Positions 1 to 64,000 of a stretch of 64,000 nt of DNA are shown here, one piece after another. The notes below the pieces were generated by a model. It ran no database searches, was not told the DNA's origin, and saw nothing but the letters and a program-made list of their open reading frames with translations. The number at the start of each line of letters is the position of its first letter. Within the stretch, counting starts at the first letter, position 1. Both the position numbers and the translations under genes were made by a program. Origin of the DNA: Rhizaria sp. SCN 62-66 (taxonomy: Eukaryota); contig MEDY01000078.1 in assembly GCA_001724265.1 (NCBI GenBank), positions 62,001 through 126,000 of the forward strand, written 5' to 3'.

Positions 1-1766
1 CCGCGCCGCGCGGCTGCCACGCGCTGCTGCGCAAGGCGGCGCGGCTCTGCGCGTCTTCTTCCTCCTGCAGCTGGCGCGCCAGGCGCTCGTCCTCGTCCAT
101 CTGCGCTCGGCGGATCGCCTCCCAGCGCAGGGGCTCGCCCTGCAATAGTACAAAACAGACATATGGAACACGAAATAAGATGATATATCGTAGAAACGAA
201 ATAAAAGTATAATTAAAAGAAAAAGCACATGACTCTATAAATGTCAGTTCTTGAAACTGTGATACATGTCCCCAAATGTCCCTAAACGTTAGTATAACGT
301 AACGTACCTGCGCGAACATGGTTGTGCGCAGCGTGACGAGTCCGCTCCGGGGCTCGGCCGCGACCACCTTGAACGTGACGCCGTCAATGGGCACCTCGTC
401 GCCCACGGTCACCAGCGCCATGCGGCCCACGAAATACGGCTCCAGGTACCGAAAAAAGACCTGGTCCGGTGTGATCTGTTTCTCGCTGTTGGGCAGTGTC
501 TCGTAGACGGGCAGCAGGTGGATCTTGGTGATGTCCTCCAGCGGCGCGCCGTCGGTGAAGATCTCGGTGTCGGCGTCGACGTACCCGTTCGCCGGCTGGC
601 ACGCCACGGCCTTGAACTGCACCCCGCGGCTCACCAGCACGTCGCCCTGGGAGATGTGTGGCGCGCCCCCACTGCCGGCGCCGGTAAGCAACGGCCGAAC
701 ATAGTCGCGGAACAGGACGTCGGCCGCAGGCGGCGAGTTGGGGTTCGGCAGCGTCGCGCGCACGGGCAGCAAGTGGAGCTTGCGGATGGTCTCGAGCGAG
801 GACACGGGGGCGCCGAGGGAGAACACCGTCGTGTCGGTCGTGACGCCGTAGAACGGGTGGCACGACCCGACCTTGAAGTCGATCTGGACCCAGACCAAAA
901 CACAAAAAGCATACACATAACATGAGATGTCACTGAATTAAAATTATCATGGACATAAATACGTCTAGATTAACTAGCATCCGCGGTTTTTAATTAAAAT
1001 CCCTTGTTTAAACTTAGGTTTAGTTGTTTTCGCCCAACGTACGTGGCCAATCTGGAAACGTTCGTCGCGCGCGATGGGCACCCGCCTGCCCCGAAAGTAC
1101 GGCGCCAAGACCTGGGTCGCCACATCTTGCGGAGACATGCGGGAGAACTCGTCCGTGACGGACTCAACGAAAGGGTGCAGTGTGACGCGCAGCACCGCCT
1201 GCTGCTGAGGCACGATCTGCTGCTGCTGCTGCTGCTGCTGCTGTCCCTGCTGTTGTTGCGGTTGTTGTGATTGCGATGCGGGGGCGCCAGTGTTGTCGTT
1301 AGCGGCAAGGCGGGCGTAGCCGTTGGCGCCGGAGCCAGCGCCACCGGCGGCGTCGGCGTCGGCATCGGCGTCGCCGAGCAGCGACGGCGATGCTAGCGAC
1401 GAGCTTGCGCCGCTGTTGTTGTTGTTGTTGGGAACGTTAGCTGCAACGGGAGCGGCGACAGGGGGCAGAGGGTCGGCGAGTGAGCCGCAGCGGACGCAGA
1501 CGGAGGCGGCGCCGTTCAAGGCCTTTTCCTGTGCGGGGTGTTACGAGTGAGATGAGGTTGTTGGAAATTGATGAGAAGTGAATAAGTTTGCATAATATGT
1601 TTGATTCAATCTAAATATTAGCTGCATCATTGAAAACATAGTCATTCGCAGTATGATAAGTTATTTATCATAGACTGTGCGATATATGGATATATAAAGC
1701 GAAGCGTACCCTGCCTCCGCAGTAGGAGCATGAAAAGGGGGCCGGCTTGGTGGATTTGTTGCCCAT
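1..1766 (-). CDS. Protein with N-terminal MG..S (possible myristoylation), CxxC..CxxC zinc ribbon, three tandem CDC48/p97 Nc-subdomain-like repeats and an MIU-like motif; 3' end runs off the window
   Basis: Exons 1766-1710, 1528-1043, 883-308, 139-<1 with GT..AG introns and consistent phase. Begins MGNKSTKPAPFSCSYCGGR|EKALNGAASVCVRCG. Repeats such as KIHLLPVYETL...FFRYLEPYFVGRMALVTVGDEVPIDGVTFKVVAAEPRSGLVTLRTTMFAQ|GEPL resemble the p97 Nc subdomain. Followed by DERLARQLQEEE. Confidence 0.75.
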
Positions 1767-2986
1767 TTTAGCGCTGAGAGTGGTGGCAAACCAGCGGGTT
1801 GCGTGCGCTTCAAGTAGGATAGAGAGCTGAAGCACGCTGCTGTGTCAGCGTCGGGAGGGTCAGAGTGAGAGCGTGTCGCAAACAGACGGCAGCCGACCGA
1901 GCAAGCAGCAGGGGGGAAGCGTCGCTGTTGCTGGTGCGTCTGCGGACTAGGATGACAGATTTGCGCACAAAATGCTGCGGATTGCGATGTCTTTAGTGAT
2001 ATAATTCGAGCAAATGCAGTTTTAATGTGATGAATTTGCGTTGGTGGGGCGAGGGAGGTCGGGGAATAAAGGAAGGACGAGGACGAGGGTAAGAAGGTTT
2101 GGTAACGGGGATTTGTGATGGGATTTCACGTCGAAAATCAACACTAATAGACGCAAAACTCGCTGTTAACAATAAAAATGTAGTGCAATATAGATACCAT
2201 GCATCAAAATTCCCATTGATAATCGCTGTGAACGTGGCCGGGGCCGGGAGAGAAGTGGGTCGAAAGATCTCGGGCTCTTGAAGCTGGACTCCCTTTGAGA
2301 CTGTAGCACTGCCGACACAGTCCCTGATCGCAAATAAAAAGAATTAGTTGATATCAAAAGCCGTTTGGCTCTTGGAAAATCCTCGTGAAATTCTGCATAG
2401 ACGGGCTTAGATCTTGCATTGGACCTGTCTTTTGCCTGCCAGCAACTCTGTGCAGAGACCAAATCCCACCACAAACAGATTCGGGCACTGAAAGAGTAAC
2501 GGGTGTTGCTCAATTGCGGTATATATCTGAGGTTCTCGTGTCAATTTTGTAATATTATAAGATATTATACAAATTATATTGGTGATTAGAGTGAAAATCT
2601 GCTTGGCTGCCATGCATGTCTCTTATCAACATAAAATAGCACCAACGCATGCCACGCGTAACTTGAAGCAAGTGCGAACAACCCCGAATTGACGTTACAT
2701 CGGGTCAGCTATGCACTGCAATACAAAATACGCATTGCATACCTCCTAGGCAACATGATAGTCGCATCCAGTTGTCATAATGCATTGTGAATCAGACGTG
2801 TGAACTGTCAATACACACAGTAACAACCACTTGCATCCGCAACACTGCTAATGATATATTTTGTGTATTATTTGAGCTTAGCTTGTTTGAAAATACCTAA
2901 AATGGTAAGTGTGCGTGAAATGAAATTCATGCTTTGTACTGCTAGATAAAAAGCGGACAATGTCTCCTCTTCGATTACAAACACGG

Positions 2987-3027
2987 GTGTTCGCTGAATA
3001 GCACAGTGTGTGTTCGCTGAATAGCAC
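2987..3027. repeat. Direct repeat GTGTTCGCTGAATAGCAC x2, downstream of the RING gene
   Basis: Identical 18-mers at 2987-3004 and 3010-3027. Confidence 0.8.
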
Positions 3028-3104
3028 GTCTCGCAGCCCCTCGCTCGGGTTCACGCACTCACCGTCACCTTAACTGGCTGGCTGGCTGGCTAACGAGTGA
3101 TGTC

Positions 3105-3762
3105 TTAGCCAAATTCGCGCCTGCAGACGGGGCAGGACATCCGCTTCTTCAGCCACTCATCTATGCAGCCCCGGTGGAAGGTGTGGAAACACGGCAGCGT
3201 CTTGAGCTCCTCGCCGGCCGCGTACTCGCCCATGCAGACGTCGCACGTGCGCGCCGCCTCCGCCGCCTCCGTCGCCGCGGCCGCGGCGGCCGGGCTGCTG
3301 AGGCTGCTTGACTGCGACTGCGAGTTGGCTGACGGGGTCGGGGGCACATAGACCGACACAGGGAAGTCGCGCGGCGTGAGGCCGGGCGGTCGGCGCTCGA
3401 GGCCCCTGTCATCGGCGCCAAAGCCGCCGCCGCCGTTGTTAAAGTGGTGGTAGTTTTCGTTGTGCTGCCGCGCGATCGCCTCGAGCTGCCGCCTCTCCCT
3501 CGGCGCCCGCGCCCGCGCCCCCGCGTTGGGCCGCGCCCTCATCTCCTGCACCTGCAGCTTGCGCGCCAGGGCCGCGTCTGCGCGCTCCTGTTCGTATAGC
3601 GCGCGCGCTACGGATTGGTCGTTGCGCTCTTGCTCATAGAGAGCGCGTGCCATCGCGGCGTCGACCTGCGTTTGCAGCGCGCGCGCGACGACAGCGTCCG
3701 CCTTCTCCTGGCGCTCGCGCTGCCGCCGCTCCTGCTGCGCGCGCAGCTACTACTGCCCCCGC

Positions 3763-3852
<90 letters not shown>

Positions 3853-4207
3853 GCTGCTGCTGCTGCTGCGCATTAGCAGCAGCAGCAGCAGCCGCGGCGG
3901 CGGTGGCGGCGGCGGCATCGCGTATCATGGCGCTTTGCTGTCGCTGTTGCAGCTGGATCTGCTGTAACTGTTGCAGCTGCCAATGCTGTTGGCTCTCCTG
4001 TGGTTGGCTTTCTTGCGGTTGTCGCTGCGGTTGCTGCTGTGGCTGATGCCGATGTGCTTGCTGGTGCTGAGGTGTTTGTTGTTGCTGTGCGCGCTGGGCG
4101 TAATAGCGCTCGTGCTGCTGCTGCTGTCGCTGCTGCAGCTGCCACTGCATCTACTCCAGATGCTGCCGCTGCTGCTCCTCGGTGATCCTCGGCTTCGGCT
4201 GCGACAT
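3105..4207 (-). CDS. RING-H2 E3 ubiquitin ligase with Q-rich N-terminus and four MIU-like repeats; 3 in-frame TAG and one 1-nt frameshift in the CAG tract
   Basis: C-terminal CDVCMGEY...LPCFHTFHRGCIDEWL...SCPVCR, stop TAA. Repeats DAVVARALQ, DAAMARALYEQE, DQSVARALYEQE, DAALARKLQVQE. ATG at 4207 (MSQPKPRITEEQQRQHLE*MQWQ). TAGs at 4151, 3750 and 3747. Frameshift near 3851 (cag ca cag). Confidence 0.8.
3765..3870. repeat. (CTG/CAG)n microsatellite encoding poly-Q, with one interruption
   Basis: Long CTG run on the + strand inside the RING gene. Confidence 0.95.
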
Positions 4208-5032
4208 GGCTGCGCCAGGGTGGTGTGAGCTGAGCTCCAGCGATAAGGAAGATCCACAAGTTGCTCGGGTGAAGTGTAGAGCGAGCTGCAAGGCAAAATC
4301 CAAAAGGCTCGGTGAGAAGTTAGAGGCTTTAATCCAAAATGCACATTTTTAGTTCGTTTAAATGCGAATATAGCCGTTGAATGTCATGGCAAAGTGTTTA
4401 GTGGACAATTGCGCTAAGAGAAAATAGAAAGGTTATATTGGGCCCGTAAGTTCGTTGTTGCATAGAAAAACACATAAATGATATAAAACAGTAAAATTTA
4501 CAAGTGAAAATATAACTACTCTCTCACTCAAAGCTCTTTTGTTGATAAATGTCTCTTTTTTGATTGTCACTCTCAGAGTGGTGGCCCACCACAAACAGAA
4601 AACGGTGCAACTAAGAACATAATCACACTGCATACAGTTCGACATATGCATTAGTACCAACTAAGTTGCGCGATTTAAATTAACGAGCGTGTTTATAACC
4701 TGTAAAAAAACACAAATGTGTCCTGGACACGCGATAGTGACAGATATAAATACGGATCAAAGTGCGAAAGCTCACGTCACTAAACTAATAGATATCACGT
4801 AACGTGTAAAAAGAAGGTTAGGTCAAACAGTTTAGAGAAGAAGAAAAAAAAAATCACGCTCAAGAAAAAGAGTGTTGTCGAAAAGATCGGCTTCAACATC
4901 TAATCCGTCCAAACCGACAAAGACAAAGGGTGATCAATGGGAGACAATGATCAATGTGAGACAAATGCGCATGGCATATCAGACGTTCAACGGTGCGGTG
5001 CATTTGCATCATCTGCCTGCGCACAGTCGTTG

Positions 5033-7361
5033 TCACTTCTTCTCCTCGCAGCCCCGGCCGCTCTTGCTCACTGCGCCATCTTCTTCCTCGTCGTCATCGT
5101 CGTCGTCTGTTGGGGCGTAGTCAGGATGCGTGTCCTGGTAGGTCTTCTCAATCGACGGCGGCGCGGGCACAGCCTTACGGGGGGGCGGGCGGTCCGGCGC
5201 CTTGTTCGCCGACGCGGCGATCGCAGCGAGTGACCCTTGAGGCTTGTGGGCAGGCGCCTGACGCGCAGATGCAGCAGTCGTGGCAGTCGAAGTGGCAGCA
5301 GCAGCAGGATGAGGAACAGCAGCAGCAGGACGATGAACAGCAGCAGCAGGACGATGAACAGCAGCAGCAGGAACAGCTGCAGTTCCTGAAGCGTGGTTTG
5401 CGCTTGCATCTGCAGCAGTGCCGCCACAACCCAGTTGGTGTTGCTCTAGTTCTTGGTGCTACAGTCGTTGAATCCGCTCTGCAGCCTCCTGCTCCAGCTC
5501 CGCTCGCCGCCTCAAAAAATCAAGCTCGCGCCCCGACATATCGCGCTTCCTGCATTCGCGTTTCTCACGCTCCCGCTGCGCGCGCTGCTCCAGCTCCCTC
5601 TGAGTCGCCAGCTCCAGCTGCTGCTGCTGCCGCTGCTCCTCGAGCTGCCGCCGCAACTGTTCCAGCTCCTGCTGCTGCCGCTGAAGCCGCCCCTCAAGTT
5701 CCAGCCGAACACGCTCCTGCTCCTGCTTCTCTCGCCGCAACGGCTCCAGCTCCTGCTGCTGCCGCCGAAGCCGCCCCTCAAGTTCCAGCCGAACACGCTC
5801 CTGCTCCTGCTTCTCTCGCCGCAACGGCTCCAGCTCCTGCTGCTGCCGCCGAAGCTTGCCGCAGTTGCTCTTTAAACTGCCGCTGCTGCTGCTCCTGCTG
5901 CAAACGCGCTTGTTCATGCTGTCGCAGCCGTTCTTGCTGCAGCTGCTGCTCCTGCTAATGTCGTAAGCGCGCACGCTCTTGCTCGAGCTCTCGGCGATGC
6001 TGCCCCCGCGCCTGTGCAAGTGCAAGCTCAATCAAACGCACAGCTTCCCGTGCGCGCTCCAGCTCCCGCACCCGTTCCAGCTCGCGCCTCTACTGCTCCG
6101 CCAGCAGCATCGCGCACTGGGCGCGCTCGACCTCCCGGACGCGCTCGATCGTGAGCTGCCGCTGCGGTTCGTGTGCCTGCTCGGGCTCACGCTCCTGCGC
6201 TTGCACCTGCGCTCGCTGCTGCTGTTGCAGCTGTAGCTGCTGCTGCCGCAGAGCCGCAAACGCGCGGTGGCGGCGGTATAGCTGGAGCGCGCAGCACGCA
6301 GTGACGCCCAGCAGCGCCGCGAACATAAGTTTGCCCCACCAACGCTCCCGCGCGAGAGCTGAGGCCGCAGACGCGCCCGCGCCCGCCGCGCTGAGATGAG
6401 GACCGATGTCCCCAGCAGATGCGGCGCCAGCAGCCGAGTCAAGACCAAAGTCAAAGACAGAGCGTGAATCACCCTCTGCCACAGCCAAAGCCACGGTCAC
6501 CAGAGGCACGGGGCCGGTGCCACCGCCGTCGAAGTCGAGCCCCTCTCCTGGCATCTCTTCTGGCATCTCTCCTGGCATCTCTGCGAGCATCTCTGCTGAC
6601 GCCTCTGCGGGCGCAGCTGCTGACGCGCCGACCAGCCACCTCGCCACGCTGGTGACCGACGAGAGCGAGCTCGCCGCGGCATTGGCGGAGCCGCTGGCGA
6701 CCGCGTTGACGACGCCGGCTGCGAATGAGGCCGAGCTCGACGCGACAGCCTCAGCGGGCCCCGAGCTCGCCGACATGGCGGCTGACGCGGCGTCGGAAAC
6801 CGCGTTGAGGGCCGACGCAGACGCGGTCGCGGAGGCGGCGGCCGCGGCGGGGCCCGCGCTCGAGGAGAGCGCGGCGGAGGCGACGTTGGACACGGCGGAT
6901 GCGGCAGAGGTTGAGGCCGCGGCGACTGAGGAGGCGACGGTACCAGCCGCCGAGGCGGTCATGCTGGCGGCGGTGCCGGCGGCCGAGTATATGGAGCTGA
7001 GCCAACCGGCTCCAGACTGCATGGTTCAAGTTTTAGAAGCGGTGTGAAGTCATGAAGAGACGAATGGGATCAATGTGAGCTTGGGACGATGGGGTCATAA
7101 AAACGGTGTATAGCAAGAACAATGGACTAATAAAGGGCATCATGAAGACATTTAGCCATAAACAGAAACAGAGCGCTTGTGCGTTAAAGGACGGACCTCT
7201 ACGGCTCCGCTAGGAGGCGGTGGTGGCGATAGGAGCGAGCTGTCGATGTTCTCCAATGATGATGGTGGCGGAGGGGTTCTCCAAAGCAACGACGATGCGC
7301 TTATCACATACGAGCCCAAGACACCGCGGATACCGGAATTACCCGAGTCATTCGGCTACAT
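5033..7361 (-). CDS. Ala/Ser-rich, single-TM, Q/E/R-rich coiled-coil protein (family member 1); in-frame TAGs and a frameshift, possibly a pseudogene
   Basis: Putative exon 7361-7197 (Pro-rich), intron 7196-7017, exon 7016-5033. Hydrophobic segment LMFAALLGVTACCALQLY. TAGs at 6090, 5955, 5459 and possibly 7356. Frameshift near 5855. Ends IEKTYQDTHPDYAPTDDDD...EKK-TGA. Start uncertain. Confidence 0.55.
5683..5855. repeat. 84-bp tandem duplication encoding LRRQQQELEPLRREKQEQERVRLELEGR on the - strand
   Basis: Units start at 5683 and 5767 with matching sequence; a third unit starts at 5851. Confidence 0.9.
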
Positions 7362-8138
7362 CGGGTAGCGCAATCAAAACGCTCGTTAACGCTATATGTA
7401 TCGTAGGCAATAGCCGTTTTGTCAGCACTCCAACGCCTTCGCATCGACTCATGACTCCACAAGCGACTTCAAAATGAGAGCATATTCCGTTGGAGTAATC
7501 GTCGAAGTGCTTGAAACTAAATGCGCAGATACTAAAGCTAGTGTATATATATTTCTCTTCAATAATATGTTCTTCAACTTGTATCTCTCTCTCTCTGTGT
7601 GACGAATGGTAACGTCACGAAAGACTGCTGCTCTGGTGGTGTCTAAAAAGTGTCTGGCTTGCACAGTCACCACAATCCGGTCTGCCTGCGCATGTACTGC
7701 GGACAAACACTCATAGACTGTGGGCGCGAATTTGGTGGCGTCGCCAATTGCGACATTGCTACTCGGACAGCGCTTCGTAAATCGCGCTCACCTCAACAAT
7801 GCTCCCAGGCCCAATGCTGCAAAACAATATCCCAAGTTTGCTACAAGTGACACGTCACATATATCACTTAAAATTCGATAGCAGCAACTGTACTCATGTT
7901 ATCCATAACTTTGATTGTGTCATCTGATGCCATATATCATGAGATACAAGCAGAACACACAGCTGCGCAAGCGGAAGTCTTTATCGTCGACTTCCGATGA
8001 ACACACACATCGAAGACCGGATCGGAGACACAAAACAAATAAACTGGATCGAAATATCATGTTGGAATCAAAACTAGAACAAGGCTAATGAGCTATGAGA
8101 CGTCGCTGATACACACTGACGTTTATCAACTTACCCAG

Positions 8139-9057
8139 TCACCTGTTGGCCATCTCATCTTCGTCGTCAGAGGGAACGTAATCTGGGTGTGTGTCGAAAA
8201 ACGTGGATTCATGCTGCGGTGGCGCTGCCAGCGCCTTCTTGACACGAGGACGGGAAGCAGTAGCCGTCGCATTTGCAGCCGCATTTTCAGACATATCTGC
8301 AGTCGTAATTGCCGTCGCACGCACAGACGCACGCGCAGTAGCAGGAGCGGGAGCAGCAGCAGCAGCAGCAGCAGCAGGGACAACAGCTCTGGTAGCGGCA
8401 GCGGCAGAGGCAGTGGTGTGAACGTGGTTGGCGCGCCCAACCTGCTGCAGCCGCTGCTGCTGTTGCTGCTGTTGCTGCTGTTGTTGTTTCCGCGGCTCAG
8501 CCCGCTGCAGCCGCTGCCGTGCAGCCGCTGTTGCTCTCGCTGCTGCTCCCGCTATTGCTGCCGATGCTGCACATACTGCCGCCGCTGCTGCTGCTCTAGC
8601 CGCTGCTGCTCTACTTCCTGACGCCTCCACCGCTCCTGCTCCCGCCCCCTCTGCTCCCGCCGCTTGTGCTCCCGCCGCTTCTACGCGTGCTCCTTCCACT
8701 TCTGCGCGCGTTCCTTCCGCCTCTGCGCGCGCTCATGTTGCGAGCGCGCACGCGCCTGCTCCTGCTGCTCCTGTTCTTGCTGCTGCTGCAGCTGCTGCTT
8801 TTGCTCCTGCTCCTGCTGGAGCTTCTGCTGTTGCTCTTGCTGCTACAGTTGGCGCCGCTGCTCCTGCTCACGCTGCTCATCTTGCAGCGCCTCCTCTGCC
8901 CACGCAGCCACCGCTCGCGTCTGTTTGTGCTTATGTTTCTCGCACTGCACCCACTCCTGCAAACTCCTCAACGCTTGCAAACGAGCTCGTTCCTCCCGCT
9001 CGCGTTGCTGGCGCTCCTGCTTATGCTTCTGTTTCTGCCTCTGCTTCTCGCGCTGAC
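8139..9057 (-). pseudogene. Q/E/R-rich coiled-coil fragment (family member 2); no clear start, 3 in-frame TAG, one frameshift
   Basis: Frame RQREKQRQKQKHKQERQQ... with TAGs at 8843, 8681 and 8552; frameshift near 8520. Ends HESTFFDTHPDYVPSDDEDEMANR-TGA. In-frame TAA just upstream near 9062, so it is 5'-truncated or spliced to an unseen exon. Confidence 0.45.
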
Positions 9058-9256
9058 GATTTTATGAAGCGGTTGTGGCTTCAGCGATAAGGTTCGGTTC
9101 AGCAAAAGAGCCGCCCAGGCCGGTAGTAGATTACTGGCAGAAACCTGAAAAGTGTATTATTTCTCTAGATATACACATAATTTGATCGGAGCTTGCTTTC
9201 TAAGTCAATTCCAGGCGGAAATGTGGGCTCTCGTGCGAGTCAGCACCGACTATATT

Positions 9257-12022
9257 TTACATGGACTCGAAACCTCGGAAAGAAACTGTCACCTTTGCTG
9301 CGCTTGCGCCAGCGCCGCAGCTCCCGGCTCGACAACGCGCCTCGAAGCACTGAAGCACCGCCGCGTCAAACGGCTCGCTCCCGCTGTCGCGCTTCGCCGG
9401 CTCCTCGCCCGCCGCGCACGACAGCACGCGGCCGACGGGAACGGCGCCGCGCAGCAGACTCGCCGGGCAGGGCTTGAAGACGATAAACCATGGCGTGTCG
9501 CGCGGCCCGACCTACGCGGGGTACTGCTCGGGAACTGGGGCGCGGGCGCGCATCAGCACGGTGCCGACGGGGTACACCACTTCCGCCGCCGCCGCCGCTG
9601 CCGTCGCCGCCGCTGACGACGACGACGACGACGACGACGCTGCAGCTGCGTCTGTGTCTGTGGCAGTAGCAGCAGCAGTTGTTGCAGTAGCAGGTGCTGT
9701 TGCCGCTGCGTCTTCGCCGTACACGACATCGCTCTCCGGAAGCGGCATAGAGGACGCAGGCGCAGTAAAAGAGGCAGTGGCAGGCGCTGTGGCGCAAGGA
9801 AGTCCGGAGTCGTGACTGTAGAACATCGTGACGTACGGCAGCGACGCCCCCGCGCAATGCGCGGACGGTGCGAAGCACGTGTGCAGGTCGCTACCCATCG
9901 CATCGTCGAGCACTGCCGCGCGGAAATAGGCCGCGTTGCAGGGAAACCGCTCGTCATCGAGCTTGATCAGCTTCATGTAGGTCTGCTACTGTGGATGTGC
10001 GGCGCTGCGGGGAAGGTACATCGCCATGAGGACGTTGGAGGCCACGTGCCACGCGCTCACCTTAGCCCGCGTGTGGACGAGAACGAGCTCGCGCGCGCGC
10101 GCCCGCAGCACCGCCAGCGCCGCGGGCGACGGCGGCGCGCCGCTGTGTATGCGCAGCTGCTGCGACACAGACGGCCGTGGCCGAAAGGCTTTGCTGCCGG
10201 AGTCGAAGGCGAGCCGCCGCGGGTAGCCGCCAGCTTCTAGAATGAGCGCGGCGTGCGCGTCAAGCACTGCCTTCCAGTCTGGTTGCGGGCTCCCAGTGCA
10301 CGTGCGCAGGTCTGCCAGCGTCTGGAGCCGGAGCGCCTCTGTCGCGGGCGTGTCGGGCGCGAGCAAGTCCAGGCTTGCGAGCAGCGCGCGCAACTGTGCC
10401 ATCTCGTGCGATATAGGTCCGGCGTTGTCACCTTGCACGCAGTCGTCAAAGCGCAGTAGATCGAGCGCCTGTGGGCCCCGGCAGGCAACGAACTCGACCG
10501 CGACGGGGTTTTGCGACGCAGGGCCACTGCCCCGCATCACAGTGCCAGATGATGTGTCGATGAAGCTCATCATCATTATGCGCAGTACACGCAAAAGCCG
10601 AGTGATATGTTCAATATTTGACGGATAATCAGTGTTCTGTCTTGCAATAGCATCTCGATCACAGTTAGCCACAGCAAAGTTCCTCAGAAAATTGCAGCAA
10701 AGCCGCACAGCGCCGTCGGCCAGCAGCTGCTGCGCCGCATATAACCGGTCCGTGGCGGCACTGAGAACGCTGTCAAAGACACGCACGGAATTGACTGCCA
10801 ACGTAACATCGTTAGACAACAGTGAACCGCAGAAGTCATCGTTAAGGCAACGTAAAACCCGCGCAAAACCGTCGAGTGAGGCTATCTCCAGAGCAAAGGC
10901 GGGAAATCGGGATGCCAAAGGGGCGGAGACCGCCATAAACCAAACTGCCGTCTCAAGATCACGCATTTTGATCTCCCGAAAGCTAGTCAAAACTTGCTCA
11001 ATCCGCTGGGGAGTGAAAGCTCGCTCAAACGCGGTGTCATCAAATAAGTCTAAAAACGAAGCAAAATGTTGAAGAATGTCGTGGTCTGCGAGCCTCGTCA
11101 GCAGCGGATCAAACTCCTCACTGGCCGCAAAATCCGCCAGGGCCTCACAGCGCATCGCGTCTCTGTCGGCGCCGATGACAGCACAGCCGCCGTCGGTGTC
11201 ACAACGCGCACTGGCAACGTTGTCGTCGCTGTCGCGCTTAAACACACAGTGCAGGGCTTGGTAGATGGGGACGAAGACGGCGAGACTCAACCGACGCGGC
11301 AGTAAATGGCGGCGAATGATGTTGCGCAGCAGCGGAATAAACGCGGACAAGGTGGTGTAAGAAAGCTGAGTCGCACTTTTGTTGTCAGTCAGACTGTTCG
11401 TCGTCGCTGTCGGAGCCGTACTCATGAGGAAGGTGGCGAGAAGCTTGCCTAGCGCACGGTGATAGTCGTCGCCATACCGCGCCATCTCAGACAGCGGCTC
11501 CTCCGGAGGCTGTTGCAGCTGGTCAACCTCACACATGTGCGCAAATACGTGCGCCAGCGCAGCAAGCCTCTCCGGCGCCGCTATCGCGGTCTTGCGGGCG
11601 ACGCCGCTGACCAGGTCGAACAGGGTCGTCACGACGCAAAGCTGCTGCGCTAGGCCGTGGCGGCGCAGAACCGCGAGAAAGCTCGCAATAACGCCGCTCT
11701 CCGCAAGCAACTCGCGGCCACCCGTGAACCATATCATGTAGGCGAACAGGTTGATGCTCATGTTGATCCGGTCCGTGGCAGCGACCGCGTTTGTTTTCGC
11801 GACGGTGGAGTCGGCGTCGGCGACTGTGTCGCCCGAGAACACGAGCGACTGCATCAGCAGCGGGACAACCCCGCTTTCGCGGAGCACGTCAACACGAGAC
11901 TGGACGGTAAACGCGTCCCGGAGCTCGGTCAGAGCGGCCAAATCGATGTCCAGAGCCGCGATACGGTTCGCCGCGACGTGCAGGCGGAGGACGGCTCGCT
12001 CAACCGGCGACAAAGCGCTCAT
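9257..12022 (-). CDS. About 921-aa intronless protein: helical (possibly ARM-like) N-terminal region and degenerate cyclophilin-like C-terminal domain; 2 in-frame TAG
   Basis: ORFs 9986-12022 and 9512-9976 share one frame, joined by TAG (HPQ*QTYMKLIKLDDERFP). A second TAG at 9512 (GTVLMRARAPVPEQYPA*VGPRDTPWFIVFKPCPASLLRGAVPVGRVL) continues to TAA at 9257, where AT-rich DNA begins. Confidence 0.65.
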
Positions 12023-13122
12023 TGCGCAGAATACACAGTCAGTTCCAAGGTCACGTCTTTAAAGTTCAAATATAAAATTCGTATTCTTAGGAGATAGTAG
12101 CTATGACTTTACTTCAGCTGACCACTCTACAGCGAACAGGAACAAAAAGAAAATGAGAAGGAGGGTCAATTTCGCGGTCAACAAAGCGCGCAAGGAAAGA
12201 CATTTTTTACAGTGGTGGTCGAATATCTGAAATAAAAAATATTGAAAACAAAGATTAAAAAGAACATGAATTAGGATAATTCTTGGATAACCACTTTAAC
12301 GATGGTTTCATATTATGTTCAACAGAAAGAAACAGTAGAAGATTTGTATTGAAGATTTGTATTGACGTCAATCGGCCCAATTCGCGACCCCCGTGTGATG
12401 CAGCTGGGGTACTGTACGAGTCACTGGTCATTGCAGTCTGTGATACTGGAGAGGCAGCAATGGAAGAGCGAAAGAGAGCAAGCAACCAGACAAATTGTCC
12501 TACAATGCTATGCCACCTGACACCCAAATCAAAAATCTCACTGATTGCACCCTACGATCACCATGTTGACCACTGGTGACACCAGGGGTCACAAGTCTAC
12601 AAATTGTCATCGCTGTGAACATGCGATGCAATATTCCTTACGCTCATCGCGGAGCTGGTTTCGTCGGGTTTTTGCTCTCTTCGGTTTAGGAACAAAACGT
12701 TTGTCGCCGGGTTTTCGTTTGTCAACTTGTAAAAGGATCTCTTTCTGATGTGAAACAGCTTGCTAATTTTGTGTTGTGCGTCTATTTGTGGTGAACATGA
12801 GCGAAATAATAGGAGGCGATGAGGTAAGATATTGGATTACGAAAAAACGAAATGATGCAGTTTACAACAGTGTTATTCCTGAGCTTTTGAAAGAATGAAT
12901 ATTAAGAGTACTCGCTTTAACAGCCATTAAAGTGCGTCTTAACCTAAGTAACGTATGTATCTCGCAACGGCAATTCGCCAAAAAAAAATCAATTAGACAA
13001 CAGAACCCTCTGTGGGATACAAACAAATACATATATATATGAAATGATCAAAAAAACACATTGGTAAAGTTTAAAATCAAAAAGGAAATCAGAGATAGTG
13101 ATAAAAAAACATTATCACCCAT

Positions 13123-14661
<1,539 letters not shown>

Positions 14662-16038
14662 CAAACTTTGCCATCAGAACGCCTGTTCGCGCTTAGTATA
14701 TCGCAGACAATCACTTCTTTGTTAGCCTTCTAAACGCTATCTATCTCGTCGTGACACAAATCAAATTCGGGTGAATCGGTCAGACTGATCGTTAATGCGT
14801 CTAAAGTGTGGCGCGGTGTTATTTATGTCAATATTTCTATATTATTCTATAATTACGTCTTCTGAAATTGGAAAGTCCTGTAAGGTAAGTCCGTTGCTCG
14901 CTAGTGAGTCGTCGGACTGCCCTGCTGAAGAGCTCAGCGGCCCAAGTCCCTTCTTCCCCCGATCCTAACTCTTTTGGGCATGTGTACGCTTGCTCAGTGG
15001 CGCTGGTTGTATAGAGCAAGGTTGGGGATGCCGTAAGTGCGATCGGGCCGCAACACAGCTCGCTGAGAGTAACCTGCTCGCAATTGACGAAGCGGTGCCG
15101 TCATGTTTTAAGTGTGTCAAGAGTAGCTCGTCACTGTGATGACTTGAAGACAAAGGTATCGGTAGTTGATGGCTTATCATTGGCTTGGACAGCGTCAAAT
15201 CGCATATAATCATCGATGATTCTGCTAACTTCCTCCTTGAAAAGTACGGCTCGCGAGTAAGAGTAACGAACGGGTCATTGTTGCTTGTTCGAATAACGAT
15301 TGTACAGTTTTGTGTGCGATGCACGACACGGCACAAGTACGAACCATGTTTGATACATCATATAATGGATAAATACCGCCGGGACCAAAGTGTAATCACA
15401 AAAAAAATGTATGACTAGCTGAATGTCATCTCTTACATTAATGATGCGAAACTGAACATACTGATCCAAAAAGAAAACACAAAGTTCGCACAAACAGAAA
15501 CATCCACCGAGATTTACTAACGTAAGCATCGTTAAGCATCGTGACTGGTTGCCGTAGTTGCCAACAATGAATGTAAGTTTAATGGGACAGATTGATCGTC
15601 AAGACGTCTGATACGTGATTCATTGGAAAGTGTATTAGTTTATTGCGATATACCCTTAATTATGCATTCTCTACTTGCCGACAATATCCTTTATTCTCCA
15701 GTCCCCGCAAGACAATCGCACTCTCCAATAGTTCGCGCAATATGTCTTCCTAGCGACAGCGCACAAGCACAAAACGACCTCACCGCGTCTTTTCTTTGTT
15801 TTTTCATTGAATCCCATCACATTTGTACTTATATCTCATTCGCCCTGTCGAACACCCCCTCTACTTCCCCGCTGCCCGTGCCGACTCCTTGTCCGTACAC
15901 AACCGTTCTTGCTACTTCCTTGCTACCTCAGCTCTTCTCCTCCTCGCCAAGCGTTGCCCTCCGAGCTCCTCTCTTGCCCTTACCTCGTCTTGCGCGCCCG
16001 CTTTCTTGCCCCAGCCCGCCGCCCCCGCCGCGCCCGCG

Positions 16039-18978
16039 ATGGCGTCCCGCCCCAAGCGCGCTCTCGACACCAGCTCCTGCGCCTCTGGCTCTGGCTCTGG
16101 CTCTGGCTTTGGCCTTGGCTCTATTGACCCCGCGGCCGACACCGCCGCGCCCGCACTCGTGTTTGTCTACAACGGCTTCCGCTTTGTTCTGCCGGGCTTC
16201 CACACCTTCAACGTTTTCGCCAAAGGCCGCTGGACCGAGCCTCGCCCCGCCGCAGCAACTACCAATATTGCCAAGGGTGCCACCAACAACAACAGCAACA
16301 GCAACAACAGCAACAACACGAATGCGCCGGTGCTTAATGCGCCTAATGCGACTGCGCCGTCGTACGCGCTGCTGCTGACCTCCGAGTTCCCTGCCTACTC
16401 CGCGGCCTACTTCGCGCGCGCCGCCGCCTCGGGCCGCGTGCTGGTCAACGGCGCCCAGCTCGAGCTTGCGGCCCCGGTGCGTCCCGGCGAGCTGTTGACC
16501 CACCGCGCCCACCAGCACGAGCCACCCGTGCCGGCCGCGGCGCCCGCGTTGCTGCACGTGTCGCCGCGCGCGGTCGTGGTCGGCAAGCCCGCTGGCGTGG
16601 TCACACACGCCACTGCGGGGCTCATCCACAACACTCTGATTCGCTCACTGCAGGACCTGTTTGCCGCCCAGCCCGGACTGCTGCCGCCCGCGCCCGCGAA
16701 CGCCGGGGCCCCGCAACAGCAACAGCATAACCAGAACCATAACGCGCACCTGCAACAGAGGCAGATGCAAGCGCAGGCGCAACAGGCTCAGGCTCAGGCT
16801 CAGGCGCAGAGTCAGGCGCTGAGTCAGGCTCAGACTGAGACTCAGACAGAGAGTCAGGCTGAGGGTCAGGACAAGTCTTCCGAGCCTGAGACGAAGGCTG
16901 ACGCTACGAATGAGACTGGGAGTCCTGCGGTTGACTCTAGCTCCCCGTCTAAGTACCCCCTTAGACTGAGCTACGAGACGGTCAAGTTTCCTTACACGCC
17001 GCCCCAGCCCCCCAGCGGCACTGTCCTCATCTCCGGCCTCCCCCTGCCCAGCGCGAGTGCAAGTGCGGGTGCCACCGGGAGCCACACCGCTGCTGCGCAG
17101 CTGGCTCTGCTGCCAGCGCACCGGCTGGACCGCGCCACGAGCGGCGTGCTGGCCTTCGCGCGCGACCCCGTGGCGGCGACGGCGCTCACGGCGCTCTTCG
17201 CCGAGAAGTCGGACACGGCCAGCAACAACACCGTGCAGGGCAGCCTCAACAGCAACAGTGGCGGCGGCAACAAAAACAACAACAACAACAACTCGAATAA
17301 CAACAAGAAAGGGAACAACAACAGCAACAACAATAATAACGGTGCTGTGACGACTAAGAGTGGTAATATTGAAGACGATGACGCTGCCGAGTGCGGCGCC
17401 GGCACCGAGAGGTTCCGAAGTGAAGCCTCGTCCGACTCGTTCTACCACTCGCCGCCCCCCTTAGACGGCTCGGGCGTCTGCGAAACGGGCACTTACACCC
17501 CCGATGCATCTGTAAATGTGGGTGAGAAGTATGTCCGCAAGAGCTACTTAGCGCGCGTCAAGGGCCGCTTCCCTCGAAGTCAAGCCGCGTCGGGTCTGCT
17601 TCCCTGTGGACACCCCCCGCTCACGGTCACCAGCAAATCCAGCCCCAACAGCAACAGCAACAGCAACAGCAGCGCTGCGGACGCTAAGAGCCCGAACGCA
17701 GTGAGCCCTGTGGGGGAGTGGGTGCTGGTTCGTGTGCCGCTGCGCAGTGTCGGCGGCAAGAAGTCCTTCCACGCTGTGCCGCTGCCGCAAAAGCGCGCCT
17801 TCCTCGCGCACATCAAGAAGCAACGGCAGCAACAGCAGCAGCATCAGCAGCAGCAGCAGCTTGACGGTAACGGTGACGCCAGCGAGAGCGCCGCCCCCGC
17901 GGACTGCGTGCTGTGCAGCCGGAGTTCGAGCAACAATAGCAACGGCAGCAACAGCAGCCTCAACGGCTGGCCGGCGCTGGCGCCGCTGCCCGCCGGCCCT
18001 TGCAGCCCGCTGCCCACCGCGGCCGCCCATGACAGCGTAGGCTCGAACGGTAGAACGACCAGTAGCACAGTAGCTGCGCTGCCGTGGGCCAAGGACCTCT
18101 CCTGGGAGGCCCCCACGGACGGCGGCGGCGCCAGCGCCTGGCCGGTCGCCCGTGAGGCGCTGTCAGCCTTCCGCGTGCTGCGCTACGACCCCCCACGGCC
18201 GCAGCCACAATCGCATATCAGCGCGGGCGAAAGCGCTAGCGCTAGCGCGAGTGCGGGTGATTGTGAGTGTGAGTGCGAGAGTGCAAGTGTCTGCGAGTGC
18301 CGCGGCTCGAGCCTGGTCGAGTGCGTGCCGCTGACGGGCCGCACGCACCAGCTGCGCGTGCACCTCTGGTGGTTAGGGATGCCAATCGCCAACGACCCGG
18401 CTTACGGGGGGCTGGCCTCGATCCGGGACCGCGCGCCCGCGATTGTCAACGCGCCCTGGCCCACGAGTGCCGGTACACGTGACGGCGCTCGCGACAGTAC
18501 TTGTGGCAGTACTCATGCTCATAACTACGGTATCAGTGAAGAGGAGGCTGCGCTGGAAGCTGCAACGGTGGCCTCTGTTGCTGTTGGTAAGGAACCCGCG
18601 GCTGCTGAGTTCGCGGCGCGCGTGCTGGCGTCCGTGCCGCGCGGCGCGATTGCCCGTAGTGACGAGGCAGAGGCCCCTAGTGACGAGGCGGGGGGCTTCT
18701 GGGCCCCGCTGGCGTGCGACGGCGAAACGCTGCAGCAGTGGCACAGGGGCGCCGCGTGTGAGCTTGCGCGTGCCGCCGTCGCCGTCGTCACCAGTGCCGC
18801 CATCGATAACAACAGCAACGCACAGCAGCAGCAGCAGCAGCAGCTGGGTACTGATGGCGACGGCAGCGAAGGTACGCATGAGGGAACTGGTGACTGCGGG
18901 CTACCGTGGTGCCCGCAATGTGTCAAGTTCATCCGTTCTCGCAACCTCGACAAAACCCCCGACGATAATAACAATACC

Positions 18979-19042
<64 letters not shown>

Positions 19043-19503
19043 CCAGCGACGGTAACAGCGATGCAAGCACTCGCGACCCAGCTGTCGTAAGCAGCAGTAT
19101 CAACGCCGCCAACACATGCGTCAACCGCACCGCCGACGCCGACGACGCGGCGCACGCGCGGTTGGTGCAGGCGAGCGTGGGCGCCGTAGGCCACACGTAT
19201 CGCATCTGGCTCCACGCCTGGCGCCTCCGCGCGCGCACGGTGCTACCGCCGGTGTGGGCCGCGGGCAAGGCGGCGAAGCGCGTGCTGCCCGGCGAGGGAG
19301 ACCCCTTCGCCATCGACGTCGCCGCGCCTGCGCCGGAGTGGGCGCAGGACGGGTTCGACGCGCAAGCGTGGCTTGGCGAGACGGTGCTGAGCAAGCCCAG
19401 GCCCTACCCCTTCGTGTGGGCCGCGAACGCTGCCGCTGCCGCTGTGGAGGCGTCCGTCACCGCTGAGGCGACGGTTGCTACGGAAGGTGAAAATTCGCTG
19501 TAA
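16039..19503 (+). CDS. RluA-family pseudouridine synthase with S4-like region, expanded by low-complexity insertions (about 1154 aa)
   Basis: Motifs in order: [17 protein letters not shown] (catalytic Asp), [40 protein letters not shown] at 16039 at the GC transition; stop TAA. Confidence 0.9.
16947..16966. repeat. 20-bp hairpin element GTCTAAG-TACCCC-CTTAGAC
   Basis: Perfect 7-bp inverted arms; reverse complement of the copy at 40398-40417. Confidence 0.8.
18978..19042. repeat. (AAC)n microsatellite encoding poly-N
   Basis: AAC run inside the pseudouridine synthase ORF. Confidence 0.9.
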
Positions 19504-19947
19504 TCACGCATTAGTAAGATTATTTATATTAATATCAGTGTAATATATTGCAATAAACACTATATAGCGTGTTTTCAGTTTGATGTCGCAATTTACGAAA
19601 GAAATCACTTGAAAATGTAGAATTTCCTACGATCCGCTGAGTGACACCTGTGCGGCGCGCGATCGAGGCTTGGGAGAAGTAAGGAGAAAACAGCCCTCTA
19701 ATGAGACCTTAGAAATGCAACATGAGTCCATTGAACCGATGTGTCTGCCTTTGATCGGAATTTTATACATGATATCAATCTTATTTCCAATTTGTCTGCA
19801 TCTGAAACGGTGCTTCTTCACCCACATATCCTGCTTCTTATCTCCCCTCCCTTCTTGCCTTCGCCTAACCTCGCTCCTCGCCACTTCCGTGTCCCGCTAC
19901 GTCCCCTCCATAGCCTCAGTGCAGCCTTCTGCCCCGACTCCCGCGTG

Positions 19948-22712
19948 ATGTCGTCCGTGCTGAAGCGCTGGCGCCGCCGCCTGAAGCAGTCCGCGTCCTC
20001 GACGCCCGCGGACACGGCCGAGGACGACTCGGAGTTCACCGAGGCTTTGCGCCGCTTCCAGGACACCGAGGCCGCACTCGCGAGCTTCGTCGCCAACCTC
20101 GAGATCTACTCGCGCGCGCTCTCTGACCTCGCGTCCTCGCAGCTGGGCCTTGCGACCGGTCTACTGTCTTTCTGCGACAGCGACGACGCGCACCGGCCCC
20201 CGCTGGAGGCGTACCAGACCGCGATGCGGGACGCGGCCCTGCAGGCGCGCGCGGCGCGCGACACGTCCGACTCGCGCTTGCTGCAGCCGCTGCGCGGGCA
20301 CCTTTCGCGCGCGGCCGAGGCGCGCGACGTGGTGGAGAAGCGCGCCCGTAAGCGCGGCGACGTCGACTACTACATCGCGCGCGTAGCCGAGGTCCGCGCC
20401 AAGAGCAGGGTCACCGACGCCGAGGTGCAGCACGTCGAGGAAAAGCTGGCCGCCGCGCGCCACGTCTGCGGCGTCATCACGGCCTCGCTGCTCGACTGGT
20501 TTGCCACGGTTGACTCGCTCACGCAGCGGCTCACCTGCAAGTCCGCGACTGAGGCGCTCTTAGGCCCGCAGGTATGTGCCAGAAACCAACATGCAAACAA
20601 ATGCAATCTCAAAAAACAGAGTTGCTTCTTTGAGTCTGATGGACCACAATTAGATTCAGATGACTTATAACTCCTCTAGGCTACTCATTTGGTCAATGTA
20701 TATCTGTTTATGCCATTTTATTCTTATAAACTCACATCAACTATCACCTAAACTCAATCATGCAACTGTTTTTCTTCAGGCGAACATGTACGCCTCCACA
20801 GCACAGGCCCTCGCGGCTGTGGCGCCCCCCTGGCAGTCCGCCGGCGGCGCCGCGGCCCGCGCGGCCGCCGCCGAGGGCCAGGACTGGGCGCTTGGCTGGC
20901 GCGAACTGGATGCCGCGGCGACGTACCACCAGTTCAAGCAGGGCGTGCTGCACGACTACCAGGGTCCCGCCGCCCTCACGGGTTCCACGGGGACCGTCAC
21001 CGGAACACCTGGCCAGATCTCGGGCCCGTACACCAGCGTCCCCGCGCCCGCTGCCGCCGCCGCCGCCGCGACTGCTGGGGGCAACATGGTCAACGCGGGG
21101 GCCTACGGCGCCGCGGGGGCGGGGGCCGCAGCGCCGCCGCTGCCGCCGACGGCGCGCCCGCCCCTGGTGACCGCGAACGTGGGTGCGGGTGGTGCGCCTG
21201 CGCTGCCCTCGGCGGCGGCGCCGAAACCCGCCAGCACGTCCGGCGTCGCCAACTTCAACAACAACAACAATGCCGCGACTGCCGCTGCTGTTGGCGCTGG
21301 CGCTGGCGTTGGCAACCAGTACGGCCCGTTGACGCTGAGCGGGTATGCTTTGCAGTTCCCCGTGTCGTCCTTCTCCGCCTCGGCCGTGCTCGCCGCCTCC
21401 ACCTCCTCCGCCGCAGTCTCCAGTGGTGCTGCTGGCGGTGGCGGCAGCGGCGGTGGGGGGCTGAGCGGGGGTAAGTATGGCCGCACGGTCCTCTCAGCCG
21501 CCGGCTTCGCGAACCTCCACCGTAGCCTCACCCCCGCTGCCTTCTCACAGTCTCGCGCACCCGGTGCGGCCCCCTCTGGTCCCGCGGGTTCCGCGGGCTA
21601 CCCCTCTGGAGGGCTACGCACGTGGGACGCCGCGACGTGCGCGCCTATCGTGCCCAAGTCGTACCGCTTCTCGCTCATCAGCGCGCAGCCCCTCGTTCCG
21701 GCCGCCGCGCTCGCCTCCCTGACGGGCGCCGACGCTACCACCGCCAGAGCCTCCGCGGCCGCCGCCGCTTCCGCCACGGCCGCGAGCGGTAATGGCAGCG
21801 CGGCCGTGAACAACAACCCTGCTGCGGCGGCGGCGGCGGCGGCGCGCGCGGCGACGGCGGCCGCTGCCCTCTCGCCCCAGGCCTTTTACGACTCGGACTC
21901 GGACTCGGACTCCGAATCCCCGCCTTCAGCCCCCGCCCCCGCTGCCACTGCGCCTGTCCCTGCTGCTGCTGCTGCGCCGCTGTCCCTGGCGCCGCAGACG
22001 CTACAGGCGACGCCCAGCTTCAACAGCACGGCGAGCAGTGCCGCTAGCATCAACGCCGCAGTGGCGGCAAGCTCGCCCGCCTACGGGACCGGCGCCAGTG
22101 CGAATGCGATGCCCGCCCCCGGCGCCGCCAAGCCGCCGCCGCCGCCGCCTCCGCCGCCGCCGCTGCCGCCTGCTGCTGCCGCGTGGCACGGCGCGCCCGG
22201 TTCGCTGCCCGCCGCGCCGCACCCCGCCGCGGTGGCTCTTGTAGCGGCGCAGACCTCGATGCACGCCGGACATGCAGGCTACCCCGGTCACGCCGGAGGC
22301 ATGCCGCCGCCGCGGCCGCCGCCGCCGCCCTTGACAGCCCCTTACAGCACTATGAACGGTGGCGGCGGCGGTGTTGCGGGGCTGCAAATCCAGGTCGGCG
22401 CCGGCGCCGTGAAGCCTCCTGCCTTCACGCCGAGCCCTCTTAGCCCGGCCGCCAACGCCAACGCCAGCGCGAACGTGAGCTCTGGAGCCGCGTCGCCGCG
22501 CCCGCGCCCCGCGCTGCCGCCTGTCCCAGCCCCGACTCTCGCGCTCGCGGCCAATGCTAACGCCAGTGTGAGTGGCTTTGCGGGTGCGACAGCGGTGCCA
22601 GCGACGATCATGCGGCCGCTGCCGCTGCGGCCCGGTCCGGGCGCTGTGAAGCTGCCGCCGCCGCCGCCGCTGCCGCCGCCGCCACACCTGCAACAGCAGC
22701 AGCAGCACCACC

Positions 22713-22743
<31 letters not shown>

Positions 22744-22778
22744 GCAGCAGGGGCATCTACAACAGCAGACGTCACCCT

Positions 22779-22824
<46 letters not shown>

Positions 22825-23080
22825 TGCTGCTGCTGCCGCTGCTGCCGCTGCTGCTCGTGTCACCCCAGTGGCTGCGGCGGGCGCCGGTGCGGGCGAGTTC
22901 GTGCGCGTGCTGCACGCGTACGCGCCCCAGCGCGACACGGAGCTGGCGCTGGCGCCCGGAGACGTGGTGCTGGTGCGCAAGACCTACGCCACCGGGTGGG
23001 GCTATGGCGTCACGGCAGCGGGCGCGCAGGGCATCTTTCCTCTGGCCTACGCCGTGCCCTGCGCGGCGCCGGACAACTGA
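19948..23080 (+). CDS. BAR-domain protein with Ala/Pro-rich linker and C-terminal SH3 domain (amphiphysin/Rvs167-like)
   Basis: Exons 19948-20571 and 20780-23080. N-terminal helical region DDSEFTEALRRFQ...KRARKRGDVDYY. C-terminal VRVLHAYAPQRDTELALAPGDVVLV...GWGYG...GIFPLAY. Stop TGA. Confidence 0.85.
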
Positions 23081-23596
23081 TGGGACGACGGGGTCGGGGC
23101 CGCGCCAGCTCAGCGGAAGCAAAGCTGAGGCAAGAATGAGGATGCTGCTCGAAAGCAGAAAGCAAATAACGAGGAGAGGAAGTCTAGGTCGAAGTCAAGT
23201 GAAGTAAAGCGAATTTTGTGAAGCTAATAAAGCTCGATGTAGTTCATTCATTACGACGACGTCCCATTCAGGGTTGAAAGTATTCTTCTTTTTTGGTTTT
23301 GTATTTAGTTTTTGTTTGATAGTTTAGTGTTTGTGTTTGTTTTTGTGTTATAAATTTGTTTAGCTCTGGCTTCTACGTGTCTACGTGCATAAACACTCAC
23401 TGTGACGAAGTGACAATTAAAGCGTTACGAGTGCTGCCTCCAAACTCACTGCATCGAAGCACTGACTTGCATGTAAAGCACTTACTCGTCGTCGCACCCC
23501 GTGCACACGTTACACTGAGTACGCGTGTACTTACATGAGTACTTACATGGACATGCTCTAAGTACTCTGGGCGAGAGAGGTGCTTCCTCGACTCGC

Positions 23597-24647
23597 TTAC
23601 TCGGCGTAGTTGTTCTTGGCCTTGGGCGGTGCGGGGAGCTTGCAGCCGTAGAACTTGGTGAACTTCTGCGTCATCGCCGCGTTGGGCTTCGCAATGCCGC
23701 GCTCGAACTCGCCGTAGACCTGGGGGAGGAGGCGAGAGAGCAAGGCAAACAAAAGGGATGGAGGCGGAGGGAGCAAAAGTAAATGAGAGATGTGAGTAAA
23801 CGTGTAAAAGGAAACAAAGTACAAACGCCCAGGTTTCAACGCACAGCATAGTTATAATAATCATGAGTGCGAATAGAGCAGCAGTTTTATCCGCGAATTG
23901 CGTCGCCCGTACCTTGGCGTTGACGCCCATGGCCTTGGCGGCGTCGACGAGCTTGAGGTTCTTGGCGACGCGGGCGGCGGTGAGCGCCTGGCCGTAGGCG
24001 TGACCCACGGTCTGGACGTGGAACGACGTGGGCTGCGCGTCGTTCAGGTGGCCCATGCCGAAGCTGCTCGCAGAGCCGCCCGCGGCGGGACGCGCGCCTG
24101 CGCCGCCCATGCCCGAGGGGCGGTTGGCGGGGGCGCCGGAGCCGGAGCCGGCGGGGCGAGGGCCGCTGTAGGTGCGGTCAAATTAAGCGGGAAAGTAGAT
24201 GAGAGAAAGACAGAAGAAAAGAAGAAAGTAATATTTGAGATAGGTTATGAGTTGATATTCGCGTAATTCGTAGAGATGTGAGGGGGTAAGGGGATTTTCG
24301 AGCGCTGGAGGCTATACAAAGAAAAGGAGGAAGCTACCGTGGCTGCCGTTGAATGACCACGTTTGCATGTGACTTCAGGAGACAATCTTAAAGGCGCATT
24401 GTGGGGAGATAAAGCGCGCTCGTAGAAAGATCTCACAAGATGCATGCGTGAAAGCTGTGATAGATTCCCGAACAACGCGACTGTGAAGCGTGACACGCGG
24501 GGAAACGCGGATCAACGGCCCGAAGATCTCGAAGCTGTGGACAAAACTTTGCAGATAAGAATTACGCTATAAATGAACTTATACGTACCCGCCAGCTCCA
24601 GGCTTACGAAGAACGGTAGGCTCCCAATCCTGGTGGTTATAACTCAT
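23597..24647 (-). CDS. MBF1: Multiprotein bridging factor 1-like HTH protein (144 aa)
   Basis: Exons 24647-24589, 24165-23913, 23719-23597. N-terminal HQDWEPTVLRK; HTH region ARVAKNLKLVDAAKAMGVNAKVYGEFERGIAKPN. Stop TAA. Confidence 0.85.
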
Positions 24648-25315
24648 GTTGTTTCGTCGATCGATTGCTCGAGATGAACGCAAAACAGAAGCCGACAGCA
24701 GCACGTGATGGTCCGACTGGCGAGCCGAAGCCGATCGTCCGCAACCACGAATCGTTTTTTGGCGGTGAAAACGACACGTGGCTGTAAATGTTTTGAGTTG
24801 CATATGTGTCACTAACGAGTACTTAGAGATAAATATTCAAATTCCAAGCGCCGCAAACATTGTTTTACTAGATTTACGCTATTCTATTTGCATATCTTCC
24901 CCAAATAGGATTTTATTCTTTGCTCTCTGAGTTTCGGCGATCGAAAAAATGTAGCTAAAAATATTTTTAAAACAGCAAGTGGAGGATTTTTTCTTTGAAG
25001 ATCATTAATAACAGTTTTATTGAGAATAAAAAACCTTGATTGATGTTATATCGGAGAAGATCTTTCAGAGACCATGATATTACGACAAAAATCTCTATCA
25101 AAGATCCGGACTACGTGTGACTGGCTGTCAGTCGTGGCGACAAGAGCAAGACCCAGGAGAGCCCGACTCCAGCTTCAAATCGGATATCGCTCAATCTTCC
25201 GTCATAAGAGCAGCCGCAAAGAGACCCTGTATACAACACCTCAACATTATAACCCTGCTAATTAATCGCTTGATCTCCTTGTTTTGCGTGCGTATCGCCC
25301 CCTGCAGAGTCCGCG

Positions 25316-25839
25316 ATGTCGAACCGTGGTTCATCCCGGTGGCTGCGCTCCCTACGCCACGCCTTCGCGGAGACGCCCACGTGGGTGAAAGTCACCGCCG
25401 CCGCCGCTGCCACACTTTTTGTCGTTACTACGTACTTTATGGACGACTCGCGCAGTCCCAATGGCGGCGGCGGCGACGGCGGCGAGAGGGACGTGTACGC
25501 CAACCAGCCCGCGCGCGGCATGTTCGCCCCGCCGAAGCGCGCTGCAACGGGGCCCGACGGGCGCCCGCTGCCGCCCGACCAGTGGCCGCGCACGGCCGAC
25601 GGCCGCCGCATTTTCCAGGCGACTCACGAGTGGCAGGAAGTGCCGGACGACTGCGTCGTGCCTCCGGGGCTGCACGTCGAGATGAACATGCAAACCAGTA
25701 CGTTTGAGACCTTCACAGTCGCATTTCACGTTTTCTTTATTCTATACTATGGGTATCATCTAACCTTGTGCCTCGCTGTGCTTTTGTTTCTTTTTCTTTT
25801 GTTATCGTAGAGAAACGCATGGCTAAGCTCTTGGATTGA
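25316..25839 (+). CDS. Small (136 aa) single-TM protein ending in a SIL1 N-terminal-like motif
   Basis: Exons 25316-25697 and 25811-25839. Hydrophobic WVKVTAAAAATLFVVTTYFM; C-terminal IFQATHEWQEVPDDCVVPPGLHVEMNMQTKKRMAKLLD-TGA. Confidence 0.7.
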
Positions 25840-26395
25840 ACTCGTAGTTCAAACTGACAATGATATTTACAACACTCTGCCATATCATGTTATTTAAGCC
25901 GAAATGCGGCATGTGGCCATTTGCGCATGCATTGAAGCAACATCTGGCGGATGGTTTAGCCTCTCTAATCACATCGATGCACGCTCAGGCACTCGCTGAT
26001 TAGACCCGCTCTTCAATGAATCATTCCGCTTTGTTTTCACTCGTTATCTAGTTATCCGATGGAATACACATATTTATCACGTTGACAACTCTTACACAGT
26101 GTATTAATACTAAAAAGAGCGAACCTCAAGTTAAACACGCGTCGTCCAGGCCTGTCTAATACTCACACATACACGTTGATACGTATTGCGCTTCAGCGCT
26201 CAAATGTTTTAATTCCGCCAAACAGTCTGAAACTTGAACATGTCCCAAATAGATAGCAAACAAGGAATACTATGAATAAGATATAAAATCAGAGTAATGA
26301 TAAGTAACGAATCCCCGCTGGCCACACATGGACGTCACCGTTGTACGCTGAGGTGAAAGGCCCCAAACGAAGACTTTGCCCCTCGTTAGTCGCAC

Positions 26396-29253
26396 TCAGA
26401 CGGCGTCGTCGCTCGCACCAACACTGCTGCTGTTGCTGCTATAGTTGATGTTGTTGGCGCTATTGACCGCCCTCGCAACCAGAATGCCCTGGTCCTCACG
26501 ACTTATGGAATAGCTATTGCTATTGCGCCTGCTATCTTCGTCACCGCCACCGTCACTCTCGCTCTCGCTCTCGCTGTCACTGCTGCTGCTGCTGCTGCTG
26601 CTGCTGCCGCCCGCCGCCGAAACCTCCGCCTTGTTCCTGGCCACGGCGGCGAGCGCGGCCCAGTCGGAGCGGGCGACGACGACGGCGCAGATGGCCGTCA
26701 CCGCCGCGTAGCCGCACGCCGAGCCGGCCCAGAGGCCCAGTAGAGTGAGGCCGGCGGGATGGGCCAGCGCCCAGGCGACGGGCACGCCGACGCCCCAGGC
26801 GCCGACTAGGAATGCCACGGCCACTATCATCGGCCGCCCCTGAGGGTTGAGAGAGCAAGGAATAAAACGGCAAGTGTTGACAGAAGTTAGAAAGTGACAA
26901 TTAACAAGGTATATGTCGACATGAAGAATTAAAGTAGTCATATAATATCAAAACGTATAAAATAAGTATAGATATGCAAAAATGAGCGAAACACATCATT
27001 ATATCAAGAAATAGTATCTCAAGACAATTATGTTCTTGACTTGACTAGACGACGATGGGTGGGGGAATATGAGCCGTACCTGTCCTGAGAGCGTGGCCAT
27101 GGCCCAGAAGAAGAAGGACATCGCAAAGTAGGACGCGCCCGTGAGTGTCATGATGCGCGAGCTCTGCTCCCAGACCTCCGGGTCCGACGAAAACACGCGT
27201 CCGATGTGGTTCCTGCCCAGCACAAACGCCAGCGCAACGGCGGCGCCGAACAGAAAAGCGACACGCAGCGCGTAAAACGACGTAGCCCTGGCCCTCTGCG
27301 AGCGGCCGGCGCCCAGATGGCGGGACACGCGGACCGATGTGGCGGCGACAAGCCCGTACATGAAGGACGAGAGCAGCGCGAAGAGAGCGATGGTGGCGTT
27401 ATGTGTGGCGACCATCACAGACCCCATGCGCGCGGCCATGAGCGAGATCGTCTCGAGCTGCCACTCCTCGAAGCAAGCGCCCAACCCTAGCGGGACTACC
27501 TGCTCGAGCACCATGCGCCGCAAACGGGGCGCCGAGAGCGCGCGCCGCAGACGCCAGCCGCGCCATGTGCCACGGTGAGCGCCAGAGAGGATGATGTACA
27601 GCAGGAACACGAAACACACGCCGCACTGCGTAATGGCCGTGGCGATCGGAGAGCCCTTGAAGCCAAGCGCTGGGATGTAGACGAGGGATTTTTCGGTCCC
27701 GATGCCGTGGACGAGCGCGATGTTAAGACCGAAGTTGACGCCGAGGAAGAGCGCGTTGATGACCATGGCGGGCAGCACGCGCTGCTGCACCTGCATCCAG
27801 CGCTGCAGGATGAAGTAGACGTTGAGCGGAAGCATGCGCGGGAGGGACCAGCGCGCGAACTCCTCGGCGAGACGCGCCTCCTCGGGCGCAATTCCCAGCA
27901 CGCGCAGCAGCGGGAAGGAATACCACCACAAAAGCATAACCGGCACGCTCAGCAGCGTCGCAAGCACGAAAGCCTGCTGCAGGTAGAGCCCGACGAGCCG
28001 AGAGTTGCCGGCGCCGTACGCCTGCCCGGCGAGGACCGCGAACGCCGCCGCCACGCCGCGGTCGCAAAAACAGGAAGTGATGTTCATCCACATGTTGCCC
28101 ACGGCCGCGCCCGCAAGGTAGTCGGTCGAGACGCGGCCCAGGACGGCGATGTCCGTGAAGGCCATGCCCAGGCGGCAGAGGTAGGTGATGGCCGAGGGCA
28201 GCGACAGACTCGCCATCGACATGTGCTCGGCTGCCAGAGAGGAGAAGAAGGAGCGCAAAAAAGTTAGGAATTCAATGAAGTAAAGTCAGTTATGAGAAAA
28301 TATGTTAACATAAAGTAAATTGGGGGCAATTAGTAGTGTTTGATGCTTTTGCGCGAATACGAGTGCGATTTGTAGACATGCACATGTCTGTGTTGTAGCG
28401 TACCTTTGCTGAATTGGGCGTCGACAACGTCACTCTCGTCGTCGCCATCATTGTAATCGCCGCCATTCTCGTTGTCGTTGCTGCTGCTGTTTGCCGCGAT
28501 GCTAGAGTCGAGCGCAGTTGCGTCGCACCCATCAGCACTCTCACCGTTCGCAGTCGCGGTCGCGGGTGCGATCGCAGTCTCGGAGGAGCTGACGTCGGCG
28601 ACGGTGACAGTGATGCTGTGGCTGCAGTTGTTGTTGTTGTTGCTGTTGTTATCGCCGCTGTCAGCAGCACTGGTAGAGCCAAGTGCATCCAGACTGGACC
28701 TGTTGTTGGTGGTGGTATTACCATGAGGAGTGTTGCTGCTCTTGAGAGAGATGCCGTTGATGCTGCTGCCGCTCTCAGAGTAGCTGCCATAGCCGCCCAA
28801 ACTGCTCACACTCGCGTTACTCTTACTGTTGCTGCTGCTGGTGCCGCTCAGCAGAGGGACGCGGGCCGCTTTGTTGGCGTCTTTGTCCTTGGATTTGACA
28901 GTGACCTTGGATGCAGCAGGTGCCGGTGTCGGTGCCGGTACAGCGACAGAAGGCGCAGAAGCTGGCGTGGCAGCGGGCTGAGTTGCGGGAGAGGCGGCTG
29001 CAGATGTGGTGTCCGTCACAGTGATGACCACAGGAGCATGGGGCTCAGCATCAGCGGTCTCAGTTGCCGTCTTGGCCTCAGTATTATCATCCGTCTCAGT
29101 CGCCGTCTCAGTCGTCGTCGCAGTCTCAGTTGCAGTCTTGGCCTAGAACTCACTCACGGAGATAGACTCAGCAACCACCGGCACGGCATCAGTAGCAGTG
29201 GACTCGGACACAGCATCAGAGTCAGCAGCAGACACAACTTGCGGCTGCTGTTG

Positions 29254-29284
<31 letters not shown>

Positions 29285-29346
29285 GTGGCGGCAGCAGCCG
29301 AGCCGCCAGACTTGCCCTTGCCAGAGCGGTCTTTGCGGGGCGGCAT
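26396..29346 (-). CDS. MATE family multidrug/toxin efflux transporter with long disordered N-terminus; 1 in-frame TAG
   Basis: Exons 29346-28404, 28230-27080, 26839-26396 (846 codons). MATE motifs TDIAVLGRV...LAGAAVG, LAGQAYGAGN..LVGLYLQ, LGFKGSPIA, EEWQLE, SVRVSRHLGAG, LSGQ|GRP, GLWAG. TAG at 29143 joins ORFs 29143-29379 and 28330-29031. Stop TGA. Confidence 0.9.
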
Positions 29347-30164
29347 TGCGTGCGCGAGGGAGTACCCGCAACAAAGCAAGTCTTAGAGTCACGACGACAG
29401 TTGTGCCGCAGGAGCAGAGAGGCAGTGGTGAGCGGGTTGAAGTCGCGATGAAGAGGCGAGGAAGAAAAAGGTAGCTATAGACGCACAGAAAGTTAAAAAA
29501 GGATGAAATAAAAATTAATAACAGAATGAGTTGTTGTAATATCATACGTTCCGGTGAAATTTTAAAAAGACTTGGTACAACAAAGCCAGAGACGACTTTC
29601 AAGGGGAGGGCAGTGACTGTTCGAAGGTCGAGGAGTGCGAGAATTGTCGAAGGGCTTGTGAATCACAAAGTTGTTTTTGGGATGTCTTATAATAGAATCA
29701 TATATCAAACTCAGCATAAATTACAATATCACGTATGAAAAACATTTGACGATGATATGAGTGCGGAATCGGTTCTTCCGTGAAGCCTTCGCTCAATCAC
29801 AACGACCCCTTCTTGCCTTTCCGTGACGCAACGCGTCATTTCTCCGAACTTAGACTCCCAAACACAGATTTAACTACTTGTTTGTAGAGTGAAGATAAAA
29901 TATTTGAGGATGTTACAAAATGCACAGTTAAGTTTTCAATAAAAGTGTTTTATTTCTTAAAAGTCCAAGTTCAGCGAAATAAACTTCGCTTAAGTCTCGT
30001 GCGACACTTTTTTCAACTATCTAACTTGTTCATCATTATCATGTTTTCGCGCGATAAATTTTGTCACCATCACAGTGAATTGCTGTTTTCAAACATAAAA
30101 CAACACATAAGCATCCCTTATCATAATAAATATCCATTTAATTCTTGTTCAAGACAGTTTTTAC

Positions 30165-33100
30165 TCACTTCTTGTTTGCCTTCTTCGCCTTCTCGAGCAC
30201 TGCGCACTCCTTCACAAACGCGAACAAAGTCTCGACCAGAGCCCTCTTCCGGCCCGCGTCGTCGCCGCGACCAAACACAGCGCCAGCCCCGTCTGCCGCG
30301 GCCTCCGCGAGCTCCATCATCGCGCCCGCCGCGAAGTTAAGTCGTCCCAGCCTGGTGTCACCGCCGCCGTCACCGCTGCTCACGGTCACGCCGCGGTCGC
30401 AGACAGCGTCGAGCGCGGTCGCAGCTTCAGTGATGAGGCGCTCCGCACTGGGGCCGCTGCTGCGCCTGCGTCCGCGGCCGCTGGCCCCGCCGCCACTGCT
30501 GCCTGTGTTGGCGGCGTTGCGTTTGCCGACTGTGGCTGAGGAGCCAGCGAAGAGGTGTGAGACGTCGACGGAGCGCGGTTTCAGCAGCAGAGAGTGGTCG
30601 GAGACGCCCAGGACCGAGAAAATCGACGAAGATGCGTCACTCTTATCGGCAATCGTCGCAGTGTCAATGCTTGTGTTGCTCTGGCTGCTGCCACCGAGTG
30701 CAAGGGAAGACAAAGCCAGTGCCAACATGTCACCAGCATCCACATCTGCACTGCAACTGCTCGTCTTGTCAGCGCTTGAGTTTGCGCTCGTCGTTGTTGC
30801 AGTTTGCAAGGGTAAGAAGTGCTCGCATTCAACACCGCCACTGACCATTGCCGCCGCACGCGCAGCGTCCACCTCGCGCCTGCTTAAACGGGCACCCTTA
30901 GACGAGGCACCCTTAGACTTCGACTTTGAGGGGCTGAGATTGATGACACCGTCTTCATCCTCACGGCCACTCTCACCATCGTCGTCGTCGTTGTTGCTGT
31001 CAGCGTCACTGCTGCTGCTGCCGCTGCTGCTCTTCTTGTCGAAGCGCAACCCCTTGTGCTGCCTGCGCAGCCGGGCCTCGGCCGCGGCGGCCGCGTCATC
31101 GCCCGCCAGCTGCTGCAGCATCTGCAGCGTCGTCGATGACACCGGCGTCGCGTATGCAAACACTTCCTTAAGCTCCTCCTTGGAGAAGGCGCCGCCAGCA
31201 ACGCCGCCAGCGCCGGCAGCAGCAGCACCACCCGTGGCAGCGGCAGAAGATGCGCCGCCGTCGCCACCGAGTCGCCCGCCGCCGCTGCCGCCGAGCCCGA
31301 CGGCGGCGACACTGAGCGCGTGTTTATACGCCTGCTTGCGGTACGTCACCTCTTCAACGGTGGCCGCCGTAATGAGTCGGTACGCGACCACGTGCCTGCG
31401 CTGGCCCAGCCGGTAGCAGCGGTCCACAGCCTGCGCGTCGGCCGCCGGGTTCCACGACGGGTCGACCACGATCACGCGGTCGGCGGCGGTGAGGTTCAAC
31501 CCGACGCCGGCCGCCGTGGTCGTAAGCAAAAACAGCGGCGTGGTCGCACCGGGCGCCTGGAAGCGCGCGCGGCGGACCTCGCGCTCCGCGGGCGGTACGG
31601 AGCCATCGATGCGCTCGTGTCCGAGGGAGAGCGCGCTGGCCAGCCGCTGCACCAGGTCCAGGGTCTTTGTGGAGCGCGAGAAGACAAGGGTGCGGTGGCC
31701 GCGGGAGGAGAGCACCGTGAACAGGTGCACTAGAACGCGCATTTTGCTCGACTCCAGACTCAGATCCAGCAATGACATCCCAGCTGATGCTTGTTGTTTG
31801 TGCTGTTGCTGCTGCTGGTTTGTTGCGATCGCGAATGAAGGAGGCAGACAAAGACAGGAGGGAACAACGCCCGCCGCCAGGTCTGCGCGCAACAACAGCT
31901 CTAGACTCGCCAGGCCAGGGTCGTCGCACTTGATATTCCTGCGATCGCTCTTAACGAGACTGCTGCTGCTGTTGTTGCTGTTTTGATAAGAGAGCGCAAA
32001 GTCACGGAGCGTGAGCAACACTGCCGCGTAGCGCCGGTCATGCGCCGCCTCTGCCTCCGCTTCCTCAGACAACACCTGGGCGTTTGCAGCGCCGCCGCTG
32101 CTGAGGGCGCGCGCGCGAGCGTTGCGGACTGACTCTAGCGCATCAATGAGCACGCGATCTGTGAACGAACGGCCGTCGTCCTCTTCGTCGTCGGCCTCCG
32201 AGTCGGCGTTGGCTTCAGACTCGGGGCCAGTGCACGTGTCGCGCTTGCAGTCTGTGCCGGCAATACCAATAGAATTGCTCTTCTTGCTAGAGCCGCTCTT
32301 GCTGCTGCTGCTGCTGCTGCTGCTGCGCATCCCAGAGCCAGAGGTAGAGCTGGAGCTAGAGCTGGAGCTCTTGCTCTTGCCGCTCGAGCTGGCACTCTTG
32401 ACCGCGGTATTGGCGCTCTTCTTGCCGCCCTTAGCGCGGTAGAGCAGCTCCTCACCGCCGCCACCCGCACCGGAGACGCCACTTAGACTGAGGCCGAGAT
32501 CCGTGGCCGCCGCGCCCGCAGCGATGCTCTTGTTGTTCAGGTTCGAGAGCGCAAGCGTGGGGAATGCGCTCGAGTAGTCGACGTCGGGGTCAAGCAGACG
32601 CGGGTGGTCGCAGAGCTTCTTGAGCAGCGTCAGCACCGCGAGCGGGCTGCGGGACTCAGCGGCAGACGACTGCGGGTGCGAAGATGGCACGCGCAGAAAC
32701 AAAGAGATATAGAGATAACACAATTTAAGTGAAATTAGATGATGGAATATTAATTATCTAATTGGAATATAGCCGGATAAATAGATATATTTCTCAAGTT
32801 AATCGACGTGATATATACACTTTGAATGCCATTTGTTTCGTTTTCAGACTGCGTACCTTGATGGCCTTAGTTTTGAGCACGGCCTGGTAAAGCTGCCTCT
32901 GCACCGGAGACAGGGGTACCCACACAACGAGCTCCGTCTTCTTGATACCTTCTAAGCTCATCTCAGCGCTGTTGCCGCCAACGCTGCTGTTGCCGTTCGT
33001 GCTCGCAGCAGATTTGCTATCTTTTGCCACAGTCACACTCGCCGTCGCAGCCGAAGGGTTCGCATTAGCGGCGCGAGAAAGAGCTTTGTCGTCGTTGTTG

Positions 33101-36100
33101 TTGCTGCTGTTGTTCAGACGGTCAGTGCTCGTCTTCGCCACCGCAGCCGCCGCATCAGCCGCCGCCGCTCGCAACAGCGCCAGAGCCTCATTCCCATTCA
33201 CACTCACACTCTCACTAGACACACGCAGACTACAGGAACTCGTGCCGAGCTTGTCCCCGAGCTTGTCCCGCGTCCCCGTCGTCGCGACGCCCAGCGCGCT
33301 CTTGGCGATGCGCGCGCCCCACGCGGTCACGTGTGCCGCGTGTGCCCGGTTGCGCGCGGCCGCGGCCTGCGTGCCGGGCTTGTCGCGGCGCAGGAAGAAC
33401 GGGTACAGAGACCGGCGCAGGCTCGCGGCGGCCGCGGCGGCCTGCAGCCTGATCGCTAAAGACGCCGTCTTGAGCTAAGTAACAAAAAGAACAAGCAGCG
33501 ATGTGACAGAAGACTAATGTGAGATCAAACTACGACCAACTCAAGACTAATAAATAACATTCAAGGATACAACGACAATATGCTTTTGAGTAATCATACT
33601 ATATCGAGTTATTTGTTGAAGTATGGAGTTAAACGTACGTGTCCCTCGTGAATAGGCTCGCGGAACTTTTGCTTGAACTAGCTTTGCGGGCCAAACAGCT
33701 TGCCATTGCACGCCAGATCGAATAGCGACCAGACTTCGTCGACGGCGTTCTGCAGCGGCGTGCCGGTCAGCAGCACGCGGCGCCGCGCGCGCACGGCCGC
33801 GGCGGCGCGGTAGGACTCCGTCAGGTGGTTGCGGAAGCGGTGCGCTTCGTCGATGAACAGGTAGTCCCATTCGGGCACCTTTTTCTTGTTGTCTTCTGTG
33901 TGAGTATATAAACGCACGGTAAAAGTCAAAATAAAAGAAGAGTTTAGAAAAACATACAAAATTGCGTGTTAATAGTAGTTACTTGGATTAAAACTTGATG
34001 CTCCTGATTCAATGTGTTATATATATGCAAACATCTACAATGGTTGACGTACCCGAGTTCTTGTCCGGGTGGTTCAGCAAGTGCACGTTAAGCGAGAGAG
34101 CCTTGGGCGTGATGACCACGACGCCGCCCTTGCGCCACACCGCCGCCATGCCGTTCTCGCGGCTCTGCTTTGAGGTCCACTCGCCAAAGTTGCTCACGCG
34201 CGCGCCCGGCGCCCAGTGGCCCAGCTCGGAGACCCACTGTGCCACCGTGGCCAGCGGCACCACCACCAGCGCCTTGGTCCTCACGCCACTGTAGCCAGAC
34301 GCGTCACGCGCACGCGCATCAACAGCAGCAGCAGCAGTGCCGGTACCCGCGGCGGTGTTGGCGCTGACTGCAACCGCGCCGCCTGCGGCGGTGTGCATGA
34401 CGCAGCGGAGGTAGGCGGCGACCTGGACCGTTTTGCCCAGCCCCATGTCGTCGCCCAGCATGCCGCCGCGCTGCGCGCTGAGCGACAGCCCCCAGAGCCA
34501 AAGCAGCGACTCGCGCTGGTAAGGGAACACGCGGGCCCAGGTGCCCTCGCGGGGGATCAGGAGGCTGCCGCGGATGAGGCCCGCCAAGGCCTTCTCGAGC
34601 TCTGCGTCCTCCTTGTCGTCGCTATCCTCGTCCTCTTCCTTATTTTCAGTATTGTTGTCGGCGTTCTTGCTCTTGGTAGACTTGGTGTTGCTGCCAATAA
34701 TAGCCCAGTTAAAGCAGCCACTAGGAGCGTGCAGCGAAAGCAAAGCGCGGTGCTGCTTTTGTTGCTGCCTCTTGAGCTGCTTACGGTCAATCACCGCGTT
34801 GTCACCGTGTTGCGACGAGAGCGCCTCAGGCAGCAGCTGCTGTTGCTGCGCAGTGACACGACGGACAGCGCTCAGCAAACCATTCGCGTTCACGCCGTTG
34901 CCACAGGGAGGGTACATCTCCGCGATCGCAACCCGCGCCTCGTGTTCAACCGCGACTGGCACCAGCGCGCGCACCGCCGCCGCCACGGCCTCCGGCTTGA
35001 CCGCGACGGCGACAACGTCCCCGCTCACGGCGTTGAGCGCCAGCGAGACCAAGGGGCTCGCGCGCGGCCGCCATGCGCCCGCGGAGGCGCAGACCGTGCT
35101 GACGTCCGTGCTCAGCGCGTCGTCCACGTCGTCGCCGGCAGCAGCGTCGTTGCAATCACTACCGCCGTCGTCGTCGTCGAGCATGCGCCGAGGCTTGTCG
35201 TCTGCGCTGTCGCGCGACTCCGCCGCGGCCACAGTCGCCGGCGCCGGCGCCGCGGCCGTCACAGCGCGTACGACTGCGTCGACCCAACCGTCAGGCGTCT
35301 CCTTCCGCAGTAGCTTCTGTGTCTGCGCCTGGTTCAGCCCGCCCGCGGCCGCGAGCCGCCGGCGCCGCGCCACCAGGCCCCGCGCGGCCGCGGCAACGCG
35401 GGCCGCCGTCTCGAGGCTCGCGCCTGCGGCCGCAGCGGGGCCCGCGGCGTCGCCCAGCAGCGCGGCGGCCACCAGCAGCCACGGCGGCAGCAGCGGGGCC
35501 AGGGCGTGGTGCAGGGTAGCGCTGGCCGCTGCTGCCGTCGCATTGTCACCGCCGCTTGCACTTCCGCCGGCGGCGCTTGCGTTCGGGCTGTCTGCGGTGA
35601 GGAGTGGGGGCAGGTCTAAGGGGTTTGCACCGATGTAAGGGCCTTCCTGCGGGTCGAGCATCGCCATCACGCCGCGTGCGGCCGAATCACTGACTAGGAG
35701 GTAACCTTGACCAGCAGCGGCCTCAGCAGCAGCAGAGTTCGAGTGATAGCAAGAGTTGGAGCTGGAGCTGGAGCTGGAACCCCAGACTGAGAGGCTGGCT
35801 GCCTCTGCGGCTGCGTTGACCTCCGCGTCTTCCCCAGCACCCATGCCATTAAACACAGAGGCCAGCCCCTTAGACTTGCCACCCATGGCGATACTACTGC
35901 TGTTGCTGATCGTGTTGTTATTGCTGTTGTTGTTAGCGCAAGCAGCGAGCGCGAGCAGCGCCGCGGTGTGTACGCAGTGCGCCGAGGCGGGGGCCAGCGG
36001 CCGCAGCGCCCACGGCGAGTCGTGCAGCTCGCGCTTGCGGCACTGCTTCTGCAGCCGCGCGACCGCGCTCTCGAGTTCCTTCACGCTCACCGTAGATGCA

Positions 36101-37722
36101 GCTGCTGTGCTGTTCTCTGTTGTAGCAGCGGCTTCAGCGTCGGTGTCGTCGGCGGCGGCGGTGAGCGTGAGCGCAGTGGCGGGCAGCGCGCGGGCCGCTG
36201 TCAGCAGAGCGAGCGCGCGTTGTGCGAGGACTAAGGCGATCACCAGGCCCTGACTGCGCTTAAACGACACATCCGCGTCGTCATCGTCGTCGTCACTGGC
36301 GGAGTCACGCTCTTCAGCAACAGATTGCTTCGTATTCGCGACTGTGACAGCGGGCGCATGGTGAGCGGCAGTGAGCGACGCTGTCTTGTCGGCCTTGGGC
36401 GTGCCGTACTGGGCCCATTTGTCGTGCTCCGCAGACCGGCCCAGCTCCCACCTGGGCGCCACTACCTCAGCCCCACTTGCAGTCGCAGTCGACGCTGCAG
36501 AGGCAGTCGCGATCTTGCTGTCGGCTTTTGTAGCTTTGGCTGTCTTCTTGTTCGCGGTAGGGTAGTTGCGTGCGTAAGCTTCCCAAGCTTGAGAGCGGGC
36601 GACCAATACAGAGACTGAGGCGATGACCCATGGAGGCAACGCAGGCTCGATACTCGCGGTGCTCACAGTCGTTTGACTGCTGATCACAGTCGCAGGGTGG
36701 GTTGCGCTCACAGTCAGCGAGCTTGTGTCCACGATCGTTCCGGGACGAGCGATAAGAGGCGCCGGAGCAGTGCTGCTCACGGTCACTGAGGGAGTCAAAC
36801 CCACAGTCACTTGCTGAGTATTGCTCACGGTCACCGGCGCGGCGATCGCGTTTGGAGTCGCGTTGATGTCGAAGCTCGTGGCGCTGGTTGGGGTGATAGC
36901 GGAGTCAGCGTCGGACTTGCGCTTGTTCTTGCGCTCCCTTTGCTTCTCTTTCTCTTGCTGCAGTAGCAGAGCCTTCTGAGCCTGTTGCAGCTCCCACGCT
37001 TCGCGCGGACCGAGCGCTCTCGTGATTCCTCCACTCGTACTGCTCGTGCCAATGCCAGTGCCAGCGCCAGTGTTGCTGGGTGTGTGTGTGTTAAGTTGCG
37101 CCCTGTTAAAATGACAGTGAGCGCCAACTCCTCCGGTCATGGTGGGCCCACTAACTGGCCGGGCGCCGGACAACAGAGTCACCGTCTTATCCATCGTCGA
37201 GGTAGCGGCACCAAGGGCGGTTGTCGTGGGCGGCCGCGCTGAGGTCGAGGATGACTGCTGCTGTTGCTGCTGCAGCTGTTGCTGTTGCTGCTTCTTGGGG
37301 AGAGCAGGTTTAGGTCCATTGTCACTGCTCCTATTGTCAAAGACAGATCCGGCAATCGCTGACAGTTCAGCAAGCGACAAGGGCTGGCGGGCACGCGCAG
37401 CGCCAAACCCAGAGACAGAGGTAGAGCTGGAGGTTGAGCTCGAGCCAAAGCCAGACTGGGGTCGAGCCTGCGAGGGTACCGTCGTCGTTGCAGTTGCAGG
37501 GCGGGTGCTCTTGGCAAAGAAGTCCGTTGAGGAGCTCGGAATCTTGGCAGTAGGCACGTTCTCGCTTTCAATGAAGGGATTGTACAGAGGCTCGGGTGTG
37601 TGGGGCTTGACAGCAGGTGGAGCTGGGGCAGCCTGGGGCTTGCGCTGGGGAGCGGGACCGCTAGCACTTGCGAGCATGCTTAAAAAGGCGTCGGAGACGG
37701 CCATTTTCGGTGGCGCAGACAT
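30165..37722 (-). CDS. ERCC6L: SNF2-family DNA translocase, ERCC6L/PICH-like (about 2349 aa); 1 in-frame TAG in the ATPase lobe
   Basis: Exons 37722-34053, 33895-33639, 33474-32857, 32669-30165. Motifs GGMLGDDMGLGKT, WDYLFIDEAH, LLTGTPLQN, PFFLRRDK, RSPLAVLTLLKKLCDHPRLL (PICH-like), GLNLTAADRV, WNPAADAQAVDRCYRLGQ. TAG at 33678. Stop TGA. Confidence 0.88.
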
Positions 37723-38205
37723 GCTTACGCGCGTAAATCAAGCTGGCCGCTGACTATGCACGCACGCAGACGTAGTTTAGGGAGAGGGATCGGATTTAGT
37801 TCGAGTGAGCTGAGAGCAAGTTAGAGAAGTGAGGTGCAGATTCAGGAATCAGCTTTTAGAAAATAACCTTTAAATATGTTAGAAAATAAAGATAATTCTG
37901 CCAATGAGCTGCTGTATAATTTTGATTTATCGATTTTGGAGCTCACAATCCTACGCTGTTTGTCCACCGTTTGGGGCGCGGGGCGCAACGGCTATCTTGC
38001 GGCTCGACCACAAGCAGTTCGCGCGAAGTTACATTTAAGTGCGACGAGTCAAGATGAAATGTTTTAAGTATGAAAACAACTCACAATATATAAAATCACA
38101 TTCTTTATTAATACATGGACGTTTACCTTCACACAGCTTCATTGGACTCTGCAATGGTGCGGTGCAATGCTTCAGTGACGCGTAACATCGCTATGACGCA
38201 GCATT

Positions 38206-41200
38206 TTACGCCTGCTTACGGCTGCGCTCGAAAGCGCGCGTAAAAATAGCCTTCTCCAGCTGCTTTGCCGCAGCAGCACGCTGCTCAATACCCTCAATCA
38301 GAGTCAATATAACCTACATTCGTAATACAAACAGTAAACAAAGCTTGTGAGTGGTTGTGGTGACAAAGCAAACGCAACAAGATTAGCAGCAGATAAACGG
38401 CTGACAGGACAGTTGTTCAAGATACACGTGGTGTAGTTGTTGACACAAATACGACATACCTTGTCTCCCGGCTTGACTTCGAGCGCTTTGCGCGCGTCAA
38501 CAAGAGCACCATCGAGATCTGCGAGACGCACGCGCTCGTGTGCACGGCGCAAAAGTGACTTGATATGCGTCCTAAAAAGAAGAAAACAAAAAATAAGCAA
38601 AAGGTTAGTTTTTGATGAAGACGATAATGTTTAAAAAAACACTCGCGTGCATATGACCTCGTTTAGATGATATATTGCGAGTTGCGGTTTTCACGTACGG
38701 GTCGATTTTGAGCGCCTCATCCGTCGCCTCCCTAACGCCGCTCTTGTCGCCTACGCGCGCGCGCGACGCGGCCATGTTGCTAAAGCACGCCACGCGCAGC
38801 GCGCGCACGGCGGCCGCCGCGGGGCCCGGCAGGGGGGCGTCGACGTGGAAGAGACCGAGGGCGCGGGCCCACAGGCGCTCACAGCGCTCCGCTACGACCC
38901 AACAGAGAGAAACAAAAGACAACAGAGATGACAAAAGTATGAGCAGATGACCTGAAAAATTATCATTTCGGTGCTGAGATATGATAATATATGTAATTTA
39001 TCGTACCAGTGTGCGGCCCGCGCGCGTAATACACGTTTGCGATGTCTTTGAGGCGGCGCATGAGTACAAGCTTGCCCGCAGTCCAGGCATCGAGCCGCTC
39101 AGGCTCAGGCTCGACAGGCGCAGGCTGAACAGGCTCAGGCTCCTGGGCGACCACAGACGTAGACTCAGGCTTTGTCTCGGAGTCAGGTTTAGTCTGCGCC
39201 TCAGATTCCTCCTCGGTTGATGAGGCCGCCGCTGCTGCTGGCACTGCGACATCAGAGTCAGCATTCGCATCTTCAGAGGCAATCTTAGCAGCAGTCTCAG
39301 CAGCAGCGGCGTCAGCGGCAGCGGCGTCAGCGTCAGCGGCGTCAGCGGCAGCGGCGTCAGCGGCAGCCTTGGCCTCCGCAGCGGCCGCCGCGTCTGCCTC
39401 CGCCGCCAGCGCCGCCGCCGCCGCATTGACTGCAGCTGTGGTCTCAGAGTCGGGTGCGAAGTCTACCAAATGGAGCTCGATGTACAGCGCCGCGCCAGCG
39501 GGGCTCGGGCTCGTTACAGCTGCACTCGCAGATGCGTCAGCTGCGGAGGGGACAGTGGGTGCAGGCTCGAAGCTAGAGAGAGATACAACACACATAAAAC
39601 AAACAGATGGAGTCAGCACGATATTAAAAAAACATAAGCATCCATGAAATAGGAATATTGTTGAAACAAACATTTGACCATTTAATTATCATCAGTTCGT
39701 AATTTCCTCGTTAATAAGTCAAGCTGGCGTACCCGTAGGGCCCCTTGGCCCAGACCCGCGCGACCTCGCCCCGGGCGCAGGCTGCCACGGCCTCCTCCAC
39801 GGCCCACGGCAAGTGCGTCGCGGCGCCGTCGACCACAAACGAGGTGAGCTCGCCGCTGTCGGCGTAACCGCCGAGCTGTTGCTCGCTACTGTGCTGTTGA
39901 CTGCACTTAGACTCGTCGCTGTGATCTAAGTAGGGCATTCCAGGAGCGAAGGGGTCTAAGGGGCGCGTCCATGCGTCGTGTAGGAAGACGCGAGGGGGCA
40001 GCCACTTACCCACACCAACAAGGGTACTTACACTGCTCTCGCTGCTGCTGCTGTTGTTGTTGTTGTTAGTGCTATAGCTAGCGCCAGGGCTCGGTGTGTT
40101 GCTTAGAGTCGGGTTTGCGGCGTAGGCGGTGGCGCTGTCGTTGAGAGCGCTGCCCGGGGTGTAGACGCCTCCGACAGTGCCCGTCGACAGCAGCGATACG
40201 AGCGAGTCAGCGCTGCTATGGCAGCTCGTGCCCAGAGCACCACTCGGCGCCGCGTTACTGTCACTGTCAGAGCTGCGGTCAGTGGCCGTGTTCGCGGCGT
40301 GAGAGCTTGACGCGGAAGAGGCGACTGTGACGGTAACGGGAACGCCAGACATCAGCATCGGGACACGCGAGGCGCCGGTGATAGCGCGCGCGACCGAGTC
40401 TAAGGGGGTACTTAGACCGCCGAACACGGCCTCGACCGCAGCCCACTCCTGCGCGCTCACAGTCACTTCGCCGCCCATAGTCATAGTCTCACTGGTGCTG
40501 CTGCCACTGCCGCTGCTGCTGCTGCTGCTGTCAGACTGCTGCTGCTGCGGAGGCTGCCACAGCGGCAGCGCGCCGCCCATCACGTCGTGTAATGAAACAG
40601 TGGCGATGCGCAAGCGGAGCCAGACGCGGTCACCGGGACGCGGGCGCCGCGAGTCGCCGTTCAGCGGGGAGGAAGATAAGCCGTCGCTGGAGGAGGGGGT
40701 CAGCGCCGGAGACAGCAGTGGTAACCCACCGCGAGTACTTGTGATACCATCATCATCACCATCAGCGGTACTAAAGGGTGAAAAGGGAGCGAAACCAAGT
40801 GTTTCCTTGACTAGCCGGCCGTTTTCGTCGATATTCTTCCTCCCAGTGACCAGCAGAGCGACGATGCGCACCTCGACCCAGCTGCCCAGAGCAGGCAACG
40901 TACTTGCACTAGGACCAGGGGTGGTACTGACATCCGCGCTAGAGGAACTGAGACTGGAGCCTGTGATGCTCGGGCGAGGGTTGCGGCCAATAGCGTCGGC
41001 GGGGAAAAGAGCGTCGAGGCTAGAGGCACCACGGTCGCGCATTGCCACGGCCTGTTGCAGTTGTGGTCAGACGCAAGTGCAATGCCGAGCAAAGGAAAAC
41101 GCACATTCCAAGAGAAAAGACACGTATGTCAGCCAACAAGAACTCTTACAAGTAACATGAAAAATACCAAAAACATCAAGGACATAAAGATAAAAAAATA

Positions 41201-42219
41201 TAGTCACGTGATATATAGCAGATTTGTTCACGCTTAGTGATGTATAAGAACACCTACCTGTCGGTACTCGTTATGCGCCTTGACGACCTGCGCCCGCGCC
41301 CGCGCCCGCGCCTCCCTGCGGACGGCCGCCTTCTCCTCGTTGCCCCGGGCCAGCGCGTCGTCCCGCGCGTGCGCTGCGGCGGCCGCGCGGGCCCGGTCCA
41401 GCGGCGTCGTCTTGACGCCCCGGGGTCCGAAGCCGCCGGTGGCTTCGTCGTCGGAGGACGCCGGCAGCGGCGGCGGCGGCGGCGGCGGCGGCCCGAAAAC
41501 CAGGGGCGCAAAGTGCGGCGGCACGGTGTCCGGCAGCAGCCGAAACACGAAGGACGCGGCCTCGCCCTCACAGAGGGAGGAGAACATGAGCCCGGCGTCG
41601 GTGTCGGCGAAGGCTGCGGTGTAAGTGTAGGTGCAATCCAAGCATTAACAAAGATAATAAGAGAGATTCAGAAGAGGTGAGGAAATTGCGAACAAAATAT
41701 TATGTCTCAAACAAAAACTGTTAGAACATATACCGATATTTGAGATTAATAAATGATACAGAGCTTGAGTCTTGCTCTTGAGCGTAGAAGATATGAGTGG
41801 TGTTAGGTCAGAGATGTCGAGAGAGTAGATACGAAGAGTAGAGGTGGCAATGACGTACTCGCGTGCATGCGCAGCGAGCGCGGGCGCTTTCCTTTCGTAG
41901 AAAAATACACAATTTGCTGTGCCTGGCTCTGACCCTGCGTTGGAGTCTCGTTTGCGCCGGTGTTGTTTGACTCGGGCTTTGCAGCAGAGCGAATCTCGTA
42001 GTGCACCGTCAGGTCCATGCCCGTGGCGGCGCGCCACGTGCGATCCGCCGGCGCGGGCACCAGCACGCGCTTGGTGATGCCGCGGGACGCGAGCGTCGGC
42101 GGCGCGACGGGCTGCGGGGACGCAACAGTAGGCTTCGCAGTGGTCGCGACAGCTGGCTGATCGGAGACAGCTGCAAGTGTCCCAGACCCTGGCTGCGACT
42201 GCGGTGGGCTGCTAGACAT
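38206..42219 (-). CDS. FKBP-like domains plus C-terminal TPR (immunophilin-type co-chaperone), degenerate, with many insertions
   Basis: Seven exons 42219-41859, 41613-41258, 41051-39733, 39572-39007, 38891-38699, 38571-38460, 38313-38206 with consistent phases. GITKRVL...LTVHYEI; AVEEAVAACARGEVARVWAKGPYG...LYIELHLVDF; TPR LKDIANVYY...ACFSNMAA...ALKIDPTHIKSLLRRA. Stop TAA. Confidence 0.75.
40398..40417. repeat. 20-bp hairpin element GTCTAAG-GGGGTA-CTTAGAC
   Basis: Perfect 7-bp inverted arms inside an FKBP-gene exon. Confidence 0.8.
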
Positions 42220-42534
42220 GCTTGAGTCCTGTCAGAGAACAGAGTGGAAATATAATGCGTAAATTGTTATTTATGAGCAAATCGTATCGGTTTTATGCTC
42301 ATGACTGTGCTACTGGTGGAGTTGCAACGATTTGCTCTTGGTCGGGCCTTGGGGGGCTGTGGGAGGTGACGCGAAGGGCTTTCGGGAACTTTAGCATACA
42401 TACTAGTCTGTCCGTCAACAGCAAAGCGACTATCACCCCGGGTTTTGTTGAACAGTTTAATTTATATCACTATTTTGAATCCTCACAATTTTGTCACCAC
42501 CCGCCGCTATTTCTCTTTTCCGCTCTCCGCACAG
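42220..42534. promoter_or_regulatory. Putative bidirectional promoter / 5' region between divergent FKBP-TPR and EttA genes
   Basis: Only about 315 bp separate the two head-to-head start codons; inferred from geometry only. Confidence 0.4.
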
Positions 42535-45021
42535 ATGCTGTCCCGCTGTGTCCGTGCCGCGGCCAGCCGCGCTGCCTCCACCGCGGCCGCTGCTGCTTTC
42601 TCTCTGCAGCAGCCGCACCAGCAGCACGCCGCCGTGCCGTCTCTCTTCCCCAAGCACGCCGCCATCGCGCGCCGTAACTACACTTCCTTGAACAACAACA
42701 ATGCGGTGCGCCACAACAACGTCTCGATTGCTGCCCCTCTGTTCTCTCTCGCGCGCCCCTGTCTTGCCGCTGCGCCTGCTGCTGCGGCGACTGTCGTCTC
42801 CGCCTCTGCGCGCGCATTTGCCTCGAACCGCTCCGAGTCCGTCTCGCGCGAAGGCGACCCCAACGACGTGGCGTTCACGATGGAGGACGTGTCGAAGCGT
42901 ATTGACGGTAAACGCGTGCTCTTCAAGGACATCACTACGGGTTTCTTCCACGGCGCCAAGGTTGGCATCCTGGGCAAGAACGGCGCGGGCAAGTCCTCAC
43001 TGCTGAAGATTATGGCAGGTGTGGACAAGGACTACGACGGCAAGGCGGAGCCCACGCCCGGCAAGAAGGTCGGCTACCTGGCGCAGGAGCCCGTGCTCGA
43101 CGAGACCAAGAGCGTGCTGGAAAACGTCATGGACGGCGTGCGCGCGCAGAAGGACCTGCTGGACCGCTACGACGCCATCGGCGACGACATGGCGGACCCG
43201 GACGCCGATATGGACGCGCTGATCGACGAGCAGGCCGCGCTCCAGGCACAGATCGGTAAGTTCTTAAAACAATATAGAGTTGTATCTCTTTATGTACTTC
43301 ACGTTTCCGAATTATATTGCACATTTGCTTATTTTAGTATATTTTGTACGCAAATCAATTGTTTTTGTTTTATATCTCATTTAATGTCACGTAATATCTC
43401 ACCTTCACCACAAACTCCATATCTTGCGTCTTCGCCGTGCTTTCTCCCCCCTCGCACAAACACACAGACGAGCTGGACTGCTGGGACCTGCAGCGCCACG
43501 TGGAGATTGCGATGACGGCGCTGTGCTGCCCGCCTAACGATGCCGAGGTGCACTCGCTCTCTGGCGGCGAGCGGCGCCGCGTTGCGCTGGCGCGCCTGCT
43601 GCTGTCCAAGCCGGACATCCTGCTGCTGGACGAGCCGACCAACCACCTGGACGCTGGCTCAGTGCAGTGGCTAGAGCAGTATCTGGACCAGTACAAGGGG
43701 CTCGTTGTTGCCATTACGCACGACCGCTACTTCCTCGACAACGTCGCGGGCTACATCCTCGAGATCGAGAACGGCCGCTTCTTTCCCTTCCGCGGCAACT
43801 ACGAGAAGTGGCTCGACGCCAAGGCGCGGCGCCAAGAGGCTGAGGCGCACGCCGCCAAGAACCTCGACAAGCAGCTCGCGGTCGAGCTTGACTGGCTGCG
43901 AAAGCGCGCCAACGGGCGCCAGGCCAAGGGCAAGGCGCGCGCGCGCCGCGTCGAGGACCTACAGCAGCAGAAGGAGCAGTATCGCAAGTCGCGCGTCGAG
44001 TCGGGGACGCTCGTTATCCCGGGCGGGCCGCACCTGGGCGGCAGTGTCGTTGCCATGTCGCAGGTCGGCATCGCCTTCGATGACAACAAGGGGCCCGGGG
44101 GCGTGTTCAGCCCGGAAGAGGTCGCCGCCATGGGCGGGCCCTCAGCCGTGCAGTGGACCTTCCAGGTACGGATCGATAGACGCTTTCTTAAAACAATTTA
44201 GTTTTATATTTCGTTTCTGTTTTATAATTTCTGTTGAATATCAAAGTTTTATTCTGATTTATGAACATATATCTCACTTTCAATCACTTCTGCGGTTAAT
44301 TGCTTTGCTTCTATTTGTTTGTTCTGTGATATTGTAGGACATCAACTTCTCCGTGTCGCCGGGCCAGGTCGTTGGCATCGTCGGCCCCAACGGCATCGGC
44401 AAGACGACCGTGCTCAAGGCCATCCAGGGCCTCATCAAGCCCTCCGCAGGCGACCTCCACGTCGGCTCCTCCGTGGTGTTTGGATACAACAAGCAGACGC
44501 GCGAGAGCCTTCGCGGCGAGGCGCAGGTCTGGGAGGAGATCACACAGGGCTCGGAGACGGTGCAGATCGACGCCAACACGCGCATCAACGCGCGCGCCTA
44601 CGTGGCGCAGTTCAACTTTTCAGGCCAGGACCAGTCGAAGCTGATCAAGCACTTGTCCGGCGGCGAGCGCAACCGTGTGCACCTGGCCAAGTCGCTGATC
44701 AAGGGCGCCAACGTGATCATGCTCGACGAGCCGACCAACGACCTCGACGTCGACACGCTGCGCTCGCTCGAGGAGGCGCTCAACTCGTTCAACGGCTGTG
44801 CGTTTGTGGTCTCCCACGACCGCTGGTTCCTGGACCGCGTGTGCACCGACATCCTCGCCTTCCACGAGCTGCCTGACCCGGCTGGACGCAAGCGCATGAC
44901 GGCGCGCCTCTTCACGGGCAACTACACCGAGTTCGAGAAGCTGTTCGCCGAGGAGCACGGCAAGTCGTTCATCGAGGCCACCAACAAGGTCAAGAACGTC
45001 AAGAACATTGCGCACATGTGA
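42535..45021 (+). CDS. ettA: Bacterial-type ABC-F translational throttle EttA with N-terminal organellar (probably mitochondrial) presequence
   Basis: Exons 42535-43255, 43468-44165, 44338-45021. GILGKNGAGKSSLLKIMAG, KVGYLAQEP, LSGGERRRVALARLLL...LDEPTNHLD, GNYEKWL, LSGGERNRVHLAK, DEPTNDLDVDTLRSLE, VSHDRWFLDR. R/A/S-rich, acid-free N-terminus MLSRCVRAAASRAAS. Stop TGA. Confidence 0.92.
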
Positions 45022-45465
45022 AGGAGCGAAAGTTGAATAGTTTATCTGCGGTTGACATTTGAGAGAGATAGAGTTAAAGAGCGTTCTTATTGTAAACGAG
45101 GATTTATGCAGTTTGTACTTGCATTGGTCTTGCGTGCTTGCAGTATATCGTGCAACTATTGCTCGTTCTTTGTTTTTCATTGTCAAAGCTGGTTTAGGAA
45201 GTGTATTTAAGAGAATAAGATGATGCTGTTGAGAGATGGCCGATGTACGGATGCTGTTTTATTCACTGCTGTGCGAACAACGCACTGTGGGCTCAGTTCG
45301 TATCATATTCATACACAATAAGACTAGGTACAGCCAGTCAGAACGAATTGCTGAGCCAGACAAATCACTTTGTATTCACGTAAACATGTGACTGAGCTAG
45401 GTATTCAACTGAAATCAAAACTATGTAAACTATTCGTTTGAAACGCAATTTATCGCGTTAATTAG

Positions 45466-48400
45466 TTAATTGCGCTGTGTAACAATCGGTCGCCCCCACG
45501 GAACAGTGGCAAAACCGAGCTTGAGTTGCGGCGGTAAATCATCCCTCGTCATCACACCACCAGAACCAGCATTACTCGCAGTAGTTGTCGTAACAGCGGT
45601 CTTGGTCGCATTCAGACTGGCATTCGCAGTCCCGTTGCAGTGCTTATTGCTGCTCGCATGTTTATTGCCATGGTTGAGCGGACTGGCGTCGTACCTCTGC
45701 GGCAGTAGCGGCACAGTGCTACTATTGGTGCTGCGCAGCGCGGCCCGGCTCGCCATCAGCGCGCTCAGCTCCGCGCGCGTCTCCCCGTCGAGCGACGGGT
45801 TCGGCCGCCGCGGCGGCGGTTGGCGTTGCTGCGAGCGCGCGCTGCCGCTGGGCTTGAACTCGCTGAAGCTGCCGTTGAGACTGTTGCCGTTGTTGTGGTG
45901 CTGAGGAGGCTGATCGTTATTCCTCGCGTGGCTGTGCGCGTGACTGGCGGCGCAGCTGAGGGCGCCGGCCTGGCTGTGGACAGGGCTGACCGCGAGACTT
46001 TGGTTGAGACTGTGGCTGTGGCTGTGGGGGTTGCGCGTGCTGCTATGACTCGCCGCTCTTGAGACACTGACGCCGACACCGACACCGGCAGCGTCAGCCT
46101 CAGCCTCAGCGCTGCTGCCGCGGCGGGCGCTGGCGCTACTGCTATAAGACTGATTACTGCGCTGTGCCTGCGTCTGCGCCTGCGCCTGCAACTGTGAGAT
46201 GTTCGAAGGCCCTTTCCCGGCCGCGAAAGTTCCCGGCTTGATGTAAGGGCTTGGCGTAAACCACGGCGCGTTGGTGCTGGCGCTCACGGTCACTTTCGGC
46301 CTATTCCACAGCGCCGACCTCTCAGACCCGGCGGTCGCGGGCCGCCGGTCAGACGGCGGGTACGGCTCGAACGGAGGCACAGGCGGCTTGTCTTTGATTT
46401 GCTGCAGCTTCTCAGTGTAGTATTTCTCGTTTGCTTCAGCTTCGTCGCTGAACGGGATGATGACGCCAGTGACGCTCATCTGGCCGGCGGGCCTGCTGTT
46501 CTTGGCAGTGCTTGTGTGCGTCGCGAGTGCTGGGTCGGGGTTGTTCCGAAAGTAAGCCGCGAGGTCGTCGTAAGCACGGCAGCGGCAGCAGCTGCCGCCA
46601 ATGGCAGTCTCGCTGCCACGAGCATGGTGAATACCGCGACCTCGGGGACTACGACTGTGGTGGTCGTGGTCATGCTGTTTATCTTCGGCCTGAGGCTCTT
46701 GCTGCTGCTGCTGCTGCTCATCATGTTGTTGCTGCTGCAGCTGTTGCTGCTGCTGCAGCTGCTGCGGTTGTTTCGCGGGCGATTGTGATCGCTCACGCGG
46801 TTTGTGGCACACGCACTCACACTCACCTTTCTTCCCCCCAAAGTTGCCGTGATTGTCACCAGCGCTGTTGTTTTCGAGCCGCAACACGAGCCTCTCAGCG
46901 CGGCCGCGGTCACACCACCAGTTTTCCAGCCACAGACCAGCATCCTGACTCTGGTTCTGACTCTGGCCCTGGCCCTGGCCCTGGCTGGGCTGTGAACTCT
47001 GAGTCTGATCGTGCGTGTTGTGCTAACGGTCTTGGTCTTGGTCTTGCTGTTGCTGTTGCTTTGCCTGCTGCCGTTGCTACTGCCGCTGCTGCTGCGCCTG
47101 CTGCCGCCGCAGCCGCCTCTGCGGCATTTCCCGCGCCCCGCCCCAAGGCCCCAGGCACGGACCCGGCAGCAGCGACTGCACAGTCGCAGCCCCCGCCTCG
47201 TTACTATTGAGCCAGGGGTCGGACGGCGGCTGCGACTAAGGCCGCGGCTGAGTCAGCGTGCGCAGGAATGCAGGGCTCAGCAGAGGCGGCATTGCAACAA
47301 CGCTGGCGCGAACGCCGCTCTGCGCAGCTGCCGTCTTGTCATTGGTTGCATTGCCATCAGCGCCAGTTGGGTTGCTGCCCGCGTCTTTCTGCAGCGGTGT
47401 CTCCTGCGCATGCGGCTTAGCTTCCTTTCCGCGCGGCTTGATGCCCCCCAGCTGCGGCCTGTTCTCGGACCTGCTCAGCGCCATGAGCGCACAATCGTCC
47501 CATGGGTCCTCGCCGTCTCCACTCCCACTCCCAGTCGCCAATCCGCCGCCACCAAAGCGGCCGGGCCGCAGCGCGTCGCTTTTACCGCTGCCACCGCCAC
47601 CGCCACTGCTGCTACTGCTGCTGCTGTTGTTGGTAGAGGTGTTCACAGTGGCGGGGCGGCGATTCAACCACTTGTTACGCTCTTCAGCGGTGAGGCTGCT
47701 GGCCGCATCGCCAGTCTTCTCAGCGTTGGCGGTCGCGTGGTTGCTCGGGTTTGAGCTGCTGTTGTTGCTGTTGTTGCGTTTGCGGGGACTAATGTGGCCA
47801 ACAAGCAGCTCCTGTGCAGTAATAGTGCGGGCGGTGTTGCCCTTACTACTCTTGCTCTCACTGCTTTTAGTAGGATTATCAGCGCCAGCAGGCTCAGCGT
47901 TAGCGATTGTGTTTTGATGTTGCTTGCCGTGGACGTCATAATCGCCAGAGCCGTTGCCACCCGCCGAGGCGGCAGTGGCGGCGGCGACAGCAACGGCTAG
48001 CGCCCGCAGCGATACCTGGCCAGCGGTACTGCTGCTTTGACTCGCAGCATGTTTCGTTTTAGCATTTTCAGTAGCGTTGGATTCGCGTTGACGACGTGCG
48101 CTCGTTTGACGATCAGTCGCCCAAGAACCGTCAACAGCACTTGGATTGTTGTTCTCGGTCCCGTTGTCATTCATCCCGGCGCTATTGCTGGGATTGTTAT
48201 TGTCGTGATTGCTGTAGTTGTTGTTGCTTTGACTGCGATACTGGCTGTTGGCCTCGGACACGGCCTCGACCAGGTACCGCCGCCGCAGCCGGCCCACGGC
48301 GCGCACGCTGGACGCGACCGTGGGCAGCGCAAACGCGTCCGCGGCGCGGCCAATAACCGGCCGCTCTTGTCTGTGCTGACGCTCTTGCTTCTGCCTTTGT

Positions 48401-50445
48401 CTGTGCCGCCGCTGCTGCTGCTGCTGCTGATGCTGCTAATGCTGCTCACGGTCACTCTGCTCACGGCCACTCTGCTCACCTCCGTGGCGGCGGCGGCCGC
48501 TGTCAGGAGGACTGGGGTCTCTGCTATGGCGGCCGCTCGGGTGATACGAGTGATGGCTGTGACCATCGGCGGCGTCAATGTCCCTGCGGCTGATAAAGCG
48601 GCTGCGGTAGTTGTCATCTTTGTGGCCGTCGTCGCGGTCCAGCTTCTCCATCAGCCGCGTCGCCATGGCGGGCATCAGGTAGAAGCTCTGCGACGCCACC
48701 GCCACCGCAGCACTCCGCTTCTCGTCGTCGCTCAGGTAGAAATCGCTGTCGTCGAACTTGTCGCTGTGATACCGCCCGTGCGCGCCGCCGCCGCCGCCAG
48801 CGGCGCGTTTGTCGCCGTTGTCGTGCTGTGCGCTGTGAGGATGACGACCGCTCTCGTGCTGTTGGCCGTTGTCGCCGTTGATGATGCCGTGGTTGCCGTT
48901 GCGCTGCTGGGGACTGCGGTTCCCGGGTCCGCTCCGAGGCGAGGCTCTGGCACTGGTGGATGGGGACCCTGTGCTCTTGTTGTTATGATTGTTGTAGCGG
49001 CTCACTGGAGACTCCTTGTAACTGCTGTTGTTGCTGTTGCTGTTGCTGCGGATATGGCTCTGACTGACGGGGGACTCGTTGCGATGGGCGAAGCGTGGTC
49101 TCGCGGTCTTTTTGTTTGGAGGAGTCACAGGAAACTCGGTGCTCTTGCCATTATGATCGACTGCAGGCGCATCATGGCCCTGGCTGTGGTGGAATGCGCT
49201 TTTCTGATCGTGGTTGCGACGAAGCGTGCTGTTGGACGCCGGTGTCGCCGCGGTGGAGGGCGCAGGCGCCGCCTGGCCGAACGAGTGTAGGACCACGCCT
49301 TTGCCAGCGATAGAGAATACGCCCGATACAGGGCTCGGCGTCGCAGGTGCAGCAACAGCAGCAGCGGTAGTTGCCGCATTGTCAGGATGCTTTTTGATGT
49401 CATTATTGTTGTTGTTGTTGTTGACTGAAGGAATGTAAGCGTCAGCCGAGCCGGGAGGGCCGCCAGTGTAGGTGCCCATTGGATACGCACTGCCATTTAG
49501 ACCGCCGCGCTCGTCGCGGCTGTCAGGGCCAGCACCGTCAGCATCGATGCCGACGCCGATGCCGATGTGGGGGGTCGAGTTGGTCTTGAGCGGCCACAGT
49601 CCGCGCATATCACTGTCCGGACCGCGCACGTCGCTGTCTGGCATACTACCCCCGGCCTCCCGCTCCCGCTCCCGCTCACGGTCGCGGTCGCCCGCGATCA
49701 CAGAGGACGAGAAATCGGCGGCGGCGGGGGCCGGGCCGCTGGTCAGGGAGCGGAACAACATGTTGCCATCGTGCTGTTTAACGCTGTCGGGCGCGCTGTC
49801 AAAGTCGTTATTGCTCATCGAGTCTCGGTAGTAGTTGTTATGGCCGCCGTTGTTGTTGCTGTGGTTGCTGTAGGCGTCGCTGTCTCTGCCGCCAACGCCC
49901 GCAAACTTGCCCACCCCTGCCGCCCCCGCCCCCGCCCCCGCCATAGTGGCAGAAGCTTGTCGTGACTGCTATGACGCGCCGGGGATTTCGTCGGAGGCCA
50001 CCGCAGAGCCGGAGACGAAAGCTTCCGACGGCAAGGCCTCGGAGCGGGACGAACCTGTCGCTGGCGCCGAAGCCGAAGCCGAAGCCGAGATCGAGGCGAA
50101 CGCGGACGCGGCGACTGAAGCAGACGACGACGATTCGCGGTCCTCCATCACTGAGCCGAGCCTCTGGAAGGCGAACGGGAAGCCCGACAGCGGGTCCGCG
50201 TGCACGGCGGTGTACGGCGCGTCGGTGAGCACCGCGCCGCCGGGCGCGACCGCGGGCGCAACAGCGGGGACGGTGGCCGCGGCCGCGGTTGGCGAGACGA
50301 CGGAGACGTGGGGGTGCGGCGCGGCCGACAGCGTGAAGCCGCTATGCGCACCGGGGTCGGGGGGATACCCGGCGCCGGATAAGGGCATGCTGCTATAATC
50401 GACGGGGTACGCGGGCGCGGGGGCGGGACCGTGCGAAGGCTGCAT
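45466..50445 (-). CDS. Large (about 1659 aa) low-complexity, probably disordered hypothetical protein; 5 in-frame TAG
   Basis: ORFs 49969-50445, 48436-49944, 47236-48306 and 45466-46887 share one frame with uniform coding-like composition, broken only by TAG at 49969, 48436, 47236, 47077 and 47023. Ends with TAA at the AT-rich boundary. Confidence 0.75.
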
Positions 50446-50962
50446 GGTACGCGAGGGCGGGCCGCAGCGCGGGGCTATGAGAGTGCAGAAGAAGGGGTGC
50501 TGGAGAGAGACGAAGGAAGGCGTGATGTGAGCACTAAGCAGCGTTTCACGTATTATTATTTCAAATAAAAATACACCACATCAGTTATGTTCACGAAATG
50601 ATTGTGGTGTTTCTCCTGACGGATGGTACAGGACGTGGACACGCGATTTAGAGAGACGATCGAGCCACCCGTTGGGGTCCAGAAACTCGCCCGTTACACC
50701 ATCATACCTTCCACACGATCTTTCACTCTTGAGTTCTCGTTCAGAAAACCGTCTATGCAACTGTTACCTTTATGATCGAATAATTCAAACCTCATTTTAT
50801 TGAAAACCCTTTTAACACTCCTCACTGATCGTTTTCTTCTTCGCTATATCCATTCTTCTCTTTTCACACTGAATCAGACCTTCGCACCCACCCACTTCCC
50901 CACCAACCACTCGACAGCCCCAGCCTCCCCTGCTTCACAGCACCCACAGCCCCTGCTTTCCG

Positions 50963-51937
50963 ATGTACCCCTCCGCCTCCTCCGCGTCCGCCCGCGGCGC
51001 CGGCGCCGGCAGCGGGCCGGCCGCGGCGGCGAGCGCGGCCGCGAACGGCGGCGCGGTTTACTACAAGGTCGTCGCCCGCGTCGGGCCCAAGCTCGTCTCG
51101 ATCTTCGACGGCAAGACCGAGTACGCGCTCGGCGTTACCCTCTCGCACCCTGAGGTGCTGCTGAACCCTTCCGTGCAGTTCCCGCCAGGATACTACCTCT
51201 CAGCGACGCCCGAGGACGCCCTCAACAGTCCGATCCCGCCCTCGGCGGCGCTCTTCGTCGCGCCCCGCATCATCATCAAGTGCCTCGCCTGGGGGCCCGT
51301 GCCGCTGCCCGCGCCCGCCGCCGCGCACAAGGTCTCCTACACTGGCGGCGCGACCGTGCGCCCGCCGCGGCTGCCGGCCGGCACGGTGATCATGACGCAC
51401 GTGCGGCCGATCGAGGTCGTGCCCATCCCTTTCGGCGCCAAGAACAACCTCTTCACCCGCAAAGAGCTTACCGAGATCAAGCTTAAACACGCCTACACGC
51501 TGGCGCCGGCGTTTAACGCGGGCAGCCAGCGCAATGCGCGGCCGCTGCAGCGCTCTGAGGCGGACCGGGCCGCGCTGGCTCACAATACACTGCAGATGGA
51601 GGCTGAGTTGCGGGAGGCGCGCGCGAAGCAGATGTTCGAGACGACGACGTTGACGCCCGGGTTCGAGCACCTCATCAACCGCGCGCAGATCCGCGGCATC
51701 CAGCGGTACGTTCTGAACCACACATATGATCACTCGGTGCTCAGCCCGCCCCAGGACGACGACGATGACCATCACAGTCATCATGGTCACGGTCATGGCC
51801 ACGGCCACGGTCATGGCGGCGGTCAGGACGGTGGCGACGGCGGTGGCGGCGGCGAGAACAATGGAGAGGACGAGGATGACGGTAAGGCGGCGTACTTTAT
51901 CGACGAGTACGGCCACTCGGTGAAGCTGGCACAGTGA
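50963..51937 (+). CDS. Hypothetical protein (324 aa) with a globular N-terminal domain and His/Gly/Asp-rich C-terminus
   Basis: Single GC-rich ORF between AT-rich flanks; YYKVVARVGPKLVSIFDGKTEYALG...GYYLSATPEDAL...APRIIIKCLAWG. Stop TGA. Confidence 0.8.
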   Translation: MYPSASSASARGAGAGSGPAAAASAAANGGAVYYKVVARVGPKLVSIFDGKTEYALGVTLSHPEVLLNPSVQFPPGYYLSATPEDALNSPIPPSAALFVAPRIIIKCLAWGPVPLPAPAAAHKVSYTGGATVRPPRLPAGTVIMTHVRPIEVVPIPFGAKNNLFTRKELTEIKLKHAYTLAPAFNAGSQRNARPLQRSEADRAALAHNTLQMEAELREARAKQMFETTTLTPGFEHLINRAQIRGIQRYVLNHTYDHSVLSPPQDDDDDHHSHHGHGHGHGHGHGGGQDGGDGGGGGENNGEDEDDGKAAYFIDEYGHSVKLAQ

Positions 51938-52628
51938 AGTGTGAAGCACAGTCACAAATTTGTTACAAGCATGACTTGAAGTAAAGCGTTGTGATTCTGG
52001 CCCATTTAGGGTGATATACCGCTTATATTTTTTTTGAATAAACTAGTTCAGAAATACAGATAATAATTAGCAATGCTTTATATTTCCAAAATGTTGTATT
52101 GTTGAGAGATAACAGAAGACTAAGAACAAGGATATAGGAAAGTAATGCAATGTCCCGTTGCAAGTGAACACGAGCATGCAGCGCTAGACACACACATCGA
52201 AACAGAGACAAATGAGACAGAGGAGCAGAGATGTAGAGGAAGATATTTAGAAACGAAAAGACGCAGGCAGACCAGCGTGATAATATGCATGCATATGGGG
52301 CGTACAGCGAGCTGCCGAACTGTTAACAGCAACAAGGTGATAAGACAACTAAAGTCAGATAGCCTGTGCTGCTGCTTGATAATAACAGACATAAACAAAA
52401 CAAACATCTGACATATAACAACGCGCAACAGAGAGAGAAAAAATTCGAATATTTAAACACAAAACACAAAAACAAAGTAGTAACGAACTAAACAAACAAT
52501 AAACAAGTAAGCTCAAGCTGAACACGAACGTCTTTCAAGTGAGCGAGCAAGTGAGAGCATGGCGACTTGGCCACAGCTTGAATCACTCTCATTCCGTCGC
52601 CCTATACACGCCCGGCGGCTCACCCTGA

Positions 52629-53534
52629 TCACCAGAGCCTGGTGACGGCCAGCGCGCTTGTCTTGTGCAGCCCCTTGCTTTTTTCGGCCCTGGCGATGAT
52701 CTCGTCCATGTTTTGCGGCGTGTAGCGGGCCCAGTACGCGTCGTCAGCCGCCGCGGTGCGAGGCCGCGCCGCCGGGTAGCCGCAGCCGCTGCGCGGCATC
52801 GGCACGTGGCGGCCCGTGCGCGCGCCGAACTCCGTCGGCACATCGACATCACTCGCCGCCTTCATATGACGCTGAGACTGAGACTGTTGTTGCTGCTGCA
52901 GCTGCTTGAGTTCGGCCGCGCCGGGCCTGGCGGGCACGAGGCGCCGCGGCAGCGCCGTCGCGCCGCCGGCGGTGCTGGCCACGGGCGCGCGGCCCGGCGG
53001 GTATAGGCCCTGCGCGTAAGCCTTGGCGACCGTGTAGGGCAGCGCCTGGGGCAGCTCCCAAGGGTCGAAGTGGTTGTGGTTGCTGGGTTCGATCGGGATC
53101 GGCACCGCCAGCGCGGCCTTCTCGGCCGTGGACATCTGCGAGAGCGGCTTCTGCGCGAAGCGGACCTCGCGCGGCGCGATGTAGGGGAAGTAGAAGTCGT
53201 GCCGCGGGCCGTAGCCAAGCCCAGGCGCCAGGCGCGGGGGCTCAGACGACACCGCGGTGGCGGCGGCGGAGCTGGAGCTGGCGTGGGGGTCGGCGGGGCG
53301 GGACGCGGGGGCAGAGGAAGGACGGTAGTAGTGTTGCTGCTGCTGTTGCTGCTGCTGGTGCTGAGAGCTAGCGGAAGAAGAGCTAGAGTCGGCGGAGTTG
53401 GCGGGCGCAATAGACCAGTGCGAGACCTGGAGATCGCTCTTCTTCAGAGTGCCCACAGCGCCCGTGGGGCCCGCGCGCGCGGGCTCGTAGGCCGAGGCGT
53501 ACTGGGCGGCGCTGAAGCCGCTGAAGCCGGACAT
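52629..53534 (-). CDS. Hypothetical Pro/Ala-rich protein (301 aa)
   Basis: GC-rich ORF from ATG 53534 (MSGFSGFSAAQY) to TGA. The upstream AT-rich part of the ORF-track call looks like an intron or UTR. Confidence 0.7.
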   Translation of the reverse strand: MSGFSGFSAAQYASAYEPARAGPTGAVGTLKKSDLQVSHWSIAPANSADSSSSSASSQHQQQQQQQQHYYRPSSAPASRPADPHASSSSAAATAVSSEPPRLAPGLGYGPRHDFYFPYIAPREVRFAQKPLSQMSTAEKAALAVPIPIEPSNHNHFDPWELPQALPYTVAKAYAQGLYPPGRAPVASTAGGATALPRRLVPARPGAAELKQLQQQQQSQSQRHMKAASDVDVPTEFGARTGRHVPMPRSGCGYPAARPRTAAADDAYWARYTPQNMDEIIARAEKSKGLHKTSALAVTRLW

Positions 53535-53900
53535 TGCGATACCTGCAGAGCGACAAGGACAGGGAGATGAGCGAAAATAAAAAATGGTACTAGAGAAAAT
53601 TAGCAAACTACAATGGTTATTGGCGAAACTTTTATCCAAACGGAGATAACATGAAGATAATTGACCTCGAAGTTTGATGTCCTTCTTCTTTGAGAGCCGT
53701 TTCGTTCTCTCGAACTCGAACAATTGGACAGTTTCCACCACAAACGCTTGTGTTTCACTCAAAACAAGGTATAGCGAGGTGTAGATGAAGTAGAAATAAA
53801 CATAAGTTGTATTTTAAGATAAGTCACAACAAAAACTATTTAAATATTAAACTAGATTCGACGAGAGCAGTTATGTCAGAGATACATCCATGCCTATCGC

Positions 53901-56092
53901 TCAGAACATGTCGGGCTCCGACACCTCCGCGGCGGCCGCCGCCTCGTCGAACGCGCCGCCCTTGCGGCCCCGGCGCACCATTCCGCCCAGAATGCCCGTC
54001 ATCGTTGCCGCAATCACTTCCTCCTCGTCGTCGTCCTCGCCCGCGCCCCTCGCCGAGCTCCCCCTTACAGGCCCCCCCCCGGACGCAGAGGCCGCCGCGC
54101 CGCCCGACCTGCGCGCCGCGGCCGCCAGGCGCTGCCGCTGCGCCTCGGCCTCGGCCCGCTCGGCCGCCTGCCGCAGCGCGAGCCGCCGCGCTTCGACGGG
54201 GTCCAACGGCGCCGCCGCCGACGCTGGCGCTGCCTTGACAGAAGCCTTCCTATCATAGACATCATCATTGTCGTCGTCGTCGTCGTGGTCGTCGTCATCG
54301 TCGCTGCTAAGCGTCCGTTGAGCCTTCTTCTTGCTGGCGGCCTTCGCAGTTTTTGCTGACGCAGCGGCATCACCAGCAGCGGCCTTTTTAGACTTTTTGC
54401 CTTTCTTTGCAGCAGCCTCAGCCTCAGCCTCCGCAGCAGCAGCAGCAGCGGCGGCGGCGGCGGCCTTTTTCTTGCTCGCGCCAGTAGCGGCGGGGGCAGC
54501 GACGGTCGAGCTCTCAATCTCGCGCTCGCGAATCTTCAGCGCCCCCTTAGACTTGGCACTTACACTGCCGCCGAAGTACTTGTCGTCGTCGTCGACACCA
54601 CCCTTAGACTTGGATTTCTTGCCACCCTTAGCCGCCGTCGTCGCCGCAACAGAAGCTGCTGCCTCCCCCTGAGATTTGCTGGCGCTGGCGCCACTAGCCT
54701 TGGCGCCCCCCTTGCCAGCCGACGCCTTGGCCGCGGCTTTAGCCTCAGCCTTAGCCTCGGCCCGGGCAGCCTTAGCCTCCTCTCGCTCCTTCTTCCGCTT
54801 CTCCTTGTTCAACACACTGCTTGGCACCCCCAGGCGCGCCTCGGCCGCGGCCACGGCGGCGGCGGTGACGGCGGCGGCGGCCGCGGCGGCTGCTGCTGCG
54901 GCGGCGGCGCGCACGCCGCCCTTGGTCTTGCGCGTTTCGGCGTCGGGCAACAGCGCGATGTTGGTGTGTACCTAAAAAAGTCGCATCACAGAAAAAAACA
55001 TGCGATGTGATAACCAAGATGAGTGAGTGTGAAAAGAAAAGTACACTTTAATACGTAAAACGCCCAGTTTCACATGAAAACATGCTTTTAGTTTAGCATT
55101 AAAGAGATAAAAGAGATACATAGGTATTCATGTGATGTAAGTACCCTGTCCCAATCGCCGTCACCCTTCTTGCCCTTGGCACGGCGCTTTTGCTGCCTCA
55201 AGCTCGCGCCCTCATCCATCGCATTCGCACTCACAGGAGCAGCCGTGGGAGCGCTAGTGCCATTGTTAGCAGACTGAGACTGAGACTGAGACTGGGACTG
55301 AGGCTGAGGCGGTGGCGGCGGCTGGTTGGGGCTGAAAGCGCCAGCAGCACCAGGACTCGCAACGGCACCAATCATCGCGCTGACAATCACAGCGTTGCCG
55401 GCGGAAAGTGACGACAACTCTTCCAGCTTGGCGCCAAACAGCGCCTCCACTTCCCCAGCCTCTTCACTATGGGCGCCGCAGTTTGCGCTCGCGAACTGGA
55501 GCGCGCCCACGGTCACCGCACTGAGCGGGCACGGCTGCGCGAAAGAGAGAGCCCCCGTGACCGCATCCCGCACGAGCGCGAGGCTGAGGGGGTGCTTAGC
55601 CGCCGTGGTGTCGTAGCTGTGGTGATAGAGCGCGGCGGTGACGTCGACGGCGCTGCGCCTACTATGGAGCCGGCGGGGGCCGCGCTTGTGCAGGACGCCG
55701 GAGCAGTCGCCGCAAAGGACTTCGCCGCAGTCCAGGCAGCACAGCAGCGCAGTCGCCGCCAAAACGGGCGCAACGCTAGTCTCTGCAGCGGCGGCGGCAG
55801 CGGCGGCGGCAGTGGCCTTTTTGGACTTTTTCTTTTTCTCGACTACTTGAGTGACAAAAAAAGTTCGGTTTGACAAGATATATCAGCCATATTCAAAGTA
55901 AAAACATGATCTCAGATTAGTAAATGATGTTTAAAATAAAATAAAACACATTTTGAGTAGTATGTTGATATATTAAAACGTACCGTTGCTATCCTTGCTG
56001 TTTTTGGCCACTGACGGCTGGCCGCAGTTGTCGCAGCACAGAGTCACGAGCGCCGCGGCCGTGGCCGCAGGCAGCGGCTGCGGCTCGACAGA

Positions 56093-56132
<40 letters not shown>

Positions 56133-57602
56133 TCGAGGTAGAAGTTGAGGCGCCGGATGAGCCGACTCTGCGTCTGGGACTTAGCCTCAGCCTCAGCAGC
56201 CGCCTCCGCAGCAGCAGCAGTAGTCGCCGCGGCCGCAGACGCAGACTTTGACTTCGCTCCAGCTCTCGCCCCCACTCTGGGCTTCGCGGGGGCCGTGTTG
56301 TTGTCACCGCTGTCATTGTCGCTGTCCATTGAGAAGTCGGACGAGTCATCATCGTCGACATCGTCGTGATTCTTGTTGTCGTCGTCGTCATCCTCGTCGT
56401 CGTCAGTGCTCGACCAGTCGCTGCTGCTGTCGCCGCCGTCGTTCCTTTTGCTGCTGCTGGCATTGCTATTGAGCATTGGAGGCGGCGACAAAGCATGAAA
56501 CGCCGACGCCGGCGGCGGCGGCAGTAGCTGTGCGTGTGGATGCGTATTGGCGCCCGCAGCAGCCGACATTGACGGCGGCAGCGGCATCATACTCGGTAGC
56601 GTCTGCGGCAGCGCCAGCGCCAGAGGCAGCCCCGCCATCGAGCCGCCGCCGCCGCTGCCGCTGCTGCTGCTGCTCATAGCGGCGCCGATGCTGCTGTTGC
56701 CGAATAATGACGGCGGCGGCTGCAGCTTGAAGCCAGCGCCGCCGGCGACTGTCGCGGCGCCAACAGGGCTGCCAAAGCCCAGGCCGGGCGGGCCAAACGC
56801 GGGACCGGCGACGGCGTTGGGCAGCGTGAGAGGGAAGCCTGACGCGCTGCCGCTAGAGCTCGCCGCAAAGCTCGGCATCATGTTGACGTGTGTGTTGCGC
56901 TCTTGGCTGAGGGGGAAGCGGAGGCGTTGCGCCAGCGCGGCGGCCACAGCGTCGGCGTCGTCCTCATCAGCAGCGGCGGCGGCAGGAGCTGCTTCTTGGG
57001 CCTTGGTCTTGGCTTTGGGTTTGGTCTGAACAGGAGCAGGAGCATGAGTATTGACGGTAGCTGTTGTGGCAGCACTATTGCCATTGCTAGCGCTGCTGTT
57101 TGGCAGAGAAGGCAGCGCACGAGCGCCAGAGACGGAGCCGCGGGGCCCCGCAGCCGCAGGGGCAGAAGCAGCGGCAGGGGTGGCAGCGACGGGCTTCTCG
57201 CGGGCAGCGGAGAAGAAAGCGAGAGACGGCAAAGCAGGCTCGTCTGCGAGAATGAATCAAGGATACAAGTCACCGTAGAAAGCCGTTAGCGAAACATGAA
57301 GACAGAAATTAGATGTTAAAAAGAGTGAAGTCCTAGTACATGGCTTATATCGTGCAAGACATACCGTTGTCGTCGCTAAAGTCGTCGTTATCCGAGTGCT
57401 CTGGCGGCGGCGCGAAGCGGGACCGCGCGACCGGCGCCACGTCCTTCGCAGGCTTCGCGGGCCTTGCGGCGGGGGCCGGCGCCGAGGAAAAGCCCGGGAG
57501 CCGCGGCAACGCACCCCAGTCGGCGTCCGCGTCGGTGTTGCCCGCGGCAGGCTTGCGGGCGCGCGCGGGGACGGGGTCCTCGTCCGACCAGTCTGAGTCC
57601 AT
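53901..57602 (-). CDS. B-box-type zinc finger protein with low-complexity Ala/Lys/Asp regions (about 1088 aa)
   Basis: Exons 57602-57365, 57243-55984, 55842-55145, 54971-53901 with consistent phases. CDNC...(insertion)...CLDCGEVLCGDCSGVLHKRGPRRLHSR. Stop TGA. Confidence 0.75.
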
Positions 57603-58089
57603 TCAGTCGCAGTGAAGAGGGGAAAGAAAACGACTGCAGCGGGGCGACAAAAAAATGTGGAAGAATGTTATAAGAAAGACAGAATGACAGCAACAGGGCG
57701 TGTGTTGTGTTTAAACGGGATGTCTATTGGCGGATGTTGATGCTGTTTACGGGCAGTGATAAATCACACCCTCCTTGCCGACTCGAAGGACCGTCGCCAC
57801 GCTCGCGATCGTTTGTGGTCGGCTAAGAAACAAGAGATATCACTTGACCACGACCGTCAAACGCTAAATAACTTGCGACTAGGGATTTGAAATGGAGTTA
57901 AATTTATTATACATTTTAGATTCCTACTTAAAGCTGAGATTATACCCACTGTATCTTTTTTTTTGTGCGACTCAAAGTCAGCCTTTCTCCTCGCGCCCCC
58001 GCTCGCTCCGCCGCCGCCGCCGCAGTCGCTCCCTTCTCCGCCCCGTCTCAGCCTCCCAGGCCCCGCCCGCGCGTGCCCCCCCGCGGCCC

Positions 58090-61000
58090 ATGGATGCCCT
58101 GTATCACACGCTCGACGGCCGCGGCCTGCAGTCAGTGTCCGAGCACCTGAGCACGACCGCCACCACGGTCGTTCCCCCCGCCCCCGCCTCTGCCTCGGCT
58201 GCTCGCAACAACGCTACTGTCGACAACGCCGCGACTGCGAAGAGTGCCGCGGGCAGCGGGCGGGCATACCCGCGCTCGCGCGAGGTTGCCGCGTCGCTTG
58301 GCTGCGACTTCGACGTCCTGACGGCGCAGGCGGACGCCGACACGCTCTTTTTCACTCCCAATCCCGTCGCAAACGCCCACGCCAACTCTGCGAGCGAGAC
58401 TGGTACAGCTGCCGCTCCTCATGCTACCGTGGATGCCACTGCGACGGCGAGTGTTACTGATTATAACAACAACAACTGGGACCGTTCCAGTGCTCTGGTG
58501 CACTCGGCGCTCTTGACCCAGGCTCCCCCCTTGCCCACCACCCTCCCCCCCAGTCTCAACCCCAACAACGCCTCATCGTACAGCAGCAGCAGCGGCAATA
58601 ACAGCGGCATGGCGGCCAACGGCGGCCTAACTTCCCTCCACGACGTCATGGCTTTCTTCTCCTCTCGAACTGCCCTCTACAACAACAACAACAACAACAA
58701 CAACGACGCTTACAATGCTAATGCTGCGCACGCAGGCTCCGCCGGTTCTCGCGCGCTGTCACTCGCCAGCAACACGACGGCGCTGGCCCTCGACAACGCG
58801 CTGTCCCCTTCCCCCTTTGACGCGCTACTTCTGCGCGCGCTGGCACCGCTGCTGCTGCGCTTCGACCCGCCGCTGCTTGCGCTGCGGGCGCTGGCGCGGG
58901 CTCAGCTGGCGCGGGCCGACGCAGCCGCCAGGGCCGAGGCCGCGGCACTCGCCGCCGCCGTCGTCACCTGGGCCGCGGGGGCCGTCGACCGCCGCTGCCG
59001 CTGCCACAGTCTCACGGAGGCGTCAGAAACAGAGAATGGTATTGAGGACAACAATATCGAGAACGACAAGGACGAAGATGGTAAGACGAACAGTGATCAT
59101 TGTCGCCGTCGTCGCCGCCTGTGTGATGTGTGTGCGGCTTACAAGGCCGGACTGACGGCCTTACTTGCCCACGGCGTCCCGCTCAAAGTCAAGCCGCCCG
59201 TGCAGCAACACACAGAGCAGCAGCAAGCGCAGGCGCAGACTCAGGAAGAGCTGCTGCTCGAGTCCGAGGCCGAGCAGTCGTGGCGCCGCCAGCCCAACGC
59301 GCTTACGCTGCCGCTGACGCCGTGGCTGACCAGTCTGTTCCCCCGCACCGCGCGCACCACGGCGGCTGGGGGTGTAAGCACCCCCTTAGAGCTCCCGGCG
59401 TGGGCGTTGACCTCGGCCGCAGCGATTGACGCGCGTTGGCACCAGTACGTGGCTTCAAATTTGTGATATAGGAGCGCTCATTTCAGCTATATGTGCATGT
59501 ATTTCACTAAATACTACCACTGAGGTGTATATATACTACCACTATTTGCACTCCATTTACTGTTTTTATTGCAAAGACACCAATTTGACGTCCTTCTGCC
59601 CTTTTCTGTCCTCTTTCCGTCTTTTTGTGACCACTCCTACTTAGATGCCACGCGCTCATCACCCAGCAGGCCCGTTCCCTCAGCGACGCCCTGCTCTCCG
59701 CGCTGACACATTCGATCAGCAGCGCCCTCTCCCTGCCCTCCTCGCCCCTCCTGCCGCCCCTTGGCTCTGGCTCTGGCTCCGGCTTCGGCTCTGGCTCTGC
59801 TGCTTCCGGTGGCGCTGGGATGGGCCTGGGCCCCGCGGCCCCGCTGCGCCGACTCACGGTCATCCTCACGGTCCCGGGCCGCTGCGTGCTGGGCGGCTTG
59901 CCTCCCGCGCCGCTGCGGCTGCTGGGGACGCCCTTCCTGCCCACGGTCGCCGCGCTCGCCTGGCCACAGTTATGGCCACAGTCCCAGGCACAACAAGGAG
60001 CTTATGACACGCGTGACGCGAATCTCGCGGGAGCGTGGGGCGCCGAGGCGGCGGCGGAGGCGGAGCTCGTGGGCACGCGTGCCGTGGGCGAGCTACTTAC
60101 ACCGCGTGTAAGTACCCCCGGGCCTATGTCCGCGCGCGCGAGCAATCTGAGCGCTGCCGGTGGCATCGGGGCTGTCGGGGGCATCGGTGGCAGTAGCAAC
60201 AACGTCTGCAGGCTCCCTGGCACTCTGCCTTTGCCTTTGCCTAGTACCACTCCCGTGAACGCCAACGCTAATCTCGCTAACCCCCCACAACAACAACAAC
60301 AACAACAGCAGCAGCTGTACCAGAGCGCGGTGGCGCTGCGCCGCGCCCTGAGCGTCGGCCCCGCCGTCGCCGTCAGCGGCTGCGATGACTTCGGGCTTGA
60401 CATCGAGGCCGTCGGCGCCGTCGGCTCAGCGCGTGGAGGGTACGTCCATCAAAACAACAGAAGTTGCATTTTGGCAGTGATCTTGGGGCGAATCAACATG
60501 AACCTCTTCTACTATATATTTCCTTATCTCTCCTCTATTTCACCTCACTTTTTTTTTTCCCCTCGTCATCTATATGTGCTCACATCGATCGCAACTCTTC
60601 TCCCTCTCCTCCATTGTTATTGTCGTCTTGTAGTGTGGGCCTGCTGTCTTCCGGCCACGGGGGCGAGACCGCTTTGGCCACATACGCCTACCTGCACGCC
60701 GTCGACGACATCCGCCAAGAACAGCAACAGCAACAGCAGCTGCAGCAACAGGGTGGTCCCAGGACTCCGCCCTTTGGCCCTAGCGGCGGCAACAATAATA
60801 GCCGTAGCCGTCCCATCTCCCCTGCCCCCGACTCTCACGGCAGCAACTCCATGATCGACTACAATAACCCTGACTACGCCGCCAGCGCGAACGCCGCCGC
60901 TCATCCCAACAGCCGCAGTCCGGCCAGCTCGAGCGCCAATGCCGCAGGCCCAGCTACCGCCGCCGCTGCCCCGGCTGCTGCTCCTGCTGCTCCTGCCGCT

Positions 61001-64000
61001 GCCCCCGCTGCGGCCGCGGCGAGGCCGTCATTCATGAACCCGCGGAACGTGTTCTACACACTGGCGAGTGCGGCGACGACGATGGCGGCGACGGCGATCT
61101 CGGCTGCCGCAACCGCCGCGCTGCCTCCGTCATTCCACCTGCCCATCCAGCACATGAACAACAGGCTCAACCCGGGGCAGAGCGCTGCCGCCGCCGCTGC
61201 CGCTGCCGCCGCTGCCGCCGCCGCCGCCAGCAGCGCGGCCGCGGGCGGTGGCGGCGGCCCCGCGAACGGCCTCGGCGTCGGCCTCAGCCAGGACCCCTGC
61301 GGGGCGCTGCATCTGCTTGACCCGGACTCGGACCATAACCTCAACAGCAGCAGCAGCAGTCAAGCGCAGACTGGTGGCCGCGGGCGCAACAACAGCGGCG
61401 GGGGCGGCGGGAATCGTAACAACAACAACAACGCCTCTCGCTCGAGCTCTAGCTCGCGCGCTCATGGCTCTAGCAGCGCTGTTGCGGCGACGCCGGCGAG
61501 CTCGCACTCGGCGCCGCTGCGCTGCCCGCTGCCGCTGGTCCTGGCGGACGTCTCTGCTCTGGCCACACCCAGCGCACTGCTGCAGCGGGCCGCGCAGGAG
61601 CTGGACGCCGCCGCGGACGCCGACCCCGCCGCGGGGGAGGCGTGGCGTCTGGCCGCGCTGCCCGCGGGCTGCTTCCTCGTTTTCAAGTCCATGACCAGTC
61701 TAAGCACCCCCGGTCTAAGTACCGCTGGCGACGGTGTAAGTGCCGCGGGCGCGCTGGGGTCGCCGGCGCAGGGCCCCATGCCCTTGTCGTCGGTTACGGT
61801 CCTGCAGCAAGGGCAGCCGCCTCAGCCTCAGAGCCAGCAGGGACAGGGTAGTGGCGGTTATTACGAGGGTGTGCTGCGCCGTAAGAGCACCGTTGTCGCC
61901 GTCGCCCCCGTACACCCCACCCTTACGCTCGGCCCCCGCATCGCGGCCCCGACAGCTCCTGCCGGCGGCTTGACTTCGAGTGGCGGCTTAACTTCTACCT
62001 CCGCGCGCTTCGCCGACTCGGCGACGCCCGCGCTGTGGTACCAGTCATCGCACTGGGTCGAGCCGACGCTGGCGGAGCTGCTGGCACCCGCTTTGGCGCC
62101 CAAGCTGCCGCTGCCGCTGCCCACCGCCGCTGCGAGCTCAAGCGCAGTCACGAGCTCGAGCGCGCTCAACGCCGGCTCTGGCTCTAGCTCTAGCTCTAGC
62201 TCTAGCTCGACTGCAAGTGCGGGTGCAAGTGCGCATAGCAACAACAACAACAACAGCAGCAGCGGTTTCGACGCCGTCGTGGTGGTTGAGCTGCACGGCC
62301 CCGTCCGCTTCGCTGGCGACGGGCCCCTGCCGTGCCTCGAGACGGCCTCGCTGCGCGGTCTGGCCGCCAAGCTCGACGCACTCGCAGGCGGCAGCGGCAG
62401 CAGCGGCAGCGGCAGCAGCAGCAGCGGCAGCGGCAGCAGCGGCAGCGGCAGCAGCAATGGCAGTGGCGGCGGCAGCGGCGCGGGCGTGCATGCAGATGAG
62501 AGTGATAACGATGACTACTACGGGTGGACGTCCGACTCCGAGAGCGGCTCGGAGAGCTCAGGCTCGGAGGCCGAGGACTCAGATGCGGACGCAGAGGCTG
62601 AGGCTGAGGCTGATGAGGCCGATGCTGTGTCGACTGAGAATCCTGAAGAGGCCGAGGAGGATTCATCCGAGTCTGCGAAGTCTAAGGGGGTACTTAGCAA
62701 GTCTAAGGGGGCCGGTGCGGTGTTGTTGGGCTGGGACGAAGTAGCTGGCGGGCCGATCATGGGGGATCTAAGTGGCCCCTCGAAGGATCTGAGTGTCACC
62801 GAGCGTGACGGCCACGACTCTGATCACACCCAGACGCAGTCTCAGAACAACGCTGCCGCTGCCACTGCAGCTTCAGCTGATGATAAGGCTGCAGCTGCGG
62901 TCACGAGCGACTCTGGCGCTGACGCCGCCAACATCAACGTTACGGTGAACCTCTCTTTCTCGAAGCCTTTGTCGCCGCGCCGCCGCCGCCGCCGCCACAT
63001 GCGCTGGGCCGTTGCCGCCGTGGAGGCCGCCGCCGCCACGGCCACCGCACACGACCTCCTCATCAACAACAACAACGACACCAATAGTACCCACGCAGCT
63101 GACTGCAGTGGCCATGACCGTGGGCAGAGTGACCGTGGGCAGAATGACCGGAAGTGCAAGTGCAACTGCGACTCGTCCCCCTCGCCCGTGCCGTACCCCT
63201 GGGCGCCGCCGGTGCCGGCGCTGTTGCCGCCGCGTGCGCTGCCGCCGCTGTCCTCGCTGTCGTCCTTGCTGTTGACGGCGACGACGCAGCCGCACGCGCG
63301 CTCGCTGCGGCGCGCTTTCCCGCTGCGCTGGGACTGCTTGACGTGCCGGCTGCCGTGGCTCTGTCAGGGCTGCGCCGATGGCTGCCACCGCGGCCACGAT
63401 AAGGTCCTTGTCGGCTCGGAGGCCGCCGTCGCGCCCAGGGGGCTCGTGCCCGCAGCGGTGCTCGGCAGCGCCGGTCACACGGCGGGCCAGTCCAGTGTTG
63501 GCAGCAGCAGCAGCAGCAGCAGCAGCACTGACGAGTCGTCTTCGTCTAAGGGGTACTTAGACAGCTTCCCCCCGCGCGTGTTCGCCGAGGCGCGCGCCTG
63601 CGGCTCCTTCCTGGCCGCCGTGGCCGCACATAAGGGCCGCGCACTGCTCGCGGCCGCCGAGCAGGCCATCGCGGCCAAGGATTTCCACGCCATCGAAGAC
63701 AAGTCACAGGCGCAGGTTCAGAGCGCGGGGCGGCTTGACTTCACTGCACTCGAGGCACTGTGCCCCTTCGAGCCCCTGATCTCCAGCGACAGCAACCACG
63801 CCACCACCAACGCCGCCGTGAACAGCGTCAACTACGGCGGCGGCGGCGGGGCCACCTCGCTGTCGCCGCCGTCGTCGCTTGCGTCGCCCCCGTCCCTCTC
63901 CAACAGCAGCAGCGGCGGCAGCAGCAGCGGTCAGGGGCAAGCGGGCAGTGGCGACCGCGGCAGCGGCAGCCGGTCTGGCAACGCGCCGACCTTCACGCCC
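58090..64000 (+). CDS. Very large low-complexity hypothetical protein; 3' end beyond the window
   Basis: Exons 58090-59444, 59645-60439, 60634->64000. GTACGT donors, consistent phases, and the last exon frame appears open to the window end. Confidence 0.7.
62680..62711. repeat. Tandem hairpin-element variant GTCTAAGGGGGTACTTAG-CAA-GTCTAAGGGGG
   Basis: One near-complete copy plus a half copy of the 20-bp element. Confidence 0.75.
63544..63562. repeat. 19-bp hairpin element GTCTAAG-GGGTA-CTTAGAC
   Basis: Perfect 7-bp arms; loop one G shorter than the other copies. Confidence 0.8.

Follow-up and report, generated by a model that had tools for sequence, protein, structure and literature searches.

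Organization of the SNF2 ATPase gene

The window, i.e., the whole 64-kb stretch of DNA that was analyzed, carries on its minus strand a four-exon SNF2 ATPase gene of 2349 codons plus a TGA stop, with exon lengths of 3670 + 257 + 618 + 2505 = 7050 nt. The features of the gene are as follows.

34053..37722, minus strand: exon 1, putative ATG at 37722, phase-1 end before a GTACGT donor
33896..34052, minus strand: intron 1, 157 nt, AT-rich, GTACGT...CAG
33639..33895, minus strand: exon 2, with the DEAH box, the TGTPLQN motif and the in-frame TAG
33678..33680, minus strand: in-frame TAG at exon-2 residue 72, flanked as PQS-TAG-FKQ
33475..33638, minus strand: intron 2, 164 nt, GTACGT...TAG
32857..33474, minus strand: exon 3, 206 codons, LKTASLAIRLQ...SLYPFFLRRDK
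32670..32856, minus strand: intron 3, 187 nt, GTACGC...CAG
30165..32669, minus strand: exon 4, Helicase_C with motifs IV–VI, TGA end

Exon 1 begins with approximately 1000 low-complexity residues, followed by the SNF2 motifs from I onward, and its 3' end reads ...AACTCGG/GTACGT with the donor at 34052. Exon 2 (33895..33639) is preceded by the acceptor ...cacag and ends with CAC/GTACGT (donor from 33638), its first two bases completing the phase-1 codon begun in exon 1. Read in frame it gives (E)DNKKKVPEWDYLFIDEAHRFRNHLTESYRAAAAVRARRRVLLTGTPLQNAVDEVWSLFDLACNGKLFGPQS-TAG-FKQKFREPIHEGH, with the TAG at 33680..33678. Both SNF2 lobes are present, the N-lobe with motifs I, II (DEAH) and III and the Helicase_C lobe with motifs IV–VI, and GLGKT, DEAH and TGTPLQN are readable in the translation. 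The Pfam SNF2-rel_dom family (PF00176) matched exon 1 over profile positions 1–117 (E 1.9e-19) and residues 7–82 of 85 in exon 2 (profile 124–198 of 290, E 1.1e-19); the latter match therefore crosses the TAG at residue 72.

The TAG had been placed inside the conserved SNF2 lobe by the initial annotation, and both the Pfam match and the homologue alignments indeed run across it. The residue after the TAG, F73, was nearly invariant in a 15-row homologue alignment. As also claimed earlier, the TAG column itself is variable and cannot name the amino acid: 143 of the 149 best library matches aligned at it, with T in 59, E in 17, A in 12, D in 11, S in 11, Q in 10 and other residues in 23.

The gene ends with TGA at 30167..30165, and the only other stop triplet in it is the TAG of exon 2. 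Downstream of that TAG, the frame is open for approximately 1053 codons over three exons whose splice sites are intact; Helicase_C (PF00271) is intact in exon 4 (E 4.7e-20). The description of the helicase as otherwise intact thus holds, no second lesion being found in the 2349 codons.

Assignment to an SNF2 subfamily

The best solved-structure matches of exon 2 were the Sulfolobus Rad54-like SNF2 protein 1z63 (E 5.9e-16), Rad26 5vvr (E 2.1e-12) and ERCC6 7oo3 (E 1e-10). The best named sequence matches were ERCC6L-like at 32–33% identity; over the N-lobe, identities of 31–34% were seen. In PICH/ERCC6L, the ATPase is flanked by TPR repeats and a PICH family domain. Pfam detected neither TPR nor any other domain typical of PICH in exons 1, 3 and 4 at E ≤ 0.01, while the named ERCC6L match (P0155) does have TPR families. 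Unlike ERCC6, Rad26 and ERCC6L, the gene in the window has a low-complexity N-terminal region of approximately 1000 residues, and neither TPR nor other accessory domains were detected in it. The gene is a member of the SNF2 family; the label PICH-like, given to it initially, agrees with the ERCC6L-like best named matches but not with the domain content, and is only loosely supported.

In-frame TAGs elsewhere in the window

A count over 31 coding segments chosen by hand (14,326 codons of the 64-kb window) gave 14 in-frame TAGs in seven genes. The number of in-frame TAA and TGA triplets in these curated segments is zero by construction, because frames free of them were chosen. The TAG-bearing features outside the SNF2 gene are listed below, with the first base of each TAG.

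45466..50544, minus strand: Q-rich low-complexity gene, five in-frame TAGs (49971, 48438, 47238, 47079, 47025), TAA end at 45468..45466
9257..11995, minus strand: gene of no recognised family, in-frame TAGs at 9988 and 9514, TAA end
28408..29364, minus strand: low-complexity exon upstream of MatE exons, in-frame TAG at 29145
5036..7025, minus strand: coiled-coil gene, in-frame TAGs at 6092, 5957 and 5461, TGA end
13126..13938, minus strand: paralogous coiled-coil gene, in-frame TAGs at 13782 and 13479, TGA end

The Q-rich gene lies in a frame (45466..50580) that spans 1705 codons between stops and contains five TAG, no TAA, no TGA and no frameshift. Given that TAA and TGA together make up 2.1% of the triplets of the six frames, the ln P of this frame being open is −36.8. 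One of the TAG-bearing genes requires a +1 frame change near 5840, which means that some decay or assembly error is present on the contig. The SNF2 TAG is the only one of the in-frame TAGs situated within a conserved domain, at a column that is variable.

An uncurated test was applied to all 3560 stop triplets of the six frames (978 TAA, 830 TAG and 1752 TGA), requiring codon log-odds of 15 bits or more on each side in the same frame. Five TAG triplets passed it and no TAA or TGA did; the probability of all five passing triplets being TAG is 6.8e-4. Several other TAGs were considered and rejected: those within the long plus-strand frames 19985–23080 and 43516–45021 fell in intron or off-frame stretches, and a seemingly deep plus-strand TAG at 13360 was antisense to the coiled-coil gene.

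In-frame TAG occurs approximately once per 1000 codons and would make up about 2% of the putative Gln codons. All 14 TAGs are in minus-strand genes, with none in 4996 plus-strand codons (P of about 0.006 for such a strand split if TAG were proportional to CAG), a skew that counts against sense decoding.

Gene ends and decoding machinery

The stops at 12 gene ends in the window were TGA in nine cases and TAA in three, TAG being used at none of them. A 13th gene end was examined and left out of the count because its TAA lay in AT-rich sequence past the end of the coding signal. Twelve ends make a small sample, the probability of observing no TAG being 0.03–0.07 if the TAG share were 20–25%. Neither tRNA genes nor other Rfam families were found by tRNA and Rfam scans of the 64-kb window, and the eRF1 gene is absent from it.

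Independent assemblies, RNA data and relatives

The SNF2 TAG was recovered in contigs of two DNA runs, X3 (33125..36313) and X4 (33475..34380), with no differences in either; the runs come from two different studies, neither of them the likely source of the window. Another X3 contig (46774..48027) covers three TAGs of the Q-rich gene, also without differences, and no alternative letters were listed at the TAG sites in the contig comparison. A sense codon in reads at 33678–33680, which the initial annotation had named as contradicting its interpretation, was not seen in this DNA: the contigs of both studies give TAG there. Since the same TAG is present in contigs of two further studies, it is not an assembly error. 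The DNA runs X1–X4 contain the SNF2 gene, which was met in the data of three or more wastewater or bioreactor studies from 2015–2025, and the sequence was identical across samples dated 2015, 2017 and 2025.

The contigs listed from a polyA metatranscriptome (run X8, of the same study as X4) and from X9, a run marked as possible RNA, were short and lay within exons, e.g., 34883–35171 and 32385–32602 in X8. No listed RNA contig spanned exon 2, and among the 15 listed of 612 RNA joints none fell at any of the three introns of the SNF2 gene.

An exhaustive search of representative proteins with exon 2 gave 16,640 matches at E ≤ 0.001. The single match at E ≤ 1e-30 was the fragment from the window itself, and the next best were 39–49% identical. 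Word-index protein searches returned only the organism's own fragments and ERCC6L-like proteins at 31–34% identity. Altogether, no close relative was found in the representative, word-index, metagenome contig and exact 40-mer searches; the genome contigs searched contained no exact copy of a 40-mer that crosses the TAG. The sole locus returned from the metagenome contigs (L001) was discarded as a high-GC, uninterrupted bacterial SNF2 gene.

Proposed sense decoding of UAG and its alternatives

The SNF2 TAG is genuine and was seen again in independent assemblies; in-frame TAGs are present in seven genes, neither TAA nor TGA shows such behavior, and none of the gene ends is TAG. The sense decoding proposed initially on the basis of the SNF2 site is strongly, if indirectly, supported by a further 13 in-frame TAGs, spread over six other genes, and by 12 gene ends free of TAG. 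We consider it likely that UAG stands for an amino acid, most likely glutamine, that UGA and UAA still act as stops and that the helicase is made at full length. The window would then be nuclear DNA of a eukaryote, with exons rich in GC and introns rich in AT, that lives in the communities sampled as wastewater and bioreactor metagenomes. Its ribosomes would insert a residue, probably glutamine, at UAG and leave termination to UGA and UAA, which presupposes a tRNA with the anticodon CUA as well as an eRF1 that does not recognize UAG. If UAG is decoded as sense in this organism, the SNF2 TAG would be an ordinary, rare sense codon and the helicase product complete.

An error of sequencing or assembly at the SNF2 TAG base can be practically dismissed: no point in its favor was found, and the X3 and X4 contigs agree over the site with no alternative letter. 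Loss or alteration of the TAG in the mRNA, either by an unrecognised splice or by U to C editing, would go undetected in the listed RNA contigs, as none of them crosses the site, and is nevertheless very improbable. The SNF2 profile is matched on both flanks of the TAG, donor-like GTA[CA]G[TC] motifs near exon 2 occur only at its own two boundaries, and GC is 52% over the 100 bases surrounding the TAG vs approximately 25–35% in the introns here; moreover, the 13 other TAGs would require the same treatment. We also regard it as improbable that the TAGs are true nonsense mutations, with SNF2 a recent pseudogene or null allele beside decaying low-complexity genes. The frameshift-like break near 5840 in one TAG-bearing gene, the location of most TAGs in low-complexity genes without homologues and the single transition that turns CAG into TAG fit such decay, but decay would then have produced 14 lesions that are without exception TAG, never TAA or TGA. 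CAA accounts for 154 of the 728 CAA+CAG codons, yet no TAA lesion was seen, and TGA, the commonest out-of-frame stop triplet, yielded none either. Decay also fits poorly with the 1705-codon frame free of frameshifts, with the single lesion of the SNF2 gene and with the identity of the samples collected between 2015 and 2025.

A further alternative, which we consider unlikely, is that UAG is formally still a stop that undergoes readthrough or has a context-dependent dual stop/sense meaning, served by a near-cognate tRNA-Gln mainly in Q-rich contexts. The base after the TAG is C at eight of the 14 sites (the following codon being CAG at five, CAA at one and CAC at two), and C after a stop codon is a weak-termination context. 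The TAGs are rare, 14 per 14,326 codons, and half of them adjoin a Q, two on both sides; in yeast, as reported in PMC13192750, premature stops flanked by Q undergo readthrough, and Gln is inserted. However, the SNF2, 9514, 29145 and 47238 sites have no adjoining Q, the gene with five TAGs would demand efficient decoding at each of them, TAA never behaves likewise in the window, and TAG is found at none of the 12 gene ends.

Probable identity of the amino acid at UAG

Under the preferred reading, i.e., UAG as a sense codon, the residue context favors glutamine, and no conserved column proves it. Q is at position +1 or −1 of seven of the 14 TAGs, with Q-TAG-Q at two; sites without an adjoining Q include SNF2 (S-TAG-F), 9514 (A-TAG-V), 29145 (F-TAG-A) and 47238 (P-TAG-S). 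A neighbor-composition classifier called Q for the TAGs, ahead of the runner-up residue by 9.6 to 45 ln units. In its controls, all 200 draws of true Q sites gave Q, and wrong Q calls were made for R (35/200), H (20/200) and E (16/200); L and S were outside the three commonest calls for true Q, and true L or S was seldom called Q. None of the 14 TAGs is at a conserved Gln column, and the column of the SNF2 TAG has Q in 10 of 143 homologues.

Comparison with known genetic codes

A nuclear code that gives UAG and UAA different meanings is known from just a handful of lineages (PMC5304391, PMC11687900). In the fornicate Iotanema spirale, UAG is given as Gln and UAA as a stop (PMC5304391, PMC9161772), and the GTS motif of its eRF1, one of the motifs that read stop codons, is reported as changed (PMC9161772). 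The window resembles it in that UAG alone would be reassigned, probably to Gln, with 14 in-frame TAG, no in-frame TAA and genes ended by TAA or TGA, and differs in the frequent spliceosomal introns. An EttA-like ABCF gene in the window has a long A/R/S-rich N-terminal extension, and an Atlas look-up of its exon returned only bacterial EttA-like neighbors. The extension suggests a translating organelle, which would be another difference from Iotanema.

Phyllopharyngean ciliates and Protocruzia are described as reading UAG as Gln with UAA not reassigned (PMC11687900). The codon change proposed for the window is the same. The window has approximately 60% GC, introns of 157–187 nt, GTACGT donors and long low-complexity genes; we take its GC content, introns and low-complexity genes to be unlike ciliate macronuclear DNA. 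The rhizarian exLh (UAG as Leu) and Scotinosphaera (UAG as Ser), both keeping UAA as a stop according to PMC5304391 and PMC11687900, are alike in having only UAG reassigned. In contrast to their Leu and Ser, the residue context in the window favors Q, which is a weak indication and no proof. The code 6 type, with both UAA and UAG as Gln, is recorded for Amoeboaphelidium, oxymonads, Hexamita, ulvophytes and many ciliates (PMC11687900, PMC6394959). It shares the change of UAG from stop to Gln, whereas the window has no in-frame TAA in 14,326 codons vs approximately 3.8 expected from the CAA:CAG ratio, and TAA apparently ends three of the 12 genes.

The organism is probably a new carrier of a known, rare nuclear code type. 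We propose tentatively, as a possibility that we do not yet favor, that an undescribed wastewater/bioreactor lineage with a GC-rich, intron-rich genome independently evolved the split-UAR code, in which UAG means Gln and termination is left to UAA and UGA. On this proposal, UAG would have become available for capture because genes of the GC-rich genome end mainly with TGA, and the rarity of UAG, the bias towards a following C and the absence from gene ends would fit a young reassignment or a continuing competition with termination. None of the papers listed in the literature searches concerned a wastewater or activated-sludge eukaryote with a reassigned UAG. If the proposal is true, it would add a further independent origin and a non-ciliate, GC-rich carrier of the split UAG/UAA code. 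Since UAG is so rare, the organism could serve as a natural intermediate for stop codon capture. Gene callers truncate its proteins at TAG, so its proteome would be mis-predicted wherever standard codes are applied. In public protein collections, exon 2 of the SNF2 gene is present as a 79-residue fragment that stops at the TAG, and another gene of the window as a 678-residue fragment.

The SNF2 ATPase gene and its in-frame TAG

The initial annotation had placed an in-frame TAG in exon 2 of a helicase gene, and this was borne out in every detail. The gene lies on the minus strand and has four exons:

37722..34053, minus strand: exon 1, from a putative ATG to a phase-1 end before a GTACGT donor
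33895..33639, minus strand: exon 2, 3' end CAC/GTACGT, holding the TAG
33474..32857, minus strand: exon 3, 3' end AAG/GTACGC
32669..30165, minus strand: exon 4, terminating with TGA

The coding length (3670 + 257 + 618 + 2505 = 7050 nt) gives 2349 codons and a stop, in agreement with the earlier estimate of roughly 2350 codons. The sole internal stop was TAG at 33680..33678 (minus strand), in the context ...LFGPQS-TAG-FKQKFREPIHEGH. The Pfam profile SNF2-rel_dom matched the final 216 residues encoded by exon 1 (profile 1–117, E 1.9e-19) and residues 7–82 of the 85 of exon 2 (profile 124–198, E 1.1e-19); hence, the second match crosses the TAG, which is residue 72. Exon 4 matched Helicase_C (E 4.7e-20). 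As an SNF2 ATPase the gene is unremarkable and falls into the ERCC6/Rad26/ERCC6L group. The label "PICH-like" fared worse, since no TPR domain was detected and membership of PICH proper was therefore not supported.

In an alignment of 13 short library matches and the window's own fragment, the F following the TAG was nearly invariant, and the solved structures 1z63 and 5vvr, which aligned across this position, had E and V opposite the TAG. The column itself was variable, as had been claimed from the sequence: in 143 aligned proteins among the 149 best library matches it held T (59), E (17), A (12), D (11), S (11), Q (10) and others (23).

Presence of the TAG in other assemblies

The window is metagenome-derived, and the SNF2 gene was present in bioreactor, wastewater and activated-sludge runs. 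The contigs of four runs were compared with window positions 30100–50099. A 3189-base contig from run X3, which belongs to a study other than the likely source, covered 33125..36313 with 0 differences, as did a 906-base contig from run X4 of a third study, dated 2025, over 33475..34380. Both contigs represent DNA because introns are included. Other reads at 33678–33680 had been proposed as a check; both contigs kept the TAG there, neither had a sense codon, and no alternative letter was listed among the contigs of the runs compared. Assembly error as the source of the SNF2 TAG was thus excluded. Another X3 contig (46774..48027) confirmed three TAGs of the low-complexity, Q-rich gene.

In-frame TAGs across the window

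The sense-decoding reading proposed for the SNF2 gene held up and extended to the whole contig. Fourteen in-frame TAGs were found in 7 genes (31 curated coding segments, 14,326 codons), the segments having been picked as TAA/TGA-free frames, so that their zero TAA/TGA is by construction.

In-frame TAGs per gene
SNF2 gene: 1
Q-rich gene: 5
Gene 9257–11995: 2
Low-complexity exon upstream of MatE, 28408–29364 (minus): 1
Two paralogous coiled-coil genes, 5036–7025 and 13126–14265 (minus): 3 and 2

At 45466..50580 (minus strand), six consecutive same-frame ORFs fused into a 1705-codon frame when TAG was read through, with 5 TAG and no TAA or TGA. This frame was GC-rich all along and contained no intron-like AT island. 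With TAA and TGA together making up 2.1% of triplets over the six frames, the ln P of a frame staying open for so long is −36.8.

An uncurated two-flank test was run on the 3560 stop triplets of all six frames (TAA 978, TAG 830, TGA 1752). Codon log-odds were trained on six stop-free ORFs, and each triplet was scored by the best coding signal adjoining it on either side, within its own frame and with no stop crossed. At a threshold of at least 15 bits on each side, 5 TAG, 0 TAA and 0 TGA were retained (P = 6.8e-4 for all five being TAG); one of the five, at +13360, lay antisense to a Q-rich gene. At least 10 bits retained 11 TAG, 2 TAA and 3 TGA.

All 14 in-frame TAGs fell in minus-strand genes (9330 codons, 400 CAG); the plus-strand genes (4996 codons, 174 CAG) had none, an imbalance that is hard to fit with the rest (P ~0.006 if proportional to CAG).

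Stop usage and the probable amino acid at UAG

Thirteen apparent gene ends were inspected, and one, a TAA in AT-rich sequence past the coding signal, was left out. The remaining 12 ended in TGA (9) or TAA (3) and never in TAG. In-frame TAA was found 0 times versus ~3.8 expected if TAA shared the meaning of TAG (CAA:CAG 154:574). Therefore, the simplest code has UAG as sense and UAA and UGA as stops. Sense decoding of UAG by this organism is considered likely.

None of the 14 TAGs fell in a conserved column. The residue contexts were suggestive, Q adjoining the TAG at 7 of 14 sites. A naive-Bayes classifier on neighbouring residues chose Q whatever the window size and placed the next-best residue 9.6 to 45 ln units lower, margins that overstate the case because neighbours are not independent. 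Control sites sampled within the same set of genes gave Q for true Q in 200/200 draws, and R, H and E were miscalled as Q in 35/200, 20/200 and 16/200, respectively. Gln is also the most frequent result of UAG reassignment in the literature consulted (PMC11687900, PMC5304391). On balance we lean towards Gln, in which case TAG would make up 14/742 Gln codons (1.9%).

Alternative explanations

If the TAG-bearing genes were pseudogenes, 14 nonsense changes would be needed, all to TAG, with no TAA or TGA and almost no frameshifts, and the lesions would have stayed stable across sampling dates from 2015 to 2025. The TAG-bearing coiled-coil gene 5036–7025 does need an apparent +1 frame change (one extra base) near 5840, within 5700–6120; hence, some lesion or error is present in the contig. 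The reading passes from ...QFKEQLRQ in one frame to ...LRRQQQELEPLRREKQ... in the next. The coding sequence at the break is GC-rich and shows no sign of an intron, and the cause may be a true frameshift, an indel of the assembly or recoding. Removal of the TAG by splicing or RNA editing is opposed by the conserved flanks of the SNF2 site and by the 13 further TAGs.

A dual or leaky UAG, a stop that is yet read through, is a live rival to the sense codon. A C-type context after a stop is of the weak-termination kind. The base after the TAG was C at 8/14 sites, and the next codon was CAG (5), CAA (1) or CAC (2), together 8/14. Both fit a leaky UAG and may reflect selection for weak termination, or they may simply mirror the Q runs. 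In yeast, Q-flanked premature stops are reported to be read through with Gln (PMC13192750).

Relation to known codes

With UAG as sense, probably Gln, the code would resemble that of Iotanema spirale and some ciliates, where UAG is Gln and UAA a stop, and would differ from code 6, whose carriers, Amoeboaphelidium for example, read UAA as Gln as well. A tRNA bearing the anticodon CUA, in all probability descended from tRNA-Gln, would decode UAG, and termination would rely on an eRF1 that lacks UAG recognition and keeps that of UAA and UGA. The same mechanism has been proposed for Iotanema (PMC5304391, PMC9161772). The 64-kb window holds neither tRNA(CUA) nor eRF1 and is devoid of rRNA and other marker genes, and library searches found no close homologue of any tested gene. 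Taken as an inference only, the 157–187 nt introns, GTACG[TC] donors, GC-rich exons and the putatively organelle-targeted EttA-like ABCF speak against the organism being a ciliate or fornicate. Among the listed results of a literature search, no wastewater organism of such kind was described. The organism is probably a further carrier of a code variant whose kind is already known.

Other features of the window

The 5' splice sites were very uniform: of the donor-like sites at which GC fell sharply, 15 in all (e.g., 34052, 33638, 32856, 55983, 39732 and 59445), 13 read GTACG[TC] and 2 GTAAGT. GC content was ~60–75% in exons and ~25–35% in introns. Further genes were observed:

42451–45018, plus strand: ABC-F ATPase, three exons, closest in the Atlas to EttA proteins of bacteria; its N-terminus is extended by ~120 A/R/S-rich residues resembling an organelle targeting peptide
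5036–7025 and 13126–14265, minus strand: paralogues with a hydrophobic N-terminal segment, then a Q/E/R-rich coiled coil, and ending in a common acidic motif, PDY[AV]P[ST]DDDD; an unbroken stretch of ~40 Q occurs in the second
26399–29364, minus strand: MatE transporter (PF01554, E 3.3e-48) with an apparent long low-complexity N-terminal exon at 28408–29364
19735–23080, plus strand: BAR domain and C-terminal SH3 domain, an amphiphysin/Rvs167-like layout, with a very long A/P/Q-rich linker and a TGA end
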